From: a phage
Sequence record: PZ445428.1
DNA: 64,000 nt
Direction: 5' to 3' (one strand)
The stretch's first letter is position 1; every line of letters starts with the position of its first letter. The translations under genes were made by a program, and so were the position numbers. The notes under the pieces are model-generated. The model saw nothing but the letters and a program-made list of their open reading frames with translations. It was not told the origin of the DNA and made no database searches. Of the stretch, positions 1 to 64,000 are shown piece by piece.

Positions 1-162
1 GTTTGTAAACTTGTATTCGGCATAATTTCGTAGACTTAAAATTCCTAGATATTCTGCCAGTTGTCTATTAGACAGTTTGCGTGGATTATCAACTATCGTT
101 GATTCATTCAAAATGAATGAGGAGCCGACCAGCAATTGGTGAGCATCAGGCTCTGCAAGCAT
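1..162 (-). CDS. hypothetical protein, partial (continues beyond window start); HTH-like segment LSNRQLAEYLGIL
   Basis: Minus-strand frame is stop-free from 258 down to 1; ATG at 162, or possible ATT start at 240 placed 9 nt after GAGGAG. Two tandem promoters lie upstream. Absent from ORF track because it is truncated. Confidence 0.4.
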   Translation of the reverse strand, partial: MLAEPDAHQLLVGSSFILNESTIVDNPRKLSNRQLAEYLGILSLRNYAEYKFTN

Positions 163-269
163 TCTATTAAATAACTTAACAATCAGGTCGGAATTTCCTC
201 TAGCTAGTAAGTATAGCTTTTCATAGTCGAAGAATTTAATTTTTGTTTTCTCCTCGAATTTATGTATAT

Positions 270-299
270 ATTATACTAGATTTCGAGAGAATTTAGCAA
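270..299 (-). promoter_or_regulatory. sigma70-type early promoter (TTGCTA-18-TATAAT)
   Basis: Reverse complement reads TTGCTAaattctctcgaaatctagTATAAT followed by ATAAATTCGAGGAG. Confidence 0.6.
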
Positions 300-370
300 G
301 TACAATTTTTATTTTTCTGCTTCGGACTTTCTTATCAATCCGAAACTTTCTCTCTCAAATTTATGTATAT

Positions 371-399
371 ATTATACAATAATTATGAACTGTTGCCAA
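371..399 (-). promoter_or_regulatory. sigma70-type promoter (TTGGCA-17-TATAAT), tandem with 270-299
   Basis: Reverse complement reads TTGGCAacagttcataattattgTATAAT; shares a 20-bp direct repeat (aatttatgtatatattatac) with the promoter at 241-260. Confidence 0.5.
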
Positions 400-1735
400 A
401 TGCAATTTTAGCTAACTGTACTGCTTTCTCCGGAGTCATAGTAATAGTTTTCCATGCATTATTGCGATACACGGCCATACGTCCGGAAGCCTGTCTTAAA
501 CCAGTGCCACCTTTCATAATTAGGTCTACTACTATCGGATCTAACTTCCCATCAACTATACGTTGTACACGACCTGCTAACTGTTCTATTAACGATTCGT
601 TATTAATGAGACTTCCCATTATTAAACAAGACAGCTCGTTAAGAGAAATACCTTCGGAGAAGATACTTTGTGCAGCAGCAAGACAACATGGACCACCTTC
701 TGCTACTTCCTTCTGGATTCGCAGACGATCATCGAGTGGAGTTGCACCAATAATCTCGTAGGTTGTAACACCTCGCTGAGACAGTGCTTCTAGTATCGTT
801 TGTATTAGTTCTGTCCTGTCACTCACAAACAGAACCTTATGTCCCATGTTCACATACAGATGCGCCAGATTAATAATAGTCTGACGATATTCAGGGTTAG
901 AATACACATCATTAGCACGTAAAGCCCACGGAACGTTCTGGTTTCCAGACAATTCAACCGGTACGGAGTACCTGTGGATTGTAGGAGCGACAGTATTATT
1001 AACCGGAGGGCTAAAGATCTTATATCCAAAGAAATCTTTGAACATAACCTGCAAACCATCCTTACGTTTTAACGTACCGGATAGCCCAATCTTGTAGCGG
1101 GCACAGGAAATTTCCAAGAAATTAGTAAATGTAGTTGCAACACAATGGTGAACTTCATCCACAATAACTGTTCCAAACACTTTGGACAGCTGATTAGCGT
1201 GTTTATTTACTGTTTGTATATTACTAACCACAATAGGTGGGTCAATATTATACTTTCCTGAACCAATAACTCCAGGTTCAAACCCAAACCATTTACGAAC
1301 TTCGGCCATCCACATTTCACGGATGGAAGTATTCGTACAGATTACCAGAGTTTTCTGTCCAAACTTATACGCAAGTGCTAATGCTAGGATAGTTTTACCA
1401 AATCCTGGCTTACCATTGATAATGCAGGTATCATCACACTCTTCATAAATAGGTAACTGATCTTCTTCACGCAGTTTAAAAGATGGTTCTGGAATATAAA
1501 CCGGAGCCAATGTGCGTTTATCAACCAGTTCGTACTTCACTCCCTTAGCATCTAGTAAATCCAGACGTGTAATGGGAATCCACTTAATCTCTTTAGCAAC
1601 AACACCGCTATTCTTATACATAATAGGGTATTTACTTGTCATTGTCTCGACATGGTAAGTGGTTTGCTTACTACAATAATCCCAAAGTTCATCATCGGGC
1701 TTGAAATAGGCTTTATTAGATATAACAACCTTCAT
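383..1735 (-). CDS. SF2 DNA helicase (T5 D10-like)
   Basis: Walker A GKPGFGKT and DEVH box VIVDEVHH in a 450-aa ORF adjacent to the DNA polymerase. Confidence 0.8.
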   Translation of the reverse strand: MKVVISNKAYFKPDDELWDYCSKQTTYHVETMTSKYPIMYKNSGVVAKEIKWIPITRLDLLDAKGVKYELVDKRTLAPVYIPEPSFKLREEDQLPIYEECDDTCIINGKPGFGKTILALALAYKFGQKTLVICTNTSIREMWMAEVRKWFGFEPGVIGSGKYNIDPPIVVSNIQTVNKHANQLSKVFGTVIVDEVHHCVATTFTNFLEISCARYKIGLSGTLKRKDGLQVMFKDFFGYKIFSPPVNNTVAPTIHRYSVPVELSGNQNVPWALRANDVYSNPEYRQTIINLAHLYVNMGHKVLFVSDRTELIQTILEALSQRGVTTYEIIGATPLDDRLRIQKEVAEGGPCCLAAAQSIFSEGISLNELSCLIMGSLINNESLIEQLAGRVQRIVDGKLDPIVVDLIMKGGTGLRQASGRMAVYRNNAWKTITMTPEKAVQLAKIAFGNSS

Positions 1736-2229
1736 AATTTTATTCTAAGTCTAGGAATTTCAGGCTCCTCTTGATGGACTTGATAAATAACAGGGCTATT
1801 ATTTACCAGAATATAGCTTATATAAGCTGGTACACTAGAAAGCACGAATGGATACGGAACCTTCGCTACGTAACATTGATACTTTCCATTATAAATTCTT
1901 GCAGAATGCAGAACTTTCGCAGTCACAACATCATAGAACGTAGTTTTCTTCCAGTTAATAAGATTTCCATCAGAATCTATAAACTGGGTACGTTTCGATC
2001 CCACTAACTGGGACAGCATTGATATTCTACCACGAATAGGATAGAGTTTGTAAGGTAATTCCTTTCGTTCCTCGTATAGAACAAGCCTACGTTGAGAAAA
2101 TGTGCCAGGCAACTTCCTGTTATCCAGCACATATTTGTTATATCTTGTAGTTATTACGGAATAATCACCTTCTTGCTCAATTCTTTCAAAAGCCCGCAGT
2201 GCGTATACGGGCAGTTTGAAATTAAGCAC
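1732..2229 (-). CDS. hypothetical protein
   Basis: 165-aa ORF between polymerase and helicase; stop/start overlaps with both neighbours. Confidence 0.55.
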   Translation of the reverse strand: MLNFKLPVYALRAFERIEQEGDYSVITTRYNKYVLDNRKLPGTFSQRRLVLYEERKELPYKLYPIRGRISMLSQLVGSKRTQFIDSDGNLINWKKTTFYDVVTAKVLHSARIYNGKYQCYVAKVPYPFVLSSVPAYISYILVNNSPVIYQVHQEEPEIPRLRIKL

Positions 2230-4789
2230 CGAGAATCCTTTTCACGTTATCCAGATCTTTACATACAGCGATAAACTTATCATCCTTGTACTTGCTGTGG
2301 TCTGGATGCTCTTTATCCATAGCTGCTAACTTCTTGTATTCGAAGTCTGCGTCTAATAATACACCCTTAACATAACGAGTATATTCATCATCATCGATAC
2401 ACGCAATAGACGGGTGCTGTTTCTTCATCTTACCGCAGGAGTAGTCACGAGAACCCCCAGCTTCGGAGTCAGAATCAATACCGATTGGGCAATCAGGAAT
2501 ACTGATACCACGGTCTTTCTGAATGTTACGAATCAGAATCTGGTTATACTGCTCAATCAGATCTTCACGTACAATGGCAACCACGGAGTCGTGAACCAAC
2601 ATGACGATCTTCATCTCCTTTCCTAGACCCAGGGACAGGATTTCTTCATCAGCATCAATAGCACCTAATAGGAGACTGTCAGAAGATGCAGACTGAATGA
2701 TTGCGTTAAATCCAGAACGGATTTCTTCACCCTGAACACCACGATCTTCGGAGTGGATGTTGTGAAGACGACGTTTACGACCAAAGTGACTATAGATGAA
2801 TCCAAAGTTCTTGATCTGATCGTGGCACTTATCAATCCAACGCTTAAGCTGAGGGAACTGACCGAAGTAAGTTTCGATGTAATCTTTCGCATCTGCAACA
2901 GTACATTCAGTGAACGGTTCACCAGTTTTAGCTGCTTGCTCAAGCAATGCTTCGTTAACAGAATGAGCTACCTTAGCTGGGCCAGAACCATACAGAATAC
3001 CGAAGGTAATTGCCTTAGCTGCCTGACGCAGGGCTGGGAACAGTTTCTTAACATCACGTGGTTCACAGGATAACTTAAATACCATGTGGGCGATGTTAGA
3101 GTGGAAGTCAGGATACTTATCCGGCTCATTTTTCATGTTGATGAATACTTGTTGCATGTTTCTGTCACCAGACAGTACAGCAGCATAGTAAACTTCAGCA
3201 GTTGTTAAGTCCCATGCGATTACACGATATCCAGGTGGTGCAACTACACAACCCTTGATAATAGATTCATCACGAGGTAACTGTTGCAAGTTCAGTTTAC
3301 CAGAAGAACTCAGACGACCAGAAGTAGTCATGTGTTCGTGGAAACCTGTACGGATGCAACCATCGGCATCGATACTCAGAAGAATCTTCTCAACATAAGT
3401 AGAGATCAGCTTAGTCAGCTTACGAATCTCTAGCAGAGTCTTAGCAATCGGATGTTGAGTTGCTAATTCATTCAGAGCTTCTGCGTTCGTAGAATCTGCA
3501 CCAGTATCCGTCAACTTACCAGTTGGAGCCAAACCAACATAATCGAACAGAAGAACACGGAGCTGCTTAACAGAGTTCGGGTTAAACGCTTCATTCTGAT
3601 CCTGTTCTAGTTGCTTAACTTCTGGATAAGTATACAGATGCTCACGAGCCTTATTCAGACGATGAGTCAATTGATACTGAGCTTCTTTCAGACGATCTAC
3701 GGAAATAGGTACACCACGATCTTCAACACGTTGCAGGAATACACAACCGGGCATCAGAACTTCGTAATACAGATCACGCAGTTTCTCGTTCTTCTCAATC
3801 TTCGGTAAGAAGAAATTGTGCAGACGCAGAGTCGCATCGGTATCCTTCGCAGCATATGGCCACATAATATCAAATGGAATCAGATCATAGCTGAAATCCT
3901 CTTTCTTGATCTTATGCGCTTTGCAATAATCGTCCTTGAACTTATCGAGTTCAAAGTCGTAGTCACCCATGTCAGTATACTTCATAGCCAAAGATTTCAG
4001 GCCGTGAGTACCACGACGTTCATCGAGAACATAGTGCTGTAACATGGTATCATGAAGTCTACGCTCTTTACTTGCTTTCTCGAAGGAAAGTCCTAGATGG
4101 TAGGAGTAAAAGTGCATATCGAACTTCAAGTTATGGAAAACAATGTCATGCTTCTCACTGTCCAGGATCTTCTGGAGATAATGGACTGTCACTTCCGTAA
4201 GCACATCGGCATCAATATAAACACCCTGATACTCTTGGTGAGAAATGGAAACACCAAGCAGATAACCATCACGGCAATACAGAGCCGAGGTTTCGGAGTC
4301 AAATGCGATCGGGCCGATAACCATGGTATACACCATCTTGATGTATTCTTCGGCTTCATCAGGATCTGTAATCGGGCGATAATCACCAGCTTTAGCAATT
4401 TTCTCCCGACCATTAATAATGTCATGAATGCTTTCAACAGTTGCTTCAAAGACTGGTTTCATTTCAGGTTTAAAGTGTAACTGGGCTGGACTAATACTTG
4501 CAATCCAGTTCGCATAGCCATTATGCTCTACACGTTTACCGGTATAATCACCAATACCTTTCTTGCCTGCAAAATACAGGAAAGGTTCAGCACCAACTAG
4601 TACAACAAAATCGTAATCATTCGGATCGAATGGATTCTCTGGAGTTCCAATGGTAATATGCTTTTTCAGCAAACGCCCAGATAACTTCTCGTTACACATA
4701 TGGAATACATCAACTTCCTCACCGTAAAGCTGGAAGTGTTTATCATAACGAGTATTATTTAGAGCTTTATCAACTACTGCAATTTTCAA
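2222..4789 (-). CDS. DNA polymerase, family A, with 3'-5' exonuclease domain
   Basis: 855 aa; exo motif FDSETSALY; Pol I-like motif B RQAAKAITFGILYGSG; motif C LVHDS. Confidence 0.95.
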   Translation of the reverse strand: MKIAVVDKALNNTRYDKHFQLYGEEVDVFHMCNEKLSGRLLKKHITIGTPENPFDPNDYDFVVLVGAEPFLYFAGKKGIGDYTGKRVEHNGYANWIASISPAQLHFKPEMKPVFEATVESIHDIINGREKIAKAGDYRPITDPDEAEEYIKMVYTMVIGPIAFDSETSALYCRDGYLLGVSISHQEYQGVYIDADVLTEVTVHYLQKILDSEKHDIVFHNLKFDMHFYSYHLGLSFEKASKERRLHDTMLQHYVLDERRGTHGLKSLAMKYTDMGDYDFELDKFKDDYCKAHKIKKEDFSYDLIPFDIMWPYAAKDTDATLRLHNFFLPKIEKNEKLRDLYYEVLMPGCVFLQRVEDRGVPISVDRLKEAQYQLTHRLNKAREHLYTYPEVKQLEQDQNEAFNPNSVKQLRVLLFDYVGLAPTGKLTDTGADSTNAEALNELATQHPIAKTLLEIRKLTKLISTYVEKILLSIDADGCIRTGFHEHMTTSGRLSSSGKLNLQQLPRDESIIKGCVVAPPGYRVIAWDLTTAEVYYAAVLSGDRNMQQVFINMKNEPDKYPDFHSNIAHMVFKLSCEPRDVKKLFPALRQAAKAITFGILYGSGPAKVAHSVNEALLEQAAKTGEPFTECTVADAKDYIETYFGQFPQLKRWIDKCHDQIKNFGFIYSHFGRKRRLHNIHSEDRGVQGEEIRSGFNAIIQSASSDSLLLGAIDADEEILSLGLGKEMKIVMLVHDSVVAIVREDLIEQYNQILIRNIQKDRGISIPDCPIGIDSDSEAGGSRDYSCGKMKKQHPSIACIDDDEYTRYVKGVLLDADFEYKKLAAMDKEHPDHSKYKDDKFIAVCKDLDNVKRILGA

Positions 4790-4851
4790 ATTTAGTCTCC
4801 TTTTGGTAAGTAAGTATAACTTCAGTGTTTCTTCTCTAACTTACCAATATA

Positions 4852-5742
4852 TTATACCAAATCTTTAAGCGATTCAGCAACTAAAATTTCAATACGTTGT
4901 GCTAACGTATCGATCTCTTCTTTATTAAGATCACCTGGGTCTTTTCCTTCAGGAAGAAGGAAGTTACCAACTACAGGTGTTAAACGTGTTTTTGTACGGA
5001 TTAATTTAGCCAATGCTTGGGCAGCTTTATTACCCGAAGCATCGTTATCTAGTAAGATAACTACTACTCTAACTCCAGCAATAATATATGGGCTGAACTT
5101 ATCTGCAATGTTATCAGAAGTAAACTGATGTGTACCAAAGCAACAAGAGGCATAGTTTATCCCATTATCTTCTAGGTTCAACATATCAAAGATGCCTTCA
5201 ACTAGAACGAGAACTGGAGTATTATATCGTACAGGAAAAATCGGGGGTGAAACTTGTTTAGGTTTTACTAAGTATTTAGGAGGGGCAGAACTGTTTATAG
5301 AACGACCCAGGAATAGGATATTACGTCCAACAGCATCTGTTATTGGGAACACGATTCTGCCTTCCCAGTCTGCTTGATGTTGGAAAGCAAAATATTTCTT
5401 CAAGGTCTTAGAACTGATACCTCGGAAATCACCTTCGAAAAGGTAAGCAGATTCAGGAATTGCAAGATTCGTAGATCCATTCCTGATCTCTGAAATCTTT
5501 TTACGTACTTGTGACAATCTTGGTGACTGTCTGTACTGAGTCTCATTAAAATAATGGTAAATGCTCGGTATACCTTTACCGAAGCCGCAACTCAAGCAAT
5601 GCATAACTCCTGATTCAGGATCAATACGTAAACTTGGGTGCTTATCATCATGATCTGGGTTGAGACAACAGATGAGGATGTCCCCACCTGTGTCTTTGTA
5701 TTCAATGCCTTTCAGATCAAGTAGTTCTGTTATCCTACTCAT
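4852..5742 (-). CDS. DNA primase (DnaG-like, zinc finger plus TOPRIM)
   Basis: Zinc-binding CLNPDHDDKHPS...HCLSCGFG; TOPRIM motifs VLVEGIFDMLN and ILLDNDASG. Confidence 0.85.
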   Translation of the reverse strand: MSRITELLDLKGIEYKDTGGDILICCLNPDHDDKHPSLRIDPESGVMHCLSCGFGKGIPSIYHYFNETQYRQSPRLSQVRKKISEIRNGSTNLAIPESAYLFEGDFRGISSKTLKKYFAFQHQADWEGRIVFPITDAVGRNILFLGRSINSSAPPKYLVKPKQVSPPIFPVRYNTPVLVLVEGIFDMLNLEDNGINYASCCFGTHQFTSDNIADKFSPYIIAGVRVVVILLDNDASGNKAAQALAKLIRTKTRLTPVVGNFLLPEGKDPGDLNKEEIDTLAQRIEILVAESLKDLV

Positions 5743-7211
5743 ATATCTTTGGCCTCTTCACCTGAGGAATTTTCTGGTTTTTCTTTCTTAGCACGTTTAG
5801 GTTGGGCTGGTTTATCCTTCTCGATCGGAATAACAAATTCAGCTTCCATTTGAGTGATATCTTCCATTGCCAAGTTAGTAGTGTTATCCATTCGTAGAGT
5901 TTCCCAGTTCATCTTAGGCATAAACTTCACACTATCAGAGGAACGAGTCTTAACGAAGTCAAACATAATAGCACCCTGACCATTATCAGCTTTAGCAGCA
6001 TTAAGGTTGGCAGCCATGTCTGCGGAATCAAGGATACCTTTAGACATACGAGTTCTACCGTCTTGATCAATCTGGTAAGGAGCTACACCAGCAACATTAT
6101 GTTTCTGGCATATAGATTTGAAAGATGAACTTACAACCATCTGCTCTTTCCAGTCATACATGTCAATGGTTTTGGAATCTGGAAGTCTAGTCTGGTTAAT
6201 GTAGTCCAGTAGAGCTACAGTAACTTTATCACCATACTTAGCAACTAGTTTGTTTAGTTCTACGTCTACTGTAGTAATGGAGAGTTCGGGATCATACACA
6301 ACGATCATTGGAGTATGTAACTCATGACTTTCTAACAGCTTACTTTCCATATCATAGAAGTCGCTCATTCTAGCCATTGTGTACTGCTTAACGAAGTTAT
6401 CGAAAAGTTCTTCACCACCATTAAACATTCTAGCCCTAGTTCTTGCTAATCTCAAAAGAGGAGCGCCATCAAGGGTGTTGTTACGCATTGCCAGTGCAGA
6501 TACACCAGCTAACATTGCTAAATTACGCCTAAACACTTCGTGCTCTTTCATCTCAATTGAGAAATATGGAGCAATGTCTCCATTCAAATATTGCTGAACC
6601 TGTATGTTTGAACAGATAATGGATTTACCAGTACCACGCCAACCACCAAGCAGTAACGTTTCTGTACGAGCTAAACCAATTTGCGCGTCGAACTCATTAC
6701 AAATACCAAGAGCAATCATGTTAAGTTTGGTATCTTCTTCTCTCTGGAAAATACGCATTGTGTCTGCGTTGAATACCTTTCCAGTATTCGTTACTTTCTC
6801 TTCTAATTTTAAGTGAAGGGAGGCAACCCTGTTGAGAATTTCTCCCTGATCCAGCATTGTTAAATCTTGAAGCACGTCTGTTTCTAGAAGTTTCAGGAAT
6901 AGATCCTGTGTATATTCAGCTTCTAGGACTTCAAGTGCCTGTTCCATGCTCACTTCTGGAATTTGAGTGTTAGCTAAGACGACTAGAGCTTGAGAAAGGC
7001 GGGCGTTCCTGTTGGCCTCAAGCATAAGTGCGTCAATGGACGGCATTGCGTTATATTTTTTATAATAATTCTGGACGGCTTGGTAAATTGAGGAGAAAGC
7101 GTCATTAAAATGATCTTTATGCAGTTTTGAGAATGTTTCCAATGCTATTTGTTTCTGTTCAGAAGCCAGAAGCATCTTCAACACTACAGCTTGCACGTTA
7201 AACAAGGTCAT
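5739..7211 (-). CDS. DnaB-like replicative helicase (RecA-fold ATPase)
   Basis: P-loop GGWRGTGKS; track start 7262 lies inside a terminator hairpin, so the start is moved to the Met at 7211 (AGGAG just upstream). Confidence 0.65.
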   Translation of the reverse strand: MTLFNVQAVVLKMLLASEQKQIALETFSKLHKDHFNDAFSSIYQAVQNYYKKYNAMPSIDALMLEANRNARLSQALVVLANTQIPEVSMEQALEVLEAEYTQDLFLKLLETDVLQDLTMLDQGEILNRVASLHLKLEEKVTNTGKVFNADTMRIFQREEDTKLNMIALGICNEFDAQIGLARTETLLLGGWRGTGKSIICSNIQVQQYLNGDIAPYFSIEMKEHEVFRRNLAMLAGVSALAMRNNTLDGAPLLRLARTRARMFNGGEELFDNFVKQYTMARMSDFYDMESKLLESHELHTPMIVVYDPELSITTVDVELNKLVAKYGDKVTVALLDYINQTRLPDSKTIDMYDWKEQMVVSSSFKSICQKHNVAGVAPYQIDQDGRTRMSKGILDSADMAANLNAAKADNGQGAIMFDFVKTRSSDSVKFMPKMNWETLRMDNTTNLAMEDITQMEAEFVIPIEKDKPAQPKRAKKEKPENSSGEEAKDI

Positions 7212-7244
7212 TCTCCTTTGCACGCTTTCGTGCCTTCTAAATGC

Positions 7245-7277
7245 AAAAAGGGGAAGGAGCATAGCCCCCTCCCCTTA
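7245..7277 (-). terminator. intrinsic terminator downstream of 7294-8061 gene
   Basis: Minus-strand RNA forms GGGGA...TCCCC stem followed by TTTTT. Confidence 0.5.
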
Positions 7278-7293
7278 GGTTTAATTTACCAGA

Positions 7294-8061
7294 TTATTCA
7301 GCAGCCGCAGCTTTTGCATCCAGTTTAGCACGCTTAGCAGCACCATCATAGTCCTTAGCAACCAGACCACGACGAGACAGCATAGATTTAACACCGCGCT
7401 CAGACTTACCAGTTTTCTCAGCGATATCAGCAACAGTCATGTTAGCCAGATCCAGACCTTCTAACAGATCTTCGCGAGTTTTAGCGCTTGAAGTTTCCTG
7501 TACCGGCATTGCAGCGATACGACCTTCACGAAGCAGGCTCAGAGCTTTACCACGGATCTGCTTGATATTGCGACCGAAGTGAGCAGCGATAGCTTCAATA
7601 GTTGCACCAGCAACAACCTGATTAACGAAATCAGTTTCTTCGTCAGGAGTGAAGGAACGAACGGCAGCAGCTTTTTCAGTTGGCTTAACAGCAGCAGTCA
7701 TTTCCAGACTCAGAATCTTACCCTGTACCTGCTTAGCACCGAACTGACCACCAGCTACAGCAGCAGCGATTTCAGCGTAGGTATACTGACCAGCATGAGA
7801 GTTCAGGAAATCAACCAGTTCAGCTTCCTGCTCAGGAGTCCACGGGGATTTCTGTACTTCGTTAGCTTTCTGTACTTCGAAGCCTTCTTTACGCAGCTTA
7901 GAACCAACAGAGCGGGCGGTTACGTCCTTGCCAGTTTCAGCAGCCAGTTCTACAGCGATAGCAGCAACTTGTTCTTGAGAGATTACAGCTACACCCAGAG
8001 CAACGGCTTTAGCTTTCAGAGACTCGGTTACACCTTCTACGTTCCAGTTCAGTTTAGACAT
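7294..8061 (-). CDS. DNA-binding protein with four tandem HTH-like repeats
   Basis: 255 aa, Ala-rich; four repeats of the form acidic-x-[TI]xxEIAxxxGxxxxxV[RK]xKxxSLxRxG. Confidence 0.6.
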   Translation of the reverse strand: MSKLNWNVEGVTESLKAKAVALGVAVISQEQVAAIAVELAAETGKDVTARSVGSKLRKEGFEVQKANEVQKSPWTPEQEAELVDFLNSHAGQYTYAEIAAAVAGGQFGAKQVQGKILSLEMTAAVKPTEKAAAVRSFTPDEETDFVNQVVAGATIEAIAAHFGRNIKQIRGKALSLLREGRIAAMPVQETSSAKTREDLLEGLDLANMTVADIAEKTGKSERGVKSMLSRRGLVAKDYDGAAKRAKLDAKAAAAE

Positions 8062-8063
8062 TA

Positions 8064-8837
8064 TTATTTTTTCTCCAATAGTTCTTTAATCGACAGGATT
8101 TCTATCCCATTCGTTTCGGCTTTCTTATAAGATGAGGAAGAACGCTTTGATTCATCCTCACAGATGAGGTAGTTTACGTCTTTGGTAACGGACTTCTTAA
8201 CCGTATATCCTAGACTTTCTAAGTAGTTTGTTGCATCCGTTCTATTTGCAAAATCTTGCAAAGAACCGGTAATACATACCACGATTCCGTTCGGTTGAGC
8301 AACTAAATCATCGATAAAGATGATATCAGCTTTTGTGCCCCGAATACCAGAACTAAATTTCCATGGTAGTTCGATAACATCCTTGCCTTGTGGGGAATTT
8401 AGCCAGGCTTTATAATTTTCTCCAGCTTTGCCGTCAGCCTTAACATCATTAAAACTAATGCAACCCTGGGATAGCTTTTTAGCAGCAACCTCTCCAATCA
8501 GAGGGATTCCTAAAGAACCGAGAACTGAACCAAAGTCAATGTCTCCGCGAACCTTAGTATTTAACTCGCTAATTAACTTAGCGGCAACCTTACTTCCCAC
8601 AGCTCCGACCAAATCTTCTTCGGTCAGGTAAAACAGTTCTGAGATCTTAGTCAGTTCCAGCTTTTCAATTGTTTTCGGGCCAAAGCCCTTTAACTTCATC
8701 TTTGTGCAGAAGTTCTCAATTAACTTACTTGACTGAGCTGGACAGTTGGACTTATTCCGACAGAATAATTGTCCGTTGACAAGATCTAGCTTAGAACCAC
8801 AAGAGGGACATTGTGTTGGAATTTCGATTTTCATCAA
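8064..8837 (-). CDS. ligB: NAD-dependent DNA ligase, C-terminal subunit (Zn finger, HhH, BRCT)
   Basis: CPSCGSKLDLVNGQLFCRNKSNCPAQ zinc finger followed by HhH-like and BRCT-like segments; located downstream of the adenylation subunit. Confidence 0.75.
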   Translation of the reverse strand: MMKIEIPTQCPSCGSKLDLVNGQLFCRNKSNCPAQSSKLIENFCTKMKLKGFGPKTIEKLELTKISELFYLTEEDLVGAVGSKVAAKLISELNTKVRGDIDFGSVLGSLGIPLIGEVAAKKLSQGCISFNDVKADGKAGENYKAWLNSPQGKDVIELPWKFSSGIRGTKADIIFIDDLVAQPNGIVVCITGSLQDFANRTDATNYLESLGYTVKKSVTKDVNYLICEDESKRSSSSYKKAETNGIEILSIKELLEKK

Positions 8838-8864
8838 ATTTCTTCCTTATCAATTTATATAACT

Positions 8865-8893
8865 ATTATAGCAAGTATTTAAGCATTTAGCAA
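8865..8893 (-). promoter_or_regulatory. sigma70 promoter between the two ligase genes
   Basis: Reverse complement reads TTGCTAaatgcttaaatacttgcTATAAT then ATAAATTGATAAGGAAG. Confidence 0.6.
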
Positions 8894-9040
8894 CTACAAT
8901 TTTAACTAACTTTGCTTACCCTCGCCATAACTTTCTATCCCTCAACTGAATGATAATAGTATATACCTAAGCGGCGAAAATGTCAATAACCACTTTATAA
9001 TTCCGACATGGGAAACGGGTAGCAAAGGGTTATGAATTAC

Positions 9041-10054
9041 TTAATCTACTCGCTCTACAATACATGGGATTACACCACCAGCACGAATCACTCGAATCTG
9101 GCAACCGATCTCTAAATCGAGAGCGTTAATGTAATCAACGTTATTGAGAGTTGCTTTAATAATCTTGGCATCGTCAATAATTACCGGTTCGAAATATCCA
9201 ACAGGAGTTACTTTACCAGAAGCCCCTACCTGCCACTCAACTTTGAGAAGAGTTGTAATTTCGCCTTCTTCATCTTGTTTAATTGCATAAGCACCACGAG
9301 GATGTTTATTTGTCCAACCTTCACGGAAGAATTTGTTGTTGTCATTAATACGAACAACTTTACCATCCATTGGATACCAGTTGAAGTAGTTTTTAATATT
9401 CAGTACAGTGATGAAATCTTCGTTAGCTAACCAAGACATATCATCTAAGTAAGAGCCTGTAATACCTACAGAATCTTCGGAACACTGAATACCATAAGCT
9501 ACAAAGATCAATCCACCTTCCGCAATACGTTCGATGAAGTCATCTTCTTCTTTTAAGTTAATAGCACCAGAAGCGTAGTTACGTTTGTTTTCTACTTCTT
9601 TAGTGATAAGAACTTCACCAGTGATTTGAGTTGGTACTTTCTGAGAAATCTTTTTCGGAATGTTCAGCAATCTAACGTTGCTTGTGACATCATTTCCTAG
9701 AATACCATTACCACGAGTTAACGCTTGAACAAACGTTCCGTCGATATACAACAGAGAAATTGCGCAACCGTCTAGCTTATCAGTTTCTACATCATCAAGA
9801 GTAGTGAATGGAGCTTTATCACCCCGATCGAAGTAAACTTTCTGCAAAGAATACATACGATACAGATGTGGGATATCACCTTTCGGACCGATGGCATCTT
9901 CCGCTGTTGGGAAACGTTTAAGCAGACGATCATACTCAGCATCAGAGATAATACTATAACCCTGATAATACGCTTCTTGACAACGTTGGATAAACTCTTT
10001 TACATTATTCATCGTCGGCGATTTCCATCTTGAGTTCTTTATTATACTGCGCAA
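9041..10054 (-). CDS. ligA: NAD-dependent DNA ligase, N-terminal adenylation/OB subunit
   Basis: KxDG adenylation motif in VETDKLDGCAISLLY; 337 aa. Confidence 0.8.
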   Translation of the reverse strand: MRSIIKNSRWKSPTMNNVKEFIQRCQEAYYQGYSIISDAEYDRLLKRFPTAEDAIGPKGDIPHLYRMYSLQKVYFDRGDKAPFTTLDDVETDKLDGCAISLLYIDGTFVQALTRGNGILGNDVTSNVRLLNIPKKISQKVPTQITGEVLITKEVENKRNYASGAINLKEEDDFIERIAEGGLIFVAYGIQCSEDSVGITGSYLDDMSWLANEDFITVLNIKNYFNWYPMDGKVVRINDNNKFFREGWTNKHPRGAYAIKQDEEGEITTLLKVEWQVGASGKVTPVGYFEPVIIDDAKIIKATLNNVDYINALDLEIGCQIRVIRAGGVIPCIVERVD

Positions 10055-10205
10055 CCATACCAGCTAAATCAGCAGATTCTTTCAGAAACGCATCTCTGTA
10101 CGCTTTTTGATTTACTGTGCCGATACTATCTTGATATTTAATGCGAGCCATTGAAAGCAAATTAAGTTTTGCTTGAATTTTGGGAAGTGTTACTGTCATT
10201 GCCAT
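10005..10205 (-). CDS. hypothetical small protein
   Basis: Start moved to ATG at 10205, 6 nt after GAGAGGA of the promoter module; overlaps the ligA start. Confidence 0.4.
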   Translation of the reverse strand: MAMTVTLPKIQAKLNLLSMARIKYQDSIGTVNQKAYRDAFLKESADLAGMVAQYNKELKMEIADDE

Positions 10206-10234
10206 AATTGATCCTCTCATCAATTTATATAAAT

Positions 10235-10263
10235 ATTATATATTAAAATTGAGCTGAAAGCAA
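10235..10263 (-). promoter_or_regulatory. sigma70 early promoter
   Basis: Reverse complement reads TTGCTTtcagctcaattttaataTATAAT then ATAAATTGATGAGAGGA. Confidence 0.6.
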
Positions 10264-10290
10264 GTACATTTATAAAGAAAAAGCCAAGAA

Positions 10291-10599
10291 CTATTCAGTC
10301 TTGGCTTTGAGTTCCTCAGCTCTTTTCTGAACTTCGGCAAGAACCTCAGATTCACTAAGGATTTGCGTAAAAGCATAGAATAGCTGTGAAGTAGTTTCTA
10401 GAGTGTACGGAAAAGAGAAGCCGGATTTCGTTGGAAACCATTCTCCAGTAATATCCTGGAGCCAATATCTAATTCCCATGTATAGATTCCCACGAAATTC
10501 AGATACTGTCAATCTTACTTGTTCACCTTCCTTTTCCCATAGAAGGATTGACTGATCATCAATGTGTCCTTCATAGTTTTGGTTTACCTGATCGCTCAT
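10291..10599 (-). CDS. hypothetical protein
   Basis: 102-aa ORF. Confidence 0.5.
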   Translation of the reverse strand: MSDQVNQNYEGHIDDQSILLWEKEGEQVRLTVSEFRGNLYMGIRYWLQDITGEWFPTKSGFSFPYTLETTSQLFYAFTQILSESEVLAEVQKRAEELKAKTE

Positions 10600-10649
10600 T
10601 TACGTTTCTCAAATAGACAAAAAGCCCCATATAGGGGCTAATTGCTTTC

Positions 10650-10946
10650 TTATCGGCCTACTGGAGAAGCACGATCTAACTCTGACTGAAGGCTCGTAAT
10701 GCGACGAACTTTCGCAACAGGAATGAAACGGAAGCTATCGTTAGTACGGGAGAAAACGAGGATCTCGTCGTCTTTATCCTTACGAATACGTTCACGTTTA
10801 ATGCGCTCTGCTAGGTATTTATCCTGAGCAGGATCAAACTCCATCGTACCCTGAAGATACGTGGTTCCTTTCTGACGCAGTTTCTCATAATGGAGATAAA
10901 ACTCACCAAATTTGTTGCATTGTGCAATGATTTCAGCTTTATTCAT
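10650..10946 (-). CDS. hypothetical protein
   Basis: 98-aa ORF. Confidence 0.5.
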   Translation of the reverse strand: MNKAEIIAQCNKFGEFYLHYEKLRQKGTTYLQGTMEFDPAQDKYLAERIKRERIRKDKDDEILVFSRTNDSFRFIPVAKVRRITSLQSELDRASPVGR

Positions 10947-10983
10947 AACTGTATTTCCTTGTGTGGTGGATTTATCTTGAGAA

Positions 10984-11394
10984 TTATTTAGTGATAGCTC
11001 GGACAGCTTCTGCCAGATGAGCAGCTGCTTTACCAGTCAGCTTGTCGATAATCGCTGAATCCAGGAAGTCTGGAGCCAGACCTGCATCAGAGAATGCAGA
11101 CAGAAGATCGGCATGAGCCTGAGCTTTAGAAGTACGAGAACCGCCAGAAGCTTTTTCTCCAGTAGATGCAGTTGATTTGGAAGCAGAGCCAGCAGCTTTC
11201 TTGATATACAGACCCGCTTTAGTCAACTTCATACGGAAGCCGTTCGGAGTTACACCGTTTTCCTGAGCGATTTCGCTAACAATTTCCATGCTAACGCCCG
11301 GACGCTCATCTTCTGGGAATTGCTCCATACGAGCAACGTAATCGGAAGACATTTTTTCGAACAGTTCATCAGTCCACTGAGTTGGAGTAGTCAT
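10984..11394 (-). CDS. hypothetical protein
   Basis: 136-aa ORF downstream of the promoter at 11453-11481. Confidence 0.5.
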   Translation of the reverse strand: MTTPTQWTDELFEKMSSDYVARMEQFPEDERPGVSMEIVSEIAQENGVTPNGFRMKLTKAGLYIKKAAGSASKSTASTGEKASGGSRTSKAQAHADLLSAFSDAGLAPDFLDSAIIDKLTGKAAAHLAEAVRAITK

Positions 11395-11452
11395 ATTTTT
11401 GAATTTCCTTAATTAAGAATTAAACAGAATAGTTCTTTCAAACTATGAGAAT

Positions 11453-11481
11453 ATTATATCAAGAATTACAGGATTAAGCAA
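11453..11481 (-). promoter_or_regulatory. sigma70 early promoter
   Basis: Reverse complement reads TTGCTTaatcctgtaattcttgaTATAAT. Confidence 0.55.
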
Positions 11482-11731
11482 CTGAAATTTTTCAGTAACT
11501 GCTACACATCAAGCTCAACGATCTCCCAATCATCGGCCAGTGCTTCTTCTAGGGTCAGCTCACACACTTCGTCACTAGGCATTAGTGACGTATCGGAGGG
11601 CATCCACACGTACTGGCGTACGGTGTTGCTATCTACGAAGAATTTCAGGATTACTGTGTAATCCTTGTTGTTTTCCCAACTAGTCCGCTGGAGATATTTT
11701 TACGTCTCTAGCTTTTAACAGATCAGTTAAT

Positions 11732-12436
11732 TTACTCGCTGCGTCTTCCTTTTTCTTTATCAAGTTTCAGGGCAGCCTTAACAGCTTCATTAACTAACGT
11801 GATTACTTCTTCACGAGTATATTTGAAACCTAAAGCCTTAACATCGACTCCCAGCTCTTGCAGATGTTTTACAGAAGCTAATTCGTAGTTCATATAATGA
11901 ACGTTCTGTTGTTTACCCTCGCTTAACAACCAAACACGATAAGCTCCTACCGGATTAGTCAATGCTTTCTTAACTTCACCGATACACTGATAGCCAGGAA
12001 CCCAAACAAGCTCACCAACTTCAAATTCTTCTGCCATTGCATCATCTGGAACCAGCGGTGGATTCAACGGATCAACGATATCATTGATACGAAGCAGAGC
12101 ACCATAACGTTCAAGGACAGATTTAACCATAGCTACAGAACGATAGTTACGATCGGCAATTTCTTCGAAAGAATCACCAGATAAATACTGTTCAATTACG
12201 TTTGCGAGCTCAACACCTTGAATTAGTGTGCCACGCTTCTTTTTCTTCATTTCCGCGACTTGAACTTGGCGATCCTGCCATTCTTCAATCATTCGTTCCA
12301 TCGTCGGGTTAGAAGAAACTCCCAGCATTTCACAAGCAGCTTTCTTCGTTCCACCGTTCTCTAGATGTTCAATAACCTTCTTGAATACATCATCGGAGAT
12401 TTCGTGGATTTGCTTTTTTCTACGAGAACCAGCCAT
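11732..12436 (-). CDS. hypothetical protein transcribed from N25-like promoter
   Basis: 234 aa beginning MAGSRRKKQ; start context matches the first gene downstream of T5 promoter N25. Confidence 0.6.
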   Translation of the reverse strand: MAGSRRKKQIHEISDDVFKKVIEHLENGGTKKAACEMLGVSSNPTMERMIEEWQDRQVQVAEMKKKKRGTLIQGVELANVIEQYLSGDSFEEIADRNYRSVAMVKSVLERYGALLRINDIVDPLNPPLVPDDAMAEEFEVGELVWVPGYQCIGEVKKALTNPVGAYRVWLLSEGKQQNVHYMNYELASVKHLQELGVDVKALGFKYTREEVITLVNEAVKAALKLDKEKGRRSE

Positions 12437-12467
12437 TTAAATACTCCTCTCTCAAATTTATGAATCT

Positions 12468-12496
12468 ATTATACAGAAAATTTTTGCAAGATGCAA
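12468..12496 (-). promoter_or_regulatory. T5 N25-like strong early promoter
   Basis: Reverse complement reads TTGCATcttgcaaaaattttctgTATAATAGATTCATAAATTTGAGAGAGAGGAG, nearly identical to the classical T5 PN25 sequence. Confidence 0.7.
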
Positions 12497-12504
12497 ATAA
12501 ATTT

Positions 12505-12738
12505 TTACGATTCCTTGAGCAAAGAAGCCAGCTCAGCATAAACTTTATCTAACTCAAATCCAACGCGAAGGGACACACGAGTCTTCCGTTGTTTCAGAAG
12601 CCATATAGATACGTTAGGGATACCAGCGAGACGAGGTGGTACAACCCTACATAACTTTTCCGCAGTGTCATATCCGGAACGTTTACTCTCTTTTACGGGG
12701 AACTTCCTTGTTTCCCATTTTTTATTCTTCGCTGTCAT
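12505..12738 (-). CDS. hypothetical basic protein
   Basis: Start moved to internal Met with GGGAG 6 nt upstream; the track start would overlap the upstream gene by 68 nt. Confidence 0.45.
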   Translation of the reverse strand: MTAKNKKWETRKFPVKESKRSGYDTAEKLCRVVPPRLAGIPNVSIWLLKQRKTRVSLRVGFELDKVYAELASLLKES

Positions 12739-15577
12739 TTCTAGCTCCCAGTTCTGCCAAAGCCTCTTCATGCATCTGACGTTCTTCATCAGTCATGAAC
12801 TTAACTGGAATCGGCATACACTCGATCTTACAGTAAGTTCTGTACCAGTCCACAATCTTTTCTGTATCCAAATCCTTTCCGATACCCATCATTCCCAAGT
12901 ACATACGAGCATACTTTGGGTTTGCACTCTGACCTGTTTTAAGGAAGAAATCTTTCTTCTTACCTTTCAGAGCTTCGATAAATGGTTTGATTGTGACATT
13001 TGAACACTTCTTAATATCTTCCCAGAACATCTCGTGCATCTTATGGAAGAATGCAGCCCGATCGTTTGGTTTATCCTTGATATACTGTTCAACATGTTCA
13101 ACTGTTACATCTTTAATAGAATCAAGATGATAGTAACGAACTAGCAGAAGTTTTGCTTCATAAGCATCAGCATGACGTGGTGCACAATAATCAGGAGTTG
13201 AGTGCAGGATAGCTTTAATTCGCTCTTCTGTGTACTCTTTGTTTGCACCTTCGATAGTCCCCCAGCTTTCACTGAAGATATCAATAGTCGCACCCTGATC
13301 AAGCAGATAATAGCGTAGAGTACTAGTATAATTCCTAGACTCCAGCTCACGACGACGTGCATAAAGTTGCTGTGCTAACTCAATCCAACCTTCGTCAATA
13401 TTATACTGCTCGGAACCCGCAGAAAATCCACTTGTAGACTTATCAATAAAGTAATAGATATTCTGAGCACCACGGTCGCGCCTGATTGCTTGAAAACGCA
13501 TGTTTGGCGCTTGGTTACTGGTTCGAGTAATAACGAATACGTTATCGAAATAGTTAAAGTCAACCCCACTCGTTACAGAGGGACTACATAATAAACAATC
13601 AATCTGCTGATCAATTAGCTCATTAGTTGTGTAATCCAGAATACGACGAATATCCACATCTGATGTGGAATTTGAGTGAATTTCTTTAACTAACGCACCA
13701 GTATTACGACGTAACGCCATACCTTTTTCGTTCAGTTCATCCGGACCACAGTCAGATACTAGGATAGATTTCTCACCCATCTCTAGAGATGTTTGTAAGG
13801 CAACCCAAATGCTGGATTCATCAGGGAACTCATAAGCATGAGCTTTTGCCAGCATTTTACGGTGATGATTATAGAACGCTACCGGTTTATCAAAGTCGAT
13901 CAGAGAGCCATAGGCTTCAATCGTTTCAGCACTAATATCACCATCAGACAGAATAACTGTTTTAGCTGTCATGAGAATATCACGAAGAACCTGAATACAT
14001 TCACGACGGTTCTTAACAACTGGAGCAAACAACAGGTCATTCATTACCGCGTCACATTCATCGATAAAGATTGTATCAATCTGACCAACAAAACTCTTGA
14101 ATTTATGGATTGAGTGAATCGTAGTTGACATACGATCAATCGCACCACGCTTGAAGTTCAGCATATCTACAGACTTATCATACTGACCAGCACTAAATTT
14201 CTTTGCGTTTGAAGATACCAGAGCACGAGTGTTTGTTACCGCGATGAAATTCCCAGGAAGAACGCCAGCATCCAGCCACTTCGTTACCGCCGTAGTTTTA
14301 CCTGTACCAAGACTTGCCTTAACAAATGTTAGGTGATCTTTTGGAGGTACAATGTTAATCTTCAGATATGGGACTTCCGCTGGAGAATCCGTATTTAACT
14401 GTTTTAGAGGAACACCTTTCAAGTTTTGTGGAATATCTCTACGACTATTGTTAACAAACGCTTTTAACGCCTGTTTACGACCGTTATTGAAGTAATCCTG
14501 AATATTACGACTATTATCTTTAGTTGCAATGTATTCAGACAAGGCAGGTTTAATCTCACGTTCTAACCACGCAAAATCAACACCATCCTCTAACGCTCGG
14601 TGATATAGTTTTGGAATAATACGCAGGTACACTCCATCCTCAGCTTCTTCTAATTCGCTGATGGTTTCCTCTACTTTTTCAGAAGCAGCCTTCTTACCTT
14701 TGATTTGATCGAGTAAAGAGTAGAACTCTTCTTTGAACTCACCCCTAGTTGTTTCATAGTCAACTAGGTTGTTTGGCAGATTTACTTTCGAACCCTTAAC
14801 ATACACAAGGCGTGGCTTATTCTCCGCTTTAAACGGATCAACTATACCATCGCTAAATAAAGGGTCGGCAAAATAGTGAAGCTGTACAGAAGAATAATAA
14901 GCTAAGTCAGCAATATCAAAACCATACTTTTGCTTACTACTATCGTTGATAGACGTAAATAAGAACTTTAACTGTCCCTGCGTCACCTTAACATTAGATT
15001 CCAGCATTAAGTGCATTCGGATACCTGATTTTAATCCAGCCGAAGACGATGCATGAGCAATAAACCCTGCATCAAGAGGAAACATATCCTCACTAATACT
15101 ATGTAACATCTTAATGATATGACGTGCCATGCCAACAAGATTAAACTTGTCGTAACCACCAGTATCCTGAATACCATCCACGTCCATTGCAATAATGTGA
15201 CTAGGATTAGAAACGTTAAAGTTTCCACGAGTACGACGGACATTATCCTTTGGAGCCAAACATTTACCACGAATAGCCACAATATGAGGATCTTGGGTTA
15301 GCCTACGCATAATAGGCAGCATTTCAGCAAGGCTTTGCGGGTCAAGCTCTTCAAGTACATCAAATTTGAAGGGCATGGAAGCTGGTTTACCTTCCGGATG
15401 CTCTTTCGAGAATCGCTTAGCAAAGGTGTAATCTTCCACTTTAATTTCTTTCCAGATGCCTGTTGCTTTATCTCTGGAAAATCCTGCATGACCTTGTAGG
15501 ATTGAGAACACAACAATACTCCTATGCTGGTTATTCGAATACTTTTCTTTAGGACTATTCAAAAAAGAATAGAACAA
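12722..15577 (-). CDS. large P-loop NTPase, helicase or replication-initiator-like
   Basis: 951 aa; Walker A LGTGKTTAV and Walker B FIDECDAV in the central region; N-terminal MDVDG segment may be primase-like. Confidence 0.65.
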   Translation of the reverse strand: MFYSFLNSPKEKYSNNQHRSIVVFSILQGHAGFSRDKATGIWKEIKVEDYTFAKRFSKEHPEGKPASMPFKFDVLEELDPQSLAEMLPIMRRLTQDPHIVAIRGKCLAPKDNVRRTRGNFNVSNPSHIIAMDVDGIQDTGGYDKFNLVGMARHIIKMLHSISEDMFPLDAGFIAHASSSAGLKSGIRMHLMLESNVKVTQGQLKFLFTSINDSSKQKYGFDIADLAYYSSVQLHYFADPLFSDGIVDPFKAENKPRLVYVKGSKVNLPNNLVDYETTRGEFKEEFYSLLDQIKGKKAASEKVEETISELEEAEDGVYLRIIPKLYHRALEDGVDFAWLEREIKPALSEYIATKDNSRNIQDYFNNGRKQALKAFVNNSRRDIPQNLKGVPLKQLNTDSPAEVPYLKINIVPPKDHLTFVKASLGTGKTTAVTKWLDAGVLPGNFIAVTNTRALVSSNAKKFSAGQYDKSVDMLNFKRGAIDRMSTTIHSIHKFKSFVGQIDTIFIDECDAVMNDLLFAPVVKNRRECIQVLRDILMTAKTVILSDGDISAETIEAYGSLIDFDKPVAFYNHHRKMLAKAHAYEFPDESSIWVALQTSLEMGEKSILVSDCGPDELNEKGMALRRNTGALVKEIHSNSTSDVDIRRILDYTTNELIDQQIDCLLCSPSVTSGVDFNYFDNVFVITRTSNQAPNMRFQAIRRDRGAQNIYYFIDKSTSGFSAGSEQYNIDEGWIELAQQLYARRRELESRNYTSTLRYYLLDQGATIDIFSESWGTIEGANKEYTEERIKAILHSTPDYCAPRHADAYEAKLLLVRYYHLDSIKDVTVEHVEQYIKDKPNDRAAFFHKMHEMFWEDIKKCSNVTIKPFIEALKGKKKDFFLKTGQSANPKYARMYLGMMGIGKDLDTEKIVDWYRTYCKIECMPIPVKFMTDEERQMHEEALAELGARNDSEE

Positions 15578-16010
15578 CTATTACTAACGTCAACACAAAT
15601 ATTAATCATCATCAAGCAGTATGGATAAGTTACCATACCTCAGTGCTGTGCTCTCTATACTCATATCCAGAATAGAAATTAGGTCTATCGGCCGCTAAGC
15701 CATTTCTATTTGTCCTCACTATCCTATTGGTAGGTGACTACTGGACGTGTTACCATTCGCAGCTCTTTTCGTTCGCACCCCCATAAAAGCCTCTCCCTAT
15801 CTAACGAAGCTAATATGCACGGTTTGGATTTACCTTTCCGAATTCAGGGTACACAGATCACTTAATTGACAACCAACTAATATCGTATAAACATTAGTAA
15901 TAGTTAAAACAACCTTTAATGGGGCAGCCGAACTGTTCCGTATTGCGGATTGTAAACAAGAAAAATTAGTAAAATCAATTTTTACTAATGTCTCTCAATT
16001 CAATATAAAT

Positions 16011-16040
16011 ATTATATCAACTTTTGGAGCATCCTGCAAG
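16011..16040 (-). promoter_or_regulatory. sigma70 promoter facing the ORF-free region 15578-16010
   Basis: Reverse complement reads TTGCAGgatgctccaaaagttgaTATAAT. Confidence 0.5.
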
Positions 16041-16130
16041 TAAAATTTTCCCGACGGTGCTATCAGTGGCCTTGAGTACGGAGAAAACCGAGCCAAAGTG
16101 ACTCGGTAATCAGGATTGTGCTAAGGAAAA

Positions 16131-16538
16131 TCAATCATCATTTAGACCTGGAACATAGATTCCAATACGGTTTAATTGATGTTTGGCTTCTTCGAGAATA
16201 TCTGGAGTGTACTCCCAAATATCATCTTCCACAAATAACAAATAAGGGGACTCACCTGTTTCGGGGTCACGTGTAATGGCGTAACCGCGTGGGTGGAACA
16301 GGGAGAAGTTTAGGGCAACAATAAGACCCATACGAGATAGCTCATTCCAGTGCATCTCAAAATCTACAGGAACATCATTTTGATCTCTACTGGTAACAAA
16401 GATTCCTAGACAAGGATCTGTCGGGTCAGTAAAGGGGAAAGTTACACTAACCTTTTCAACCCCCAACCAACGTGCAAGGAGCCCTTCAGCCCGCTCCACT
16501 AAACTAGGATCAATAAGACGCCAAGATACTTGTTCCAT
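16131..16538 (-). CDS. hypothetical protein, paralog of 16549-16977
   Basis: C-terminal half aligns with the neighbour: WNELSRMGLIVALNFSLF against WKELDYMGLVFALNYKLF, both ending IPGL/VPGL. Confidence 0.6.
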   Translation of the reverse strand: MEQVSWRLIDPSLVERAEGLLARWLGVEKVSVTFPFTDPTDPCLGIFVTSRDQNDVPVDFEMHWNELSRMGLIVALNFSLFHPRGYAITRDPETGESPYLLFVEDDIWEYTPDILEEAKHQLNRIGIYVPGLNDD

Positions 16539-16548
16539 TCTGCCTCCT

Positions 16549-16977
16549 TTAAGCAGTTAAACCAGGGATCTGATAGCCGAAATGACGCAGCTTCTGGATA
16601 CCCTCATTTATTTCTTCGGGCGAATAATGCCAGCCCTCACGTTCATTTACCTGGAAAGCCGGAGCCTCCCCATTACGATAGTTTACTATCAAACGATGTT
16701 TAATAGGCATGAACAGTTTGTAGTTCAATGCAAAAACCAATCCCATGTAGTCCAGTTCTTTCCAGTCTACAATCTCTTCTACCCCATCTTCCAACATTAC
16801 ACTGATACCAATGCAGCTAGCTTCATCAGAGTCTGAAGTAAACGCGAAAGCAATCTCATTATTCTCACACCAAATCTTGAGAGTATTAATGGCTTCCTCA
16901 AACAGATTATCCGGCAGAGAACGCCAGAAGTTGATAAGAAGTGGATTGATATTGGTTTCAAATAGGTTATTAAACAT
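16549..16977 (-). CDS. hypothetical protein, paralog of 16131-16538
   Basis: Tandem duplicate, 142 aa. Confidence 0.6.
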   Translation of the reverse strand: MFNNLFETNINPLLINFWRSLPDNLFEEAINTLKIWCENNEIAFAFTSDSDEASCIGISVMLEDGVEEIVDWKELDYMGLVFALNYKLFMPIKHRLIVNYRNGEAPAFQVNEREGWHYSPEEINEGIQKLRHFGYQIPGLTA

Positions 16978-16979
16978 AG

Positions 16980-17519
16980 CTATACCTTTAAGTTTTGAAG
17001 GGCTTTACACATTGCAAGATCAGGACTAAACTCCAGCATATAGCTGATAGCATTCAGATCCTGCATATTTATTCCAGTTCTACCATTGACAATAACTGTT
17101 GGATACTGGTACATCATAGCTCCAGCATCATCTAGGACACACCAGTGCTTGAGTTTGTACTTTTCCACAAACCGAAGAACAGAATTGCCTCTAGATAATC
17201 CACCACCAGTAAAATCAGTAGTACCAAGAAAACGATCAACCAGACCTAACGCGGTCATGATCTCAACATTCTCCACCTCGTTACGTACTGTAAACCATGA
17301 TGAAACCCCAACAATCATTATACCGGATGGTTTTAAGAAGTTCTGGAAAGCCTGTAGTAAAGGTTTGAAAACCCAGTCTCCACCAAAGAAGATCTTCTCT
17401 TCATCTGGAGCATGGTGGTGAGAGATGCTCGAATTGAGCACCCCATCAATATCCAGAAAAATAATTGGAGTATTACTTAGATCCACCGGATTTGTCCCAT
17501 TGCAGAGTTTTAGCTTCAT
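16980..17519 (-). CDS. HAD-superfamily phosphatase-like protein
   Basis: HAD motif I FLDIDGVL; motif II VGVSSW; later VLDDAG. Confidence 0.6.
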   Translation of the reverse strand: MKLKLCNGTNPVDLSNTPIIFLDIDGVLNSSISHHHAPDEEKIFFGGDWVFKPLLQAFQNFLKPSGIMIVGVSSWFTVRNEVENVEIMTALGLVDRFLGTTDFTGGGLSRGNSVLRFVEKYKLKHWCVLDDAGAMMYQYPTVIVNGRTGINMQDLNAISYMLEFSPDLAMCKALQNLKV

Positions 17520-17658
17520 CGGAGAAAGGAATATGGTAGTCTACCTTACCCTTACCAAACATAGCCGCCAAAAATACAGTATAGATAGTAATCATACCAA
17601 TCAGGTTTACAGTCCACACCAATACTTTCCAGATACCCTTAAAAATCTTCTTCACCAT
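17473..17658 (-). CDS. hypothetical small membrane protein
   Basis: 61 aa with one hydrophobic helix; overlaps the HAD gene start. Confidence 0.35.
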   Translation of the reverse strand: MVKKIFKGIWKVLVWTVNLIGMITIYTVFLAAMFGKGKVDYHIPFSDEAKTLQWDKSGGSK

Positions 17659-17821
17659 ATTCTTCCTCCTTAATCAGGAATTCTTTCCATTCTGCTGTAT
17701 CCTCATAGATAACGCAGAAATCATCACTCTTGCACGAGAAATCATCAGTAGCATATTCAAAACGGTAGCACCAACTACCATCTGGCCATACTAAAAGATC
17801 ACACATGCTTTTGCGGTGCAT
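17639..17821 (-). CDS. hypothetical small acidic protein
   Basis: 60-aa ORF overlapping neighbours by about 20 nt. Confidence 0.35.
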   Translation of the reverse strand: MHRKSMCDLLVWPDGSWCYRFEYATDDFSCKSDDFCVIYEDTAEWKEFLIKEEEYGEEDF

Positions 17822-18575
17822 AAATAGTTCCTTCCATAAAAGCCCCTACTTGGCCAATAAAGTGTTTGTTACCAAAAACTTCGGCAGCCCCAGCACGCCA
17901 TACAGTAACACCACGTTTCTCATACAAGGACTGTTCTAAGTAGTTGATAGTTGGGTTAACAACCATCATCTTAGTACCCCGTGCCACCGCAGGAAATAGT
18001 TCCCAGTTGAAGTTGATAACTTGGTTACTGCACCCAACCACGATAACCATATCATTAGCCGTAAGACTATCGAAAGTAGCGTTCATCAAAGCGTATTCAG
18101 GGGCTACTTCACCGAAGAATACAACGTTAGGCTTAGCCCAATAAAACTCATCAGGATCTATGGCAGTATAACCCACATCTAGGATATACTCTTTTCGATC
18201 TGGCAATTCCTTAATACGAACTTCTGGTAAATAACCATGAACGTGTAGAACTTCACTTTTTGGCACACCAGCCCTTTCCAGTAGATCATCCACGTTAGTA
18301 GTGATGTTCAGTACAGTCTCTGGATATCGTTGGAACCACTCCCCAATGCGGAGATGCGCAATGTTAGGTTCAACAGTCTGCAATTCCTGACGACGCTTGT
18401 TGTAGAACTCGTGGGTTTTCCAGTAGAACTGTCCACGGAAAGCATGAATATCACATACTTCTTCCAGATCGTATTCATCCCACATTGCCTTGCCACTAGC
18501 AGTATCTGTACGGAATGCACGGATACCACTATCAACACTTAAACCTGCACCACTAACAATAATTAGTCTACGCAT
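17799..18575 (-). CDS. SIR2-family (sirtuin-like) NAD-dependent protein
   Basis: N-terminal IVSGAGLSVDSGIRAFR matches the sirtuin GAGxSxxxGIPxFR NAD-binding motif. Confidence 0.65.
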   Translation of the reverse strand: MRRLIIVSGAGLSVDSGIRAFRTDTASGKAMWDEYDLEEVCDIHAFRGQFYWKTHEFYNKRRQELQTVEPNIAHLRIGEWFQRYPETVLNITTNVDDLLERAGVPKSEVLHVHGYLPEVRIKELPDRKEYILDVGYTAIDPDEFYWAKPNVVFFGEVAPEYALMNATFDSLTANDMVIVVGCSNQVINFNWELFPAVARGTKMMVVNPTINYLEQSLYEKRGVTVWRAGAAEVFGNKHFIGQVGAFMEGTIYAPQKHV

Positions 18576-18813
18576 TTTTCACCTGCTCTCGGAAATTTTG
18601 ACCAATACTATCTAATAGCTCAGCTAATTCTTTATTACCTTTTTCTACTAAGGTATTAGCAATAACTTCCAGCATAGTAGCACAAGATTCAACACCATCT
18701 TTGTAACCAGTTTCCCAGTGTTTCATTAAAACACCCTGAAACTCTTCATTGAGCTTGTTTAGGTCAATGAGGCTAACATTTTCACTTGGTAGCTTCTGAC
18801 TCGAGAATGCCAT
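18568..18813 (-). CDS. hypothetical protein
   Basis: Start moved to ATG at 18813, 9 nt after GGAGG; the upstream part of the track ORF looks non-coding. Confidence 0.45.
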   Translation of the reverse strand: MAFSSQKLPSENVSLIDLNKLNEEFQGVLMKHWETGYKDGVESCATMLEVIANTLVEKGNKELAELLDSIGQNFREQVKNA

Positions 18814-18985
18814 ACAGTTTGTCCTCCAGTTCCATAATACGATTTTCATAGGAAGCACGCAGCTTCTCGATGGATAAAGCACGAACCGTAACCTCATCTG
18901 AGTTAATCGCCAGTTGAGCGAGGTCTTCCGTTTCCATGCGGCCATTGTAAATTAAGCGATATTTAAGATGTTTTACGTTTTTCAT
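18782..18985 (-). CDS. hypothetical protein
   Basis: 67-aa ORF. Confidence 0.45.
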   Translation of the reverse strand: MKNVKHLKYRLIYNGRMETEDLAQLAINSDEVTVRALSIEKLRASYENRIMELEDKLYGILESEATK

Positions 18986-18994
18986 TCTTCTTCC

Positions 18995-19276
18995 TTAGTT
19001 CTGTACTGTAAATGCGTTTTTATCGGCATGAGCATTATAAGGATCATTCATGCGATAGATTTTCACAGCTTTAGTAGACCCTTTTGATTCTTCATAATCA
19101 ATCCAGAGCCACTTGTCTTTGCCTACATAATGTACCCGAAATTTCTTAACTTTCTTATCGTTCCACGTTGCTACAACTCTACGATAATCAAAGCCACCTA
19201 ACCAATCAAGAGCCTTACGTTCTTCACTAGGCTCTCCCAAATGTGAAACGTCCACTTTAGGAAGCAATTCGCTCAT
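18995..19276 (-). CDS. hypothetical protein
   Basis: 93 aa, downstream of the N25-like promoter at 19295-19323. Confidence 0.55.
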   Translation of the reverse strand: MSELLPKVDVSHLGEPSEERKALDWLGGFDYRRVVATWNDKKVKKFRVHYVGKDKWLWIDYEESKGSTKAVKIYRMNDPYNAHADKNAFTVQN

Positions 19277-19294
19277 AGCTTTCTCCTCTCAAAT

Positions 19295-19323
19295 TTATAA
19301 ATCTATTATACACAAATTTTTAG
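19295..19323 (-). promoter_or_regulatory. N25-like early promoter
   Basis: Reverse complement reads TTGCTTTCAGctaaaaatttgtgTATAATAGATTTATAAATTTGAGAGGAG. Confidence 0.65.
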
Positions 19324-19357
19324 CTGAAAGCAAATAAAATAAAAGCCAGGTCGACTA
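19322..19357 (-). terminator. intrinsic terminator after nrdD
   Basis: Minus-strand RNA forms AGCCAGGT...ACCTGGCT hairpin followed by TTTTATTTT. Confidence 0.6.
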
Positions 19358-19375
19358 GCAACCTGGCTGATTCAC

Positions 19376-21250
19376 TTATTTAGCGCGAACGTCTCTATGT
19401 TTCACTCGACCCATAACCTCATGTTGTTTACCAGGGTTAAAAGGACGTGCTCCTGGGTTCCCAAGATAACCACAAACTCGACGAGTTACCTCTAAAGTTT
19501 CAGGATCATGGTTTCCACAGATAGGACATTTGAATCCATCCTCAGAAGCGATAGTCTCACCCAAGAATCCACACTCACCACAGGAATCTACGGGGGTATT
19601 AATACCGAAGTAATGAACCTTACTTGCAGCATAATTAATAACCCATTCCAATGCATCAGGGAATTTCTTCATATCAGGTAATTCCACATAGGAAATGCAC
19701 CCACCAGAAGCAATTGGGGTAAAGTTAGACTCATAATCAAACTTCACGTTTGGAGCAACCTTACGTTCCACATCAAGGTGATGTGAGTTAGTATAGTATC
19801 CTTTACCAAGAATATCTTCATGCTCTGGGAAATATTCACGGTCTAGACGACAGAAGCGATCACATAGGGATTCAGAAGGCGTTGCATACAAACTGTACCC
19901 TAACTGAGTTTCTTCCTTCTTCTGATCTGCACGATCACGCATATATTGTAAAACACGCTGTACAAACTTAATGCAGGTGTCAGACATTGTATCTACATCC
20001 TTACCAAACATAAACTGTAACATTTCATGGCAGCCAATGTACCCTAGTGATACAGAAGCACGCTTGTAGAAATGATCAAACACATATTCATCGGGCCCCA
20101 GACGTAATCCAAAGGCTCCTGACATATAGAGGATGGGCGCAGCTTTAGCTTGAATGTATTTTAAGCGATCAACCCTCCACTCCAATGCTTTAAGTGCAGT
20201 ATCAACACGCAGCTCAAGCAGATCGAAAAACAGATCAATATCTCCATCGGCTTCGATAGCGATTCGAGGAAGGTTTACAGAAACGACACCTAAGTTATTA
20301 CGACCTGATGTTTCTCCATCTTCCGCAGCAGCTAAGAATGAGCGGCAGCCCATAGAAACTTTGTAGTCTCCAGTAACTTCAACTACCTTATCATAGCTGA
20401 TATAGTCAGGATACATACGTTCGGCAGTACACTTCATAGCTAACTTCTTGATATCGTAGTTTACATCACCAGGTTTCATATTAACGCCATCACGAAGTAC
20501 AAATACCAGTTTAGGGAAGATTGCAGTACGTTTATTGATACCCAGACCATCCATACGTACTTCTAGGATTGCTTTCTGTACAAGACGAGCTTCCCAAGAA
20601 GTTCCTAAACCAAAGCCAAAGGTGATAAAAGGACTCTGACCATTAGAGTTGAACATCGTATTGATCTCATACTCTAGACCCTGACAGGCGTCGTAAACTT
20701 CTTTCTCAGTCATTTCCGTAGCCATTACAGATGCTTTGGCTTCGTCCTTAGTCCAACGCTTAGCGAACGCATGGTTCTTATCATAAGATTTACGAACGTA
20801 AGGGGCTAATACTTCATCAAGACGGTCAACAGAAGTACCGCCATATTGATGGGAGCTAACCTGAGTAATAATCTGAGCTGTAATAGCAGCCGCAGTAGTG
20901 ATAGAATTTGGCGTACTGATTTCAGCATTACCAACCTTCATACCATTCTTCAACATATCTTCCAAAGCAACGAGGCAACAGTTAGTCATACCTAAAGCTG
21001 CATAGTCAGCATCGTGGAAGTGAATATCACCAATCATATGAGCATTTCGAATCTGAATCGGCATTTCTTCTAGAATCAGATACTTACTCAACTCACCTGC
21101 TAGCATATCCCTTTGAGTAGGGAAGCGTTCTGAAGGTTTATTGGCGTTATTAAACAGCAGCTCTTCATCTGCTGAACCTTCGATAATTTCCTTGCAGTTT
21201 GTAATTAAAGACTGCATTCTTTTAATCTTCATCTGATCATTGTGATTCAT
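19376..21250 (-). CDS. nrdD: anaerobic ribonucleoside-triphosphate reductase (class III)
   Basis: 624 aa; C-terminal Cys cluster and glycyl-radical motif RVCGYLG. Confidence 0.9.
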   Translation of the reverse strand: MNHNDQMKIKRMQSLITNCKEIIEGSADEELLFNNANKPSERFPTQRDMLAGELSKYLILEEMPIQIRNAHMIGDIHFHDADYAALGMTNCCLVALEDMLKNGMKVGNAEISTPNSITTAAAITAQIITQVSSHQYGGTSVDRLDEVLAPYVRKSYDKNHAFAKRWTKDEAKASVMATEMTEKEVYDACQGLEYEINTMFNSNGQSPFITFGFGLGTSWEARLVQKAILEVRMDGLGINKRTAIFPKLVFVLRDGVNMKPGDVNYDIKKLAMKCTAERMYPDYISYDKVVEVTGDYKVSMGCRSFLAAAEDGETSGRNNLGVVSVNLPRIAIEADGDIDLFFDLLELRVDTALKALEWRVDRLKYIQAKAAPILYMSGAFGLRLGPDEYVFDHFYKRASVSLGYIGCHEMLQFMFGKDVDTMSDTCIKFVQRVLQYMRDRADQKKEETQLGYSLYATPSESLCDRFCRLDREYFPEHEDILGKGYYTNSHHLDVERKVAPNVKFDYESNFTPIASGGCISYVELPDMKKFPDALEWVINYAASKVHYFGINTPVDSCGECGFLGETIASEDGFKCPICGNHDPETLEVTRRVCGYLGNPGARPFNPGKQHEVMGRVKHRDVRAK

Positions 21251-21279
21251 TATATTCTCCTTCTCTAACTAAGACTACT

Positions 21280-21308
21280 ATTATAGCTCATTTGAAGGCG
21301 TATGTCAA
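21280..21308 (-). promoter_or_regulatory. consensus sigma70 promoter for nrdD
   Basis: Reverse complement reads TTGACAtacgccttcaaatgagcTATAAT. Confidence 0.6.
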
Positions 21309-21366
21309 TATAAATTTTCTAAAGAGCTAAGTAACTTGATCTGGCTCAATTTTTGGAAAATTGTTG

Positions 21367-21396
21367 TTGACACCTTACCCTATTTTATACTATAAT
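21367..21396 (+). promoter_or_regulatory. consensus sigma70 promoter, divergent from the nrdD promoter
   Basis: TTGACAccttaccctattttatacTATAAT. Confidence 0.55.
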
Positions 21397-21508
21397 CCCG
21401 CGCCCATGTACGCGATATAAAATGATTATCTAGTATCATACATCTCCCTCTATAAGCAAGCAAATTTTTTATTTAACTGCAATGTCATAGGCTTATTTAA
21501 AATTGTAG

Positions 21509-21537
21509 TTGCTTTTTACTGTAGATATTGGTATAAT
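21509..21537 (+). promoter_or_regulatory. sigma70 promoter for phoH
   Basis: TTGCTTtttactgtagatattggTATAAT. Confidence 0.55.
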
Positions 21538-21610
21538 ATATTTGTAAGTTGATAAACAAGATCTTTTTGTTGATCCTCTGTTAGCGAAGTACACTATAGG
21601 AGTGTTATTT

Positions 21611-22360
21611 ATGGGAAAACTGCGTCAGAAAAGAGAAACCCGTAACGGGTCAAGAAAGCGTAACAGCAACTACGAAGATAACATTATTCAGGGAAACTTC
21701 TCTGATTTTGCTATTCCCGTTGCTAAGTCCCTAGAAGGTAAAAACAAAGAGCAAAAATCATATATCAATATGATCAAGAACAACACCATTACCGTTGGTA
21801 TTGGTGAACCAGGTACGGGTAAGACTTTTATCCCTTCCGTTCTTGCTGCTCAGGAACTTACTAATCCTCGCTCTAATATTGAGCAAGTGATTTTAGTGCG
21901 TCCTAACGAACCTCTAGGCAAATCTCTTGGGATGCTACCGGGTGACCTGGCTGAGAAGCTAGAACCTTGGCTGGAACCGATTGCAGATGGCATGAAATGG
22001 GCTATAGGTGATCAGGCATATAAAGGGTATGTAGAACGTCAGAAAGTTAAATTCCTGGCTATCGAGCATGCTCGTGGACGAACTTTCAACAACTCCTATG
22101 TGATTGTCGATGAAGCTCAGAATATCTCAGTCGAAGCAATGATCTGTCTCCTAACTCGTGTAGGACAAGATTGTCGCTTAGTCATTTGCGGAGATATCGC
22201 TCAGAAAGACATTAAGGGTGACTCAGGCTTAGCACTTCTAATGGAAGTGTATAAGAGGTATGATTACTCTCCATTCTCAATGATTGAACTTATTGAGAAC
22301 GTACGTTCCCGAGAATCTAAAGCATTCTATGACATCTTTAAAGAGATGGGGCTGGTGTAA
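21611..22360 (+). CDS. phoH: PhoH-like ATPase
   Basis: Walker A GIGEPGTGKTF and Walker B VIVDEAQN; start moved to ATG after TAGGAG. Confidence 0.85.
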   Translation: MGKLRQKRETRNGSRKRNSNYEDNIIQGNFSDFAIPVAKSLEGKNKEQKSYINMIKNNTITVGIGEPGTGKTFIPSVLAAQELTNPRSNIEQVILVRPNEPLGKSLGMLPGDLAEKLEPWLEPIADGMKWAIGDQAYKGYVERQKVKFLAIEHARGRTFNNSYVIVDEAQNISVEAMICLLTRVGQDCRLVICGDIAQKDIKGDSGLALLMEVYKRYDYSPFSMIELIENVRSRESKAFYDIFKEMGLV

Positions 22361-22361
22361 T

Positions 22362-22604
22362 ATGGGAAATGTCGTACATCTACATCGCAAAACTAAAATT
22401 CACCGCACTTCGCTGAGTGCTGCAAACATGATTACCCGTAAAGAGGGTGAAGAAAGTCCTAAGACTTCTCTAGCATGGAAAATTGTAGCCTCTAATCCAA
22501 ATCGACCGTTCAACTATAATGAATTGAATACTTCCGTAGATATTTTAATGGCTAAGGAAATACGAGAGAAATTAAGAGATATGGCCGATAAAATTAAACG
22601 GTAA
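22362..22604 (+). CDS. hypothetical protein
   Basis: 80 aa; ATG directly after phoH stop. Confidence 0.45.
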   Translation: MGNVVHLHRKTKIHRTSLSAANMITRKEGEESPKTSLAWKIVASNPNRPFNYNELNTSVDILMAKEIREKLRDMADKIKR

Positions 22605-22609
22605 GACAG

Positions 22610-22645
22610 ATGAGCCTGGGTATGAAAATATCCGGGCTCTTTTTA
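22610..22645 (+). terminator. intrinsic terminator
   Basis: GAGCCTGG...CCGGGCTC hairpin followed by TTTTTA. Confidence 0.5.
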
Positions 22646-22660
22646 TCTGTAAAATTGTAC

Positions 22661-22689
22661 TTGCATAATGACTCAAAACAAAGTAGAAT
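22661..22689 (+). promoter_or_regulatory. sigma70 promoter for nrdA
   Basis: TTGCATaatgactcaaaacaaagTAGAAT. Confidence 0.45.
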
Positions 22690-22727
22690 ATTTCCTAAAT
22701 CCTGAGAACTACAAAAAGGAAACTGCA

Positions 22728-25061
22728 ATGGACTTTCGAATCACAAAAGTAATTAAACGCGACGGTACGATCCAGGACTTTGCTCCTGAAAAACTCAACG
22801 ACTGGGCTGCGTGGGCATGTAAGAATGCTAACGTTAGCTGGTCTGCCGTAGTTATGGCTGCACTGAAAAATCTACCTAAAGGGGTTGTAGATTCCGATAC
22901 ACTTCAAGATGTATTAATCAAAGCAGCAGAAGGTTTGATCAAAGATAACCCTGCGTATGATGAAGTAGCGAAGGAATTACGTCTTGCACAGATGCGTAAA
23001 CGCCTGTATGATTCCTATGAACCACCTTCTTTACGTTTCTTCCATGACCACATGGTTAAAGTTGGGGCTTGGGAAGATATGAGTGCATGGATTTCCGATG
23101 AACAGTTTGACGCTTTGAATGGTGTTATTGATCATGAACGTGATCGTCTCTTCACTAGCGGTGGTCTGAAACAGTTCTTCGATAAGTATTCCCGTCGTAA
23201 TATCGCAACTGGCGAAATTTACGAAACCCCGCAATTTGCCTACATGGGTATGGCAATGGCGATGTTATCTCAACCTAACTGGACAATTCTGGATGCAATC
23301 GACCTCTACAATGCAATGTCGCTCCATAAAATCAACGTTCCTACTCCGCCACTGGTTGGTCTGCGCTCTAGTGACCGTGGATTTGCTAGTTGCTGCCTCG
23401 TGGATTCCACGGACACGCTGGATTCAATCGACACAGCCGAGCACATCGTTTTCAAAATGGTCGCAGCCAGAGCGGGAATCGGGTATCATCTTGAAAGCCG
23501 ATCAATTGCTGATCCGGTGCGAAATGGGGCGTTCCCGCATTCCGGAAAACTGCCATATTATAGACACATCGACCGTTCAGTAAAAGCGAACACTCAGCAA
23601 ACCCGTGGTGGTTCTGCTACTGTATCTTATCCGTACTTCGATCCTGAAATCATTCAGTTGATGCAGGTTAAACAGCAACGTGCTACAGACGAGAACAAAA
23701 TCGATAAGATGGACTACTCTCTGAGCTTTAACAACCTTCTATTGAAACGTTATCTGAAAAACGAAGATATTACGCTCATGTCTTACTTCTATGCACCAGA
23801 AGTCCACGAAGCGTTTTATGGGGAAGATGAGGCTAAGTTTGAAGAAATCTATGTGGCAGCGGAGAAACGTGTGGCATCTCTTACAAAGATCGACCACGAA
23901 GGAAAAACAATTCCAGCAGCTCCTAAAATCCCTGCAAAAGAAATCCTAGATACTTGGTTACGTATCCGTATGGAAACAGGTCGTATGTACGCTCATCACA
24001 TTGGGGAATCTAACCGTCATGGTAACTTCCTTGACCCGATTCGTATGACCAACCTTTGTGTAGAGATTACCCAGCCAACTCGTCCATTCCAGCACATTAC
24101 GGAACTGTACAAAACTCCAGATCAACTGGATGATATGCGTCCAGAAGATATTGGTGAAGTATCTCTGTGTAACCTGGGTGGTGTTGTTCTAGGCCGTATG
24201 AGTTCTCTGGCAGAATGGGAGAAAACTTGCTACATCCTTCTGAAATTCGTTGATACTATCATTGAAATTCAGGACTATCCGTTCCCAACTATGGAATACA
24301 CGGCTAAGAAGCGTCGTAACGTAGGTATTGGTCTGATGAATGCAGCAGGTGCAATGGCAGCAGAAGGTCTGGCTTACGAAGGTGAAGAAGCTCGTAACTG
24401 GATTCACCGTGAAGCTGAGAAGCTCTCTTACTTCCTGCATAAAGCCTCTGTACGTCTGGCAAAAGAACAAGGTGCATGTGATTGGTTTAACCGTACCAAA
24501 CCTTCTCAAGGAACTCTGGTAATCGACACCTATAAGAAAACTGTTGATGAACTGGTATCCGTAGGTCTAGAAATGGATTGGGAATCTCTGCGTGCAGATA
24601 TCCTGAAATACGGTATGCGTAACTCTGTTCTGACAGCTCAGATGCCTGGTGAAAGTTCTTCTGTACTGTTAGGTGTTACCAACTCAATTGAGCCACCTCG
24701 TAAGATTGTATCTATCAAGGGTAGTGCAGTGAACAAAGTAATTGCAATTGCTCCAGGTGCAACTGATTGGGATACTCTCATGAGCTATAAACTAGCCTAT
24801 GATGTAGATCGCATTGAGTGGATCAAGTGGGTAGCAACTATGCAGAAATTCTTCAGCCAGTCTATTAGTACGAACATGTACTATGACTACACCAAGTTTG
24901 AGAATGAAATCATTCCTGGCCCAGTAGTAGTTCGTGATTTCATGACTGCTGTTAAGTACGGATGGAAGACTTGGTACTACGCTAACTTCAACACTGAAAA
25001 CGGTGGTGGAGCAGGTGAAGAAGCCGCAGCTGGTTGTGCATCAGGTGGTTGCCAACTTTAA
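22728..25061 (+). CDS. nrdA: ribonucleoside-diphosphate reductase alpha subunit (class Ia)
   Basis: ATP-cone start MDFRITKVIKRDG; active-site TNLCVEI; C-terminal CASGGCQL. Confidence 0.9.
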   Translation: MDFRITKVIKRDGTIQDFAPEKLNDWAAWACKNANVSWSAVVMAALKNLPKGVVDSDTLQDVLIKAAEGLIKDNPAYDEVAKELRLAQMRKRLYDSYEPPSLRFFHDHMVKVGAWEDMSAWISDEQFDALNGVIDHERDRLFTSGGLKQFFDKYSRRNIATGEIYETPQFAYMGMAMAMLSQPNWTILDAIDLYNAMSLHKINVPTPPLVGLRSSDRGFASCCLVDSTDTLDSIDTAEHIVFKMVAARAGIGYHLESRSIADPVRNGAFPHSGKLPYYRHIDRSVKANTQQTRGGSATVSYPYFDPEIIQLMQVKQQRATDENKIDKMDYSLSFNNLLLKRYLKNEDITLMSYFYAPEVHEAFYGEDEAKFEEIYVAAEKRVASLTKIDHEGKTIPAAPKIPAKEILDTWLRIRMETGRMYAHHIGESNRHGNFLDPIRMTNLCVEITQPTRPFQHITELYKTPDQLDDMRPEDIGEVSLCNLGGVVLGRMSSLAEWEKTCYILLKFVDTIIEIQDYPFPTMEYTAKKRRNVGIGLMNAAGAMAAEGLAYEGEEARNWIHREAEKLSYFLHKASVRLAKEQGACDWFNRTKPSQGTLVIDTYKKTVDELVSVGLEMDWESLRADILKYGMRNSVLTAQMPGESSSVLLGVTNSIEPPRKIVSIKGSAVNKVIAIAPGATDWDTLMSYKLAYDVDRIEWIKWVATMQKFFSQSISTNMYYDYTKFENEIIPGPVVVRDFMTAVKYGWKTWYYANFNTENGGGAGEEAAAGCASGGCQL

Positions 25062-25069
25062 TAAAACTA

Positions 25070-25096
25070 AGGAGATCTTCGGGTCTCCTTTTTCTT
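25070..25096 (+). terminator. intrinsic terminator with UUCG tetraloop
   Basis: AGGAGATC-ttcg-GGTCTCCT followed by TTTTCTTT. Confidence 0.65.
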
Positions 25097-25107
25097 TGAA
25101 ATTTTAC

Positions 25108-25136
25108 TTGCTAATCGCGACCTGATTTGCTATAAT
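25108..25136 (+). promoter_or_regulatory. sigma70 promoter for the HNH endonuclease gene
   Basis: TTGCTAatcgcgacctgatttgcTATAAT. Confidence 0.6.
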
Positions 25137-25160
25137 ATCTCTATATTAAGGAGATATACT

Positions 25161-25679
25161 GTGAAACCTCAATTAACAAAAGAATTTCTAGAGAAATACC
25201 TAGAACTCAGAGAAGATACACTCTATTGGAAGCCAAGAGAAACTAACAAGGGTGGATTTAACACTAGATTTGCTGGAAAACCTGTAGGAGCCGTCAATGG
25301 AAATGGCTACCTATGCTTCCGACTTAATGTGGAAGGTTATAGATGGGAGTTAAGAAATCATGTAGTAATCTTCTGTCTCTATTATGGATATTACCCTACT
25401 AAGACAGTAGATCATAAAGATACAAATAAACTTAATAACCACCCTTTAAGTCTAAGGGAATCAACCGATGCTGGTAACGCCCAAAATAGAGGAGCTGGTA
25501 AAAACAATACTCATGGGCATAAAAACCTAGAGCCTCTTAGTTCAGGAAACTGGAGGGTTAGGATAACACACAACGGTACTGTTTATAGATCTTCCGCAAT
25601 GCCTTTAGAAAAAGCTCTAGAACATAGAGATATTAAACTTAAAGAATTTCATGGTGAATACGCTAATAATGGAGAATAA
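25161..25679 (+). CDS. HNH homing endonuclease, free-standing between nrdA and nrdB
   Basis: GTG start after AAGGAGA; NUMOD-like YWKPRE...GYLCFRL and HNH region TVDHKDTNKLNNHPLSLRE. Confidence 0.7.
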   Translation: MKPQLTKEFLEKYLELREDTLYWKPRETNKGGFNTRFAGKPVGAVNGNGYLCFRLNVEGYRWELRNHVVIFCLYYGYYPTKTVDHKDTNKLNNHPLSLRESTDAGNAQNRGAGKNNTHGHKNLEPLSSGNWRVRITHNGTVYRSSAMPLEKALEHRDIKLKEFHGEYANNGE

Positions 25680-25682
25680 TTA

Positions 25683-26828
25683 ATGACAACCTTACTAAAT
25701 CTGAACTGGAATCCTGATTCTGAAGAGCTATTTCTGGGTGATGCTTTGGGAGTAGCAGACTATGTTCGTGTTGCTCATCCAGAGCTAGAACGACTTGCAC
25801 TATTGCAGAGGAGCCAGTTTTGGACTGAAACAGAAATCAGTCTAGAAAGTGACAAAAAGCAATGGCCTAATCTCCCAAGAGAAATACAAGAAATCACTCT
25901 GCTGAATTTAGCTTGGCAGGTTCAAACAGATTCATTTATTAGTAGAGCACCAGAAGCCGCAGTACTTCCTTTGGTTAGTCGCCCTGAGTTAGAGGGAATG
26001 CTAAAGCAGTGGAGCTACTTCGAAGATCTGCACAGCCGTGCTTATAGCAACATTATCCGTAACGTTCTGACTGATCCAGCAGAATTTATCGATTCTGTTA
26101 CAAAAAACCAAGAAGCATTCGCACGTATCGCTGATTCCGTAGAACTGTTCGATGAACTGTATCAATTAGGTCAGTATTTCATCGCAGTACGTGACCATCG
26201 TGGTGACAATACTTATCCAGAAACCGAGTTTCCTGAAGTTAAACGTGAAACTCAGGCTAAACTGTTAGATGCCTATTTTGCAATCTATGGTCTGGAAGCA
26301 ATGCAGTTCTACGCATCTTTTGCTTGTACCTTTGCTCTAGCAGAAAACGATATTCTGCAAGGTATTGCTAAGAACCTGCAATTGATTGCTAAAGATGAAG
26401 CTCTGCATACTCAAATGTCCAAAGCAGTTATCCAGATCATGTTCCAGCAGTTCGACCAAGATCTGATTGATGAAGCTCTGGCTAAAGCACCAGCGCAGCT
26501 TTTGAAAACTCTGCAAACTGAAATCAACTGGGGCCACTTTATCTTTAAAGGCCGTAGTCTGATTGGTCTGAACGCAGAACTTCTGGAAGAATACCTTTAC
26601 TTTGTAGGACGTAACGCATTTATGCATATTGGCGTAGAATGGCCGAGCAATCTGCCAGTAATTACTAAGAACCCAATTCCGTGGATCATGAACTGGCTGG
26701 ATACTACCTCTTTACAACCTGCTCCACAGGAAATCCAGATTGGTGCAGCTTATCGTGTAGGTCAGGTAACTGAGACTTCAACTGATACCTTGAAAGACCT
26801 GGGTAATGAATTTGAGGGCATGTTCTAA
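25683..26828 (+). CDS. nrdB: ribonucleoside-diphosphate reductase beta subunit
   Basis: 381 aa; di-iron ligand motif KDEALHT. Confidence 0.9.
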   Translation: MTTLLNLNWNPDSEELFLGDALGVADYVRVAHPELERLALLQRSQFWTETEISLESDKKQWPNLPREIQEITLLNLAWQVQTDSFISRAPEAAVLPLVSRPELEGMLKQWSYFEDLHSRAYSNIIRNVLTDPAEFIDSVTKNQEAFARIADSVELFDELYQLGQYFIAVRDHRGDNTYPETEFPEVKRETQAKLLDAYFAIYGLEAMQFYASFACTFALAENDILQGIAKNLQLIAKDEALHTQMSKAVIQIMFQQFDQDLIDEALAKAPAQLLKTLQTEINWGHFIFKGRSLIGLNAELLEEYLYFVGRNAFMHIGVEWPSNLPVITKNPIPWIMNWLDTTSLQPAPQEIQIGAAYRVGQVTETSTDTLKDLGNEFEGMF

Positions 26829-27364
26829 TGATAGCAGCAATCTATGCAACTGGGCCGAAAGGGGAGTTCGGCCTCAATGGTAGACTCCCTTGGGGTTCCT
26901 TCAAAGAGGAACTAGATATATTTTATGCCACACTAGATTCTCTAGCACCTGATAACATCATCATTGGTGCAGGTACGTGGTTGGGCTTTCCTGAAACGCT
27001 TCAAAAGCGGATTTTAGGGGATTCTGATCTGTTTATTTATGCCAATGCCCACAAGCCTTTACCAGAAACTATTGGGTGCCCTACTCGAATTACTAGCATT
27101 GGGTATACTTTGCCTGAATTCTTTAAGGAAGAAGTAACAGTAGTATTGGGCGGAGCAGCTTTGCTCCTAGAGATGTATGCTAAAAATCACTTAGACATGG
27201 CATATGTTTCGACAATCGCATCAGCAACACCATTATCAGCTGATGTACACTTGCATCCACATATTACTATGACTAACTCGATGGCAACCAGAATGGAGTA
27301 TGCATCAGGGGAGAATGCGGATAAAACCCTTTCCTTCCTACAGGAGCTGGTAACGTTTAAATGA
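26828..27364 (+). CDS. folA: dihydrofolate reductase
   Basis: N-terminus [22 protein letters not shown] and VVLGGAALL resemble FolA; ATGA overlap with nrdB. Confidence 0.65.
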
Positions 27365-28215
27365 AACAATATATTGAAACAGGAAAACGTATTCTCGAAG
27401 AAGGTCAGTGGGTAACTAATCCTAGAACAGGTGTACGTTGCCTCACTATTATTGATGCAGATTTCACTTTTAATGTGGGGGCTAATGAATTTCCTCTTAT
27501 TACTACTCGTAAGGCATTTGCAAAACAAGCAATAATGGAAATGATTGGCTATCTACGTGGTTATGACTCCGCAGCACAATTCCGCGATATCGGGGTTAAT
27601 ACGTGGAACGCTAATGCAAATGAAAACCTTGCATGGTTGGATAATCCATATCGTAAAGGCGAGGATGATATGGGACGGGTCTATGGTGTTCAAGGACGTC
27701 ATTGGACAAACTCTGATGGTCTTATGTTTGACCAATTATCCAAGATCTATCGTAACCTGAAAAGAGGGATTGATGATCGTGGGGAAATTCTAACTTTCTG
27801 GAATCCGGGGGAGTTCTCAAAGGGCTGCTTGCGTCCTTGTATGCACACCCATCAGTTCTCTATTCTAGGTGATACCTTATATCTGAATTCATTTCAGAGG
27901 TCTAATGACTTCCTGCTAGGCCAGGTATTTAACATGGTTCAATGCTACGCTTTGCTTGCAATCATGGCTCAAATCACTGGATATAAACCTGGGATCGCTC
28001 GCCAAAAGATCGTGAATCTTCACATCTATGAGAATCAGTATGAAGTTCTAATGGAACACAAACAGTTTGATCGTGAACCTTTTGAGCCGCCTCATCTGAT
28101 TATTAATCCAGATATTCGAACTTTGGATGATGTATTAACTTGGGTAAGTAAGGATGATTTTACTGTTCGTGGCTATGAACATCATCCTGCTATTGCATAT
28201 CCATTTACGGTGTAA
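27361..28215 (+). CDS. thyA: thymidylate synthase
   Basis: [15 protein letters not shown] start, PLITTRK, and active-site Cys in [10 protein letters not shown] resemble ThyA. Confidence 0.85.
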
Positions 28216-28218
28216 CAT

Positions 28219-28572
28219 ATGTTAATTATACTATTATTTGTAATATTCTTTCTAAAACATTTTATGGCCGATTATCCTCTCCAAACACCATATATGCTAA
28301 GAAAGACTCATAAAATAGGGTGGAAACTTCCATTATTAACCCATTCTCTAGTACATGCTGTATTAACATTTGCAATTCTAATTCTATTCACATCACTAGG
28401 GATGGCTATAGCTTTAGCTATTATGGAATTAATTTTACACTTTATTATAGATTATTGGAAAGCACAACGCTGTAAGTACGCTATAAGCGATGCTAAGTTT
28501 TGGATAGCTTTAGGATTTGATCAGTTACTGCACTATCTGACATACGCCTTAATAATCTTGATTATAATCTAA
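28219..28572 (+). CDS. hypothetical integral membrane protein
   Basis: 117 aa, strongly hydrophobic. Confidence 0.5.
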   Translation: MLIILLFVIFFLKHFMADYPLQTPYMLRKTHKIGWKLPLLTHSLVHAVLTFAILILFTSLGMAIALAIMELILHFIIDYWKAQRCKYAISDAKFWIALGFDQLLHYLTYALIILIII

Positions 28573-28577
28573 CTCAA

Positions 28578-28601
28578 ATAGCCCTTCGGGGCTATTATAT
28601 T
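28578..28601 (+). terminator. intrinsic terminator with UUCG tetraloop
   Basis: ATAGCCC-ttcg-GGGCTAT followed by a T-rich run. Confidence 0.55.
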
Positions 28602-28611
28602 TAAATTTCAT

Positions 28612-28640
28612 TTGCTTACTGAGTGAAATTCAAATATAAT
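28612..28640 (+). promoter_or_regulatory. sigma70 early promoter
   Basis: TTGCTTactgagtgaaattcaaaTATAAT. Confidence 0.6.
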
Positions 28641-28664
28641 ATATTTTATAAATTGGAGACACCT

Positions 28665-28919
28665 ATGGGACTCTTTAAAAAGAAAGTTTATTTAACACAA
28701 AGTCAAGAACGCAGGTTCTTAACTCTGTCTCAGTATTATCACTTACCTTTCGATCATTTCGTAGAACGGGCGATAGAACAATTCCTAGAAAAGGAACTAA
28801 GGGCAATAAGACCCGAACCGCCAAGAGTACCCAATGATGCACAGAGAGGCCACCCACGTATTCCTCCTATGCCGCCAATTCCTCAGGCGACTAGGGTCAT
28901 TGTAGAGGGCGAAAAATAA
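28665..28919 (+). CDS. hypothetical protein
   Basis: Start moved to ATG after GGAGAC; the track start lies inside the promoter. Confidence 0.45.
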   Translation: MGLFKKKVYLTQSQERRFLTLSQYYHLPFDHFVERAIEQFLEKELRAIRPEPPRVPNDAQRGHPRIPPMPPIPQATRVIVEGEK

Positions 28920-29188
28920 TGTCTATTCTTTTATCTGCTTTAGAAGCAAAACAAAATACTATTGCTGTTATTAAACAGGAAGTAATTGACCTAGAATCAC
29001 TTATTGCCGTAGAGATTGATAAAGCAATCAAAGAAAAAGAATTTAACTGCCATATTCAGGGATTAACTGAATATTCAGAAAACGCCAGAAACAGCGTTAT
29101 GCAACGACTTACTAAACTAGGCTATATCGTAGAGGCTAAGTATGAGCAGCGTGAAGGTTTTTGGCTTGAAATTGACTGGAGCAAATAA
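28919..29188 (+). CDS. hypothetical protein
   Basis: 89-aa ORF with ATG overlapping the upstream stop. Confidence 0.5.
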   Translation: MSILLSALEAKQNTIAVIKQEVIDLESLIAVEIDKAIKEKEFNCHIQGLTEYSENARNSVMQRLTKLGYIVEAKYEQREGFWLEIDWSK

Positions 29189-29664
29189 TGTCGGTTTTCC
29201 ACATATATACAGATGGTGCATGTAAAGGTAATCCTGGGTTAGGCGCTTGGGGTTTTGTAGTATATGATCCTACTGATGAACGTTTAGGTTCTAAATCCGG
29301 TTTTAATCCAAAAACCACAAATAATGAGATGGAACTCACAGCTATTGTTGAAGTTCTACGTTGGGCTACTAAAAATGATAAGCGCCCAGCTATGATCTAC
29401 ACTGACTCTACATACTGTAAAAATGGCATGGAAAGCTGGGTTTTCTCCTGGCAGAAAAAAGGCTGGAAGAAAGCCGATGGAGAAGCCCCTCTTAACCTAG
29501 AGTTGTGGAAAGAAGCATTCTCATTACTACAAAAATACATAAACTTCCACGACACCACACCGACCTTCGTTAAAGTCAAGGGGCACTCAGGTGGTCCTAG
29601 AAATGACGAAGTAGACGCTCTATGTAATACAGTTATAACAGAGCAAGAGTTAGCTGAGATGTAA
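29188..29664 (+). CDS. rnhA: ribonuclease H
   Basis: FTDGACKGNPGLGAWG, TTNNEMEL, YTDSTY, KGHSG and DEVDALC align with E. coli RNase HI. Confidence 0.85.
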   Translation: MSVFHIYTDGACKGNPGLGAWGFVVYDPTDERLGSKSGFNPKTTNNEMELTAIVEVLRWATKNDKRPAMIYTDSTYCKNGMESWVFSWQKKGWKKADGEAPLNLELWKEAFSLLQKYINFHDTTPTFVKVKGHSGGPRNDEVDALCNTVITEQELAEM

Positions 29665-29684
29665 TAAATAAATTAAAAATTCAG

Positions 29685-29713
29685 TTGCTTAAAGCCCTCG
29701 ATTTTAGTATAAT
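29685..29713 (+). promoter_or_regulatory. sigma70 early promoter
   Basis: TTGCTTaaagccctcgattttagTATAAT; spacer GCCCTC is complementary to the downstream GAGGAGGGC. Confidence 0.6.
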
Positions 29714-29740
29714 ATTCATATTGAAAGTGAGGAGGGCTTT

Positions 29741-30019
29741 ATGCGAATTTATAACTCAAATTCATTAGGTTTCAAACCATTGAGAAAACGTGCACAATCT
29801 CCGCGTCAGATCAGAAAGGCTAATATCGGAGAACCAGAAACGCGTCTTCCGCCACCTCCTGAACAACGTTTAGTTTATCTAGACGAGGAATTGGCAGAAC
29901 GTGAACGTAAAGCTCAAGAAGAAATTGAGCGTAAGAAGATGTGTACTGCTCCGGCATATAATAAAGGTGCATATCAATACGTTTCTGATGAAGAACAAGC
30001 TAAGATGGTCGGCAGATAA
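29741..30019 (+). CDS. hypothetical protein
   Basis: 92-aa ORF. Confidence 0.5.
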   Translation: MRIYNSNSLGFKPLRKRAQSPRQIRKANIGEPETRLPPPPEQRLVYLDEELAERERKAQEEIERKKMCTAPAYNKGAYQYVSDEEQAKMVGR

Positions 30020-30035
30020 TTTTTAAAAAATTCAT

Positions 30036-30064
30036 TTGCTAAACGCTTCAAAATCTCGTATAAT
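30036..30064 (+). promoter_or_regulatory. sigma70 early promoter
   Basis: TTGCTAaacgcttcaaaatctcgTATAAT. Confidence 0.6.
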
Positions 30065-30102
30065 ATACTTCATAAATTGATCAACAAAAAGGAAAATAAA
30101 TA

Positions 30103-30618
30103 ATGGCTAAGCAGAAAAACGCAAAAACTCAGGCAGCTCCAGCAGTTAAGACTTTCCCGCAGACCGAAGCTAATCGTAAGGCTCGTCTGGAACGTCATCT
30201 GCGTAAGCATCCTGAAGATGTTCAGGCTGCACAAGCTCTGGGTCGTCCGGCTCCTGTTCGTCAGAAACCGAAGGCTAAAAACTCAACCCGAGCTGTAGCT
30301 AAACAGGTTGTGTTCATCAAAGGTGAAGGCCACAAGTCTGTACCTGTAACCCTGGGCTTCAACGGTGGAGCTGAAATGTTCTCCCGTAAGGACATGTCCC
30401 CGAAAGAGTACGAAAAAGCAGTTAATCAGAAACGTAAGCCAATGGCCGACGTATTCCGTGAAACTCGCGGCCAGTTCGGCTCTGTTAAACCGAATATCTT
30501 CGGTGTAGAGTATAGCCGTGACAACGTTCGCGCTCTGTGCTACGGCATTGGCATCAAGTTCACTGGTGCTTCTGATCGTAAATCCGCTAAACCGGCTCGT
30601 AAGCGTAAAGCGAAGTAA
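30103..30618 (+). CDS. hypothetical highly basic protein
   Basis: 171 aa, Lys/Arg-rich, possibly nucleic-acid binding. Confidence 0.55.
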   Translation: MAKQKNAKTQAAPAVKTFPQTEANRKARLERHLRKHPEDVQAAQALGRPAPVRQKPKAKNSTRAVAKQVVFIKGEGHKSVPVTLGFNGGAEMFSRKDMSPKEYEKAVNQKRKPMADVFRETRGQFGSVKPNIFGVEYSRDNVRALCYGIGIKFTGASDRKSAKPARKRKAK

Positions 30619-30676
30619 TGATTGATGGGGCGAAAGCCCCATATACTAACTCTCTTTCTAACTAAGGATATTTTTT

Positions 30677-30892
30677 ATGTTCTCTAAGAAACCACGTTCC
30701 GTTACTGAAATCGTTGCTTCCTTTACCACAATTACTGACGAACTTCAAGCTCGTATTGATGCTGATCAGAAAACCGCTGCTGAAATTCAGAAACAGCAGG
30801 AAGAACTTGCTCTGAAATTGGCTGAAACCAATAAGAGCGAAAAATCTGCTCAAACTATTAAGGAAAACATCCTTAAACTGCTGGGTAAGTAA
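30677..30892 (+). CDS. hypothetical protein
   Basis: 71-aa ORF, helical. Confidence 0.45.
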   Translation: MFSKKPRSVTEIVASFTTITDELQARIDADQKTAAEIQKQQEELALKLAETNKSEKSAQTIKENILKLLGK

Positions 30893-30893
30893 T

Positions 30894-31154
30894 ATGAGAC
30901 ATAATAACTCACGTATTATGTCTGGTATGCTTCAACGACTATTTAACGATGGAGCGGTGAGGGCTTATCGGACAGACATTACCAATATTTGGAAACTAGA
31001 GTTTAGGTTATCAGATGATTCCGAAGCCATAAACAACCGTACCTTTACTTGGTATGAATTTGAAGATGAAGTTCAGCAGTTTAGCGAGGGTTACTTTGTA
31101 ACACCTGGAGAAGCTCAGGCTGCCCTAGAGCACTACTGTAGGACTTATCTCTGA
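30894..31154 (+). CDS. hypothetical protein
   Basis: 86-aa ORF. Confidence 0.45.
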   Translation: MRHNNSRIMSGMLQRLFNDGAVRAYRTDITNIWKLEFRLSDDSEAINNRTFTWYEFEDEVQQFSEGYFVTPGEAQAALEHYCRTYL

Positions 31155-31193
31155 TATACTAGGGGGCGAAAGCCCCTCTCATTTGGAGAAACT

Positions 31194-31409
31194 ATGCGTA
31201 ACTTCGTTGCAAAGAATGATTTTAACCGTGCTAGCACTCATAAGTCTGCTAGAGATTATACTCGTCTTTCTAAACATGAGCTTCTAGAAGAAATCATGGA
31301 AGAAAACTGGGATGTTAATGAAAATGGAACAGACCTGTTTGAAGAAGAAGAAATTCCCTTGAAAGACCCCAAGCAGTGGGAGTCTAACAAAGAGACCACT
31401 CTTTGTTAG
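31194..31409 (+). CDS. hypothetical acidic protein
   Basis: 71-aa ORF. Confidence 0.45.
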   Translation: MRNFVAKNDFNRASTHKSARDYTRLSKHELLEEIMEENWDVNENGTDLFEEEEIPLKDPKQWESNKETTLC

Positions 31410-31433
31410 TTTTCTACACAATAAGGATAAGTT

Positions 31434-32135
31434 ATGAAAGTAAAACCATTTGGTATGCTGGACATTGAATCCCTAGGGACTCCAGATAACTGTGGAACAA
31501 CCCATATCGCAATGCCGTCTTTCGCTTTCGTAGCCATGCACGGAATTGATACAGACCCTGACCTGATCTTCGTAACCCTAGACGTTCAAGATCAACTTAA
31601 TGCAGGTGCTAAAGTTACTGCATCTACATTTGCTTTCTGGATGGATCAGGCTAAAAATAGCCCATCTGCCCTCCACATTATGGAAGCTTTACAAAGCAAA
31701 GGTGCAAAACTCATTGCATTCCGTGATGGTAAACACCAGTGCACTAATGAACTAGGTTCAAACTATGGAGCTTACCTCATGGCTAAGAACATGATGGAAA
31801 TCTTCCTAGACGAAAATGCACTGTACTACGGCAATGGCCCAGAATTTGATATGACTATCTACTCTGCTAATACGTTCCATGCTGGAACTAATGAAGCAGT
31901 CGTTCCATGGAAATTCTGGAATCTGGGTAACGTTCGTTCTTTCCGTAATCTGTGGATGCAAGCAGGTTATAATTACAAAGAACTGGAAGCCGAAGGTGCT
32001 AGCTGGGCTAAGGCTAAAATGGAGAAGATGGACACCATTCGTTATGGAATCTATCCAGTTAAGCATGATCCAGCATTCGATGCATTAGTTGAAAGTTACT
32101 GCGTTGCGCGCATGATCGAAAAAATCAAAATTTGA
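31434..32135 (+). CDS. putative DEDDh-type 3'-5' exonuclease
   Basis: N-terminal MLDIESLG (DxE) and C-terminal YPVKHDPAFDALVESY (H-x4-D). Confidence 0.5.
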   Translation: MKVKPFGMLDIESLGTPDNCGTTHIAMPSFAFVAMHGIDTDPDLIFVTLDVQDQLNAGAKVTASTFAFWMDQAKNSPSALHIMEALQSKGAKLIAFRDGKHQCTNELGSNYGAYLMAKNMMEIFLDENALYYGNGPEFDMTIYSANTFHAGTNEAVVPWKFWNLGNVRSFRNLWMQAGYNYKELEAEGASWAKAKMEKMDTIRYGIYPVKHDPAFDALVESYCVARMIEKIKI

Positions 32136-32136
32136 T

Positions 32137-32165
32137 TTGCTTTCAGCTCCAAAATTCTGTATAAT
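32137..32165 (+). promoter_or_regulatory. N25-like early promoter
   Basis: TTGCTTTCAGctccaaaattctgTATAAT then ATTCATAAATTTGAGA. Confidence 0.65.
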
Positions 32166-32205
32166 ATATTCATAAATTTGAGAAAACAAACAAAAGGAAA
32201 ACACA

Positions 32206-32388
32206 ATGCCAGTATCTAAAAACACTCGTAAAAATGGTAAGAAAGCTACTCGTAACCTGGGCCTGCGTCGTATGGCTGAACGTCAGTCCGGCATCCAGAA
32301 AATCTTTAACGTGCTGAATCGCGCTAATCCAAACATTGATAACAGTTCTGATACTGTTCTGCGCACTCTGCTGGCAATCGGTCTGTAA
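32206..32388 (+). CDS. hypothetical small basic protein
   Basis: 60-aa ORF downstream of promoter and SD. Confidence 0.4.
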   Translation: MPVSKNTRKNGKKATRNLGLRRMAERQSGIQKIFNVLNRANPNIDNSSDTVLRTLLAIGL

Positions 32389-32441
32389 TAGACCGCTTTT
32401 AAAACAAATTCAAATCTCAAACTTCATATAAGGAAGAAATA

Positions 32442-33080
32442 ATGACTACTCGTATGTCTAAAACTCGTGCTCTGGCAACCATCAAGTCTCTGGAAGCTAA
32501 AATCCGTAAAGCCACTGAACAACAGCTTCTGGTTGCAGTTGGTGAAGGTAAAGACCACAACCAAGTTGTTGTTGGTGCTGCAATCGAAGTAGATGCTCTG
32601 TCTACTCGTATTGCGAATGACTTCCAGTCTCTGCTGGATATGATGTCTCAGCGCGATCGCATCAAAGCTGCCCTGATTCAGAGCAACGCAGAAACGATTG
32701 TTGAAATCGGTTCTCGCAAAATGACCGTAGCGGAAGCTATCGAAGCCAAGCGTTCTATGGAACTCAAGGCACAGCTGTTGGCTAACATGCGTAAGCAGTT
32801 CCATGCTGCAACTGTTAAGTTCAACACTCAGAAAGCTCAATTTGATGCTAAGTACGAACGTCTTCAGGATAATATGTCCACCCGTGACAAGAAGACTTCC
32901 GAAGATGAAATCAAAATGCAGATCAACCTGCTGGAACTGAAGCACACTCCGTTCCTGATCGATCCTCTGGGTCTGGAAGCGTTGATCAAGCAGCATGACG
33001 AAGACTATCAGGACTTTGCAACTAACGTTGACTTTGTTCTGTCTGAGTCCAACGCCTCTACTTTCATCGAAGTAGAGTAA
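32442..33080 (+). CDS. hypothetical protein
   Basis: 212 aa; the opposite-strand ORF 32424-32996 is judged a shadow. Confidence 0.55.
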   Translation: MTTRMSKTRALATIKSLEAKIRKATEQQLLVAVGEGKDHNQVVVGAAIEVDALSTRIANDFQSLLDMMSQRDRIKAALIQSNAETIVEIGSRKMTVAEAIEAKRSMELKAQLLANMRKQFHAATVKFNTQKAQFDAKYERLQDNMSTRDKKTSEDEIKMQINLLELKHTPFLIDPLGLEALIKQHDEDYQDFATNVDFVLSESNASTFIEVE

Positions 33081-33463
33081 TGAATTAAAAGTCTAGCAAA
33101 TCGGTAGACGAAAGCCCAAGCATCTTACCTCGCAGCAGCGGTTGAAATACGAGGTTAAATAAGACCGCTGACCATACTATAAAGTATAATCTATTGGAGA
33201 TTATGTTTATTACATCAGACTCTTAATCTGACACGTAAAAACAAAGGTCGTTGGTAGTACCAACACAACTTCAAAGATCAACGCTCAAGTATGAAAGCTG
33301 AAAAGTTAAAAGCACTCAAACTTCTAACCTTCTAAAGCTAAAAGATGCAAAGTATTCGTTGATGATTCAAACCCTAGGTCAAAGGTACATGGCTCATAAG
33401 ATATGGCCTGTGGCGCCTCTAGGCTGTTTATCGGTTTGCTAGTCTCTCAATCTAAAAATGTAT

Positions 33464-33492
33464 TTGCGAAAACACTTTCACTTCTGTATAAT
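33464..33492 (+). promoter_or_regulatory. sigma70 early promoter
   Basis: TTGCGAaaacactttcacttctgTATAAT. Confidence 0.55.
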
Positions 33493-33522
33493 ATATTTTT
33501 AAATTGATGAGACGAGGCTATT

Positions 33523-33840
33523 ATGACTTTCCATATTCTGATTGATGATGTTCGTAACTTAAATGGAATGGATATTATCATTCGAACCCCCGAAGCCGCT
33601 GTTGAGTTTCTGAATACAACCGATACCACTGGTCATTTCGTTTATATGGACAACGATCTGGCTGTAGATGGTATGGAAGGTTATCAAATTCTTCGTTTAC
33701 TCTTAGAATTTGGCCAGAGACCCAAGAAAGTGGTACTAGTAACCTCTAACCCGGTAGCTAAAGAGACCATGCGTAATGATCTCCTAGACGAAGGGTATCA
33801 AGAAAGCCCTAATCGTATTGAGTACGATTGGCCGGAGTAA
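33523..33840 (+). CDS. hypothetical protein with receiver-domain-like acidic pocket
   Basis: ILIDDVR...VYMDNDL...VVLVTSNP arrangement is CheY-like; 105 aa. Confidence 0.45.
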   Translation: MTFHILIDDVRNLNGMDIIIRTPEAAVEFLNTTDTTGHFVYMDNDLAVDGMEGYQILRLLLEFGQRPKKVVLVTSNPVAKETMRNDLLDEGYQESPNRIEYDWPE

Positions 33841-33847
33841 ACAAAAG

Positions 33848-34297
33848 ATGAAGGCAGCACTGCTACTAACTGCTGCCCTAGCCTTTAGCTTTAATAGTCA
33901 TGCCACACATGATGCAAAAGAAATAGAATGTATTGCTAAAAACATCTATTTTGAGAGCCGAGGTGAGGGCACGAAGGGAATGCTCGCAGTTGCACAGGTT
34001 ACTAAAAACCGTGTTAACTCTGGTAAGTTCCCTGATACTTACTGTAAAGTAGTATATCAGTCTAACCAGTTTTCTTGGGTATCCAAGAACCCAAAAGTTG
34101 ATAAAACCGATGAGGCTTGGCAAGTTGCTAAGAATTTAGCTAGAGTGATATACTACGTTGATTTACCACAAGATCCAACACATGGAGCGTTATACTTCCA
34201 TAGTGGTAAAGACAAACCTTATTGGACTAAAGTATTTAAGAAAACAACTAAGATCAAAGGACACACGTTCTATAAACCTGTCTCCCAAGAAACTTAA
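33848..34297 (+). CDS. secreted cell-wall hydrolase (SleB/Hydrolase_2-like)
   Basis: Signal peptide MKAALLLTAALAFSFNSHA; NIYFESRGEGTKGMLAVAQVTKNR motif. Confidence 0.6.
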   Translation: MKAALLLTAALAFSFNSHATHDAKEIECIAKNIYFESRGEGTKGMLAVAQVTKNRVNSGKFPDTYCKVVYQSNQFSWVSKNPKVDKTDEAWQVAKNLARVIYYVDLPQDPTHGALYFHSGKDKPYWTKVFKKTTKIKGHTFYKPVSQET

Positions 34298-34305
34298 AAA
34301 TTCGG

Positions 34306-34334
34306 TTGCTTAATGCTTTAAAAACCTGTATAAT
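34306..34334 (+). promoter_or_regulatory. sigma70 early promoter
   Basis: TTGCTTaatgctttaaaaacctgTATAAT. Confidence 0.6.
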
Positions 34335-34365
34335 ACTTTCATAAATTAATGAGAGGAAGCGAAAC

Positions 34366-34536
34366 ATGAAATCAGTTGTAATTATTGGTGTTAATACTCG
34401 TGGTATTCGTACTACTAAAACTGTTAAAACTGCTAAGATTTCTGATGTTACATCAAACCCTAGCAAGTTTGATTTCGCTAAAGTCTCGGCAGTTATGACT
34501 GAAAAATCTTTTAATCAAACACTGGAAGCAAAATAA
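34366..34536 (+). CDS. hypothetical small protein (56 aa, not in ORF track)
   Basis: ATG after GAGAGGAAG; reads MKSVVIIGVNTRGIRTTK...; stop overlaps next ATG. Confidence 0.4.
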   Translation: MKSVVIIGVNTRGIRTTKTVKTAKISDVTSNPSKFDFAKVSAVMTEKSFNQTLEAK

Positions 34537-34979
34537 TGGAAGAGAATATCCTAGACGTTCTGCGTAGAGCTTTACAAGCATCTAAAGTAAATGGTTCTGA
34601 TAAAGAAGTAGTGAAGAGCTACCAGACTATAATTGGCGATCTTCAGCGGGTAGATAAAGACTTTATCACTTCTGAACAATTTGTAAATTATCTGAAAGCT
34701 CAGTTAAAGAGCATTGAAGCAACTAAAGCAAAACTGCAGGGTGCTGATCTGCAAAACTATAGTCTGCAATCTGCTCAGTATGAATATGTACTTAACAGTT
34801 ATTTAGAGAAGTATCTGCCTCCGCAGATGTCCTCTACTGAAATACGCAATTACTTTGCAGAATTAGTTAAACTGAATCCAGGTATTACCAAAGGTACCCT
34901 GATGAAAGCGATTAAGGAAGAATTTTCTGGTCGTTATGATGGTAAACTTGCAGCTCAAGTTGCTGGCGAATTTAATTAA
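34536..34979 (+). CDS. GatB/YqeY-domain protein
   Basis: C-terminal YLEKYLPPQMSSTEIRNYFAELV...GTLMKAIKEEFSGRYDGKLAAQVAGE resembles the YqeY family. Confidence 0.55.
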   Translation: MEENILDVLRRALQASKVNGSDKEVVKSYQTIIGDLQRVDKDFITSEQFVNYLKAQLKSIEATKAKLQGADLQNYSLQSAQYEYVLNSYLEKYLPPQMSSTEIRNYFAELVKLNPGITKGTLMKAIKEEFSGRYDGKLAAQVAGEFN

Positions 34980-34987
34980 AAATTGAT

Positions 34988-35016
34988 TTGCTAAATGCTT
35001 CAAAAGTTGATATAAT
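34988..35016 (+). promoter_or_regulatory. sigma70 early promoter driving the ORF-free structured region
   Basis: TTGCTAaatgcttcaaaagttgaTATAAT. Confidence 0.6.
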
Positions 35017-35021
35017 AGTTA

Positions 35022-36144
35022 CATAAATTAGAGAGAACAGCGAGCCGATTACGCTGAGTGCAGAATCCCAACCGGAGCGCATTGAATAGAGTCGGTGAGT
35101 TGTACTAGGATTCCTGATTAGAGAGGTTCCAGGCACCGCAGGGTTTACTCTGTACCGCTTCCAGCTATCGATATCAGGAATGAATAGTGCGCAAAACTCG
35201 GGAGCTGTCCCGAAACCTCGTAAACTCTTCTCTCTAATTTAATTAAACGATGGATCTCAGCACGAGCCAGTCACAGTGTGAAACATGGTGCGTGACCCAG
35301 GGGTAGAAGACTAGGAGTTGGCTTGAGAAACCCATGTAACTCCTAACGCTGACCCGTCTAGGTTGCAAATCGAGACATGTGTATATCACAATGAGGTAAG
35401 TGACCATCAAATAGTGGGTAGCGTAATTTTTAGGTGAATGATGGAGGTCTAACGACTGAGGGCATCATCTCGGGATTACCAGCCACGAAATAGTGGGGTG
35501 TCGAACTGACTTATGTAATAACACTGCCGTCCTAGTATAAACGGTAATATCAAGCCGTAACTGGTGGAAGATGTAGGTTCGAATCCTACGGTCGGTAAGA
35601 ATTAGATAACTCGGGCTTATACCGGATAAGCATTCGCTGCGGAAGTACATACTATGACGGTTCAGGAGGTACGCCGCCTGATCAGTATGAGGTTAGAATC
35701 GAAACCGCTAAACCACGAGGAAACCTGACGGCCTCAGCCAAACTCGGAAACTCAGGATCGCTGCTTAGTGCGTGCCCTGTTTTAACCTAGAGACTAAGCA
35801 CTCCAGCTTCGCATCGAAAATCGGAGGTGCGATTCTACTAGACCGCGTAACTATGAGAGGGGGAAATGCTCACATGAAACATGTGACTAATGGTGCACAA
35901 TAGAACAGGTAAACGCGATAAGTCCTGTTGAGTAGCAGCAGAAGGCTGGGAGTCATGACCTGAGCCTAACCGAGTTCTCCACATAGGGAGGACATAACCA
36001 CGAAGTCACCTTGACTTAAACTGGAAGATATTGTCTGACGGCAGGGCTGAAGAGCTTAATCTGAGGGGGCTGACCCTACCTACCGCCGGGTATCTTTAAG
36101 AGCTTTTGAGAGAGTTCTTAAAAATACCTAACAAAATCTATTTT
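35022..36144 (+). ncRNA. candidate structured stable RNA(s) or tRNA-like elements, about 1.1 kb ORF-free
   Basis: No ORF on either strand apart from one spurious minus ORF; higher GC; many hairpins (TAGGAGTT...AACTCCTA; AGAGAGAA...TTCTCTCT about 200 nt apart); T-arm-like GTAGGTTCGAATCCTAC at 35573-35589. Confidence 0.4.
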
Positions 36145-36219
36145 CGGGGTGTAGTCTAAGGGATAGGCAGGAGTCTTCTAAATTCCTTTATGCAGGTTCG
36201 AATCCTGTCACCTCGGCCA
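36145..36219 (+). tRNA. tRNA-Arg (anticodon TCT)
   Basis: Hand-folded cloverleaf: acceptor CGGGGTG/CACCTCG, anticodon loop CTTCTAA, T-arm GCAGG-TTCGAAT-CCTGT, encoded CCA. Confidence 0.8.
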
Positions 36220-36245
36220 ATTTTATTAACTAGTAGGAAAATAAA

Positions 36246-36446
36246 ATGAAAACACGATATATAGTAAAAGCAGTAGGTGAACATTCTCAAGTAAATACCA
36301 CTGATGTTACAGCACTAGCGTTTGAAGTAGTCTCCGGTATAGTTATATTTCATAATGGAGATATTAAAGCACCTGAATTTGCTGTGGATTCTGGCCTGTT
36401 TATTTCTGCCACTAAAGTAACTGTAGTATCTAACTCTTCTAAATAA
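36246..36446 (+). CDS. hypothetical protein
   Basis: 66-aa ORF. Confidence 0.4.
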   Translation: MKTRYIVKAVGEHSQVNTTDVTALAFEVVSGIVIFHNGDIKAPEFAVDSGLFISATKVTVVSNSSK

Positions 36447-36457
36447 TAAGGAAATAT

Positions 36458-37402
36458 ATGTTTACTAAAAACACTAAAGAACTAACTTCTGAACAAAAAG
36501 TAATTCGTACTATTAAACGTTGGGGTGTTGGTGCTGTAGTTGGTCTTGGTGCTCTTATTCTGGCTCTCAATTCCTATACAGTTGTTCAGGACGGTACTGT
36601 AAAGACTCAGACATTCTTGGGTAAAGTTAACCCGAACCCTGTACTGCCAGGGTTTCACATTGTCAACCCATTCGCTTCTTTTGATACTTTTAGTACGAAA
36701 GATATTTCCATGAAACTGGATAAGCTTCAGGTTCCTAGCCAGGATAAGTTTAAGTCCACTGTTGATATTACTGTTATGTTGCAGTTCGATGGTGCTAAAG
36801 CTCCGATGAACCGTGTTAACGCAGGTACTCAGGATCAGGCGCTGAACAAGTATGTTGAAGAGAAGATGCTGTCTACTATCCGTGAATTTGGTAAGTCTGT
36901 ACCGAAAGCACAGGATCTGTTCGACGCTAAGATTCAGGCACAGCTGCAAACTGCAATTCAGCAGGAAGTTGAAGAATATGCTCGTCCTTATGGTTACACC
37001 GTGAAGCAAGTATTCCTTCAGGATATTACACTTCCGCCAGTAATCATGGAACAGGTTCAGAACACAAAAGTTCGTGAAGAACAAGTTAACGCCGCTAAAG
37101 CTGAACTAGCTCGTGTTGAACAAGAAGCACAGCAGAAAGTTAAGCAAGCTGAAGCAGATCGTTCTGCTCGTGAAAACATGGCAGTAGCTAACGAACGTGA
37201 CGCAGATGCTAAACTGTACGCAGCTAAGAAAGAAGCTGAAGCTAACGCCGCACTGCAACGTACCATTACCCCTGAAATGATTCGTTGGAAACAGCTGGAA
37301 GTTGAAATGCTTCGTGCTGAGAAATATCAGGGTGGTGTACCGCAGACTGTAGTTGGTACTGGTTATGATGGCCAGATGATCATGGATATGCGTAACAAGT
37401 AA
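36458..37402 (+). CDS. SPFH/band-7 (stomatin/prohibitin-like) membrane protein
   Basis: N-terminal TM segment, SPFH-like core, long C-terminal coiled coil (EQEAQQKVKQAEADR). Confidence 0.6.
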   Translation: MFTKNTKELTSEQKVIRTIKRWGVGAVVGLGALILALNSYTVVQDGTVKTQTFLGKVNPNPVLPGFHIVNPFASFDTFSTKDISMKLDKLQVPSQDKFKSTVDITVMLQFDGAKAPMNRVNAGTQDQALNKYVEEKMLSTIREFGKSVPKAQDLFDAKIQAQLQTAIQQEVEEYARPYGYTVKQVFLQDITLPPVIMEQVQNTKVREEQVNAAKAELARVEQEAQQKVKQAEADRSARENMAVANERDADAKLYAAKKEAEANAALQRTITPEMIRWKQLEVEMLRAEKYQGGVPQTVVGTGYDGQMIMDMRNK

Positions 37403-37427
37403 TAGACATACGTAACATCTGAAGTAA

Positions 37428-37460
37428 GCCCGCGTTTCCTCCGAGAGCGCGGGCTTTTCT
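37428..37460 (+). terminator. intrinsic terminator after the SPFH gene
   Basis: GCCCGCG...CGCGGGC hairpin followed by TTTTCT. Confidence 0.65.
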
Positions 37461-37474
37461 GTATTTAAGGCAAA

Positions 37475-37510
37475 AGAAAAGCCCCTTACCTTTCGGCAGG
37501 GGCTTTGTTT
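37475..37510. terminator. bidirectional terminator at convergent junction
   Basis: GCCCCT...AGGGGC hairpin flanked by T-runs on both strands. Confidence 0.55.
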
Positions 37511-37720
37511 TTGGTTTAGAACCATACTCTCTTGTTACAGCAACCACCCATACGGGAGACCAATCTTGACTGAAAATCTACTCTAGGGGGCAGGATAAGA
37601 GTAGGCTTAAAGGCAAACGGATTGAACACCGGTATTTGCGTAAACATTGCTGGAGAGCAACAACGTGCTACAGGCATTGGGCAGCATGATGTAGGCTTTC
37701 TACAACACATTTAAACCTCC

Positions 37721-38149
37721 TTAGGAGTTATTCCCATTGTTTTGAGCTTTTGCAATCTGACTCTGGCAGTAGCTGTTAAACTTCCCCATGTAAGAGACAA
37801 GAAGCTTTCCATCCTCTGTTTTAGCGAATTCTTCGAAAAGGGACAATACGGCCTGTCCCTCAGCAGAAACTTGCTGTTGTTGAGGTTGTTGAACCTGCTG
37901 CTGTTGAGGCATTTGCATCTGCTGCTGAGGCTGCATTTGTTGAGGCATTTGCGGCTGCCCGCTCATTTGCTGCATCATCTGCATAGGGTTTACACTTCCA
38001 GGATTCTGCTGGAATTGCTGTTGCATATTCTGAGCTTCTGCCAAACGCTGTTGCAACTGCTGTAGGTAAGGGTTATCCAGACCCGGAACGGGCTGCTGGG
38101 AGCCCATTGGTTGATTAAATCCGTTGTTTACAAAACCATATTTACTCAT
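37721..38149 (-). CDS. Gln/Pro/Met-rich low-complexity protein
   Basis: 142 aa with a long QQMQPQQQMQMPQQQQVQQPQQQQ tract; on the opposite strand to all surrounding genes. Confidence 0.55.
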   Translation of the reverse strand: MSKYGFVNNGFNQPMGSQQPVPGLDNPYLQQLQQRLAEAQNMQQQFQQNPGSVNPMQMMQQMSGQPQMPQQMQPQQQMQMPQQQQVQQPQQQQVSAEGQAVLSLFEEFAKTEDGKLLVSYMGKFNSYCQSQIAKAQNNGNNS

Positions 38150-38170
38150 AATGGGCTCCTCCCCTTAATA

Positions 38171-39166
38171 TTAAGCTGGCAGCTTAGCTTGTAGGCCAGC
38201 CAGCGTCTGAGTGATAGCACCTAGGCTAACAGCGATCTGGTTGATTACCTGACCGTTTGCACCACTACCCTGAGCGATTGCTTCGCGTAGACGACATTCG
38301 TTCAGTTCGTCCTGGATACGCGCAGTAGTTACACCAGCGATCGCAGACTGAAGTTCACAGCAGCACTCAGCAATCTGACGTTCCAGAGAGTTCTGGTTAG
38401 CACACATCTGAGCCTGAACAGCGGCGAACTGGTTGTTTGTCTGGATAGACTGAGCAAAAGAGATCTGTGCAGCATCAAACTTGTCCTGTGCACGAGCGAT
38501 CTGGTTAGCAGCGAAAGCTTGATCCATCTGACGAGAAAGATCGAACTGACCCTGAATAACGTTACGAGTTTCCTGACAGATCTGGTTGGACAGGTTAGCA
38601 CCAGTACCATACACAGTAGTCAGAATCTGTTGAGTGCTAGAAGCTTGAGCAGCACCTACACCATTAACAGCGTTTAGAACAGCACCAGTACCTTGATTTG
38701 CTTCAGTACGAGTAGTGTTGATTGCAGCTAGAATACTTGCAGTATCCTGGTTGGAAAGGATAGCGTCCACAGCAGTTCCCTCAGTGGCAACACCAGCACC
38801 ACGACCTAAACCACCGAAACCACCGAATCCGCCTGTTAATAGAGCACCAATCAGGATAGCTCCGAATAGACCCATACCTTCACCACCGAAAGCACCCTGT
38901 GCAGCAGCTGGGTAACCACCCATCAGACCTGGGAAGCCGCTAGTGAATACGTTTACTGGTTCTTGCATTTTATGTTTCCTATGTTTATGACAGCCCTCAT
39001 GGTCGTCATCTTCTTCATCGTCATCATCGTGATCACGATGTTTCTTTTCGTAGGCTTTGACCTTCTCCCACTTATGTTTGTCTGATTCCTCATGACGTCT
39101 CAGTTCTGCTGCGACTTCACTTACGGTCTCAGGTTTCTTAGTTACTTCATCTGTCATTTTTGACAC
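38171..39166 (-). CDS. hypothetical protein: His/Asp-rich N-terminus, glycine-zipper hydrophobic segment, Ala/Gln-rich C-terminus
   Basis: 331 aa; HRDHDDDDEEDDDHEGCHKHRKHK, then GLFGAILIGALLTGGFGGFGGLG, then a Q/A-rich helical region with CCC cluster. Confidence 0.55.
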   Translation of the reverse strand: MSKMTDEVTKKPETVSEVAAELRRHEESDKHKWEKVKAYEKKHRDHDDDDEEDDDHEGCHKHRKHKMQEPVNVFTSGFPGLMGGYPAAAQGAFGGEGMGLFGAILIGALLTGGFGGFGGLGRGAGVATEGTAVDAILSNQDTASILAAINTTRTEANQGTGAVLNAVNGVGAAQASSTQQILTTVYGTGANLSNQICQETRNVIQGQFDLSRQMDQAFAANQIARAQDKFDAAQISFAQSIQTNNQFAAVQAQMCANQNSLERQIAECCCELQSAIAGVTTARIQDELNECRLREAIAQGSGANGQVINQIAVSLGAITQTLAGLQAKLPA

Positions 39167-39218
39167 CTCCTAGTATATAGAAAATGTGTGTCTCTTTGAT
39201 CACTCATCCATAACATAT

Positions 39219-39248
39219 ACTTTACACTACCCCAGCGAAAATGTCAAG
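39219..39248 (-). promoter_or_regulatory. atypical promoter for the minus-strand island (TTGACA-18-TAAAGT)
   Basis: Reverse complement reads TTGACAttttcgctggggtagtgTAAAGT; lacks the conserved early-promoter downstream box. Confidence 0.35.
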
Positions 39249-39364
39249 GGGTCTTTAAAAATTGCCCCCGGATTTTTATTGGGGTAATAATTTTGGGGTC
39301 TGCCCACTCACCTGCTACCCTTAAGTGCCCTACTATTTTCCTACAAAAAGTTTAAAAATTCGAT

Positions 39365-39392
39365 TGCTTGAACGCTAAATTCTCTGTATAAT
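39365..39392 (+). promoter_or_regulatory. sigma70 early promoter
   Basis: TTGCTTgaacgctaaattctctgTATAAT. Confidence 0.6.
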
Positions 39393-39423
39393 ATATTTAT
39401 AAATTAATGAGAAGGAAGTAAAT

Positions 39424-39888
39424 ATGAACAAGTTCAAAGGCATTCGAGTTATTCCTTGTCTTATTCCTAAAACCTTCAAAAGATTCGCTGAATGGCGTGG
39501 TGATGAAGAAGAACTTAGTCATTGCTTCCATAAATATAAAGAAATAGAGTGTGAACCACGTTTCAATCGTCCAGGTCTTTACATGGATCGTATTAACAAA
39601 GAAGCATGGTACGAACTAGAAATGCTTGATGGTACTATTCGAGCTTTCAGCACAGAATATGAGCATCAAGAATGGGTCTGGAAGTATAAGTACTCTCACG
39701 GTGATCGTATTCTGAACAAAGGCGAATATGAAGAAATGCGCCGTATGTTCCAACTATATAACGTGCCTCTAGAGCAGCAGCCAGATGTATACAGAGCTAG
39801 CCGTGAATACTGGCATGATAAAGCAATAGGACGAGATATGGAGTTGTGTTTACTTCGTTCTTCTAAACGAAAAGCTGAGAAGGAATAA
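39424..39888 (+). CDS. hypothetical protein
   Basis: 154-aa ORF. Confidence 0.5.
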   Translation: MNKFKGIRVIPCLIPKTFKRFAEWRGDEEELSHCFHKYKEIECEPRFNRPGLYMDRINKEAWYELEMLDGTIRAFSTEYEHQEWVWKYKYSHGDRILNKGEYEEMRRMFQLYNVPLEQQPDVYRASREYWHDKAIGRDMELCLLRSSKRKAEKE

Positions 39889-39893
39889 AAATA

Positions 39894-40184
39894 ATGAAAC
39901 ACTACGCAGAACGTGAAATTGATGAATTAGACTTTGCTGGCGGGTTTTATTCCACCCATGTTAGTGCTATGACCGCAGAAGGACTTAATTCTAAGTCGGC
40001 TATTGCGGCAGAATTAGCATTTCGTGATTTTACTATTGCTGAAATGCAAGAGCATATTATGCGACTAGAGAATCAGGTGGATGAACTCCTGAAGCACAAT
40101 GAGGAACTAGGTGAAGATCTCCATGAACTCACAGAAGAACGTGATACTCTTTACATGAAGTTAGCCGGTCATGAATCTTTTTAA
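39894..40184 (+). CDS. hypothetical protein
   Basis: 96-aa ORF. Confidence 0.5.
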   Translation: MKHYAEREIDELDFAGGFYSTHVSAMTAEGLNSKSAIAAELAFRDFTIAEMQEHIMRLENQVDELLKHNEELGEDLHELTEERDTLYMKLAGHESF

Positions 40185-40190
40185 ATTTAT

Positions 40191-40219
40191 TTGCTAAATA
40201 ACTTGAATTTCTATATAAT
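40191..40219 (+). promoter_or_regulatory. sigma70 early promoter
   Basis: TTGCTAaataacttgaatttctaTATAAT then ATAAATTTGAGAGAGGAAG. Confidence 0.6.
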
Positions 40220-40249
40220 ATACTTATAAATTTGAGAGAGGAAGCAAAT

Positions 40250-41314
40250 ATGATTAAGACTGGTCTAGTAATTGGTAAATTCGCACCATTAACTCGTGGT
40301 CATATCAACCTTATTAATACTGCGGCGACAATGTGTGAGCGCGTTATCGTTGTAGTTAGCCACGACAATCGTTGGCTGGATAAGCAAAACTCTAGGGATC
40401 AAGAAGTCCTACAGTTGAAGAATCGTTTACGATGGCTTGAGCAGACTTATGCAGATATTGAGCATGTGGAAATCCACGATCTTATCGAAGATGATATTCC
40501 TGAGTACCCTAATGGATGGGAAGCATATACCAAGATACTCCAGGAGTGTTATGGTATGTATCCTGAAATCACTATCTTTTCTAGTGAAATTGGGTATGAT
40601 GCGGAGTACAAAAAGTATCTGCCAAACTTCGGCCATTATATTGTAGACTCGGAACGCACTCGTGTACCAATCTCTGCTACTATGATTCGTGAGAATCTGA
40701 TGAAGTATTGGGAGTTCCTGCCTAGCATAGTTCGTAAAGACTATGTTCGCAAGGTAGTTGTTATCGGTACTGAAAGCTCTGGCAAGACAACTTTAACAAA
40801 GTATCTTGCGAAGTTATATAATACTTCATGGGTTGAAGAGTATGGTCGTACATACTGTGAAGTTGACTTAGTAGGCAACGAAAGCCTACTGACTAGCGAC
40901 GACTACACGAAGATTGCATTTAGGCACAAAGAGCTAGAGTTTGAAGCAGAATGTACTGCAAATAAGATCATGTTTGTGGATACCAATGCTTTCATTACTG
41001 AGTTCTACCATAGACTCTACGAACATCGTAAGAATCCTGTGGTTACGGCTATTGCGAAAGAAGAACATTACGATTTAGTTATTGTTCTAGCACCTACTGT
41101 GAAGTGGGTAGATGATGGTTTACGTATTAACTCAGATCGTTCTATTACTTCAGAACTATTCGAGCAGATGAAGGAGGAGTTCCCTAACCAATTCCCAGAG
41201 GGACGCACTGTTTATATCGACTCACCGGACTACAAAGTTCGTATGGACGAAGCTGTAAATGCTGTAGACTGGTTAATTCATTATGTTGACGCGGGAGCTA
41301 TCCAATATGACTAA
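40250..41314 (+). CDS. nadR: bifunctional NMN adenylyltransferase / ribosylnicotinamide kinase (NadR-like, no HTH)
   Basis: GKFAPLTRGHINLI, NRLRWL, YPNGWEAY, ISATMIRENLMKYWEFLP and kinase P-loop VVVIGTESSGKTTL align along E. coli NadR. Confidence 0.85.
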   Translation: MIKTGLVIGKFAPLTRGHINLINTAATMCERVIVVVSHDNRWLDKQNSRDQEVLQLKNRLRWLEQTYADIEHVEIHDLIEDDIPEYPNGWEAYTKILQECYGMYPEITIFSSEIGYDAEYKKYLPNFGHYIVDSERTRVPISATMIRENLMKYWEFLPSIVRKDYVRKVVVIGTESSGKTTLTKYLAKLYNTSWVEEYGRTYCEVDLVGNESLLTSDDYTKIAFRHKELEFEAECTANKIMFVDTNAFITEFYHRLYEHRKNPVVTAIAKEEHYDLVIVLAPTVKWVDDGLRINSDRSITSELFEQMKEEFPNQFPEGRTVYIDSPDYKVRMDEAVNAVDWLIHYVDAGAIQYD

Positions 41315-41984
41315 TTATCTTGTAAATGACTTTAAAAACTGGAAACCTCTGGAATATCTGTGGCTGTTCATTGCAGTGGCCTTCATTAGTTTGGCTAACT
41401 ATAATGGTACAGCACTAGATTGGGCAACAGCAATCACCAACGTTGTTTGTGTTATTCTGGTTGCAAAGGGGCGTGTTTCTAACTATGTCTGGGGTTTGGT
41501 AGGTGTTCTGACCTACGGAATTACAGCTCTAAATGCTGATCTTTATGGTAACGCAGCGCTAAACCTGTTGTACTACGTCCCTATGCAGTTCTACGGAATG
41601 TACTTGTGGCATAAAAATAAGCCAAGTAATCTGCCGGATGTTCCAACTAAAGTTCTGACAAAAGCTCAAGCTTTGCTGACTCTAGGGATTTTAGCAGTAG
41701 CAACATTAGGTTATGGTAGTTTCCTTGCTACTACGGCTGATCCATTCCCAATGTTAGACGCATTTACCGCGGTTGGCAGTGTGATTGCTATGTGGCTTAT
41801 GGTTAAGCAGTATGCTGAACAGTGGCTGATCTGGATTGCCATTAACTTTGGTACTGTGTACATCTGGCTTGTAACTGCCCAATCTACGGGTGCATCTTAC
41901 GCAATCCTGGCAATGTGGCTGGTATTCTTAGGTAACTCTATTATGGGAGCCTATAAAGGCTACTTTGTAAGAGTTAACAAGTAA
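41307..41984 (+). CDS. pnuC: nicotinamide riboside transporter PnuC
   Basis: Multi-TM protein; DAFTAVGSVIAMWLMVKQYAEQWLIWIAINFGTVYIWL matches the PnuC conserved core. Confidence 0.8.
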   Translation: MTNYLVNDFKNWKPLEYLWLFIAVAFISLANYNGTALDWATAITNVVCVILVAKGRVSNYVWGLVGVLTYGITALNADLYGNAALNLLYYVPMQFYGMYLWHKNKPSNLPDVPTKVLTKAQALLTLGILAVATLGYGSFLATTADPFPMLDAFTAVGSVIAMWLMVKQYAEQWLIWIAINFGTVYIWLVTAQSTGASYAILAMWLVFLGNSIMGAYKGYFVRVNK

Positions 41985-41993
41985 TTGAATTTA

Positions 41994-42014
41994 TAGCCCT
42001 CTACCTGAGGGCTA
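41994..42014 (+). terminator. hairpin after pnuC
   Basis: AGCCCTC-tacct-GAGGGCT with a weak T-run. Confidence 0.4.
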
Positions 42015-42033
42015 TTATACAGAAAATTTCACT

Positions 42034-42061
42034 TGCTAATTGCCGAAATTTTCTGTATAAT
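42034..42061 (+). promoter_or_regulatory. sigma70 promoter driving tRNAs
   Basis: TTGCTAattgccgaaattttctgTATAAT; tRNA-Ser starts about 15 nt downstream. Confidence 0.6.
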
Positions 42062-42075
42062 ATATTCATAAATTC

Positions 42076-42169
42076 GGAAGATTAACCCTAAAGGTAAGGG
42101 AGTTGTTTGCTAAACAACCAGTAGCTGTGGAGACACGGTGTATCAGTTCGAGTCTGGTATCTTCCTCCA
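42076..42169 (+). tRNA. tRNA-Ser (GCT)
   Basis: Acceptor GGAAGAT/ATCTTCC, anticodon loop TTGCTAA, long variable arm, T-arm ATCAG-TTCGAGT-CTGGT, CCA. Confidence 0.8.
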
Positions 42170-42176
42170 AATTCAT

Positions 42177-42254
42177 GGTTCCTTAGCTCAATCAGGTTAG
42201 AGCATTCCCCTCATAAGGGACAGGTTCTCGGATCATACCCGAGAGGAGCCACCA
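42177..42254 (+). tRNA. tRNA with CAT anticodon (Met or Ile2)
   Basis: Acceptor GGTTCCT/AGGAGCC, D-arm GCTC...GAGC, loop CTCATAA, atypical T-loop ATCATAC, CCA. Confidence 0.65.
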
Positions 42255-42271
42255 ATTAACTAGGAGACTTT

Positions 42272-42460
42272 ATGTCTAAATTCCAAGAACTAATGAGAGA
42301 GTTGGGTGAGCATCGCTGCAAGGATTGTTATGGGTCTGGAGAGCAAAACGATGCAGAGCCTGGAGATACTCGATTCAATAAGTGGACTTGTCCTACCTGC
42401 GAAGGTACAGGTATCAACCCTCTTTACACTATTTCTATCTACGTGGGAATTGCTAAATAA
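42272..42460 (+). CDS. zinc-ribbon small protein
   Basis: CKDCYGSG...CPTCEGTG; 62 aa. Confidence 0.45.
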   Translation: MSKFQELMRELGEHRCKDCYGSGEQNDAEPGDTRFNKWTCPTCEGTGINPLYTISIYVGIAK

Positions 42461-42798
42461 TGGATATTTTTACTACTCCAGCAGTCAACCTTTTAGGTGT
42501 AGGTCTGTTCCAAGCTACCATCTATCGTACTGATGATTCTACTGATGTGGTAATGTTCATCGTACCTGAATTCTTCCTAGAAAAGTTCTTTGAAGAGTTT
42601 GAGCAGTTCCGTGAAGAACATAATGCTCACTCCGATATGGAAGATCTAGCAGCTATGTTCCCTGCAGTTTACGGCTATATCTTTGAAAGTAATGGTCTGG
42701 ATCTTAATAAATCTGAGCTGGTCGAACTTAATTGGGGAATTAGTTTTGAAGTTGGCTCTCCATTCCCCCGATACTTCCAGGGTTTAGAGATCCGCTAA
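42460..42798 (+). CDS. hypothetical protein
   Basis: 112-aa ORF. Confidence 0.5.
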   Translation: MDIFTTPAVNLLGVGLFQATIYRTDDSTDVVMFIVPEFFLEKFFEEFEQFREEHNAHSDMEDLAAMFPAVYGYIFESNGLDLNKSELVELNWGISFEVGSPFPRYFQGLEIR

Positions 42799-42806
42799 GA
42801 TTACAT

Positions 42807-42883
42807 GGGGGTGTAATCGAATTGGCATAGGTACTGGACTTAAAATTCAGGTTTTGTGGGTTCGAATCCCACCACCCCTACCA
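42807..42883 (+). tRNA. tRNA with TAA anticodon (Leu by anticodon, short variable arm)
   Basis: Acceptor GGGGGTG/CACCCCT, loop CTTAAAA, T-arm GTGGG-TTCGAAT-CCCAC, CCA. Confidence 0.6.
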
Positions 42884-42900
42884 AATAAAAGGAAACTGAT

Positions 42901-43068
42901 ATGTATCAGAGACCGTCACCACCAGCTCGAAGATCAAGAGAAACTCTTTTGATGGAGTTGGCGAAAAACTTCAAGGCTAAACTTGAAGACGATAATTTTA
43001 CTACAGATGAAGATATTGACTTCATTTGCAAACTATTAAAAATGAAATTGGAGAAAAAACATGGCTAA
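42901..43068 (+). CDS. hypothetical small protein (55 aa, not in ORF track)
   Basis: ATG after AAAGGAAA; MYQRPSPPARRSRETLL... Confidence 0.35.
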   Translation: MYQRPSPPARRSRETLLMELAKNFKAKLEDDNFTTDEDIDFICKLLKMKLEKKHG

Positions 43069-43267
43069 TCCAGAAGTAGTTACACAGCGTTTGCTGATTA
43101 AAGGTGTAGTAGCTGAAGCAGGTCTTACCGAAGCTGTTGCAGATTTTCAGGCACAGTTCACAGCTATTCTCACCCAAGCTAAAGAAACTGGTGCGGAGGA
43201 GTATGCTGCTGCAACTCTAGCGCTCACGTTAGCTGGACTTGATCTGGCAGAAGAAGCCGGAGTTTAA
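43061..43267 (+). CDS. hypothetical protein
   Basis: 68-aa ORF. Confidence 0.4.
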   Translation: MANPEVVTQRLLIKGVVAEAGLTEAVADFQAQFTAILTQAKETGAEEYAAATLALTLAGLDLAEEAGV

Positions 43268-43297
43268 CTCCTCCAAGCAGAAATTTTAAAAATGTAC

Positions 43298-43327
43298 TTG
43301 CTTTTTACTTAAGATTTCTGCTATAAT
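43298..43327 (+). promoter_or_regulatory. sigma70 early promoter
   Basis: TTGCTT-18 nt-TATAAT. Confidence 0.55.
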
Positions 43328-43356
43328 AGTTATATAAATTGATGAGAGGAATCAGA

Positions 43357-43632
43357 ATGTCAAAACGTGTTACAGCAACTGGTATTGAAAGCTCAGTATG
43401 TAAATCCTGGGGTGGTTGGGAAGGTGAGATTGAATGGCTTTATTTCTACAATGTAGAACTTCTGCCTGAAATTAAAGCCCACTGTATCGAAGCTGGTATG
43501 TCTCCTGATGCTAAAGCAGATATCGAAATTACTATGACTAAACTAGAAGGTCGTGTAATTACTGTTAGTGATGAAGGTGAAGAGGTCTTCGAACTTCCAT
43601 TCACCTTGAAAGTCACTCCTTCGTTTGATTAA
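43357..43632 (+). CDS. hypothetical protein
   Basis: Start moved to ATG after GAGAGGAATCAGA. Confidence 0.5.
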   Translation: MSKRVTATGIESSVCKSWGGWEGEIEWLYFYNVELLPEIKAHCIEAGMSPDAKADIEITMTKLEGRVITVSDEGEEVFELPFTLKVTPSFD

Positions 43633-43640
43633 CTGATACA

Positions 43641-43679
43641 GCACTGAGCAAGTTCTTTAAAATTTGACTTGCTCAGTGC
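43641..43679 (+). terminator. 12-bp perfect inverted repeat overlapping the next promoter -35
   Basis: GCACTGAGCAAG...CTTGCTCAGTGC; the 3' arm contains the TTGCTC -35 element. Confidence 0.45.
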
Positions 43680-43698
43680 CTTAAAACTTGATATAATA
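43669..43698 (+). promoter_or_regulatory. sigma70 promoter driving a small RNA and tRNAs
   Basis: TTGCTCagtgccttaaaacttgaTATAAT. Confidence 0.55.
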
Positions 43699-43721
43699 GT
43701 TATCTAATTTGGAAAACATAT

Positions 43722-43820
43722 CTGAATGAGAAGTAACTAAGCGAGTTGCTTTGAGGGGTAAGGTCAGGATAGCCTGAAATATTCCACCTTGAGTTTAACC
43801 GACTTACTTTTCATTCAAAT
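43722..43820 (+). ncRNA. candidate about 100-nt structured RNA upstream of tRNA-Tyr
   Basis: Terminal stem GAATGAGAAGTAA...TTACTTTTCATTC enclosing about 75 nt; no ORF. Confidence 0.3.
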
Positions 43821-43902
43821 ATGTTGGATTAGTATCGTAGAGGTAGCGAAGCAGACTGTAAATCTGCCGACTCGGAAGGGTCTCGGGTGGTTCGACTCCA
43901 TC
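43812..43902 (+). tRNA. tRNA-Tyr (GTA)
   Basis: Acceptor GTTGGAT/ATCCAAC, anticodon arm GCAGA-CTGTAAA-TCTGC, long variable arm, CCA. Confidence 0.75.
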
Positions 43903-43921
43903 ATCCAACACCAAATTTAAT

Positions 43922-43996
43922 GCACCTATCGTCTATCGGTTAGGACATCAGGTTTTCAACCTGAGAAGCTCGGTTCGATTCCGTGTGGGTGTACCA
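43922..43996 (+). tRNA. tRNA-Glu (TTC)
   Basis: Acceptor GCACCTA/TGGGTGT, anticodon arm TCAGG-TTTTCAA-CCTGA, CCA. Confidence 0.7.
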
Positions 43997-44003
43997 AATT
44001 AAT

Positions 44004-44080
44004 GTTCTGCTAGACAAACAGGTAAAGTCCCTACCCTTTCAAGGTAGGGTTTGCGGGTTCGATCCCCGCACAGAACGCCA
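44004..44080 (+). tRNA. tRNA with TTC anticodon (second Glu-type)
   Basis: Anticodon arm CTACC-CTTTCAA-GGTAG, T-arm GCGGG-TTCGATC-CCCGC, CCA. Confidence 0.6.
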
Positions 44081-44088
44081 TATTCTGC

Positions 44089-44165
44089 ATTCCTAGAGTG
44101 TTACTGGACAGCATGTCGGTCTCCAAAACCGTACGGTCTAGGTTCGAGTCCTAGTAGGTTTGCCA
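44089..44165 (+). tRNA. tRNA-Trp (CCA), acceptor stem with U-U mismatches
   Basis: Anticodon loop CTCCAAA, T-arm CTAGG-TTCGAGT-CCTAG, CCA. Confidence 0.55.
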
Positions 44166-44171
44166 ATATTT

Positions 44172-44246
44172 GCACCTTTAGCTGAGATGGATTAGCGCTT
44201 GCCTGAAGAGCTTGAGAGGTTGGATCGTTACCAACGGGGTGCACCA
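44172..44246 (+). tRNA. tRNA-Phe (GAA)
   Basis: Acceptor GCACCTT/GGGGTGC, D-arm GCTG...TAGC, loop CTGAAGA, CCA. Confidence 0.6.
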
Positions 44247-44263
44247 ATTTGAAGGAGATGCTG

Positions 44264-44536
44264 ATGCATCCTGAAAACTTCTTTATATACTGTACTAGTC
44301 CTTTGCTTAAACGCCGGATTAATAAAGTATATCACTACAGAGCTAGTCAACAGCCTTATATTTATGATTCTAGTGGAGATCACATTCCACTTGAGCAACT
44401 AGGGACTGATTATATGGTTTTGAAGCACTTTAATGAGGCAAAGATCTCAAGCGTTCATAACCGACAAAACTCTAAAACGTGGTGGTATAAGAAGCGTAAG
44501 AAAGGCATCAAATTTCTGAAAAATGTAGTTGCTTAA
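44264..44536 (+). CDS. hypothetical protein
   Basis: Start moved to ATG 6 nt after AAGGAG; the track start is TTG. Confidence 0.45.
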   Translation: MHPENFFIYCTSPLLKRRINKVYHYRASQQPYIYDSSGDHIPLEQLGTDYMVLKHFNEAKISSVHNRQNSKTWWYKKRKKGIKFLKNVVA

Positions 44537-44585
44537 ATCCTTAAAGTTCTGTATAATTATTACATAAATTGAACTGGAGAACTAG

Positions 44586-44774
44586 ATGAAAGCACCTAAA
44601 CCGAAATTAGTTAAGTTCGACTGCTGTGACACTGAAATCTTATTTACTAAGTTTGGTGAATTTAAGATGTGTGAATGTGGAACATGTGGTTACGATCATG
44701 GTGATGGATATTATTGCAGAACCCTCGGGCCTTCTGAACTAATCCACTTCTCATGGCCGGAAAGTAAAGAATAA
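44586..44774 (+). CDS. Cys-rich small protein
   Basis: FDCCDTE...CECGTCGYDHGDGYYC; 62 aa. Confidence 0.45.
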   Translation: MKAPKPKLVKFDCCDTEILFTKFGEFKMCECGTCGYDHGDGYYCRTLGPSELIHFSWPESKE

Positions 44775-44776
44775 TA

Positions 44777-44852
44777 CGACCGTTGGCTGAATGGCTTAGG
44801 CGGGGGCCTGCAAAACCTCCTTATGTGAGTTCGAATCTCATGCGGTCGTCCA
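44777..44852 (+). tRNA. tRNA-Cys (GCA)
   Basis: Acceptor CGACCGT/GCGGTCG, loop CTGCAAA, T-arm GTGAG-TTCGAAT-CTCAT, CCA. Confidence 0.65.
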
Positions 44853-44859
44853 AATTTAT

Positions 44860-44942
44860 GGGTCGTTAGCCAAGCGGTTTGGCGGTGGACTGTTAATCCA
44901 TGTCGAAAGACAACGTAGGTTCGAATCCTGCACGGCCCGCCA
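44860..44942 (+). tRNA. tRNA with GTT anticodon (Asn) and extended variable arm
   Basis: Anticodon arm GTGGA-CTGTTAA-TCCAT, extra arm GTCGAAAGAC, T-arm GTAGG-TTCGAAT-CCTGC, CCA. Confidence 0.6.
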
Positions 44943-44970
44943 TTTTTCACTAAAAACTGAGGAAATAGAT

Positions 44971-45156
44971 ATGACAACTCATGCAATTGCTCGACTAGAA
45001 GCTGATCGCGATAGTATTAAGAACAATATTAAAGTTCGTGATCAAATCATTAAGGTTTTAAAGGCAGAACTGCTTGAAGAACTTCAACATCAAGTAGATC
45101 GTCGTGAGTCTTTAAAAGAAGTCGAGGAAGCTCTGTCTAAACTCAAAGCTGAATAA
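44971..45156 (+). CDS. hypothetical coiled-coil protein
   Basis: 61-aa ORF. Confidence 0.4.
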   Translation: MTTHAIARLEADRDSIKNNIKVRDQIIKVLKAELLEELQHQVDRRESLKEVEEALSKLKAE

Positions 45157-45165
45157 ACAAATTAT

Positions 45166-45242
45166 GCGATCGGGGCTGGCTTGGTAATGGTACTCCCCTG
45201 TCACGGGAGAGAATGTGGGTTCGAATCCCATCGGTCGCGCCA
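45166..45242 (+). tRNA. tRNA-Asp (GTC)
   Basis: Acceptor GCGATCG/CGGTCGC, anticodon arm CTCCC-CTGTCAC-GGGAG, CCA. Confidence 0.8.
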
Positions 45243-45248
45243 AATTAT

Positions 45249-45324
45249 ACATCCATAGCTCAATGGTTAGAGCTACCGCCTCTTAAGCGGAGGGTTCTAG
45301 GTTCAAGTCCTAGTGGGTGTACCA
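45249..45324 (+). tRNA. tRNA-Lys (CTT)
   Basis: Acceptor ACATCCA/TGGGTGT, D-arm GCTC...GAGC, loop CTCTTAA, T-arm CTAGG-TTCAAGT-CCTAG, CCA. Confidence 0.65.
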
Positions 45325-45329
45325 AATAC

Positions 45330-45668
45330 TGGGGTCTTAGCTAATCGGTTAAGCGTCATGGATAGCGGTGAATTCCGGCCTATGAAGGGAGTAACACGTA
45401 GTCTCCCAGACTCCACCAAATTTCAGTGCAGAACACGGAGCTAGCAATTCGGAAGTGCTGACGCGCGATAAGCTGCCTATGTACTTGCAAAGCGGACGTG
45501 TCCTAGACTCGGACTCTTGCACTGAAACCAATTAAACATTCTAGCGTGGTGGAGAGGGGACACCAGCTTGCCGAGGGTAGAAGCTCGTTCGATTCGAGTG
45601 AAAGAATGGTTCTCGTAAATCCGCACAAGTGATAGTAGGTTCAAGTCCTGCCTAGATTGACTTATTAT
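45330..45668 (+). ncRNA. cluster of tRNA-like / structured RNA elements, non-canonical
   Basis: Acceptor-like stems with encoded CCA (GGGGTCT...AGACTCCACCA; TTCAGTG...CACTGAAACCA) and T-arm-like motifs, but no canonical cloverleaf by hand folding. Confidence 0.35.
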
Positions 45669-45742
45669 GCGTCCATAGTTAAAAGGTATAATTTCTGGTT
45701 GCCAACCAGATGTTGAGAGTTCGATTCTCTCTGGCCGCACCA
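45669..45742 (+). tRNA. tRNA-Gly (GCC)
   Basis: Anticodon arm TCTGG-TTGCCAA-CCAGA, T-arm GAGAG-TTCGATT-CTCTC, CCA. Confidence 0.75.
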
Positions 45743-46050
45743 AATTTAGGTTTATGCTTCCTAGAGAACGTACTCCTAAATAAACAAGGCGATGAGTTTC
45801 CGGCCGGTTCTAGTCGCTGAAAATCCTCCCGACCAGGTAGGTGTAGGTAAACGAAAGTTTACTTATTAAGTAAGTCCGACACATCGGCGGGTGTGTTCTA
45901 GTATTTAAAGAAGGTCTCGCAAACTTTCTCGCTAGCATGAGTTCATAGCTCGGTGACTTACCTAATAAGTAAATTTATTAAAAATGTAATTGCTATTTAG
46001 CTTAATTCTCTGTATAATATATTTTATAAAGTGATGAGAAGGAAAGCAAA

Positions 46051-46209
46051 GTGAAATTAAAAATTGCAGATGTACTTATGTGTACTTGGGTAATTCCAAT
46101 CATAATTGTTGGTTTTAACGCAGATATACTTTCCACAGCGTGGAAGATTGTAGGGCTAAGTACAGGGTTCACAATGCTAGGGTTAAGCATGTTGTGGACG
46201 AAAAACTAA
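46051..46209 (+). CDS. hypothetical small hydrophobic peptide (GTG start)
   Basis: 52 codons after promoter and GAGAAGGAAAG; not in ORF track. Confidence 0.3.
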   Translation: MKLKIADVLMCTWVIPIIIVGFNADILSTAWKIVGLSTGFTMLGLSMLWTKN

Positions 46210-46213
46210 TATT

Positions 46214-46290
46214 CTCCGATTAGCTCAATTGGCTAGAGTACACCGTTTGGGGTGGTGGGGTTGAAGGTTCGAGTCCTTCATTGGAGACCA
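46214..46290 (+). tRNA. tRNA-Pro (TGG)
   Basis: Acceptor CTCCGAT/ATTGGAG, anticodon arm CACCG-TTTGGGG-TGGTG, T-arm GAAGG-TTCGAGT-CCTTC, CCA. Confidence 0.8.
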
Positions 46291-46305
46291 AATAAGAGGT
46301 TAATA

Positions 46306-46458
46306 ATGCGTCATTTAAATAGGCAAAAAACAAAAGCACCTAAAAGGTTTAAGACTTGGTGCGGTTGTGATAGAGAACTCGTTTCTCTAGGAGAGAAATG
46401 TTCTGTTTGTGGTGTACGCTTTGTTAAGTTCAAACAAAGATTTAAATTTGCGAGTTAG
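46306..46458 (+). CDS. zinc-ribbon small protein
   Basis: 50 aa, CGCDRE...CSVCG; its 3' end overlaps the 5' end of the next tRNA. Confidence 0.35.
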   Translation: MRHLNRQKTKAPKRFKTWCGCDRELVSLGEKCSVCGVRFVKFKQRFKFAS

Positions 46459-46526
46459 ATCTCTGGTAGAGATCACTAGTCTCATAAGCTAGTAAGAGGT
46501 CGGTTCGATTCCGACACTCGCATCCA
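46449..46526 (+). tRNA. tRNA with CAT anticodon (Met or Ile2)
   Basis: Acceptor TGCGAGT/ACTCGCA, D-arm GATC...GATC, anticodon arm CTAGT-CTCATAA-GCTAG, CCA. Confidence 0.75.
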
Positions 46527-46537
46527 AAAAGTATTAA

Positions 46538-46615
46538 GGGTTGCTAGCTCAACTGGTTTAGAGCACTGGTCTTTTAAACCATAGGTTACAGGTTCGAGTC
46601 CTGTGCAACCCACCA
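46538..46615 (+). tRNA. tRNA-Lys (TTT)
   Basis: Acceptor GGGTTGC/GCAACCC, loop CTTTTAA, T-arm ACAGG-TTCGAGT-CCTGT, CCA. Confidence 0.75.
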
Positions 46616-46619
46616 AATT

Positions 46620-46693
46620 GCTCGGTTAGTTTAATGGGAGAACCCCGTCTTTACACGGCGGTTGCGATAGTTCGATTCTATCACCGAGTACCA
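46620..46693 (+). tRNA. tRNA-Val (TAC)
   Basis: Anticodon arm CCGTC-TTTACAC-GGCGG, T-arm GATAG-TTCGATT-CTATC, CCA. Confidence 0.7.
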
Positions 46694-46717
46694 CTTAACT
46701 AAAATAAGGAATTGCAA

Positions 46718-47077
46718 ATGCAATTATCATCTAAAGTTCAAGGTTTCTTCACACATGCAACAGCAGAATTTGCTATTAGCAAGGGTTGGGACTTTGAGCA
46801 AGAACTTTCTGAGTTCTATAAAGATATAGATATGAATACACCATACATGGCCTTAGCTTCTGGACAAGAGTTCTCAGAAGGTGATCTTTTCAAGGCAAGT
46901 CAAGGCGAGGTAACGCCTGGTTTTGCCGCTTTTTGGAGTGGCTTCACAATTAAAGAAGAAGCTCCAGATGATGATGTATTTATGCAAAGCATGCACTCTG
47001 GGAGTTCTGATATGTTATTCGTTAAAGATGTACGACATATCCAAGAAGTGGTAAAAACGTATTTGCAAAATGCTTAA
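46718..47077 (+). CDS. hypothetical protein
   Basis: Start moved to ATG 7 nt after TAAGGA. Confidence 0.5.
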   Translation: MQLSSKVQGFFTHATAEFAISKGWDFEQELSEFYKDIDMNTPYMALASGQEFSEGDLFKASQGEVTPGFAAFWSGFTIKEEAPDDDVFMQSMHSGSSDMLFVKDVRHIQEVVKTYLQNA

Positions 47078-47331
47078 TTTCTTGTTATAATATTTATATA
47101 AATTGATGGGGAGAAATCCTCATCAAAGTTCACTAAGGTATTAGCTCGACCTAGGACTGGCTGCCACCAAGCACGATCCCTACGACTCGGGAGAAGTTCT
47201 AGATTAGTCCACTAGATTCAGCGGCAACTGAATAGTGTATCGGGTTTGTGAAGAGCGGGTATCCAAGCCTGGCTAATGGCACTGGGTATTACGCACACCG
47301 AGCTAATAGCCTTAGTAAACTTGAAGAATTT

Positions 47332-47406
47332 GGGCGAATAGTGTCAGCGGGAGCACACCAGACTTGCAATCTGGTAGGGAGGGTTCGAGTCCCTCTTTGT
47401 CCACCA
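47332..47406 (+). tRNA. tRNA-Ala (TGC)
   Basis: Acceptor GGGCGAA/TTTGTCC, anticodon arm CCAGA-CTTGCAA-TCTGG, T-arm GAGGG-TTCGAGT-CCCTC, CCA. Confidence 0.75.
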
Positions 47407-47412
47407 AATTTT

Positions 47413-47488
47413 GGGGTCATAGGTTATTTGGTTAAACTTACTGCCTTGCAAGCAGTAGAACTCAGTTCAATTCTGAGTGACTCCACCA
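47413..47488 (+). tRNA. tRNA with TGC anticodon (second Ala-type)
   Basis: Acceptor GGGGTCA/TGACTCC, anticodon arm ACTGC-CTTGCAA-GCAGT, T-arm CTCAG-TTCAATT-CTGAG, CCA. Confidence 0.6.
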
Positions 47489-47507
47489 AACAAATTAAGG
47501 AAATAAT

Positions 47508-47726
47508 ATGGTATTCTTAGCAGCCTCTGTAGTTCTTGCATCTTTAGCGTTAGCTATCTATTTTAGAACTGCTAAAGATTTATCTAAAGAAAAGAAAACT
47601 TTCTTTACTGATTACTCTTGGGGTGCTCCATACGCTATCAATTCTATCAGTCTAGAAGCTATGTTGATAATGGTATTCAGTGGTATAGGTTCTATCGTTG
47701 CTGGATTACTTTTTATTTCTAACTAA
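47508..47726 (+). CDS. hypothetical small membrane protein
   Basis: 72 aa, two hydrophobic segments; AAGGAAA upstream. Confidence 0.45.
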   Translation: MVFLAASVVLASLALAIYFRTAKDLSKEKKTFFTDYSWGAPYAINSISLEAMLIMVFSGIGSIVAGLLFISN

Positions 47727-47733
47727 ACAAAAT

Positions 47734-47814
47734 GGGGATGTGGCGAAATTGGCAGACGCGCTAGATTTAGGTTCTAGTCTTCGGGTGTGGGTTCGAGTCC
47801 CTCCATCCCTACCA
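47734..47814 (+). tRNA. tRNA-Leu (TAG)
   Basis: Acceptor GGGGATG/CATCCCT, anticodon arm CTAGA-TTTAGGT-TCTAG, extended variable arm, CCA. Confidence 0.7.
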
Positions 47815-47834
47815 TTTTAAAATAGGATTAATTA

Positions 47835-47999
47835 ATGTTAAAGATGCCAGTAAAACATATTTGGTTAGCTAGAAATAGGGCTACTAATGAATTTGTCTTT
47901 ATTGATACAGGAATGACATATGATCAACGAATATATGATCTTCTGTATTCCGTGTCTGCTGAAGAAGTACACAAATTAATTCTAAAAGATGCAACATAA
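47835..47999 (+). CDS. hypothetical small protein (54 aa, not in ORF track)
   Basis: ATG after TAGGA; the minus-strand track ORFs here overlap tRNAs and are rejected. Confidence 0.3.
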   Translation: MLKMPVKHIWLARNRATNEFVFIDTGMTYDQRIYDLLYSVSAEEVHKLILKDAT

Positions 48000-48001
48000 T
48001 T

Positions 48002-48094
48002 GGAAGAGCAAATCGACTTGGTGACGAAAACCGCTTGGAAAGTGGCTGACTTGTGAAAGCAGGCTTGAGAGTTCGAATCTCTCTTCTTCCGCCA
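48002..48094 (+). tRNA. class II tRNA, probably Ser (GGA)
   Basis: Acceptor GGAAGAG/TTCTTCC, candidate loop TTGGAAA, long variable arm, T-arm GAGAG-TTCGAAT-CTCTC, CCA; anticodon arm is imperfect. Confidence 0.5.
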
Positions 48095-48101
48095 AACAAT
48101 T

Positions 48102-48191
48102 GGAAGTACGGGCGTAGTGGTATGCAACTAGTCTTGAAAACTAGCCCGCTGTAGCGATATGGTGATGGTTCGACTCCATGTGCTTCCGCCA
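48102..48191 (+). tRNA. tRNA-Ser (TGA)
   Basis: Acceptor GGAAGTA/TGCTTCC, anticodon arm CTAGT-CTTGAAA-ACTAG, long variable arm, CCA. Confidence 0.7.
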
Positions 48192-48196
48192 AATCT

Positions 48197-48327
48197 TGGA
48201 ATATGCCGGAATTGGTAGACGGGACTGCCGAATAGGTTTACTAGGAACATCCACTCCTAGAAATATACCTTAAAAGCGGTTGAGTTAAATGGTCTAACTC
48301 GTGAAGGTTCAAGTCCTTCTATTCCTT
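48197..48327 (+). ncRNA. tRNA-like element, about 131 nt, non-canonical
   Basis: Perfect T-arm GAAGG-TTCAAGT-CCTTC and acceptor-like TGGAATA/TATTCCT, but no CCA and no canonical anticodon arm. Confidence 0.35.
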
Positions 48328-48434
48328 GATACATCAATGGCTCAAAGAGTAACGGTGCACCTTTCTAGAGAATTTCCTGGGCGAGAATCCAGGTGTAATC
48401 AACTAGTCGTTAGTGTGATGAGTTTCGGAGAGCC

Positions 48435-48581
48435 GCCACAATTGAAGATCATTGTCTGTTTGAGTCTACCATTTAGGGTCGTTACTTGTAGCGCCTATCT
48501 GCTAGGTCTAATCACTAGGTAAAGGCATGCAAGCTTCTAGTGTAGAGAGTTCGCTACTCCTCGATGGTTTTCAATTGTGGC
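48435..48581 (+). ncRNA. candidate structured RNA closed by a 12-bp long-range stem
   Basis: GCCACAATTGAA (48435-48446) pairs perfectly with TTCAATTGTGGC (48570-48581); the 3' arm overlaps the tRNA-His 5' end. Confidence 0.3.
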
Positions 48582-48653
48582 TATATCATAATTGGTTAAT
48601 GATCCTGATTGTGAATCAGGCCTATGTGGATTCGAGTTCCACTAGCCACCCCA
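48577..48653 (+). tRNA. tRNA-His (GTG)
   Basis: Acceptor GTGGCTA/TAGCCAC, D-arm TCAT...ATGA, anticodon arm CCTGA-TTGTGAA-TCAGG, CCA. Confidence 0.8.
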
Positions 48654-48659
48654 AATATT

Positions 48660-48734
48660 GCGTCCTTATTTCAACGGAAAGAATGTAAAGCTACGAACTT
48701 TACGATCGGGGTTCGATTCCCTGAGGATGCACCA
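48660..48734 (+). tRNA. tRNA-Arg (ACG)
   Basis: Acceptor GCGTCCT/AGGATGC, anticodon arm TAAAG-CTACGAA-CTTTA, T-arm CGGGG-TTCGATT-CCCTG, CCA. Confidence 0.8.
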
Positions 48735-48758
48735 ATTAACTTAAACAGGAAAATAATA

Positions 48759-48959
48759 ATGGCTGATTTCTGTAAAGAATGCTCTATCGATATGTGGGGC
48801 AAAGATACACAAGATCTTTCTGGTCTTATCACTGAAGCTGAAGTTAAAGAAGGCTATGGTGCTGTAGTAATCTGCGAAGGTTGTGGTATTATCCGTGTTG
48901 ATCATGAAGGCAAACGCCTTGAAGAACCTGAGCCAATCGCAACGGTTCCTGTAGAGTAA
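48759..48959 (+). CDS. zinc-ribbon small protein
   Basis: MADFCKECSID...CEGCG; start moved to ATG after AGGAAA. Confidence 0.45.
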   Translation: MADFCKECSIDMWGKDTQDLSGLITEAEVKEGYGAVVICEGCGIIRVDHEGKRLEEPEPIATVPVE

Positions 48960-48967
48960 CAAATTAT

Positions 48968-49043
48968 TGGGATGTAGATCAATTGGCAGATCGTCGGCCT
49001 CTGACTCCGAAGGTTCCTGGTTCGATCCCAGGCATCCCAGCCA
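48968..49043 (+). tRNA. tRNA-Gln (CTG)
   Basis: Acceptor TGGGATG/CATCCCA, D-arm GATC...GATC, loop CTCTGAC, T-arm CCTGG-TTCGATC-CCAGG, CCA. Confidence 0.7.
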
Positions 49044-49050
49044 AACAATT

Positions 49051-49125
49051 GGAGAATAGTGTAGTGGTTCGCACAACGGCCTTTGACTCCGTTAGTGGTA
49101 GGTTCAATTCCTCCTTCTCCTGCCA
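49051..49125 (+). tRNA. tRNA-Gln (TTG)
   Basis: Acceptor GGAGAAT/TTCTCCT, loop CTTTGAC, T-loop TTCAATT, CCA. Confidence 0.65.
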
Positions 49126-49131
49126 ATTTAT

Positions 49132-49206
49132 GCGTGATTAGTTCAGTGGCTAGAATAACTGGCTTCCAACCAGTAGACACGAGTTCGACTCTCGTATCCC
49201 GCACCA
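49132..49206 (+). tRNA. tRNA-Gly (TCC)
   Basis: Anticodon arm ACTGG-CTTCCAA-CCAGT, T-arm ACGAG-TTCGACT-CTCGT, CCA. Confidence 0.75.
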
Positions 49207-49220
49207 AATAAGGAAACGTT

Positions 49221-49442
49221 ATGCACGTTTTTGAGTTTCGTAATAAAAGCCCCAATAGACGCGTTTTGATTATTGGTGAAACATATCGAGCTTACGAGCA
49301 AGAAGATGGTTCAGTTTTACTAAACGATGAAAAGCAAGGTTATAGCTTTCATCCAGAAGAAACGTATGAAGAGTTTCGTACTAAGTTTCTTTTACCAGAC
49401 TGGCTAGCAGTAGCCGAGCAACGAGAATCCGAAGATGGCTGA
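49221..49442 (+). CDS. hypothetical protein
   Basis: 73-aa ORF after AAGGAAA. Confidence 0.45.
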   Translation: MHVFEFRNKSPNRRVLIIGETYRAYEQEDGSVLLNDEKQGYSFHPEETYEEFRTKFLLPDWLAVAEQRESEDG

Positions 49443-49599
49443 TAACCTGAAACTAAAGGTTGACAAACAGAAGAAACGTGTAGAGATTGAGCTTGGTGAC
49501 GAACGCCTAGCACTATCCTTCGAGTTTCTTCAGCAGTTGGCGATGACAGTAATGTCTGATAAGTCTCCTGTATTTGAAAAAGAAATCCCGTTGAAATGA
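49435..49599 (+). CDS. hypothetical small protein (54 aa, not in ORF track)
   Basis: ATG overlapping the upstream stop; MADNLKLKVDKQKK... Confidence 0.35.
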   Translation: MADNLKLKVDKQKKRVEIELGDERLALSFEFLQQLAMTVMSDKSPVFEKEIPLK

Positions 49600-49609
49600 C
49601 GGGTTTATT

Positions 49610-49684
49610 GCTCCTAAAGCATTGCTGGCGATGCAGTTGCCTTGTAAGCATCTGAACCGGGTTCGATTCCTGGTGGGAGCACCA
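49610..49684 (+). tRNA. tRNA-Thr (TGT)
   Basis: Acceptor GCTCCTA/TGGGAGC, D-arm GCAT...ATGC, loop CTTGTAA, T-arm CCGGG-TTCGATT-CCTGG, CCA. Confidence 0.75.
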
Positions 49685-49758
49685 AATTTAAAAATTCATT
49701 TGCCTTCTCTCTTATTTCTTGTTATAATATTTATATAAATTAATGAGAGGGAAACCAA

Positions 49759-50052
49759 ATGAAACGTTATCTTTCTGTCGTGTTCCAAACTGGTGGTCAG
49801 CGTTATACCTACGAATTTCCAGAGTCTTGGAAAATCAAAGAAGGTGATCAGGTTGTTGTACTGACACCGCGTGAAGGCTTCAAAGTGGTTACGGTTAAAC
49901 AAGTATTTCCTAAAGATCACGAACCATCTAAATCTATTAATTATAAGATGATTCATGGTCTGGTACGAAAAGTACCACGGACGGAAGTTGAAGTAGATAA
50001 AGATGGTGAAGCTAAATACCAGTATACTTCTTACCTAGACGAGATGCGATAA
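49759..50052 (+). CDS. hypothetical protein
   Basis: 97-aa ORF after promoter and GAGAGGGAAACC. Confidence 0.5.
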   Translation: MKRYLSVVFQTGGQRYTYEFPESWKIKEGDQVVVLTPREGFKVVTVKQVFPKDHEPSKSINYKMIHGLVRKVPRTEVEVDKDGEAKYQYTSYLDEMR

Positions 50053-50276
50053 TGAGAATTACCTTTACTGAGAAGATAATATGTAATGGGATTATGATCA
50101 TTACAGCGTGGGAAGGTAAACAATGGTGCAGTATAACGGGTCTTAAAGCAGAAGATCAAACACCAGAAAACATTCTCAAAATAAAACAAAACATGGCAAA
50201 ACATGCTAAACGTCCTGGTGCTCCTAGGAATGGCATACGTTTTGCAGCAAAATGCTCCGATAGTTCAAACGGTTAG
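50052..50276 (+). CDS. hypothetical protein; 3' end overlaps tRNA-Ile
   Basis: 74-aa ORF; last 7 codons overlap the tRNA 5' half. Confidence 0.4.
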   Translation: MRITFTEKIICNGIMIITAWEGKQWCSITGLKAEDQTPENILKIKQNMAKHAKRPGAPRNGIRFAAKCSDSSNG

Positions 50277-50329
50277 AACAGGCGACCGATAATCGTCAAA
50301 TCTTGGTTCGATCCCAAGTTGGAGTACCA
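50254..50329 (+). tRNA. tRNA-Ile (GAT)
   Basis: Acceptor GCTCCGA/TTGGAGT, D-arm GTTC...GAAC, anticodon arm GGCGA-CCGATAA-TCGTC, T-arm CTTGG-TTCGATC-CCAAG, CCA. Confidence 0.75.
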
Positions 50330-50373
50330 AAACAACGGAGAGTCACTACCGTAAGTGTGAAGTTGAAAAATAT

Positions 50374-50449
50374 AGTTAGTTGGCAGATCGGTTATGCACC
50401 TCCTTCATACGGAGCGATCAGAGTGGTTCGATTCCACTACTAACTACCA
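50374..50449 (+). tRNA. tRNA with CAT anticodon (third CAT tRNA)
   Basis: Acceptor AGTTAGT/ACTAACT, loop TTCATAC, T-arm AGTGG-TTCGATT-CCACT, CCA. Confidence 0.7.
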
Positions 50450-50818
50450 AACAGAAGATCAGGCCATAGTGCCAGATCCTGCTGAGAAGAGAGTCCACAT
50501 TCTATAAATGGACGGGCGTGACAGCAGGAAGTAGACTGCAACTCGATGCTATCTAAGAGTATAAATGTAGAAGCTAAGACTTTAGATAGTCATTGTCTTA
50601 GCGTGAGTAATCACGTAGTTGCAACAGACCAGGAAGATCGCAACGTTAAAATCAAAGCTCCTGTGCTTTTCTTCTTAATCGAGACCATCAATCTCACCGG
50701 AATGCTAGCACCCCAACAGTAGCTAGTGATTAAGAGAAAAGCAAACCTGCCTTCCAGTTTTTATCTTGCTTCTGGGTTATCAAAAAGCTGAGCCAATTTC
50801 TAACATCAGGGAGATCTA

Positions 50819-51187
50819 ATGAAAGCATATCAAAGTCTTAAATCCGGCGTAATTAACCTTGTTCATGACAATCAGATCATTCAGCTATACTCTAAAGACG
50901 GCGAACTTAAACAGAAAGTTCTAGTTGAAGATCTAGAAGGTATCACACCTCACTTTGATCCTGAAGCCTTCCGCATCGTGGATGTTAAAGTAGTTCCTCA
51001 AGTCGAGGGTGGTCAACACCTAAATGTCAACGTATTAAGTCGTGATCAGCTTTTGGATGCTCAGAAACATCCTGAAAAATATCCTCAGTTGACCATTCGT
51101 GTCTCTGGTTATGCTGTTCGATTTAATGCACTGACGCGTGAACAACAGAACGACGTTATTAGTCGTACATTTACTCAGGCGATCTAA
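50819..51187 (+). CDS. grcA: autonomous glycyl-radical cofactor (GrcA/YfiD-like)
   Basis: [12 protein letters not shown]...[37 protein letters not shown] is near-identical in pattern to E. coli GrcA, including the RVSGY glycyl-radical motif. Confidence 0.8.
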
Positions 51188-51268
51188 TGGGGTTTGGATA
51201 CGATTTCTCCCAGCTACGCAAGGTAGTCGAGCAAACTCCATTTATCTCCGAAGTTTTAGGAGAACTTA

Positions 51269-51568
51269 GTGGACAGAGCATTAAGACGTCACCACCGTCA
51301 ACGTGTCAAGAACAATCGCAAGAAGTATTGGACAGTCTTCCCTCATGAAGAAAGTCCTAAACGGTTAGGTATTATTACTACCACTCCTTGTATTTGCTCT
51401 TGCTGGATGTGTGGCAACCCACGCAAATACTATAAAAATAGTAAAGCAGCAATGAAAATCTCGGAGATTAAAAAGATGGATTCAGGATATAATGAAATCA
51501 CGTTTACAGGTGGTATCTCTGATGAGTTCGATGGTTTTGTATCACAAGACGTTATCGAAATTATCTAA
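51269..51568 (+). CDS. minimal radical-SAM activase, NrdG-like
   Basis: GTG start; FPHEESPKRLGIITTTPCICSCWMCGNP carries a CxxxCxxC cluster and aligns with the NrdG N-terminus; TFTGGISDEF resembles the SGGDP region. Confidence 0.5.
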   Translation: MDRALRRHHRQRVKNNRKKYWTVFPHEESPKRLGIITTTPCICSCWMCGNPRKYYKNSKAAMKISEIKKMDSGYNEITFTGGISDEFDGFVSQDVIEII

Positions 51569-51634
51569 TTAAATAACAAACCCCGGCTATTGAATAAGTA
51601 GTTGGGGTTTTCTTATATACACAGGATTTTCAAA

Positions 51635-51820
51635 ATGAAAATTTTTAAAGTGAACTACCGTGGACTATGGTTAGGTGGTACAGCTATTGTTGTTGCGGAA
51701 ACTGCGGAAAAAGCAATCGAACTGGCTAGAAACCATAGATCTTCTATAGAGTTTGAAGGTGTGACAGTAGAAGAACTCCCTAGCAGTGGGGTAGTATACA
51801 ACGATAACGGGAATTACTGA
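51635..51820 (+). CDS. hypothetical protein
   Basis: 61 aa from an internal Met. Confidence 0.4.
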   Translation: MKIFKVNYRGLWLGGTAIVVAETAEKAIELARNHRSSIEFEGVTVEELPSSGVVYNDNGNY

Positions 51821-51877
51821 TGTTATATTTTAAAGTTCGACCACATTAAGTTAATTCACAGACTTAATGGAGAAAAT

Positions 51878-52273
51878 ATGAGCCGTACTTATCGCAAACA
51901 ATCTGGAAATCATTACTGGCGTGACAAACATCGTTGCACTTATAACTTCCACAGCACTAATGTGCGTATTCCCTATGTTTACACAGATCGTGAAGGTAAA
52001 CAGTGGAAATACTACAAAGTTCGCTCTAATGAAGCATGGGCTATGTCTTGGGATGAAGTTGATGCAGAAATTCAGGAAGGCATCCTGAATAACGAAAAGA
52101 AAGATGGTCACTGGTGGGATTCTATCAACCAGAGTGTTAAATGGCACTCTAACAAAATGGTTCGACAGGGAAATCGCCGTGAGTTACATCGTGTAATGAA
52201 AGATCCAGAAAATTACGACTACAATCGAGATCACGACCTTCGTAAGAAAGGCATCTGGTGGATCTACGACTAA
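51878..52273 (+). CDS. hypothetical protein
   Basis: 131-aa ORF, Trp/His-rich. Confidence 0.5.
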   Translation: MSRTYRKQSGNHYWRDKHRCTYNFHSTNVRIPYVYTDREGKQWKYYKVRSNEAWAMSWDEVDAEIQEGILNNEKKDGHWWDSINQSVKWHSNKMVRQGNRRELHRVMKDPENYDYNRDHDLRKKGIWWIYD

Positions 52274-52349
52274 TTTCGTAAATAATTCATTTGCTAAAAC
52301 CCTCTCCTTTTGATATAATATTTATATAAATTGATGAGAGGGCTTTGAA

Positions 52350-52622
52350 ATGAAAGAAGCAGAAATTAATGAAATGGCTAGGGTTTTCGTAGTTTCCTAT
52401 ATGCAAGGTAGCTGCAATAGTCTTTTCGATTCAGCAGTAGTATTTCAGGAAGAATTAGCTGAGAAAGGTATACATATGGAAGATACTGAAATTGAGGATC
52501 TTCTGATGGAAGCTGCAAGTAGTGCAGAAGTATTCTTGTGTGATAATTGTGGTTGGTGGTGTCCTGAGCATGACCGTTCTGAAGAAGGCTCTTACTGTTC
52601 TGACTGTGAGGGAGAAGAATAA
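52350..52622 (+). CDS. acidic protein with C-terminal zinc ribbon
   Basis: CDNCGWWCPEH...CSDCEG; 90 aa. Confidence 0.5.
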   Translation: MKEAEINEMARVFVVSYMQGSCNSLFDSAVVFQEELAEKGIHMEDTEIEDLLMEAASSAEVFLCDNCGWWCPEHDRSEEGSYCSDCEGEE

Positions 52623-52918
52623 TGAATAAGTTTACTATTGCACTGATGATTTCCGCAGTTAGTTTCAGTTCTCTGGCATCCACCAAAGTTTCTATGAAAA
52701 ATGGTAATGTTAAAGTTCAGCAGAACGGCATTACCACTGAGTATGGTAAAGTCAGATTAGTAAAGGAGCGTAATGGTAATATAGAAATTATGACCAATAA
52801 AAACTTCTCTACTCCAGCTATTACCATTCAGCGTAACGGTAATATTACTACCCAACGTTCCAACAATTCTGACTCGTTTACTTGTCGTTATGATTGTGGT
52901 GTGGAAGTAGAAGAATGA
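52622..52918 (+). CDS. secreted small protein
   Basis: Signal peptide MNKFTIALMISAVSFSSLA; NGN repeats. Confidence 0.5.
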   Translation: MNKFTIALMISAVSFSSLASTKVSMKNGNVKVQQNGITTEYGKVRLVKERNGNIEIMTNKNFSTPAITIQRNGNITTQRSNNSDSFTCRYDCGVEVEE

Positions 52919-53442
52919 TTACTCAAGAAAGGTTAAAAGAACTGCTAGAGTATAATCCTGAGACAGGACAATTTACTAATAAAATCCTAAGAGGTAGACT
53001 AAAGGTAGGTGCATTTGCAGGCACGTTAAGGTCTGATGGGTATATCCAAATAAGGCTTGATAAAAAAGCATATTATGCACAACAACTAGCTTTCCTATAT
53101 ATGACAGGTATACTTCCAGAGGAAGTTGATCACATTAATAGGATTAGGTCGGATAACAGATGGGTTAATCTTAGAGAATCTAACAGACAAGAAAATAGTA
53201 GAAATCGTAAATCCACTAGTAACTCTGGATACTTAGGTGTGTCTTGGAATACAAAGGCACAGAAATGGCAAGTAATGGTGCGAAATTCCACGGGAAATAA
53301 TATATTTGGTGGTTATTTTAACTATGAAGATTTAGATTATGCCGTTGCTAAAGCTAATGGATTACGACTAGAATTGCATGGAACTCTAGCAGTTATCGAA
53401 GAGTTTAGCGGTTTTCCACAAGAAAGAGAGAGAAGAACGTGA
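52915..53442 (+). CDS. HNH homing endonuclease with AP2-like DNA-binding domain
   Basis: EVDHINRIRSDNRWVNLRESNRQEN (HNH) and YLGVSWNTKAQKWQVMV (AP2-like); start moved to ATG overlapping the upstream stop. Confidence 0.7.
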   Translation: MITQERLKELLEYNPETGQFTNKILRGRLKVGAFAGTLRSDGYIQIRLDKKAYYAQQLAFLYMTGILPEEVDHINRIRSDNRWVNLRESNRQENSRNRKSTSNSGYLGVSWNTKAQKWQVMVRNSTGNNIFGGYFNYEDLDYAVAKANGLRLELHGTLAVIEEFSGFPQERERRT

Positions 53443-53732
53443 AAGAAATAAACTTAAACAGTTACGCGAGGATTCTAGCGACGGAACCAGTTCTGGAGTT
53501 CCTTCGTAAAGAACATACTGAATTCTGGCAAGAGTACAGCTTTGAGCATGGTTCAGAAGCAGCCGCAGCCTTTGCTAGAAAAAGAATTGACGAGTATGTT
53601 GACCCAGTAATTACTGATGGATTTATCAAGATGCCCCTTTGGGATCTGATGCAAAAATTCGGTGACACAATGGTAATGGGACGAGTTCCTTACTTCACTG
53701 AAATCTACTTTGACGAAAAGGATATTAAATGA
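53439..53732 (+). CDS. hypothetical protein
   Basis: 97-aa ORF. Confidence 0.5.
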   Translation: MKEINLNSYARILATEPVLEFLRKEHTEFWQEYSFEHGSEAAAAFARKRIDEYVDPVITDGFIKMPLWDLMQKFGDTMVMGRVPYFTEIYFDEKDIK

Positions 53733-54013
53733 TTGTTTCTCCGTTTGCTCTTTGGTTTATTATTGGTGCAGTCGTTGCGATTTACAGCTGTGTTGACGAT
53801 GTGTTCTTCTCGAAAAACAAGGCTGTATTGTTAGAGCATATGCGGCGAACTTCCTCAGATATCTTAACCTTCTTTGGTGAGGAAAAGGCATACAAGATCG
53901 CTCTAGCAATATTTATTATATTTGACACATTATTCGGGCCGGTAGCTCTCTACGGATTCTATCGTAAAACCCGCAAGATGAAACAACTCAAAGCTGAATA
54001 CTTTGGGAAGTAA
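53729..54013 (+). CDS. hypothetical membrane protein
   Basis: 94 aa, two hydrophobic helices. Confidence 0.5.
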   Translation: MIVSPFALWFIIGAVVAIYSCVDDVFFSKNKAVLLEHMRRTSSDILTFFGEEKAYKIALAIFIIFDTLFGPVALYGFYRKTRKMKQLKAEYFGK

Positions 54014-54130
54014 AGAACTCGCGTAGGACCGAGTTAGTGTCACCTACTAACGTTACGGAGGGGAGTCGTGCCCCCGACAGGCAAAAGTGGTGAGTTGGTC
54101 GCTGACCTCAATTTTAACTTAGGAGCTAAC

Positions 54131-54475
54131 ATGACTTTTCTTTTAATTATTCTTGTTGCATGGCTGTTGATCGGAGCTGGTTATGCAATTGCACTTACTC
54201 GTCATCTTGATGAATACTCCGCTGAGTGGTTTGTAAAGTATCTACGACTAGACGATAAAGCTGAATCTTTTTCTAGTGAAGATGAACGAAAAGCTGTTAT
54301 GGAAATGACCCCGAAGCAATGTTTACGTTACATGCGTGTTGTTGGCTTCTTTGGTCTATTATTCCTTGGGCCGATTGGTACTACAATCGCCCCGTACAAA
54401 GAAACAGTTGCCGACATCAAACTATGGAGAACTGCTGGATCGCTACGTCGTGCTAGAGAATTGAGTACCAAATAA
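54131..54475 (+). CDS. hypothetical membrane protein
   Basis: Start moved to ATG after TTAGGAGCTAAC; N-terminal TM helix. Confidence 0.45.
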   Translation: MTFLLIILVAWLLIGAGYAIALTRHLDEYSAEWFVKYLRLDDKAESFSSEDERKAVMEMTPKQCLRYMRVVGFFGLLFLGPIGTTIAPYKETVADIKLWRTAGSLRRARELSTK

Positions 54476-54509
54476 GATTGATCTCAAATCAACTTACTAG
54501 CAAAACAAT

Positions 54510-54545
54510 AATGACAAAGCCCAGCCTGCACTTTTGCGACTGGGC
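54510..54545 (+). terminator. intrinsic terminator
   Basis: GCCCAG...CTGGGC hairpin followed by TATTTTT. Confidence 0.45.
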
Positions 54546-54627
54546 TATTTTTGTAATAAAATTTCAGTTGCGTAGATGCCCAAAGTCTTGTATAATATGT
54601 TTATAGATTGAGGCAAAAGGATAATTT

Positions 54628-55326
54628 ATGAGAATCATTTCAAAGTTTAATGATGTTTATGATTTACAGAACAGTTTATTTGACCCCGACCGTGTTTGGG
54701 AACGTAAATCAGACGAGATTCTGGTAAAAGTAACTGAAGATGTAGAAAAGAACATCGTTCATGATCGCCAAGTATTTCAAGAAGGCTCTATGTCCTTCCG
54801 CGGTGACTTCGAGTATCATGTAAATCCACTATTCGTTGCAGGTGAAGTGTACTGGTTACATGGGTTATACTGCTGGCATCCAAAATTCAGCTTCAAAACG
54901 TTTAATCTCGATGCAGTGTTCGACAAAATGGAAGAAATGGGATTACACGCTCGCTCTTACTTACTAGACAAAAGTCGTGGTGATGTTCGAGAATCCATGC
55001 GAGATATGCTGATTGAGGCAAAACCAAAAGCAGAACGTATCTTATCTGAGCTGAGAGTACCGATTGCGTATGTGAAGGGTATTAAGAAGAACGACAACGA
55101 TGATATTCGTAACTTCGTTATTCAGACCAACATTCGTTTCCATCAGTCAGGTATTCCGTGGCAGGAAATTGAAAGTAACTTATATCGTTTACACCAAGTT
55201 CTCGAACAGTATATCTTCGGAGTGCTAGGAACTGGTGAGCCTGATATGATCACCGTATCAGATAAAGACAGGTTAGCAGCTCATGGTTTCGATACAAAAA
55301 CTTCTTTCAGGAATATGGCAAGGTAA
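54628..55326 (+). CDS. hypothetical protein
   Basis: 232-aa ORF after promoter TTGCGT-17-TATAAT. Confidence 0.55.
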   Translation: MRIISKFNDVYDLQNSLFDPDRVWERKSDEILVKVTEDVEKNIVHDRQVFQEGSMSFRGDFEYHVNPLFVAGEVYWLHGLYCWHPKFSFKTFNLDAVFDKMEEMGLHARSYLLDKSRGDVRESMRDMLIEAKPKAERILSELRVPIAYVKGIKKNDNDDIRNFVIQTNIRFHQSGIPWQEIESNLYRLHQVLEQYIFGVLGTGEPDMITVSDKDRLAAHGFDTKTSFRNMAR

Positions 55327-55732
55327 GTGGTATATTCTGGGAGCTGGACTAGCGATAGGCATCGGATTTGGTGCTTATCATCTAGTAAATAAGGTAGAGA
55401 CTTTAGCAGGAGATCTAGCGGTAGCTACTAAAAAGATCTCAACTCTAGAAACTTCCTTAAACAAGGTGAAAGCAGAGAGTGAACAGCGTGAAACACGCAT
55501 GAATCAATACTTCACTTTCCACAACATTTCACAACAAGATCTTGATAAAAAGATCGCCCAGCTTGATAAAGCTCTTAGTCGTCAAGACATTATAGCTGCA
55601 AAGCCTGGACTGGTAACATTAATAGCTAAAAAGCAGAGTAAAGAGTTCGAGGAAAGATTAGCATGTTTAACTGGAAACTTGGAATACTGCTCGCAGCCGC
55701 AATCACCGTCACAGGCTGCGCAGAAACGGTAG
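55283..55732 (+). CDS. candidate i-spanin-like protein (N-terminal TM plus coiled coil)
   Basis: TM segment WYILGAGLAIGIGFGAYHLV followed by heptad-rich region; 3' end overlapped out-of-frame by the lipoprotein gene. Confidence 0.4.
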   Translation: MVSIQKLLSGIWQGKWYILGAGLAIGIGFGAYHLVNKVETLAGDLAVATKKISTLETSLNKVKAESEQRETRMNQYFTFHNISQQDLDKKIAQLDKALSRQDIIAAKPGLVTLIAKKQSKEFEERLACLTGNLEYCSQPQSPSQAAQKR

Positions 55733-56016
55733 TACCAGAGCCGTCACATGAGTTAAAGCAAGCCCATGTGGATTGGCCTAAAGGACTTCAGCCTTGTAGC
55801 TTTGATTTCAAATTCGAAAAGAAACTAGCTACAAATGGTGAAGATGGCGTAGTAGTTGTTGTACCGTATAAAGATTGGAATATGTTAGCGAAATGTCGTG
55901 AGGCAGAATTTTCGTATATTTCAAGACTGACTAGTATGGTTTGCTTCTACCGCCAAGATTTACAAGAACAACGTTGCTTAGTTTACTATCCACCCATTAC
56001 AAATAGGAAAGATTAA
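55663..56016 (+). CDS. lipoprotein, candidate o-spanin-like
   Basis: Signal peptide with lipobox LAAAITVTGC; five further Cys; overlaps the upstream gene by about 70 nt in another frame. Confidence 0.4.
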   Translation: MFNWKLGILLAAAITVTGCAETVVPEPSHELKQAHVDWPKGLQPCSFDFKFEKKLATNGEDGVVVVVPYKDWNMLAKCREAEFSYISRLTSMVCFYRQDLQEQRCLVYYPPITNRKD

Positions 56017-56762
56017 TGTCAGTATTAGTCGGTTTACATGGTGAGGCTGGTGCGGGGAAAGATACCGTAGCAAAATTGATGTTAGAATGGTGCAATGATA
56101 CGTTCCCAACGTATTTAGCCCGCCAATACAGTTTTGCTAAACCCGTTTACGAACTTGCATCCGTAATCCTCGGGGTAACTCCAGAGTTTCTGGGAGAGCG
56201 CAGGGGAAAAGAGGTTAGTCAATGGTTTAATGTGACTCAATCTCAATTGGAGCGAGCTAGGGATGTGTGGTTTAAATACGGAATCGACAAATATGAAGAC
56301 TTCTCGTACGTTTGGCCGATTTTTGAAGGAAAATACCTTGATCCTCAGCAGCTTATCAGTCAGGAGGAAGCACTATATAGTGTATTTATCTCCCCAAGAA
56401 AGATGCTACAGCTTGTAGGTACTGAGTTAGGAAGGCAGCTGGTGCATGAACGCATTTGGCTCATAATTCTGGAGCAATCCATCGCTAAAGACGACCCAGA
56501 CGTCGCCGTAGTAACAGATGTGAGATTCCCTAATGAAGGAGAGTTGATCAGAGAAACAAATCGTCTAGATATGGATTCTCTGTTAGTAAATGTCGTACCC
56601 GCGGAACGTGAATATACTATAAAGACAAACCATCCGTCAGAAAATGGTATTCCCGTTAAATACATTACTCACGAATTTGTTAATACATTCGAGGGTATGC
56701 ACAACCTTAAACTAGAAGTAAATAACTTCTGTGACTTAGAGCTAGAACCACTAGTTGGATAA
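56016..56762 (+). CDS. deoxynucleoside monophosphate kinase
   Basis: P-loop GLHGEAGAGKDT of the T4 gp1 type. Confidence 0.6.
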   Translation: MSVLVGLHGEAGAGKDTVAKLMLEWCNDTFPTYLARQYSFAKPVYELASVILGVTPEFLGERRGKEVSQWFNVTQSQLERARDVWFKYGIDKYEDFSYVWPIFEGKYLDPQQLISQEEALYSVFISPRKMLQLVGTELGRQLVHERIWLIILEQSIAKDDPDVAVVTDVRFPNEGELIRETNRLDMDSLLVNVVPAEREYTIKTNHPSENGIPVKYITHEFVNTFEGMHNLKLEVNNFCDLELEPLVG

Positions 56763-56775
56763 TTAAAGGATCACT

Positions 56776-57375
56776 ATGACTAATAAGAAAGAAGAGAAGA
56801 CTAACCTGTTTCACACTGTTCGCCAATCTAACGAATATACCTTTTTCTTTGACGAAGAATTAGGTTCACCAGATGAGTATCGTGATCTTTCAATGATACT
56901 GATGCAGGCTGGTGAAGAAGATGAAATTAATCTGATGATTAATGGGCCTGGTGGTTATGTTGATACTGCTGCACAGCTATCTAACCTGATTGCCAACTGT
57001 CGTGGAACGGTTATTGGACACCTGCTCGGTCCTAGTGCCTCTGCTTACTGCACAATCTTCCTGTCTTGCCACGGTTGGGTTGTACATCCACATGCTACGC
57101 TTATGGGACATACGTTCTCTGGCGGATTCTGTGAGAAAGGTCAAGAAATCAAGAAAGCCTATGAATCTTACAACCAGTTCGTAGAAGATATGATGCTCGA
57201 TGTTTACTTCCCGTTCTTCTCCATCGATGAAATCGAGGATATGGTAAAAGAGAATAAAAATATCTATCTCGACAGCAAAGAAATCAATAAGCGTATTGAA
57301 GTATTGGCGAACTATCGCAAAGAGCAGTACAGTAAAGCTCAATGCCCTCATCCAGAAGAACATGGAGAAGTGTAA
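56776..57375 (+). CDS. ClpP/S14-family peptidase-like protein
   Basis: INGPGGYVDTAAQLSNLI, GPSASAYCTIFL and MGHTFSGGF align with ClpP catalytic-core segments. Confidence 0.6.
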   Translation: MTNKKEEKTNLFHTVRQSNEYTFFFDEELGSPDEYRDLSMILMQAGEEDEINLMINGPGGYVDTAAQLSNLIANCRGTVIGHLLGPSASAYCTIFLSCHGWVVHPHATLMGHTFSGGFCEKGQEIKKAYESYNQFVEDMMLDVYFPFFSIDEIEDMVKENKNIYLDSKEINKRIEVLANYRKEQYSKAQCPHPEEHGEV

Positions 57376-57385
57376 GTAATTTTAA

Positions 57386-57416
57386 GCCAGAGTTTAACGA
57401 CTCTGGCTTTTCTTTT
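57386..57416 (+). terminator. intrinsic terminator
   Basis: GCCAGAG...CTCTGGC hairpin followed by TTTTCTTTT. Confidence 0.7.
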
Positions 57417-57531
57417 GCCTAAAATTCTTCTTGACAACGATAAAAAATTGTGCTCCAGAAGTGAACTTTAAAAACACGTTGTAATTTTCCTCTAGACTTA
57501 GTATAATGGTAATGGTTAGAGGAGGTTACAA

Positions 57532-58188
57532 GTGGAAAAGTTTCTACAACTATTAACGGTACTGCTCCAAGAAGCGAAAGATCCAGCTTCGCTTCTAAAA
57601 CGTCTGCTAACTATCTTAGTTGCTGTCATTATTTTCTTATTTGTTAGTAATACTAGCGAGGTGATGTCATTTTTAAAGACTTTCTCCACGTCTGCGGTTT
57701 TACAGGATGTTCAAACCCAAAGGATCGATAACTTTCCTAATATAGCTCGAGAAAAGAGTATGGTGCTTTTCTCGCAAACGGGTGCGGATGCTGTTTTTGT
57801 AGTCAAGTATAAACCCGATGCTATTAATGATTATTCCAACATTATCGCATGGGAGAGCAATGCGCAATTAGATAGGGCTGACTTGGCCGATAAAGCAGTA
57901 AATAAGACGTCTGAAATGTATAGACGTCACCTGGAAGGCTTTAACTACGCTTCGGACTTAACTGTAAAGATTAATAAATATATGGGGGCAAATATCCCTA
58001 CGTTTAAGAACGTTACATTTAATTATATTTACACGTGTCCGTATTTCAACCTGAATAATATCTACGCTGGATATGTAGGTATTGCATGGAAGGATAAACC
58101 CGTAGATACAGCTGACTCGGAACAATTTAACGAGTACTTAACAAAGCTTTGCTCACCGCAGCAAAGATCATTAGGTAGATCTATATGA
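57532..58188 (+). CDS. holin-like membrane protein
   Basis: GTG start; N-terminal TM LLTILVAVIIFLFV; immediately upstream of and overlapping the endolysin gene. Confidence 0.5.
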   Translation: MEKFLQLLTVLLQEAKDPASLLKRLLTILVAVIIFLFVSNTSEVMSFLKTFSTSAVLQDVQTQRIDNFPNIAREKSMVLFSQTGADAVFVVKYKPDAINDYSNIIAWESNAQLDRADLADKAVNKTSEMYRRHLEGFNYASDLTVKINKYMGANIPTFKNVTFNYIYTCPYFNLNNIYAGYVGIAWKDKPVDTADSEQFNEYLTKLCSPQQRSLGRSI

Positions 58189-58598
58189 GTTTTAAATTTG
58201 GTAAAAATAGCGAAAAACAACTTGCTACTGTAAAACCCGAGCTACAAAAGGTAGCTCGGAGAGCATTAGAACTGTCTCCTTACGATTTTACTATCGTTCA
58301 AGGGATTCGTACTGTTGCTCAAAGTGCCCAAAACATTGCTAATGGCACATCATTCCTCAAAGATCCTAGTAAGAGTAAACACGTTACTGGAGATGCAATC
58401 GATTTTGCACCATATATTAATGGTAAGATTGATTGGAACGATCTTGAGGCATTTTGGGCTGTTAAGAAGGCTTTCGAACAAGCTGGAAAAGAATTGGGCG
58501 TGAAACTTCGTTTCGGGGCTGACTGGAATGCATCTAACGATTATCGTGATGAAATTCAACGTGGTACCTACGACGGTGGTCATGTAGAATTGGTTTAA
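58185..58598 (+). CDS. endolysin, M15-family L-alanyl-D-glutamate peptidase
   Basis: 137 aa; zinc-ligand motifs SKHVTGDAIDF and DGGHVEL; matches the size and family of the T5 endolysin. Confidence 0.8.
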   Translation: MSFKFGKNSEKQLATVKPELQKVARRALELSPYDFTIVQGIRTVAQSAQNIANGTSFLKDPSKSKHVTGDAIDFAPYINGKIDWNDLEAFWAVKKAFEQAGKELGVKLRFGADWNASNDYRDEIQRGTYDGGHVELV

Positions 58599-58610
58599 AT
58601 AGTAAGGTAA

Positions 58611-58631
58611 GGCGGGGTTCTCCCGCCTTTT
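58611..58631 (+). terminator. intrinsic terminator after endolysin
   Basis: GGCGGG-gttct-CCCGCC followed by TTTT. Confidence 0.65.
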
Positions 58632-58673
58632 AAAGCAAAGGGGGCTTTAATAACTTAATGATAGGAGAAAGCC

Positions 58674-59090
58674 ATGTTTGCAGAACTATTCACAATGACG
58701 CTATTAGGTATCTGGAAAATAAGTCTGATAGTGTTCGTCTTAATGATAATTTTAACTATAGTCGCACTAGTCACCCAAAATGACCTACTAAAAAGAGTCA
58801 TCCAAGGGCTAGAGTATATAATTATGGGCACATTCGGTGTTTGCAAATGTAAATGCCAGAGGAATACGAAATATTGTTGGTTATGGATGGAATTAGAAAG
58901 CTGTCTATCTGTCGCCTTGGCTGTCTCATTCGGTATGATTCTTATGGCCCTTACTCTAGCACTGATACCATTAATGCTGGCTGGGGGAGTCACGGCTTAT
59001 TTCACTCTTTTCTCCCCTATACTTATGTATTCAATCTACCCAATCACTATGTTCTTAGTGAGGAAGAGATTCCCGCATATTGCACATTAA
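58674..59090 (+). CDS. hypothetical multi-pass membrane protein
   Basis: 138 aa, three or four TM segments; AGGAGAAAGCC upstream. Confidence 0.5.
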   Translation: MFAELFTMTLLGIWKISLIVFVLMIILTIVALVTQNDLLKRVIQGLEYIIMGTFGVCKCKCQRNTKYCWLWMELESCLSVALAVSFGMILMALTLALIPLMLAGGVTAYFTLFSPILMYSIYPITMFLVRKRFPHIAH

Positions 59091-59163
59091 GATAAAAAAG
59101 TAATTGACTTCCTGCTTAAATTTTTATATAATATATGTATAAATTGAATCAGAGGAGTTCACT

Positions 59164-59574
59164 ATGTCAGATCGTTTCTATACTCAGATGGCCAACCATT
59201 ACAATATGGCTCCGTATGAATTGAACATCGCATTACGTGACCTCGATTCACCAGAGCGTCAGAAACTTGAGAAAAAGGCGGGAATTCGTATGTCTAGCAA
59301 GGGCAAAAAACTTACTCGTATTGACTTAAATACTATGCTAATGGAAGAGCTTGGCAGAAACATTGAAGGTCAAAAACTGCCTCTCAATGTGTTAGAATTG
59401 ATGCTGGATAAAGTCAAGAAGAAAACTTATAAGAAAGTAGAAGTACCAGAAGGCAGGCTAAAAGCCCCTTATCAGGCTGCTGTATCCGAGTGCTTGGGAG
59501 CTACTTTAGATATGAGCACTGCGACTGTTAAAGTAATGAAGGCATTTTTGGAGGCCATTAATAAACATGAGTAA
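59164..59574 (+). CDS. hypothetical protein
   Basis: 136-aa ORF after promoter TTGACT...TATAAT. Confidence 0.5.
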   Translation: MSDRFYTQMANHYNMAPYELNIALRDLDSPERQKLEKKAGIRMSSKGKKLTRIDLNTMLMEELGRNIEGQKLPLNVLELMLDKVKKKTYKKVEVPEGRLKAPYQAAVSECLGATLDMSTATVKVMKAFLEAINKHE

Positions 59575-59857
59575 ATTAGTATATCTGTTAAAGGGATCTA
59601 CCTGCAATCCGTGCAAACTTTTCGAGCCTGTGTTCGATAAAGTAGTGGATGAATACAGTTTGGAAGTCCATAAGGAAACTGATAATACTGAGCTAATGCA
59701 GAAGTTTGGTGTACGCCAAGTTCCTGTTGTGGTTCTAGCAGATCGTCTCCCGAACGGTCGTATTGAGGCTAATCATATTATGGTTGGTCGTCAGCTTCGT
59801 AAAGAAACTATGCACGAGGCTATCAAAACATTCCTGGAAGATAATCCAGAAGATTAA
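59567..59857 (+). CDS. thioredoxin/glutaredoxin-like protein
   Basis: CNPC dithiol motif near N-terminus and later VPVVVL element; 96 aa. Confidence 0.5.
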   Translation: MSKLVYLLKGSTCNPCKLFEPVFDKVVDEYSLEVHKETDNTELMQKFGVRQVPVVVLADRLPNGRIEANHIMVGRQLRKETMHEAIKTFLEDNPED

Positions 59858-59864
59858 TAATTCA

Positions 59865-59896
59865 ACCCAGATCTTAGCTGATCTGGGTTTTTTATT
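59865..59896 (+). terminator. intrinsic terminator
   Basis: ACCCAGATC...GATCTGGGT hairpin followed by TTTTTTATT. Confidence 0.75.
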
Positions 59897-59961
59897 AGTT
59901 GCTAAACGCTAAAATTTTTGATATAATATACATATAAATTGATGAGAGGAGTATCAAATAA

Positions 59962-60342
59962 ATGAATTACGCTTACTTAATAATCCATAATAACGTAGTT
60001 TGTGGTACTCGCGCTGTCGAAATGGGTATCACAGAAGAAAAGTATAACTCTTTGTCTGAATCGGAGCAAGAATACTATGTCGAACAAGCTGCTTGGGAAT
60101 ATGCTGAAGCTTATCCCGAAGAACGTGAAGGCCGCGTTACTATTGTTGTGTCTTTGGGCTTGGTTGGCTGTGATACCGAAGTTGATACAGATTTAGAAAC
60201 GCTTGAAGAATGGGAAGAGCTAGATATTGGCGAACAAAACGCTATTATCAAAACATCTTTCTGGGAAGCAGTAGACTGCCATGTAGTCTTTGAGCCTAAC
60301 GATAACGAAGCTGAAAAGCACACTAATTGGATGACTCGATAA
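59962..60342 (+). CDS. hypothetical acidic protein
   Basis: 126-aa ORF after promoter TTGCTA-17-TATAAT. Confidence 0.5.
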   Translation: MNYAYLIIHNNVVCGTRAVEMGITEEKYNSLSESEQEYYVEQAAWEYAEAYPEEREGRVTIVVSLGLVGCDTEVDTDLETLEEWEELDIGEQNAIIKTSFWEAVDCHVVFEPNDNEAEKHTNWMTR

Positions 60343-61205
60343 TGAAAAAAGAATTTAATGTACATGAAACGCTGGTAGTTCCTGATACCGCTAACCTGTT
60401 CTTCGTAGGTGATATTCATGGTTGCCATGATATGCTGGAAGATGCACTCAAACTAGCAGGATACAAGGATCGTCGTGACTATGTTGTTTGCGTTGGTGAT
60501 CTAATCGACCGTGGTAAGCAGAATTTACAGGTTCTAGCGAAGTTCCTTTACAACCCACGTTTCCGCAGCGTTCGTGGCAATCATGATCAGTTTATGATTG
60601 GTGGCGACTATGCCAACTGGATGTACAACGGTGGTAGTTGGGCAATGAATGATATGGATACTGATACCATTAAGGGTATTGCAGCAGATATGGCTGAAAA
60701 ACTTCCAGTATTCATGACTATTCTGCATCGTGGCAAGAAGTATGGCGTAGTTCATGGTGGTGTCCCATTCCAATATAAGGATAATGGGAATGATGTACAT
60801 AAACCTAACTGGGATACTATCATTCAGACTATCGAAGCCAGCAAACTCGATAAGAATGATCATCCAGCATATTACATCGAGCCTTATCTGTGGGATCGTG
60901 ATGTAATTCAGGAAATTGGGTTCAATCTGGCACGTCAAGGTGCTACAGATGAGTATTTCCAGCGGTACGCTAGCTTTAAGGCAGAATTAGTAATGGAAGT
61001 ACCTCCGGTGGATGGTGTGGATTTCGTATTCCATGGTCATACTGGTGTTCCATATCCAATTCTGTACCAGAACCGTGTTTACCTCGATACTGGCGGTGTT
61101 TTCAACGGCAAGTTGACGGTTGCGCAAGTTAGTGATGATGCTAACAAAATTATAACGTTTACCACAGATCGTGATGATAGCTGTGGTGTGCAGAGGGTTC
61201 TCTAA
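60342..61205 (+). CDS. Ser/Thr protein phosphatase (calcineurin-like)
   Basis: GDIHGCHD, GDLIDRG and GNHD motifs. Confidence 0.75.
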   Translation: MKKEFNVHETLVVPDTANLFFVGDIHGCHDMLEDALKLAGYKDRRDYVVCVGDLIDRGKQNLQVLAKFLYNPRFRSVRGNHDQFMIGGDYANWMYNGGSWAMNDMDTDTIKGIAADMAEKLPVFMTILHRGKKYGVVHGGVPFQYKDNGNDVHKPNWDTIIQTIEASKLDKNDHPAYYIEPYLWDRDVIQEIGFNLARQGATDEYFQRYASFKAELVMEVPPVDGVDFVFHGHTGVPYPILYQNRVYLDTGGVFNGKLTVAQVSDDANKIITFTTDRDDSCGVQRVL

Positions 61206-61579
61206 TGGAACGCGAAGAACGTTACATAGTTATAAAGCTAGCCGATATTGAGAAAGCCCTAGAATTAGGGCATATCAATCAAAGCAACATTACTACGCTA
61301 GAGCATATCGTTACTAAGATATGGTATAGTCGTAATCAGCGTGGTAAAGAGGATCTCAAAACTGTCGTGGTAGAACAAGATTGGCCTGAATATGAAAAAG
61401 TTTGGGAAATGCTTGAAGAACGGGATGAAAAAGAAGACTATGCCAACTCTGAGTATAATAGTGGGTGGGATAATGCATTAATGCATATAGGTAGTGGCGA
61501 GAAACCTTACCTAATAAGAGGTATTAGCCCTTACGCTACAGGTTGGAATACTTATATGAAATCCTTGAGGAATGAATAA
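61205..61579 (+). CDS. hypothetical protein
   Basis: 124-aa ORF. Confidence 0.5.
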   Translation: MEREERYIVIKLADIEKALELGHINQSNITTLEHIVTKIWYSRNQRGKEDLKTVVVEQDWPEYEKVWEMLEERDEKEDYANSEYNSGWDNALMHIGSGEKPYLIRGISPYATGWNTYMKSLRNE

Positions 61580-62202
61580 TGAAAGTTAAATTCTGGTCGG
61601 ATTTGCACTTAGACCACCCAGGGACATTACGTTTCCGTCCATGGTTTAAGAACATGAAAGAGCACGATGAATATATTCTGGATACCCTATCCAAGCACAT
61701 CGGCAAGCGTACTAAGCTCGTCCTGCTAGGAGACATTGCAGTAGGTCGTGAAGGTCTGGCAAAATTAAAATCGGTTATCTACAACGTGCCGAACCAACTT
61801 ATCCTGGGCAACCATGATGCTGAACGTCAGGGTCTGCGTATTAAAGATCTTGTAGACGTTTACGATGATATTCAGGCTCTAGGTAAGCAGACTGGTGGTG
61901 GCAAGAAGTTCTGGCTGTCACACTGCCCATTGCACGAAGCTGAACTTCGGGGTAAGGTAAACATCCACGGACACGTTCACACCAATTCTGTACGTGACCA
62001 ACGTTATATCAACGTTTCATTTGAAATGAGCAAGACACCGATTACTCTAGAAGATATCGTGTCTGGTAAGTATCAGACGTGGAACAAGATTGTTGACCCA
62101 ATTACTGGTGTTGTATCTGAAATTAGCCAAGATATGGTTGATATCCTTAGTAAGGGGTTTACTTTCGCTGATGGACACCCTGTGAGGACTAACAATGTTT
62201 GA
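61579..62202 (+). CDS. calcineurin-like metallophosphoesterase
   Basis: DLHLDH, LGDIAVG, GNHD and GHVH motifs. Confidence 0.65.
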   Translation: MKVKFWSDLHLDHPGTLRFRPWFKNMKEHDEYILDTLSKHIGKRTKLVLLGDIAVGREGLAKLKSVIYNVPNQLILGNHDAERQGLRIKDLVDVYDDIQALGKQTGGGKKFWLSHCPLHEAELRGKVNIHGHVHTNSVRDQRYINVSFEMSKTPITLEDIVSGKYQTWNKIVDPITGVVSEISQDMVDILSKGFTFADGHPVRTNNV

Positions 62203-62296
62203 TTTTGATGGAATGGCTCGTGAAATATTTATTGCGATAGCAATAGTAGTTCTTATTTCTTTCTTCACTGGCCTAGGAATAGGCCTTTTATTTTAA
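62195..62296 (+). CDS. hypothetical 33-aa hydrophobic peptide
   Basis: MFDFDGMAREIFIAIAIVVLISFFTGLGIGLLF; below the ORF-track size cut-off. Confidence 0.25.
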   Translation: MFDFDGMAREIFIAIAIVVLISFFTGLGIGLLF

Positions 62297-62363
62297 AACT
62301 TCAGTTGCTAAAATGCTTTAATTTCTGTATAATTACTTTATAAATTGATGAGAAGGAATCAAA

Positions 62364-62795
62364 ATGCAAAAGGTTGATAAAGCACTCTTAATCGCAGCAG
62401 CAGATAAGTTTGAACAAGTTAAAGCTACTTTTAGAGCAGTCTTCCAGACCTATGTTCAAGACAAATCAAACCCTATTTCTGAACGTTTGATGATGTGGGA
62501 ATGTTTTGCTTGTAATGCTCTGCTAATTTCCGATTATAAGGGAGAAGTATCTGAGGAGTTACACGAGATCTTTATTAATGAAGATACTCCACGCTATCAG
62601 TTAGTGAACTTCCAAGATCTGGCTGAGCAAGTTATTCCTGATGATCTTTGGGACAAGTATTACGGTGATCCTGAAGAAGATGGTATGGAACCTGAGAAGT
62701 GCATCGAACTGATCTGTAAAGATCATCCGCATATTGCGGAAAAGTTTGAAGCGGTATTTGCTTCTGAGTTCTCCGGTTTTGTGAATGACTGGTAA
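62364..62795 (+). CDS. hypothetical protein
   Basis: 143-aa ORF after promoter TTGCTA...TATAAT. Confidence 0.5.
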   Translation: MQKVDKALLIAAADKFEQVKATFRAVFQTYVQDKSNPISERLMMWECFACNALLISDYKGEVSEELHEIFINEDTPRYQLVNFQDLAEQVIPDDLWDKYYGDPEEDGMEPEKCIELICKDHPHIAEKFEAVFASEFSGFVNDW

Positions 62796-62873
62796 TTAAT
62801 TTAAAAATTCACTTGCTTGATGCTTCAAAATGCTGTATAATAGCTTCATAAATTAATGAGAGAGGATTCAAAC

Positions 62874-63125
62874 ATGGAAAACATGACTAAAAACGAAATG
62901 GCAAACGTATTGGCTATCCTGCTGGATATGCAGGGTCTGGAAGGTCAGCTGATGAAGATGTCCATTCCGGCAATGAAGAAGATGTATGATTCTCTGAACA
63001 AGAACGCTATGGCATTCAACCTCGCTAAACAAGAAGCACGTTTTGCGAAAGAGCATCAGGCAACTGCCGAACGTCGTGCAGCTTCCTTTGAGCGTGAAGT
63101 TAAACAACTGAAAGGTAAGAAATAA
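62874..63125 (+). CDS. hypothetical protein
   Basis: Start moved to ATG after GAGAGGATTCAAAC. Confidence 0.45.
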   Translation: MENMTKNEMANVLAILLDMQGLEGQLMKMSIPAMKKMYDSLNKNAMAFNLAKQEARFAKEHQATAERRAASFEREVKQLKGKK

Positions 63126-63523
63126 TGACTAATGGAAAATTCTTACTTGTACTAGGGCTGAATGCTCTAGTTTCTATAGCTATCACACTCGGTGTTACTG
63201 ATTTTATGCTCAACCAACATGAGAAGAAGGAAGCACTTGAGCAAGTATATATTAGCCCTGAAATTAAAGCACAGGCAGAACGTAATAAAATGCTCGCAGA
63301 AGCAAACCTTGTGCTTAATCAAGCAGAGTTTGATAAAGCTCTCTCGATATATTCAGGTGCTAAAATAAAAGATGCGCATGTGCTAAAGGATTTAGAAGAA
63401 ATAAAGCATCAAATTGAAGAGGCCAAAAGATTTTGTAAATCAATTGACCAATCTTTAGAAAAAATCACGTTCTATAGAACTATAAGCCCATATATTGAGT
63501 GTGGTCATGGAGTAGTTAAATGA
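63125..63523 (+). CDS. hypothetical membrane-anchored protein
   Basis: 132 aa, N-terminal hydrophobic segment. Confidence 0.5.
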   Translation: MTNGKFLLVLGLNALVSIAITLGVTDFMLNQHEKKEALEQVYISPEIKAQAERNKMLAEANLVLNQAEFDKALSIYSGAKIKDAHVLKDLEEIKHQIEEAKRFCKSIDQSLEKITFYRTISPYIECGHGVVK

Positions 63524-63801
63524 TAACAGAAATTCTAATTGGATTGCTAGTAATTACAACGATAGCAGCAATCGGTGGTATAATTGGCATCATTAATGCC
63601 AGTAAAAATATGGAAGCTATGAAGCTTACTAATGAAGGGTTACACAAACGTCTGGTCGAACAAGAAGAAGCTATTGAAATGGCTCAGCGAAGATCAGATA
63701 TTCTTAAAGATAAACTAACAACTGTCGAGTCTCTGGCCGGAAACGTTAAACTGCCTGTTAAAATATTACGTGCACAGATTATTACGGAGATTAAGAAATG
63801 A
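63520..63801 (+). CDS. hypothetical membrane-anchored protein
   Basis: 93 aa, N-terminal TM helix. Confidence 0.5.
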   Translation: MITEILIGLLVITTIAAIGGIIGIINASKNMEAMKLTNEGLHKRLVEQEEAIEMAQRRSDILKDKLTTVESLAGNVKLPVKILRAQIITEIKK

Positions 63802-64000
63802 TTATGTTCCTCCTAGCGATGTATCTTGTTGTTATTGCGGTTCTGGTTCAAAAGTACCACACCTGGACTATTAAGAACGTTGCAAAAGTAGCACTGTTTA
63901 TTATTCCAGTTCCGGTTCTTATCGTTGCCTTAGTTCTCACGATGATTGCGGGTAAGATCACCAAGACTAACGTTAAACGTATTATCGACGAAATACAGCA
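63798..64000 (+). CDS. hypothetical membrane protein, partial (runs off window end)
   Basis: ATG overlapping upstream stop; MIMFLLAMYLVVIAVLV... Confidence 0.4.
   Translation, partial: MIMFLLAMYLVVIAVLVQKYHTWTIKNVAKVALFIIPVPVLIVALVLTMIAGKITKTNVKRIIDEIQ

What the first reader, a model, noticed from the sequence alone, without database searches (positions are those of the whole stretch)
33081..33463. 380-bp ORF-free region with hairpins between coding genes
There is no ORF on either strand and several hairpins occur (for example TCAGACTCTTAATCTGA). The region lies downstream of a gene with no clear terminator and upstream of a promoter, so it could be a small RNA, a 3' UTR structure or a recombination hotspot.
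Basis: seen in the sequence. Interest (0 to 1): 0.35.

Follow-up and report, generated by a model that had tools for sequence, protein, structure and literature searches.

The report
Overlooked structured RNA in T5 phages
The "empty" 380-bp gap is an unannotated gene for a ~356-nt, multiply pseudoknotted RNA that always sits right behind one protein gene of unknown function, in phage T5 relatives, in many other large phages and in Bacillota chromosomes.

Summary
Window 33081-33463 (Escherichia phage TrudiGerster, T5-like) has no credible ORF and folds better than shuffles. It is not a loose set of hairpins. It is one + strand RNA, about 33090-33445.

Its parts are a 21-bp closing helix, an H-type pseudoknot, two further long-range pairings between the 5' junction and the 3' domain, variable hairpins and a stretch of 7-nt repeats.

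Among 28 distinct T5-like phages it is more conserved (97%) than the flanking genes (83-94%). Divergent versions follow every examined homologue of the upstream gene (phrog_1491, mis-named "tail fiber"). These occur in three Demerecviridae subfamilies, Vequintavirinae, Pseudomonas, Bacillus and Erwinia phages, about 80 metagenome contigs and about 80 bacterial genomes. Covariation is massive.

No Rfam family matches the T5 RNA. One distant relative scores below threshold to RAGATH-27, which turns out to be the 5' fragment of this larger RNA.

Function is unknown. My best guess is a stable RNA made from the 3' end of the upstream mRNA that works with that gene's protein, in a tRNA or RNA-repair setting.

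The parts
32442..33080 (+). Partner gene: 212-aa helical protein, T5.085 / phrog_1491 family (annotated 'tail fiber' or 'hypothetical'); the RNA starts 9 nt after its stop
   Evidence: ORF. PHROG 1e-80, no Pfam, NCBIfam, PDB or PADLOC family. AF2 pLDDT 86.6, helical. The RNA follows it in all homologous loci examined.
33090..33445 (+). The structured RNA as delimited by its closing helix P1 (true 5'/3' ends not mapped)
   Evidence: Single nhmmer match in the window, 33090-33453. 97.0% mean pairwise identity among 28 T5-like phages. Covariation.
33090..33110 (+). P1 5' strand AGTCTAGCAAATCGGTAGACG, ending in the conserved C-G and G.U pairs
   Evidence: Pairs with 33425-33445. P1 is 97% paired with 12 of 14 pairs changed on both sides in 22 diverse sequences. 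Cognate strands give 14.2 bp against 4.5 bp for non-cognate.
33111..33127 (+). Junction J (AAAGCCCAAGCATCTTA) holding X1 (GCCCA, 33114-33118) and X2 (ATCTTA, 33122-33127), which pair with the 3' domain
   Evidence: X2 helix is 76.5% paired and all 6 pairs covary; X1 is 74% paired. T5 ATCTTA/TAAGAT against Seunavirus ATCTTG/CAAGAT.
33127..33170 (+). H-type pseudoknot: P2 ACCTCG (33127-33132) / CGAGGT (33150-33155), and PK1 CAGCGGT (33136-33142) / ACCGCTG (33164-33170)
   Evidence: P2 covaries. PK1 has different complementary sequences in more than 15 lineages. At least 6 Watson-Crick bp in 76% of loci against 21% of shuffles.
33174..33202 (+). Hairpins P3 (ATACT-ATAA-AGTAT) and P4 (AATCT-ATTGG-AGATT)
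   Evidence: Invariant in T5-like phages. P4 is kept with other sequences in Pectobacterium and Seunavirus phages (read by eye).
33215..33231 (+).
   Evidence: Stem variants TCAGA/TCTGA, CAGC/GCTG and GGCAGAT/ATCTGTC. The loop equals that of the phage's own tRNA-Lys(CUU) at 45249-45324.
33250..33264 (+). P6 hairpin GTTGGTA-G-TACCAAC
   Evidence: An equivalent hairpin, often with a GCGA loop, is present in other lineages (read by eye).
33269..33363 (+). A-rich heptad-repeat region (units like CTTCAAAG, GCTGAAAAG, GCTAAAAG), possibly closed by ATCAACG (33277-33283) / CGTTGAT (33357-33363)
   Evidence: Family-wide 7-nt periodicity: identity at lags 7, 14 and 21 is 0.40, 0.38 and 0.35 against about 0.24-0.25 off-phase. 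This is the part nhmmer recognises across phyla. TRF finds nothing in this one copy. The closing helix comes only.
33368..33424 (+). 3' domain: CAAAC anchor; H3 CCTAG (33373-33377) / CTAGG (33419-33423); hairpin 33391-33408 whose loop TAAGAT (33397-33402) pairs with X2; TGGC (33411-33414) pairs with X1; then C before P1
   Evidence: H3 is 96% paired with 3 of 5 pairs changed on both sides. H3 pairs 5/5 in nearly all loci where P1 was located independently. Inner helices come from alifold.
33425..33445 (+). P1 3' strand TGTTTATCGGTTTGCTAGTCT
33464..33492 (+). Promoter of the next gene (not part of the RNA); 33437-33518 resembles other T5 early promoters
   Evidence: 10/12 consensus match. Annotated as a promoter in T5. 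Paralogous matches elsewhere in T5-like genomes.

Best explanation
The region encodes a functional + strand structured RNA of about 356 nt. SHOWN: the fold and its conservation, and the strict adjacency of the RNA to the phrog_1491 gene on the same strand. The fold comprises closing helix P1, an H-type pseudoknot, two junction-to-3'-domain pairings that cross helix H3, variable hairpins and a heptad-repeat stretch. INFERRED: the RNA is transcribed as the 3' part of the early transcript that carries the 60-aa and 212-aa genes. It is then either released or kept as a stable, end-protected RNA, because P1 locks the 5' and 3' ends together. In relatives the 3' end is set by an intrinsic terminator or by RNase P cutting at an abutting tRNA. 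INFERRED: it acts together with the upstream gene's protein, as a ribonucleoprotein or as the protein's substrate or regulator. The heptad repeats (N-U-U-C/U-A-A-A-G) would serve as a multi-copy binding platform, and the pseudoknotted core as a rigid scaffold. SPECULATIVE: the module serves phage or host tRNA and RNA-damage biology. Lineage-specific inserts mimic tRNA parts: a tRNA-Lys anticodon arm in T5-likes and a YrlA-like tRNA-like domain in an Erwinia jumbo phage.
For: Conservation above that of coding flanks: RNA 97.0% (5' core 99.6%) against 83-94% for neighbouring CDSs in 28 distinct T5-like phages, and about 440 phage records at 92-97%.

Structure: alifold gives 33 pairs, 15 of them compensatory, on 10 sequences. 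On 22 diverse sequences 90.1% of cells pair, against 57% for shuffled and 35-44% for slid controls. The covariation score is 0.816 against 0.207, reached by 0 of 500 shuffles. P1 cognate strands give 14.2 bp against 4.5 bp non-cognate, the junction pair is G.U in 47 of 50, and 20% of P1 pairs are G.U or U.G, which fixes the strand. PK1 is enriched over shuffles.

Linkage to the gene: a gap of about 370-550 nt without an annotated CDS follows the gene in Pectobacterium, Vibrio, Pseudomonas, Bacillus and Erwinia phages. A strict structural signature is found in 88 of 142 loci downstream, against 1 of 142 on the reverse complement and 0 of 124 upstream. nhmmer hits lie on the + strand just after the gene in 46 phage or metagenome loci and in 65 of 80 bacterial loci. 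All failing loci that I read by eye also carry the RNA. The median gap from stop codon to P1 is 12 nt, which leaves no room for a separate promoter. In Bacillota chromosomes, gene plus RNA is the only conserved unit.

Ends: a T-run lies within 70 nt after P1 in 49 of 96 loci, and a same-strand tRNA within 150 nt in 14 of 96. In Seunavirus-type phages tRNA-Thr starts 4-5 nt after P1.

Heptads: 7-nt periodicity in the repeat region only.

tRNA and RNA-repair setting: 29 tRNA genes in the window. The neighbours are cREC_REC, an Rv2179c-like exoribonuclease and YqeY. An RNA ligase is the next gene in L104. There is a YrlA-like insert and a tRNA-Lys-like loop.

Precedent: RAGATH-18, another RNA lying just downstream of a gene, proved to be that protein's partner RNA (PMC11061315).
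Against: I could find or examine no expression, end-mapping or binding data; literature searches found nothing on this locus. The protein is not basic (pI 5.9; family median 6.4) and has no recognisable RNA-binding or catalytic domain. Adjacency alone does not prove a physical complex, and a cis role for the upstream mRNA would give the same linkage. In TrudiGerster and T5 no terminator or tRNA follows P1, so the 3' end there is undefined. The tRNA-mimic features are lineage-specific, not family-wide. One clade (L084-like) lacks an obvious PK1 and pairs a different part of J with the 3' domain. P1 segments in the A5 alignment were chosen by requiring pairing, so the percentage paired for P1 is partly circular. 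Its covariation, and the H3, X1 and X2 results, are not.
Confidence: 0.5

Rival explanations
1. Cis-acting 3' UTR. The structure stays on the mRNA of the upstream gene and controls its stability or translation, for example as a barrier to 3' exonucleases or as an autoregulatory site for the protein. It is not a trans-acting RNA.
For: It starts a median of 12 nt after the stop codon and is always on the same strand as the gene. In T5-likes no terminator lies between gene and RNA. The strict linkage to one gene family is what a cis element would show.
Against: A fold of about 250-410 nt with three long-range or pseudoknot pairings and near-invariant junction nucleotides is far more than mRNA protection needs. 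In several lineages a stem-loop sits between the stop codon and P1. The RNA is more conserved than the gene it would regulate.
Confidence: 0.15
2. tRNA-mimic decoy or sponge. The RNA acts alone on a host factor that is conserved from E. coli to Bacillota. The target could be a tRNA-targeting nuclease, a tRNA modification or processing enzyme, or a general RNA-binding protein titrated by the heptads. The upstream gene would be only a co-expressed neighbour.
For: The P5 loop C-N-Y-U-U-A-A equals a tRNA-Lys anticodon loop. There is a YrlA-like tRNA-like insert in Erwinia phage RAY. The RNA lies inside or next to tRNA gene clusters in many loci. The heptad sequence is conserved across phyla. Other large phage RNAs, GOLLD and ROOL, also sit near tRNAs (PMC5737381).
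Against: The mimic elements are not family-wide. The only universally linked feature is the upstream gene. The model gives no account of the module standing alone in bacterial chromosomes.
Confidence: 0.15
3. Ribozyme. The pseudoknotted core with its invariant G.U, GAA, AAAC, AAAUC and CUG nucleotides is a catalytic centre, for self-processing out of the transcript or for acting on tRNA precursors.
For: The core is complex and has highly conserved unpaired nucleotides at a multi-helix junction. It abuts tRNAs in some phages. It was originally grouped (as RAGATH-27) among RNAs found near ribozyme-associated genes (the meaning of the name is taken from PMC11061315). There is a loose likeness to RNase P RNA motifs (GAAAGCC; GGCU.UUAUCGG), noted by eye only.
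Against: No Rfam ribozyme or RNase P model matches, even at E = 10. Association with one protein family and with 3' terminators is atypical for self-cleaving ribozymes, as argued for similar motifs in PMC5737381. No cleavage site can be proposed.
Confidence: 0.08
4. DNA-level element: a replication origin or iteron array, a protein-binding palindrome, a nick site or a recombination hotspot.
For: A-rich short repeats and inverted repeats are present. A homing endonuclease gene is inserted next to the element in phage bastian.
Against: In P1, 120 of 600 pairs are G.U or U.G, which would be A.C mismatches on the other strand. The orientation relative to the upstream gene is fixed. A 7-nt period does not match the DNA helical repeat. 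The annotated T5 nick is at 39746, not here. The pseudoknot pairings have no meaning in duplex DNA.
Confidence: 0.02

Closest known systems
RAGATH-27 RNA (Rfam RF03100), a candidate sRNA of unknown function
   Same: In a distant relative (Acholeplasmataceae MAG, L226) the Rfam model aligns end to end (positions 1-86) with the start of this RNA. The aligned part is the P1 5' strand, the CGAAAA...AAAC junction and the H-type pseudoknot, directly after a phrog_1491 gene. The junction motif and the order of elements are the same as in T5.
   Different: The Rfam model covers only 86 nt. It marks 46 of them as unpaired and annotates one hairpin. Here those 'unpaired' bases are P1, X1 and X2, whose partners lie about 250 nt downstream. 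The model does not detect the T5 RNA (no hit at E <= 10) nor any of 57 other loci scanned. Even L226 scores below its gathering score (61.4 against 76.1). I could not read the original description.
Protein-associated, highly conserved RNA motifs with 3' terminators (skipping-rope, drum, DUF3800-I; Weinberg et al. 2017, PMC5737381)
   Same: These also have complex conserved folds, are not in 5' UTRs, are followed by terminators, are tied to one nearby protein family and have unknown function. A skipping-rope RNA lies right after this RNA in Paenibacillus L153.
   Different: The sequences and structures differ (no Rfam hit). The association here is strictly same-strand and immediately 3' of the gene. 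Those motifs occur on either side and in either orientation.
RAGATH-18 / IS607 TnpB reRNA (PMC11061315)
   Same: A conserved structured RNA immediately downstream of, and co-occurring with, one protein gene, later shown to be that protein's partner RNA.
   Different: TnpB is a RuvC nuclease of about 400 aa. The partner here is a 212-aa helical protein with no nuclease domain. No guide-like variable segment is evident.
Bacterial Y RNA YrlA (Rfam RF02553), partner of Ro60
   Same: A long stem is formed by the 5' and 3' ends, with an effector region between them. The Erwinia phage RAY version contains a YrlA-type tRNA-like module (44.5 bits, E = 5.6e-7). The RNA-repair gene neighbourhood is similar (PMC4201824, PMC7824862).
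   Different: There is no YrlA hit in the T5-like RNA. No Ro60/TROVE gene is seen next to it. The pseudoknots and heptad repeats are absent from Y RNAs.
GOLLD and ROOL large phage or prophage RNAs
   Same: These are large, ornate RNAs found in phages and prophages and often next to tRNA genes, with unknown function (PMC5737381; PMC12286853 listed).
   Different: There is no Rfam match. This RNA is smaller (about 250-410 nt). Those RNAs are not tied to a specific upstream protein gene.
T5 stable RNAs (RNA I, III, IV, 1, 2, 2H, 3, X) annotated in NC_005859
   Same: They belong to the same genome region and class, being non-tRNA stable RNAs of the T5 early tRNA region with unknown function.
   Different: All eight are annotated elsewhere (T5 30284-33949 and 40848-41566). 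The homologous T5 stretch, 43142-43504, carries no RNA annotation.

Membership tests
RAGATH-27 (RF03100) | Match to the Rfam covariance model at or above its gathering score (76.1 bits) | tested here: not met
   No hit in window 32000-37000 even at E <= 10. The only hit anywhere is L226, at 61.4 bits.
RAGATH-27 (RF03100) | Conserved 5' sequence ...CGAAAAC..AAAC.. followed by the hairpin of the model | tested here: inconclusive
   T5-likes have ACGAAAGCCCAAGC and an H-type pseudoknot in the same order. The homology is inferred through a chain of intermediates and the shared upstream gene, not by direct alignment.
tRNA / tmRNA | Cloverleaf or tmRNA detected by ARAGORN or Rfam | tested here: not met
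   ARAGORN finds 29 tRNAs in the window, none in 33081-33463. Rfam finds none.
YrlA / Y RNA | Match to RF02553; tRNA-like module; Ro60 partner | tested here: not met
   No hit in the window. Only the Erwinia phage variant has a sub-threshold match. Presence of a Ro60 gene was not searched genome-wide.
RNase P RNA | Match to Rfam RNase P models; P4 pseudoknot with CR-I/CR-V sequences | tested here: not met
   No Rfam hit at E <= 10. The GAAAGCC and GGCU.UUAUCGG likeness is by eye only, and the topology differs.
GOLLD / ROOL / other curated large RNAs | Match to the Rfam models | tested here: not met
   none.
Intrinsic terminator / simple 3' UTR hairpins | GC-rich hairpin followed by a U-run on the + strand after the upstream gene | tested here: not met
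   There are no + strand terminator-like sites in 32000-35000; the only one inside the region is on the - strand.
Protein-coding gene (small ORF) | Conserved ORF with coding-type substitution pattern | tested here: not met
   The largest internal ORFs are 23-34 aa. The 7-nt periodicity and the paired covariation are incompatible with coding (calks 73, 84).
Type III toxin-antitoxin RNA | Tandem repeats of about 34-45 nt upstream of an endoribonuclease toxin gene | tested here: not met
   The repeats are 7 nt and lie downstream of the gene. The protein has no PADLOC or Pfam match.

The most novel reading that the evidence does not exclude
A widespread, previously unrecognised ribonucleoprotein. 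Several copies of the phrog_1491 protein would assemble on the heptad repeats of a doubly pseudoknotted RNA encoded just behind the gene. Lineage-specific tRNA-like inserts would aim the particle at tRNA-centred conflicts, either decoying anticodon nucleases or recruiting repair and processing enzymes. The particle would be present in the model phage T5 and in thousands of phage and Bacillota lineages.
Probability: 0.3. Interest if true: 0.85.

Novelty: new variant of a known kind. Interest (0 to 1): 0.72.

Why it matters
T5 is a classical model phage, and TrudiGerster (locus tags bas27_) is a sequenced E. coli K-12 phage, so the prediction can be tested at once by Northern blot, deletion and pull-down.

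The RNA is better conserved than its neighbouring genes. Its partner protein family comprises about 3,300 clusters at 50% identity. It spans Gram-negative and Gram-positive phages and bacterial chromosomes. Yet the protein is mislabelled 'tail fiber' and the RNA is unannotated.

The work also redefines the Rfam motif RAGATH-27 as the 5' third of a much larger RNA with long-range pseudoknots. Complex-folded RNAs tied to a single protein have repeatedly turned out to be new machines, as with TnpB and IscB guide RNAs and Y RNA with Ro60. A new one sitting in phage tRNA and RNA-repair regions bears on how phages cope with tRNA-targeting defences.

Tried and rejected
- **Rfam:** I ran it at permissive thresholds on the window and on 57 related loci. 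It found nothing on the RNA except the sub-threshold RAGATH-27 hit (L226) and the YrlA-like hit (L071).
- **Tandem Repeats Finder:** it found no array in the window copy, because the heptads are too degenerate.
- **Second matches in T5 genomes:** these turned out to be promoter paralogues of 33437-33518, not copies of the RNA.
- **T5 nick site:** rejected, because the annotated major interruption is at T5 39746.
- **Minus-strand sRNA:** I considered one ending at the terminator-like site 33265-33249. I rejected it on the G.U strand asymmetry and the fixed orientation relative to the gene.
- **Protein function:** Pfam, NCBIfam, PHROGs, PADLOC, PDB sequence and profile searches, and Foldseek against PDB and BFVD gave only unknowns. 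The best PDB match was 3kdq, a protein of unknown function.
- **Downstream genes:** they are not conserved. They include cREC, an RNA ligase, a DNA methylase, RING-finger proteins, HNH and others, so no third partner emerged.
- **Downstream tRNA isotype:** it varies, so there is no specific tRNA partner.
- **First automated signature:** it was mis-registered by one base and was discarded; the corrected version is.
- **Covariance model:** a full-length model was not attempted.
- **Literature:** searches for T5 transcriptomes or any description of this RNA or protein found nothing. The 2015 RAGATH paper and the 2017 supplement were not available.
Full report
The window is 100% identical to Escherichia phage TrudiGerster (MZ501108; Epseptimavirus, T5-like) over the 801 bp queried. 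It contains 29 tRNA genes. The finding's coordinates are the gap between a 212-aa gene (32442-33080) and the promoter and start of the next gene (33464-33492; ATG 33523).

Only ORFs of 23, 27, 34 and 60 aa touch the gap, and the last two run out of it. The quoted hairpin is at 33215-33231. The 390 nt fold much better than shuffles, with z = -4.2 on the + strand and -5.1 on the - strand. A 26-nt inverted repeat joins the two ends of the region. The GenBank records of TrudiGerster and of T5 annotate nothing here except the downstream promoter. The eight 'stable RNAs' annotated in T5, and the annotated T5 nick, are all elsewhere.

**Conservation in T5-like phages.**
The non-coding stretch matches 456 phage records, 437 of them over at least 80% of its length, at 92-97% identity. 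I aligned 28 distinct T5-like sequences over 3 kb.

| Segment | Mean pairwise identity |
|---|---|
| Whole RNA region | 97.0% (88% invariant columns) |
| 5' core, 33098-33204 | 99.6% |
| Upstream gene | 93.6% |
| Other flanking genes | 82.8-93.5% |

The extra matches inside T5 genomes are paralogues of the early promoter at 33437-33518, not of the RNA. The window holds one copy of the RNA.

**The RNA travels with the upstream gene.**
The upstream protein belongs to phrog_1491 and is called 'tail fiber protein' in many records. It has no Pfam, NCBIfam, PADLOC or PDB relative. tblastn finds it in 746 phage records from very different groups.

In every group I opened, the gene is followed on the same strand by a gap of about 370-550 nt without an annotated CDS. 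The groups were:
- Pectobacterium and Vibrio Demerecviridae
- Seunavirus and other ~145-kb Vequintavirinae
- Pseudomonas Otagovirus
- Bacillus Tsarbombavirus
- an Erwinia jumbo phage

One scan of metagenome contigs and one of bacterial genomes each gave 80 further loci. An HMM built only from T5-like, Seunavirus, Pectobacterium and Vibrio sequences hits the + strand just after the gene in 46 of the phage and metagenome loci and in 65 of 80 bacterial loci.

I also applied a strict structural signature: an AAATC-like anchor, a 5/5-paired H3, then C-U/A-G/A, and a P1 of at least 10 of 12 pairs ending in G followed by A. It is met downstream in 88 of 142 loci. It is met in 1 of 142 reverse complements and in 0 of 124 upstream control stretches. 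The failing loci I read by eye carry the RNA with an imperfect P1 or a variant anchor.

In Bacillus, Brevibacillus and Paenibacillus chromosomes the neighbours are ordinary genes (TetR, Rok, a two-component system). There, gene plus RNA is the only conserved unit. The protein family has 3,277 clusters at 50% identity (E <= 0.001). The 150 best-scoring members listed are single-domain proteins of 202-238 aa.

**The fold (TrudiGerster coordinates).**
- **P1:** 33090-33110 pairs with 33425-33445.
- **Junction J:** 33111-33127.
- **H-type pseudoknot:** P2 is 33127-33132 / 33150-33155 and PK1 is 33136-33142 / 33164-33170.
- **Hairpins:** P3 and P4 (33174-33202), P5 (33215-33231) and P6 (33250-33264).
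- **Heptad-repeat region:** 33269-33363.
- **3' domain:** 33368-33424, closed by H3 (33373-33377 / 33419-33423).

Two segments of J pair into the 3' domain and so cross H3. X2 (ATCTTA, 33122-33127) pairs with the hairpin loop TAAGAT (33397-33402). X1 (GCCCA, 33114-33118) pairs with TGGC (33411-33414).

**Evidence for the fold.**
RNAalifold on ten sequences predicts 33 pairs, 15 of them with compensatory changes.

I located P1 in 73 loci using only the junction motif. This gave at least 11 contiguous pairs in 56 loci, with 50 distinct sequences. Cognate strands pair over 14.2 bp on average, against 4.5 bp for non-cognate combinations. The first pair is G.U in 47 of 50. G.U or U.G pairs make up 120 of the 600 P1 pairs, and only 11 of the 600 are mismatches. 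On the other strand those 120 pairs would be A.C mismatches, so the selected molecule is the + strand RNA.

I then aligned 22 diverse 'mini' sequences (5' strand plus J, joined to the 3' domain plus 3' strand) and counted pairs for the named structure:

| Measure | Observed | Control |
|---|---|---|
| Cells paired | 90.1% | 57% shuffled; 35-44% slid |
| Covariation score | 0.816 | 0.207 (0 of 500 shuffles reach it) |
| P1 paired | 97% | |
| H3 paired | 96% | |
| X2 paired | 76.5%, all six pairs changed on both sides | |
| X1 paired | 74% | |

One caveat applies. The P1 strands in that alignment were chosen by a rule that required pairing. H3, X1 and X2 were not.

T5 against Seunavirus gives a clean double change in X2: ATCTTA/TAAGAT becomes ATCTTG/CAAGAT.

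PK1 has unrelated complementary sequences in more than 15 lineages. Examples are CAGCGGT/ACCGCTG, CGAGGC/GCCTCG, TTAGCCAC/GTGGCTAA, AAGCGGTG/CACCGCTT, GGAGAGC/GCTCTCC and TGATGTTC/GAACATCA. It reaches at least 6 Watson-Crick pairs in 76% of loci, against 21% of shuffles. One clade (L084-like) seems to have a plain long hairpin instead and uses a different part of J for the long-range pairing.

**Heptad repeats.**
The 110 nt before the 3' domain show a 7-nt periodicity across 50 distinct family members. Mean identity at lags 7, 14 and 21 is 0.40, 0.38 and 0.35, against about 0.24-0.25 off-phase. The 5' domain shows none. The commonest units are TTCAAAG and TTTAAAG.

This is also the part whose sequence is recognisable from T5 to Bacillota. 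A 7-nt period excludes coding and does not fit the DNA helical repeat. The simplest reading is a set of equivalent binding sites on single-stranded or weakly paired RNA.

**Transcription and ends (inferred).**
In 96 confidently delimited examples, P1 starts a median of 12 nt after the stop codon, and within 30 nt in 71 of 96. The RNA is therefore almost certainly co-transcribed with the gene. Its length is 246-412 nt, with a median of 307. A T-run lies within 70 nt after P1 in 49 of 96, and a same-strand tRNA starts within 150 nt in 14 of 96.

In Seunavirus-type phages tRNA-Thr begins 4-5 nt after P1, so RNase P would create the 3' end. In TrudiGerster and T5 neither a terminator nor a tRNA follows. 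The next promoter starts about 20 nt later, so the 3' end there is unknown.

**Variable inserts that look like tRNA parts.**
In 26 of 28 T5-like variants and in the Pectobacterium phage it has a 7-nt loop C-N-Y-U-U-A-A. This is the anticodon loop of tRNA-Lys, and it is identical to the loop of the phage's own tRNA-Lys(CUU) and tRNA-Lys(UUU).

In Erwinia phage RAY the same region holds a YrlA-type tRNA-like module (RF02553, 44.5 bits, E = 5.6e-7, below the gathering score). These inserts are lineage-specific, so I treat them as hints about the setting, not as the core function.

The gene neighbourhood points the same way. In T5-likes the next gene is a cREC receiver domain, proposed to process cyclic-phosphate RNA ends (PF20274; PMC7824862). 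An Rv2179c-like 3'-5' exoribonuclease and a YqeY protein lie nearby. An RNA ligase follows the RNA in L104. But downstream genes differ widely between lineages, and the neighbouring tRNA isotypes vary.

**Comparison with what is known.**
No Rfam 15 family matches the T5 RNA at E <= 10, nor the RNA in 57 other loci, with two exceptions.

The first is the YrlA-like insert described above. The second is RAGATH-27 (RF03100). It aligns over its whole 86-nt model with the start of the RNA in L226, directly after the phrog_1491 gene, at 61.4 bits against a gathering score of 76.1.

The model's 46 'unpaired' 5' positions correspond to P1, X1 and X2. In L226 their partners lie about 250 nt downstream: AATTTACTGCTTTCTG with TGGAAAGTAGTAAATT, ATCTTT with AAAGAT, and TACAATT with AATTGTA. 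The model's single hairpin is one stem of the H-type pseudoknot. RAGATH-27 is therefore a fragment of this larger RNA in one subclade, and the T5 RNA is not a detectable member of the curated family.

By kind, the RNA resembles the protein-associated, terminator-followed, complex-fold motifs of unknown function described by Weinberg et al. 2017 (skipping-rope, drum, DUF3800-I). It also resembles RAGATH-18, which was later shown to be the partner RNA of the TnpB gene just upstream of it. A likeness to RNase P RNA (GAAAGCC; GGCU.UUAUCGG) is by eye only, and neither Rfam nor the topology supports it.

**The protein.**
AlphaFold2 (31-sequence alignment, pLDDT 86.6) gives a bundle of long helices with a small sheet. 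The sheet is formed by the N-terminus, a hairpin at residues 86-95 and the C-terminus. The invariant residues (T8-R9, R71, K75, S81-N82, T85, E98-K103, D174-P175, D197, S201-N204) mostly lie in or next to those elements in the sequence.

Foldseek finds only a protein of unknown function in the PDB (3kdq, E = 0.026) and uncharacterised phage proteins in BFVD. The pI is 5.9, with a family median of 6.4, so nothing marks it as an RNA binder.

**Most likely mechanism, and rivals.**
Shown: a + strand RNA fold under strong purifying selection, and its obligate position just 3' of one gene family. Inferred: co-transcription with the gene, protection of the ends by P1, and a functional partnership with the protein. 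In that partnership the heptads would be repeated binding sites and the pseudoknotted core a scaffold. The inferred setting is tRNA and RNA-damage biology.

I give the whole statement about 0.5. That the region is a functional structured RNA I put at over 0.9, and the ribonucleoprotein idea specifically at about 0.3-0.4.

The rivals are:
- a cis-acting 3' UTR element (0.15)
- a protein-independent tRNA-mimic decoy or sponge (0.15)
- a ribozyme (0.08)
- a DNA-level element (0.02)

No expression or binding data exist in anything I could search, so the function remains open.

Noticed in passing
window 35525-35598: ARAGORN calls a tRNA-Ser with anticodon ACT and Rfam gives a tRNA match of 36.2 bits. 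The GenBank record annotates no tRNA here. The site lies in the stretch equivalent to T5 'RNAX', a 719-nt stable RNA of unknown function next to tRNA-Arg.
   Followed up: no
L004 (Salmonella phage bastian) 1872-2384; also L137 2509-3036: A homing (HNH) endonuclease gene is inserted directly after the RNA's P1 3' strand in bastian, replacing the usual promoter stretch. An HNH gene also follows the RNA in a metagenome contig. This is consistent with homing enzymes targeting very conserved sequence.
   Followed up: partly
L071 (Erwinia phage vB_EamM_RAY) 2253-2316: The RNA's variable region contains a YrlA-like tRNA-like module (T arm, capped acceptor stem, D arm). It scores 44.5 bits to RF02553, E = 5.6e-7, below the gathering score.
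   Followed up: partly
L226 1934-2018: Rfam RAGATH-27 (RF03100) matches the 5' 85 nt of the RNA in an Acholeplasmataceae MAG. The curated motif appears to be only the 5' fragment of a ~330-nt RNA whose pairing partners lie downstream.
   Followed up: yes
L153 (Paenibacillus xylaniclasticus) 2519-2647: A skipping-rope RNA (RF02924, 54.1 bits, above its gathering score) lies immediately downstream of the RNA. Two orphan structured RNAs sit in tandem.
   Followed up: no
window 33215-33231 compared with 45249-45324 and 46538-46615: The P5 loop (CTCTTAA here; CTTTTAA, CATTTAA or CACTTAA in relatives) has the sequence of a tRNA-Lys anticodon loop. It is identical to the loops of the phage's own tRNA-Lys(CUU) and tRNA-Lys(UUU).
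   Followed up: partly
window 31434-32135, 32442-33080, 33523-33840: Annotation problems. The 'putative metallopeptidase' matches Pfam Rv2179c-like 3'-5' exoribonuclease. The phrog_1491 'tail fiber protein' is an early-region helical protein with no tail-fiber evidence. The 'hypothetical' 105-aa gene is a cREC receiver domain, PF20274.
   Followed up: partly
L061-L063, L007 (about 145-kb Klebsiella/Seunavirus-type phages), e.g. L062 ~4210-4330: Between the tRNA genes there are tRNA-like sequences with long inserts, and ARAGORN reports 'tRNA-???' calls with 2- or 4-base anticodons.
   Followed up: no
L086 2494-3492, L115 1566-2537: In one metagenomic clade, RING-finger (C3HC4) proteins of about 325 aa are encoded right after the RNA. 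This is unusual for phage or bacterial contigs.
   Followed up: no
window 33437-33518: The promoter region of the next gene has paralogues (75-85% over 50-80 nt) at several other early promoters in T5-like genomes. This explains the extra BLAST 'places'.
   Followed up: yes

What the first reader, a model, noticed from the sequence alone, without database searches (positions are those of the whole stretch)
34536..34979. GatB/YqeY-domain protein beside the tRNA and structured-RNA cluster
The C-terminal half resembles the YqeY/GatB domain associated with tRNA-dependent amidotransferases, and the gene sits immediately upstream of the promoter driving the structured-RNA region and tRNA-Arg. It could be a phage tRNA-handling factor.
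Basis: partly seen in the sequence, partly recalled or inferred. Interest (0 to 1): 0.45.

Follow-up and report, generated by a model that had tools for sequence, protein, structure and literature searches.

The report
T5-like phage YqeY-family protein
This gene of a T5-like coliphage encodes a small all-helical protein of the YqeY family, a relative of the tRNA-gripping tail of the GatB amidotransferase subunit. Related phages already carry this annotation, and the protein is probably a non-enzymatic helper acting on tRNA or translation, though nobody has tested what it does.

Summary
The window is Escherichia phage TrudiGerster (Bas27, Demerecviridae). The ORF at 34536-34979 (+) is a real gene under strong purifying selection (dN/dS 0.08). 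It encodes a 147-aa free-standing YqeY-family protein.

It has no GatB catalytic domain. The database names 'tRNA amidotransferase' and 'recombination-related exonuclease' (the latter in this phage's own record) are therefore wrong.

The gene is the T5p079 ortholog. That order holds in four Demerecviridae lineages checked; in a fifth the gene lies inside the tRNA array.

The most likely role is a non-catalytic tRNA/RNA-binding cofactor supplied to a host that lacks yqeY. This is inferred, not shown. The gene is truncated in viable T5st0, and outside this phage family YqeY genes are usually not next to tRNA genes.

This is a known kind of gene, already annotated as YqeY in relatives. Interest is modest.

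The parts
34306..34334 (+). Promoter-like site (TTGCTT, 17-nt spacer, TATAAT) upstream of the two-gene unit DUF7616 + YqeY
   Evidence: Read directly from the sequence. The -35 hexamer matches only 3 of 6, so the scan did not list it. Window 34300-34348 is 82% identical to the annotated T5 promoter P16-17 region (blastn; annotation).
34366..34536 (+). 56-aa ORF (DUF7616 / phrog_5077). Its TAA stop overlaps the YqeY ATG (TAATG), which suggests translational coupling.
   Evidence: Pfam DUF7616 E 6.3e-35; PHROG 5077 E 2.7e-34. No Ribosomal_S21 hit at E up to 1. Absent upstream of YqeY in DU_PP_V and Proteus phage M4H10_20.
34536..34979 (+). YqeY-family protein gene (147 aa plus stop); ortholog of T5p079
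34536..34820 (+). N-terminal four-helix sub-domain (aa 1-95; helices 5-19, 23-39, 46-66, 70-93); acidic, pI 5.4
   Evidence: AF2 secondary structure; full-length superposition on YqeY structures; pI.
34821..34976 (+). C-terminal three-helix 'tail' sub-domain (aa 96-147; helices 100-113, 119-129, 136-145); basic, pI 8.7. It carries the family's conserved motif P95-x-Q97 ... G120 M123 K124 K127 G132 Y134 D135 G136 K137 A139.
   Evidence: The motif is shared by 41 T5-like and 216 other relatives. It aligns with B. subtilis YqeY 'VMGAIMPKVKGKADGS'. This segment corresponds to the GatB tail pocket described in PMC2811023.
34988..35016 (+). Strong sigma-70 promoter-like site (TTGCTA, 17-nt spacer, TATAAT, extended -10 TG) 9 nt after the YqeY stop; counterpart of T5 promoter P16-17
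   Evidence: 10 of 12 matches; T5 annotation; blastn homology. No terminator-like site lies between the YqeY stop and this promoter.
35024..36144 (+). RNAX-like non-coding region between the promoter and tRNA-Arg (context, not part of the protein). It contains a tRNA-like element at 35525-35598.
   Evidence: Partial blastn homology to T5 RNAX: window 35490-35635 at 90% and 35858-36026 at 81%. T5 misc_RNA 'RNAX' annotation. tRNA-like element found by ARAGORN and by Rfam at 36.2 bits. The start coordinate is inferred from the promoter position.
36145..36219 (+). tRNA-Arg (UCU), first canonical tRNA of the 29-tRNA region
   Evidence: Rfam tRNA, 49.3 bits.

Best explanation
The ORF encodes a free-standing, non-enzymatic YqeY-family protein with a 4-helix N-domain and a 3-helix tail. 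It is transcribed with a 56-aa DUF7616 gene from a sigma-70-type promoter at the 5' edge of the phage's tRNA region.

Shown here:
- Membership of the YqeY family.
- The fold.
- Strong purifying selection.
- Retention of the family's conserved tail motif.
- Absence of any GatB catalytic part.
- Conserved placement beside or inside the tRNA array throughout Demerecviridae.

Inferred:
- The tail sub-domain works like the GatB/GatE tail and the YqeY appendix of Deinococcus GlnRS. A conserved pocket (G120, M123, G132, Y134, G136) ringed by conserved lysines (K119, K124, K127, K137) would dock on the D-loop/elbow of tRNA or a tRNA-like RNA.
- The protein would then act as a low-affinity cofactor that helps the phage's own tRNA set, or another step of translation, for example aminoacylation or aa-tRNA stabilisation.
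- It does so in a host (E. coli) that has no yqeY of its own.
- It is an accessory fitness gene, not an essential one.
For: Identity:
- Pfam YqeY E 8.8e-6 over the full length.
- PHROG 1460 E 1.7e-43.
- hhalign probability 99.6%, E 6.5e-24, against PF09424 proteins. Those proteins in turn hit the PDB YqeY structures at 1e-11 to 4e-16 and the GatE tail at 1.8e-4.

Real gene:
- dN/dS 0.08.
- Present in 462 phage records, 458 of them at 80% or more coverage.

Binding surface:
- The most conserved segment is the tail motif, shared with 216 distant relatives.
- It aligns with the stretch that forms the conserved hydrophobic pocket surrounded by basic residues in the GatB tail, proposed to recognise the tRNA D-loop (PMC2811023).
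- The C-domain pI is 8.7 against 5.4 for the N-domain.

Context:
- The order YqeY, then promoter, then RNAX-like region, then tRNA-Arg holds in T5, Epseptimavirus, Pectobacterium DU_PP_V and Proteus M4H10_20, down to 31% protein identity.
- The gene lies inside the tRNA array in Vibrio Demerecviridae.
- It lies directly after RtcB in BcepSaruman.
- The literature notes a YqeY protein adjacent to tRNAs in phage pf16 (PMC5587285).

Host and precedent:
- E. coli lacks yqeY (PMC13374519).
- The YqeY appendix raises the tRNA affinity of D. radiodurans GlnRS (PMC1865053).
Against: - No binding or functional data exist for any phage YqeY.
- In the only biochemical study, the isolated YqeY domain was a very weak tRNA binder and did not work in trans (PMC1865053).
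- The protein has zero net charge, with 19 K+R against 19 D+E.
- Synteny within Demerecviridae is not independent evidence, because these genomes are collinear.
- In 6 of 7 non-Demerecviridae phage loci no tRNA gene lies within 10 kb of the YqeY gene.
- The homolog Aim41 serves as a protein-protein bridging subunit of Pichia complex I, so the fold does not imply RNA binding.
- In T5 the st0 deletion endpoint lies inside T5p079 and removes the C-terminal ~90 codons, i.e. the whole tail domain. T5st0 is a viable laboratory strain (established knowledge), so the protein is dispensable under laboratory conditions.
Confidence: 0.5

Rival explanations
1. Ribosome-linked role. Like bacterial YqeY, which is usually encoded with ribosomal protein bS21, the phage protein acts on the 30S subunit or translation initiation rather than on tRNA. 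It would tune host ribosomes toward phage messages.
For: - yqeY is most often in an operon with rpsU (PMC1865053).
- It is co-regulated, and possibly translationally coupled, with bS21-2 in Francisella (PMC13374519).
- Preliminary evidence suggests YqeY joins bS21 in the OLE RNP (PMC12054373).
- The phage gene is likewise preceded by, and overlaps (TAATG), a small basic ORF.
Against: - The upstream 56-aa ORF is DUF7616, with no Ribosomal_S21 hit at E up to 1.
- That ORF is missing in other Demerecviridae, which keep YqeY.
- No phage bS21 was seen near any YqeY locus examined.
- No direct ribosome-binding data exist for any YqeY.
Confidence: 0.15
2. Protein partner of the neighbouring RNAX-like structured RNA. 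The two would form a phage ribonucleoprotein, by analogy with the reported YqeY-OLE RNA association.
For: - The gene lies immediately upstream of the RNAX region, and no terminator is predicted between them.
- A 0.8-1.1 kb non-coding gap containing a tRNA-like element follows YqeY in Markadamsvirinae, DU_PP_V and Proteus M4H10_20.
- YqeY is reported (unpublished or preliminary) to bind OLE RNA (PMC12054373).
Against: - In Vibrio Demerecviridae the YqeY gene is followed within a few hundred bases by ordinary tRNA genes, with no long non-coding gap.
- YqeY genes in other phage families have no such RNA next to them.
- Rfam has no family for the region apart from the tRNA-like hit.
Confidence: 0.1
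3. RNA-independent adaptor or decoy. The helical protein binds a host or phage protein, for example a synthetase, a tRNA-targeting defence nuclease or another enzyme, as Aim41 bridges two domains of complex I.
For: - The overall charge is neutral.
- The tRNA region of T5 is a known counter-defence locus: tRNA-Lys against PARIS and tRNA-Tyr against retron Eco7 (PMC11464382).
Against: - The conserved residues lie in the same tail motif as in bacterial YqeY and the GatB/GatE tails, which argues for a shared ancestral ligand.
- No partner has been identified.
Confidence: 0.15
4. It is an enzyme, as the database names say: a tRNA-dependent amidotransferase (GatB-like) or a recombination-related exonuclease.
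For: Only the annotations: 'tRNA amidotransferase' (PHROG 1460 and many RefSeq records) and 'recombination-related exonuclease' in TrudiGerster and others.
Against: - The 147 aa are entirely accounted for by the non-catalytic YqeY fold.
- There is no GatB_N/cradle, GatB_Yqey (PF02637) or nuclease domain hit even at E up to 10, and no NCBIfam match.
- The GatB-specific extra helix and Lys-rich KxGKxK motif are absent; the sequence here is ELVKLNPGITKG.
- E. coli makes Gln-tRNA and Asn-tRNA directly and has no GatCAB (established knowledge).
- In Schizotequatrovirus the YqeY gene lies next to uvsY, a plausible source of the 'recombination' label.
Confidence: 0.01

Closest known systems
Free-standing bacterial YqeY proteins (B. 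subtilis 1NG6; C. jejuni 8XJE; V. parahaemolyticus 8XJG; Pfam PF09424)
   Same: - Same size (about 145 aa).
- Same conserved tail motif.
- Function experimentally unknown in both.
   Different: - Only 13-21% identity to the solved structures.
- The single-sequence Pfam score is 0.7 bit below the gathering score.
- It is phage-encoded, in a host that lacks yqeY (PMC13374519).
- It is not linked to rpsU; it sits beside a tRNA array instead.
T5p079 of phage T5 and the PHROG 1460 / 'YqeY domain-containing' proteins of T5-like phages
   Same: - Orthologs at 47-88% identity in Markadamsvirinae.
- Same position before promoter P16-17, RNAX and tRNA-Arg.
   Different: None of substance. The TrudiGerster record merely carries a wrong product name.
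C-terminal tail domain of GatB/GatE (tRNA-dependent amidotransferases)
   Same: - Homologous three-helix tail. The intermediate YqeY profile hits the GatE tail at E 1.8e-4.
- The conserved pocket segment is at the equivalent position and is proposed to read the tRNA D-loop (PMC2811023).
   Different: - No cradle (catalytic) domain.
- No GatA/GatC partners are known.
- No extra helix alpha14 or Lys-rich motif.
- Pocket Ala is replaced by an invariant Tyr134, and Pro by Gly136.
- No PF02637 hit.
YqeY appendix of Deinococcus radiodurans GlnRS
   Same: The same domain family used as a non-catalytic tRNA affinity enhancer. This is the only YqeY with a demonstrated function (PMC1865053).
   Different: There it is covalently fused and works only in cis; the phage protein is free-standing.
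YqeY-like proteins of other large phages (pf16 gp65, BcepSaruman gp130, Serratia phage BF, Atu_ph07, Bacillus phage G gp509, Vibrio phages)
   Same: - Same fold: 18 BFVD hits at Foldseek probability 1.00.
- They recur in large, tRNA-bearing phages.
- Some sit next to tRNA genes or RtcB.
   Different: - Most are not adjacent to tRNA genes.
- Sequence identity is 14-28%.
Aim41 (mitochondrial YqeY homolog), bridging subunit of Pichia pastoris complex I
   Different: It acts as a protein-protein bridge in a respiratory complex (PMC12487887), which shows that the fold is not diagnostic of tRNA binding.

Membership tests
YqeY family (Pfam PF09424; YqeY/Aim41 superfamily) | Full-length sequence-profile match to the family | tested here: met
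   - Single sequence: 26.3 bits (GA 27), E 8.8e-6, covering profile positions 22-138 of 143, which is borderline.
- Family level: 15 of 22 orthologs hit PF09424.
- hhalign probability 99.6%, E 6.5e-24, against PF09424 proteins.
- 57 of 63 profile-search hits are PF09424 members.
YqeY family (Pfam PF09424; YqeY/Aim41 superfamily) | Two-domain all-alpha fold: N-terminal 4-helix domain plus C-terminal 3-helix tail, about 140-150 aa, free-standing | tested here: met
   - The AF2 model has pLDDT 89.8 and 7 helices arranged 4+3.
- The top 6 Foldseek PDB hits are all YqeY.
YqeY family (Pfam PF09424; YqeY/Aim41 superfamily) | Conserved tail motif (P-x-Q-[LM]-[ST]-E ... G-x-x-M-K-x-[LI]-K ... G-x-[YA]-D-G-K-x-A) | tested here: met
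   P95, Q97, G120, M123, K124, K127, G132, Y134, D135, G136, K137 and A139 are all present. Each is the majority residue in both the 41 T5-like and the 216 other relatives.
YqeY family (Pfam PF09424; YqeY/Aim41 superfamily) | Frequent (not obligatory) operon with rpsU (bS21) | tested here: not met
   The upstream gene is DUF7616, with no S21 hit. This is a typical context rather than a defining feature, so it does not exclude membership.
YqeY family (Pfam PF09424; YqeY/Aim41 superfamily) | Binding of tRNA or another RNA | not testable with these tools
   This needs EMSA or CLIP. It has been shown only for the cis-acting domain of D. radiodurans GlnRS (PMC1865053).
GatB subunit of tRNA-dependent amidotransferase ('tRNA amidotransferase') | Catalytic cradle domain (GatB_N) preceding the helical and tail domains; protein of about 475 aa | tested here: not met
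   The protein is 147 aa and has no GatB_N hit at E up to 10. The fold is fully explained by YqeY.
GatB subunit of tRNA-dependent amidotransferase ('tRNA amidotransferase') | GatB_Yqey domain model (PF02637), with the GatB-specific helix alpha14 and Lys-rich KxGKxK motif | tested here: not met
   There is no PF02637 hit. The loop between tail helices 1 and 2 reads KLNPGITKG, with no extra helix. The motif definition comes from PMC2811023.
GatB subunit of tRNA-dependent amidotransferase ('tRNA amidotransferase') | GatA and GatC partners encoded by the phage or the host | not tested
   The genome was not scanned domain by domain. None is annotated in the 10 kb around the gene. E. coli has no GatCAB (established knowledge).
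Recombination-related exonuclease (the product name in the TrudiGerster record) | A nuclease catalytic domain | tested here: not met
   There is no nuclease family in Pfam, NCBIfam or PHROGs. The all-helical YqeY fold accounts for the protein.

The most novel reading that the evidence does not exclude
The phage YqeY is a dedicated chaperone or cofactor for the phage's own tRNA set and the adjacent tRNA-like RNAX. For example, it might promote charging of phage tRNAs by host synthetases, or shield their elbow/D-loop from host tRNA-targeting defence nucleases. Because E. coli has no yqeY, T5-like phages would then be the first clean genetic system to reveal what the long-enigmatic YqeY family does.
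Probability: 0.15. Interest if true: 0.6.

Novelty: already known. Interest (0 to 1): 0.25.

Why it matters
YqeY is a widespread bacterial and mitochondrial protein. Its function has stayed unknown since its 2003 structure, although it is linked by homology to tRNA recognition in GatB/GatE and by operon to ribosomal protein bS21.

A YqeY gene that is strongly conserved in T5-like phages could be a convenient handle on that question. It sits at the edge of their near-complete tRNA set, and it is expressed in a host that lacks the family.

For genome annotation, the practical point is that two product names in wide circulation for this gene are unsupported: 'tRNA amidotransferase' and 'recombination-related exonuclease'. 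Both should read 'YqeY-family protein'.

Tried and rejected
1. **Is the upstream 56-aa ORF a phage bS21, mimicking the bacterial rpsU-yqeY operon?** Rejected. It is DUF7616 with no S21 hit, and it is absent in other Demerecviridae.

2. **Is tRNA adjacency a general property of phage YqeY genes?** Not supported. Six of seven non-Demerecviridae loci have no tRNA gene within 10 kb.

3. **Does the 'histidyl tRNA synthetase' next to YqeY in phage PHB05 support a tRNA link?** No. That ORF has no Pfam support.

4. **The search for related loci with divergent alignments A2 and A3.** Both failed because no stretch was conserved enough. Loci were gathered through tblastn of the phage collection instead.

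5. **NCBIfam.** It has no model that matches.

6. **Single-sequence PDB search.** It gave only a marginal 1ng6 hit (E 0.0077) among low-complexity noise. Fold comparison and profile-profile comparison were needed.

7. **Literature searches for T5 st0 together with tRNA.** They found nothing in the held library. The st0 statement rests on the GenBank feature table plus general knowledge that T5st0 is viable.

Full report
**What the sequence is.**
Window 34300-36300 is 100% identical to Escherichia phage TrudiGerster (Bas27; Demerecviridae, Markadamsvirinae, Epseptimavirus). The ORF at 34536-34979 (+) begins with ATG and encodes 147 aa. It is bas27_0079, named 'recombination-related exonuclease' in that record. 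Orthologs in other T5-like phages are variously called 'tRNA amidotransferase', 'YqeY protein domain-containing protein', 'GatB domain containing protein', 'carbon-nitrogen ligase' or 'hypothetical protein'.

**Is it a real gene?**
Yes.
- tblastn finds it in 462 phage records, 458 at 80% or more coverage, with identity ranging from 100% down to 31%.
- Against the ortholog of Salmonella phage STWB21, synonymous sites are nearly saturated (dS about 1.05) while dN is 0.085, giving dN/dS of 0.08.
- A GGAAG motif lies 7 nt before the ATG. The ATG overlaps the TAA stop of the preceding 56-aa ORF (TAATG).

**Is it a YqeY domain?**
- On its own the protein scores 26.3 bits against Pfam YqeY PF09424 (gathering score 27; E 8.8e-6). 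The match runs from residue 25 to 142 and covers profile positions 22-138 of 143.
- No other Pfam family is credible, NCBIfam has nothing, and PHROG 1460 matches at 1.7e-43.
- Fifteen of 22 orthologs hit PF09424 independently.
- A profile of the orthologs retrieves 753 representative proteins at E of 1e-3 or better, nearly all 135-155 aa. Of the 63 top ones scanned, 57 are PF09424 members, with a best E of 3.5e-27.
- Profile-profile comparison with 25 bona fide PF09424 proteins gives probability 99.6% and E 6.5e-24 over 136 columns.
- That intermediate profile hits the solved YqeY structures at 4e-16 to 1e-11 and the tail of GatE (1zq1) at 1.8e-4.
- An AlphaFold2 model built on the ortholog alignment is confident (mean pLDDT 89.8). 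It has seven helices arranged 4+3.
- The six best Foldseek PDB matches are the YqeY crystal structures of C. jejuni, B. subtilis and V. parahaemolyticus.

Membership in the YqeY family is therefore established.

**What it is not.**
- The 147 residues are fully used by the non-catalytic YqeY fold.
- There is no GatB cradle domain, no hit to the GatB_Yqey model PF02637, and no nuclease domain.
- The GatB-specific extra helix and Lys-rich motif described by Nakamura et al. (PMC2811023) are absent.

The names 'tRNA amidotransferase' and 'recombination-related exonuclease' are annotation artefacts. One possible origin of the second name is that in KVP40-like Schizotequatroviruses the YqeY gene lies directly after uvsY.

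**Anatomy and conservation.**
- The N-domain (aa 1-95) is acidic (pI 5.4). The tail (aa 96-147) is basic (pI 8.7). The whole protein has zero net charge.
- Conservation is concentrated in the tail: P95, Q97, G120, M123, K124, K127, G132, Y134, D135, G136, K137 and A139. These are the majority residues both in 41 T5-like proteins and in 216 distant relatives.
- HMMER aligns 'LMKAIKEEFSGRYDGK' with B. subtilis YqeY 'VMGAIMPKVKGKADGS'.
- In the GatB tail the corresponding segment forms the conserved hydrophobic pocket (V449, M452, G457, A459, P461), ringed by basic residues, that is proposed to fit the tRNA D-loop (PMC2811023).
- The phage family keeps the Met and the Gly, and has an invariant Tyr where GatB and B. 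subtilis YqeY have Ala.

**Genomic context.**
- A promoter-like TTGCTT-17-TATAAT at 34306-34334 precedes the DUF7616 ORF (34366-34536) and the YqeY gene. This 49-bp stretch is 82% identical to the annotated T5 promoter P16-17.
- Nine bases after the YqeY stop lies a better promoter, TTGCTA-17-TATAAT with an extended -10 TG, at 34988-35016. No terminator-like site lies between them.
- Next comes about 1.1 kb without credible + strand ORFs, containing a tRNA-like element at 35525-35598. Then comes tRNA-Arg(UCU) at 36145-36219, the first canonical tRNA. The 29 ARAGORN predictions, which include the tRNA-like element, run up to 50449.
- In T5 the homologous elements are annotated as T5p079, promoter P16-17, RNAX (719 nt), tRNA-Arg and a band-7 protease. 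The window shares parts of RNAX at 81-90% identity.

**How far does the tRNA linkage go?**
- The order YqeY, then 0.8-1.1 kb of non-coding sequence, then tRNA-Arg recurs in Pectobacterium phage DU_PP_V (Mccorquodalevirinae, 39% identity) and Proteus phage M4H10_20 (Novosibvirus, 31%).
- In the Vibrio phages Bennett (Ermolyevavirinae) and VF16 (a similar gene order; its record gives no family assignment) the gene sits inside the tRNA array.
- These genomes are collinear, so this amounts to one conserved arrangement, not several independent observations.
- Outside the family, YqeY-like genes are common in large phages. The phage collection holds 601 records, and BFVD holds 18 structures with Foldseek probability 1.00, including pf16, Serratia phage BF, Atu_ph07 and Bacillus phage G.
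- In six of seven such loci no tRNA gene lies within 10 kb: SCTP-2, Cassandra, PHB05, BcepSaruman, Vibrio 1.081.O and one metagenomic contig. phiM12 has one tRNA 8 kb away.
- Suggestive exceptions exist. A genuine RtcB RNA ligase (E 1.5e-119) lies directly upstream in BcepSaruman. A peptidyl-tRNA hydrolase and an RNA ligase lie within 10 kb in phiM12. The literature notes that pf16 gp65 lies beside tRNA genes (PMC5587285).
- In the window itself, a cREC_REC-domain protein lies two genes upstream. This domain is predicted to process cyclic phosphates and is linked to RNA ligases (PMC7824862).

**Mechanism.**
What is shown is a conserved, non-catalytic YqeY protein with an intact family motif, encoded beside the phage tRNA array.

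What is inferred is that it acts as a low-affinity cofactor. Its tail pocket would dock on the elbow/D-loop of tRNA or a tRNA-like RNA, as proposed for GatB/GatE. This is consistent with the one functional study, in which the YqeY appendix of D. radiodurans GlnRS lowers KM and raises kcat for tRNA-Gln (PMC1865053). E. coli has no yqeY (PMC13374519), so the phage brings a factor that its host lacks.

I give this about 0.5. The main reservations are:
- The free domain was a very weak binder and was inactive in trans in that study.
- The phage protein has zero net charge.
- Aim41 shows that the fold can serve purely as a protein bridge.
- The T5 st0 deletion ends inside T5p079 and removes the whole tail domain, yet T5st0 is viable (established knowledge). 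T5 variants with deletions in the tRNA region are described as non-essential (PMC11464382).

The rivals are a ribosome/bS21-linked role (0.15), a protein partner of RNAX (0.10), an RNA-independent adaptor or decoy (0.15), and an enzyme (0.01).

**Novelty and verdict.**
The family assignment already exists in public annotation: PHROG 1460, and RefSeq names such as 'YqeY protein domain-containing protein' and 'GatB/YqeY domain-containing protein'. YqeY-like genes in tRNA-bearing phages have been remarked on since 2006 (PMC1524935, PMC5587285). The finding is therefore already known as a kind.

The additions here are:
- A firm fold-level confirmation.
- The correction of two misleading product names.
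- The depth of the synteny with RNAX and tRNA-Arg.
- The caveat that tRNA adjacency does not generalise beyond Demerecviridae.

Interest is modest (0.25). It would rise if the protein proved to be the handle that reveals the function of the YqeY family.

Noticed in passing
window 33523-33840 (+): A 105-aa protein with a cREC_REC domain (PF20274, E 1.1e-14) lies two genes upstream of the YqeY gene. The domain is a divergent receiver domain predicted to process cyclic phosphates and linked to RNA ligases and NAD/ADP-ribose conflict systems. In the record it is annotated only as hypothetical (bas27_0076).
   Followed up: partly
window 34972-35136 (-), 35243-35410 (-), 35465-35650 (-): Three small minus-strand ORFs annotated as hypothetical proteins (bas27_0080 to 0082) lie inside the RNAX-like non-coding region. 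One of them overlaps the tRNA-like element. They look like spurious gene calls in a transcribed structured-RNA region.
   Followed up: no
window 35525-35598 (+): A tRNA-like element sits inside the RNAX-like region (ARAGORN 'tRNA-Ser' with the odd anticodon ACU; Rfam tRNA 36.2 bits). The surrounding 146 bases are 90% identical to part of T5 RNAX. A 'tRNA-OTHER' pseudogene is annotated at a comparable position in Pectobacterium phage DU_PP_V.
   Followed up: partly
window 35036-35489 (+): About 450 bases at the 5' end of the RNAX-like region have no blastn counterpart in T5 RNAX. The region between promoter and tRNA-Arg is about 1.1 kb here against 719 nt in T5. In STWB21, an ORF of 170 aa is annotated just before tRNA-Arg in the same interval.
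   Followed up: no
window 34300-34348 and 34980-35030 (+): The promoter upstream of the DUF7616-YqeY unit and the promoter downstream of it are sequence-related copies (ttgctNaatgcttNaaaa...tataata). The upstream copy aligns at 82% with the T5 promoter P16-17.
   Followed up: partly
window 34366-34536 (+): The 56-aa DUF7616 ORF overlaps the YqeY start codon (TAATG). Its dN/dS against STWB21 is 0.63, far weaker constraint than on YqeY (0.08). It is absent from the non-Markadamsvirinae Demerecviridae examined.
   Followed up: partly
L008 8764-10471 (Burkholderia phage BcepSaruman): NUDIX hydrolase, RtcB (Pfam E 1.5e-119) and the YqeY-like protein are consecutive same-strand genes. This is an RNA-repair context for a phage YqeY, independent of the T5 family.
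   Followed up: partly
L011 9753-10177 (Sinorhizobium phage phiM12): The YqeY-like gene is annotated as two short consecutive ORFs, gp304 'tRNA amidotransferase' and gp303 'YqeY domain'. This suggests a frameshift, a sequencing error or a pseudogene.
   Followed up: no
L007 9416-9988 (Escherichia phage PHB05): The 190-aa ORF annotated 'histidyl tRNA synthetase', directly upstream of the YqeY-like gene, has no Pfam match at E of 0.01 or better. The name is unsupported.
   Followed up: yes
L009 9591-10417 (Vibrio phage 1.081.O, Schizotequatrovirus): The YqeY-like gene directly follows and overlaps uvsY (Pfam UvsY, E 7.5e-43). This is a possible origin of the 'recombination-related' label that has spread to T5-like YqeY genes.
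   Followed up: partly
L003 1-272 (phage T5, AY734508): The 3' end of the T5 st0 deletion and its 10-bp recombination repeat lie inside T5p079, the YqeY ortholog. The common laboratory strain T5st0 therefore carries only the first ~56 codons of this gene.
   Followed up: partly
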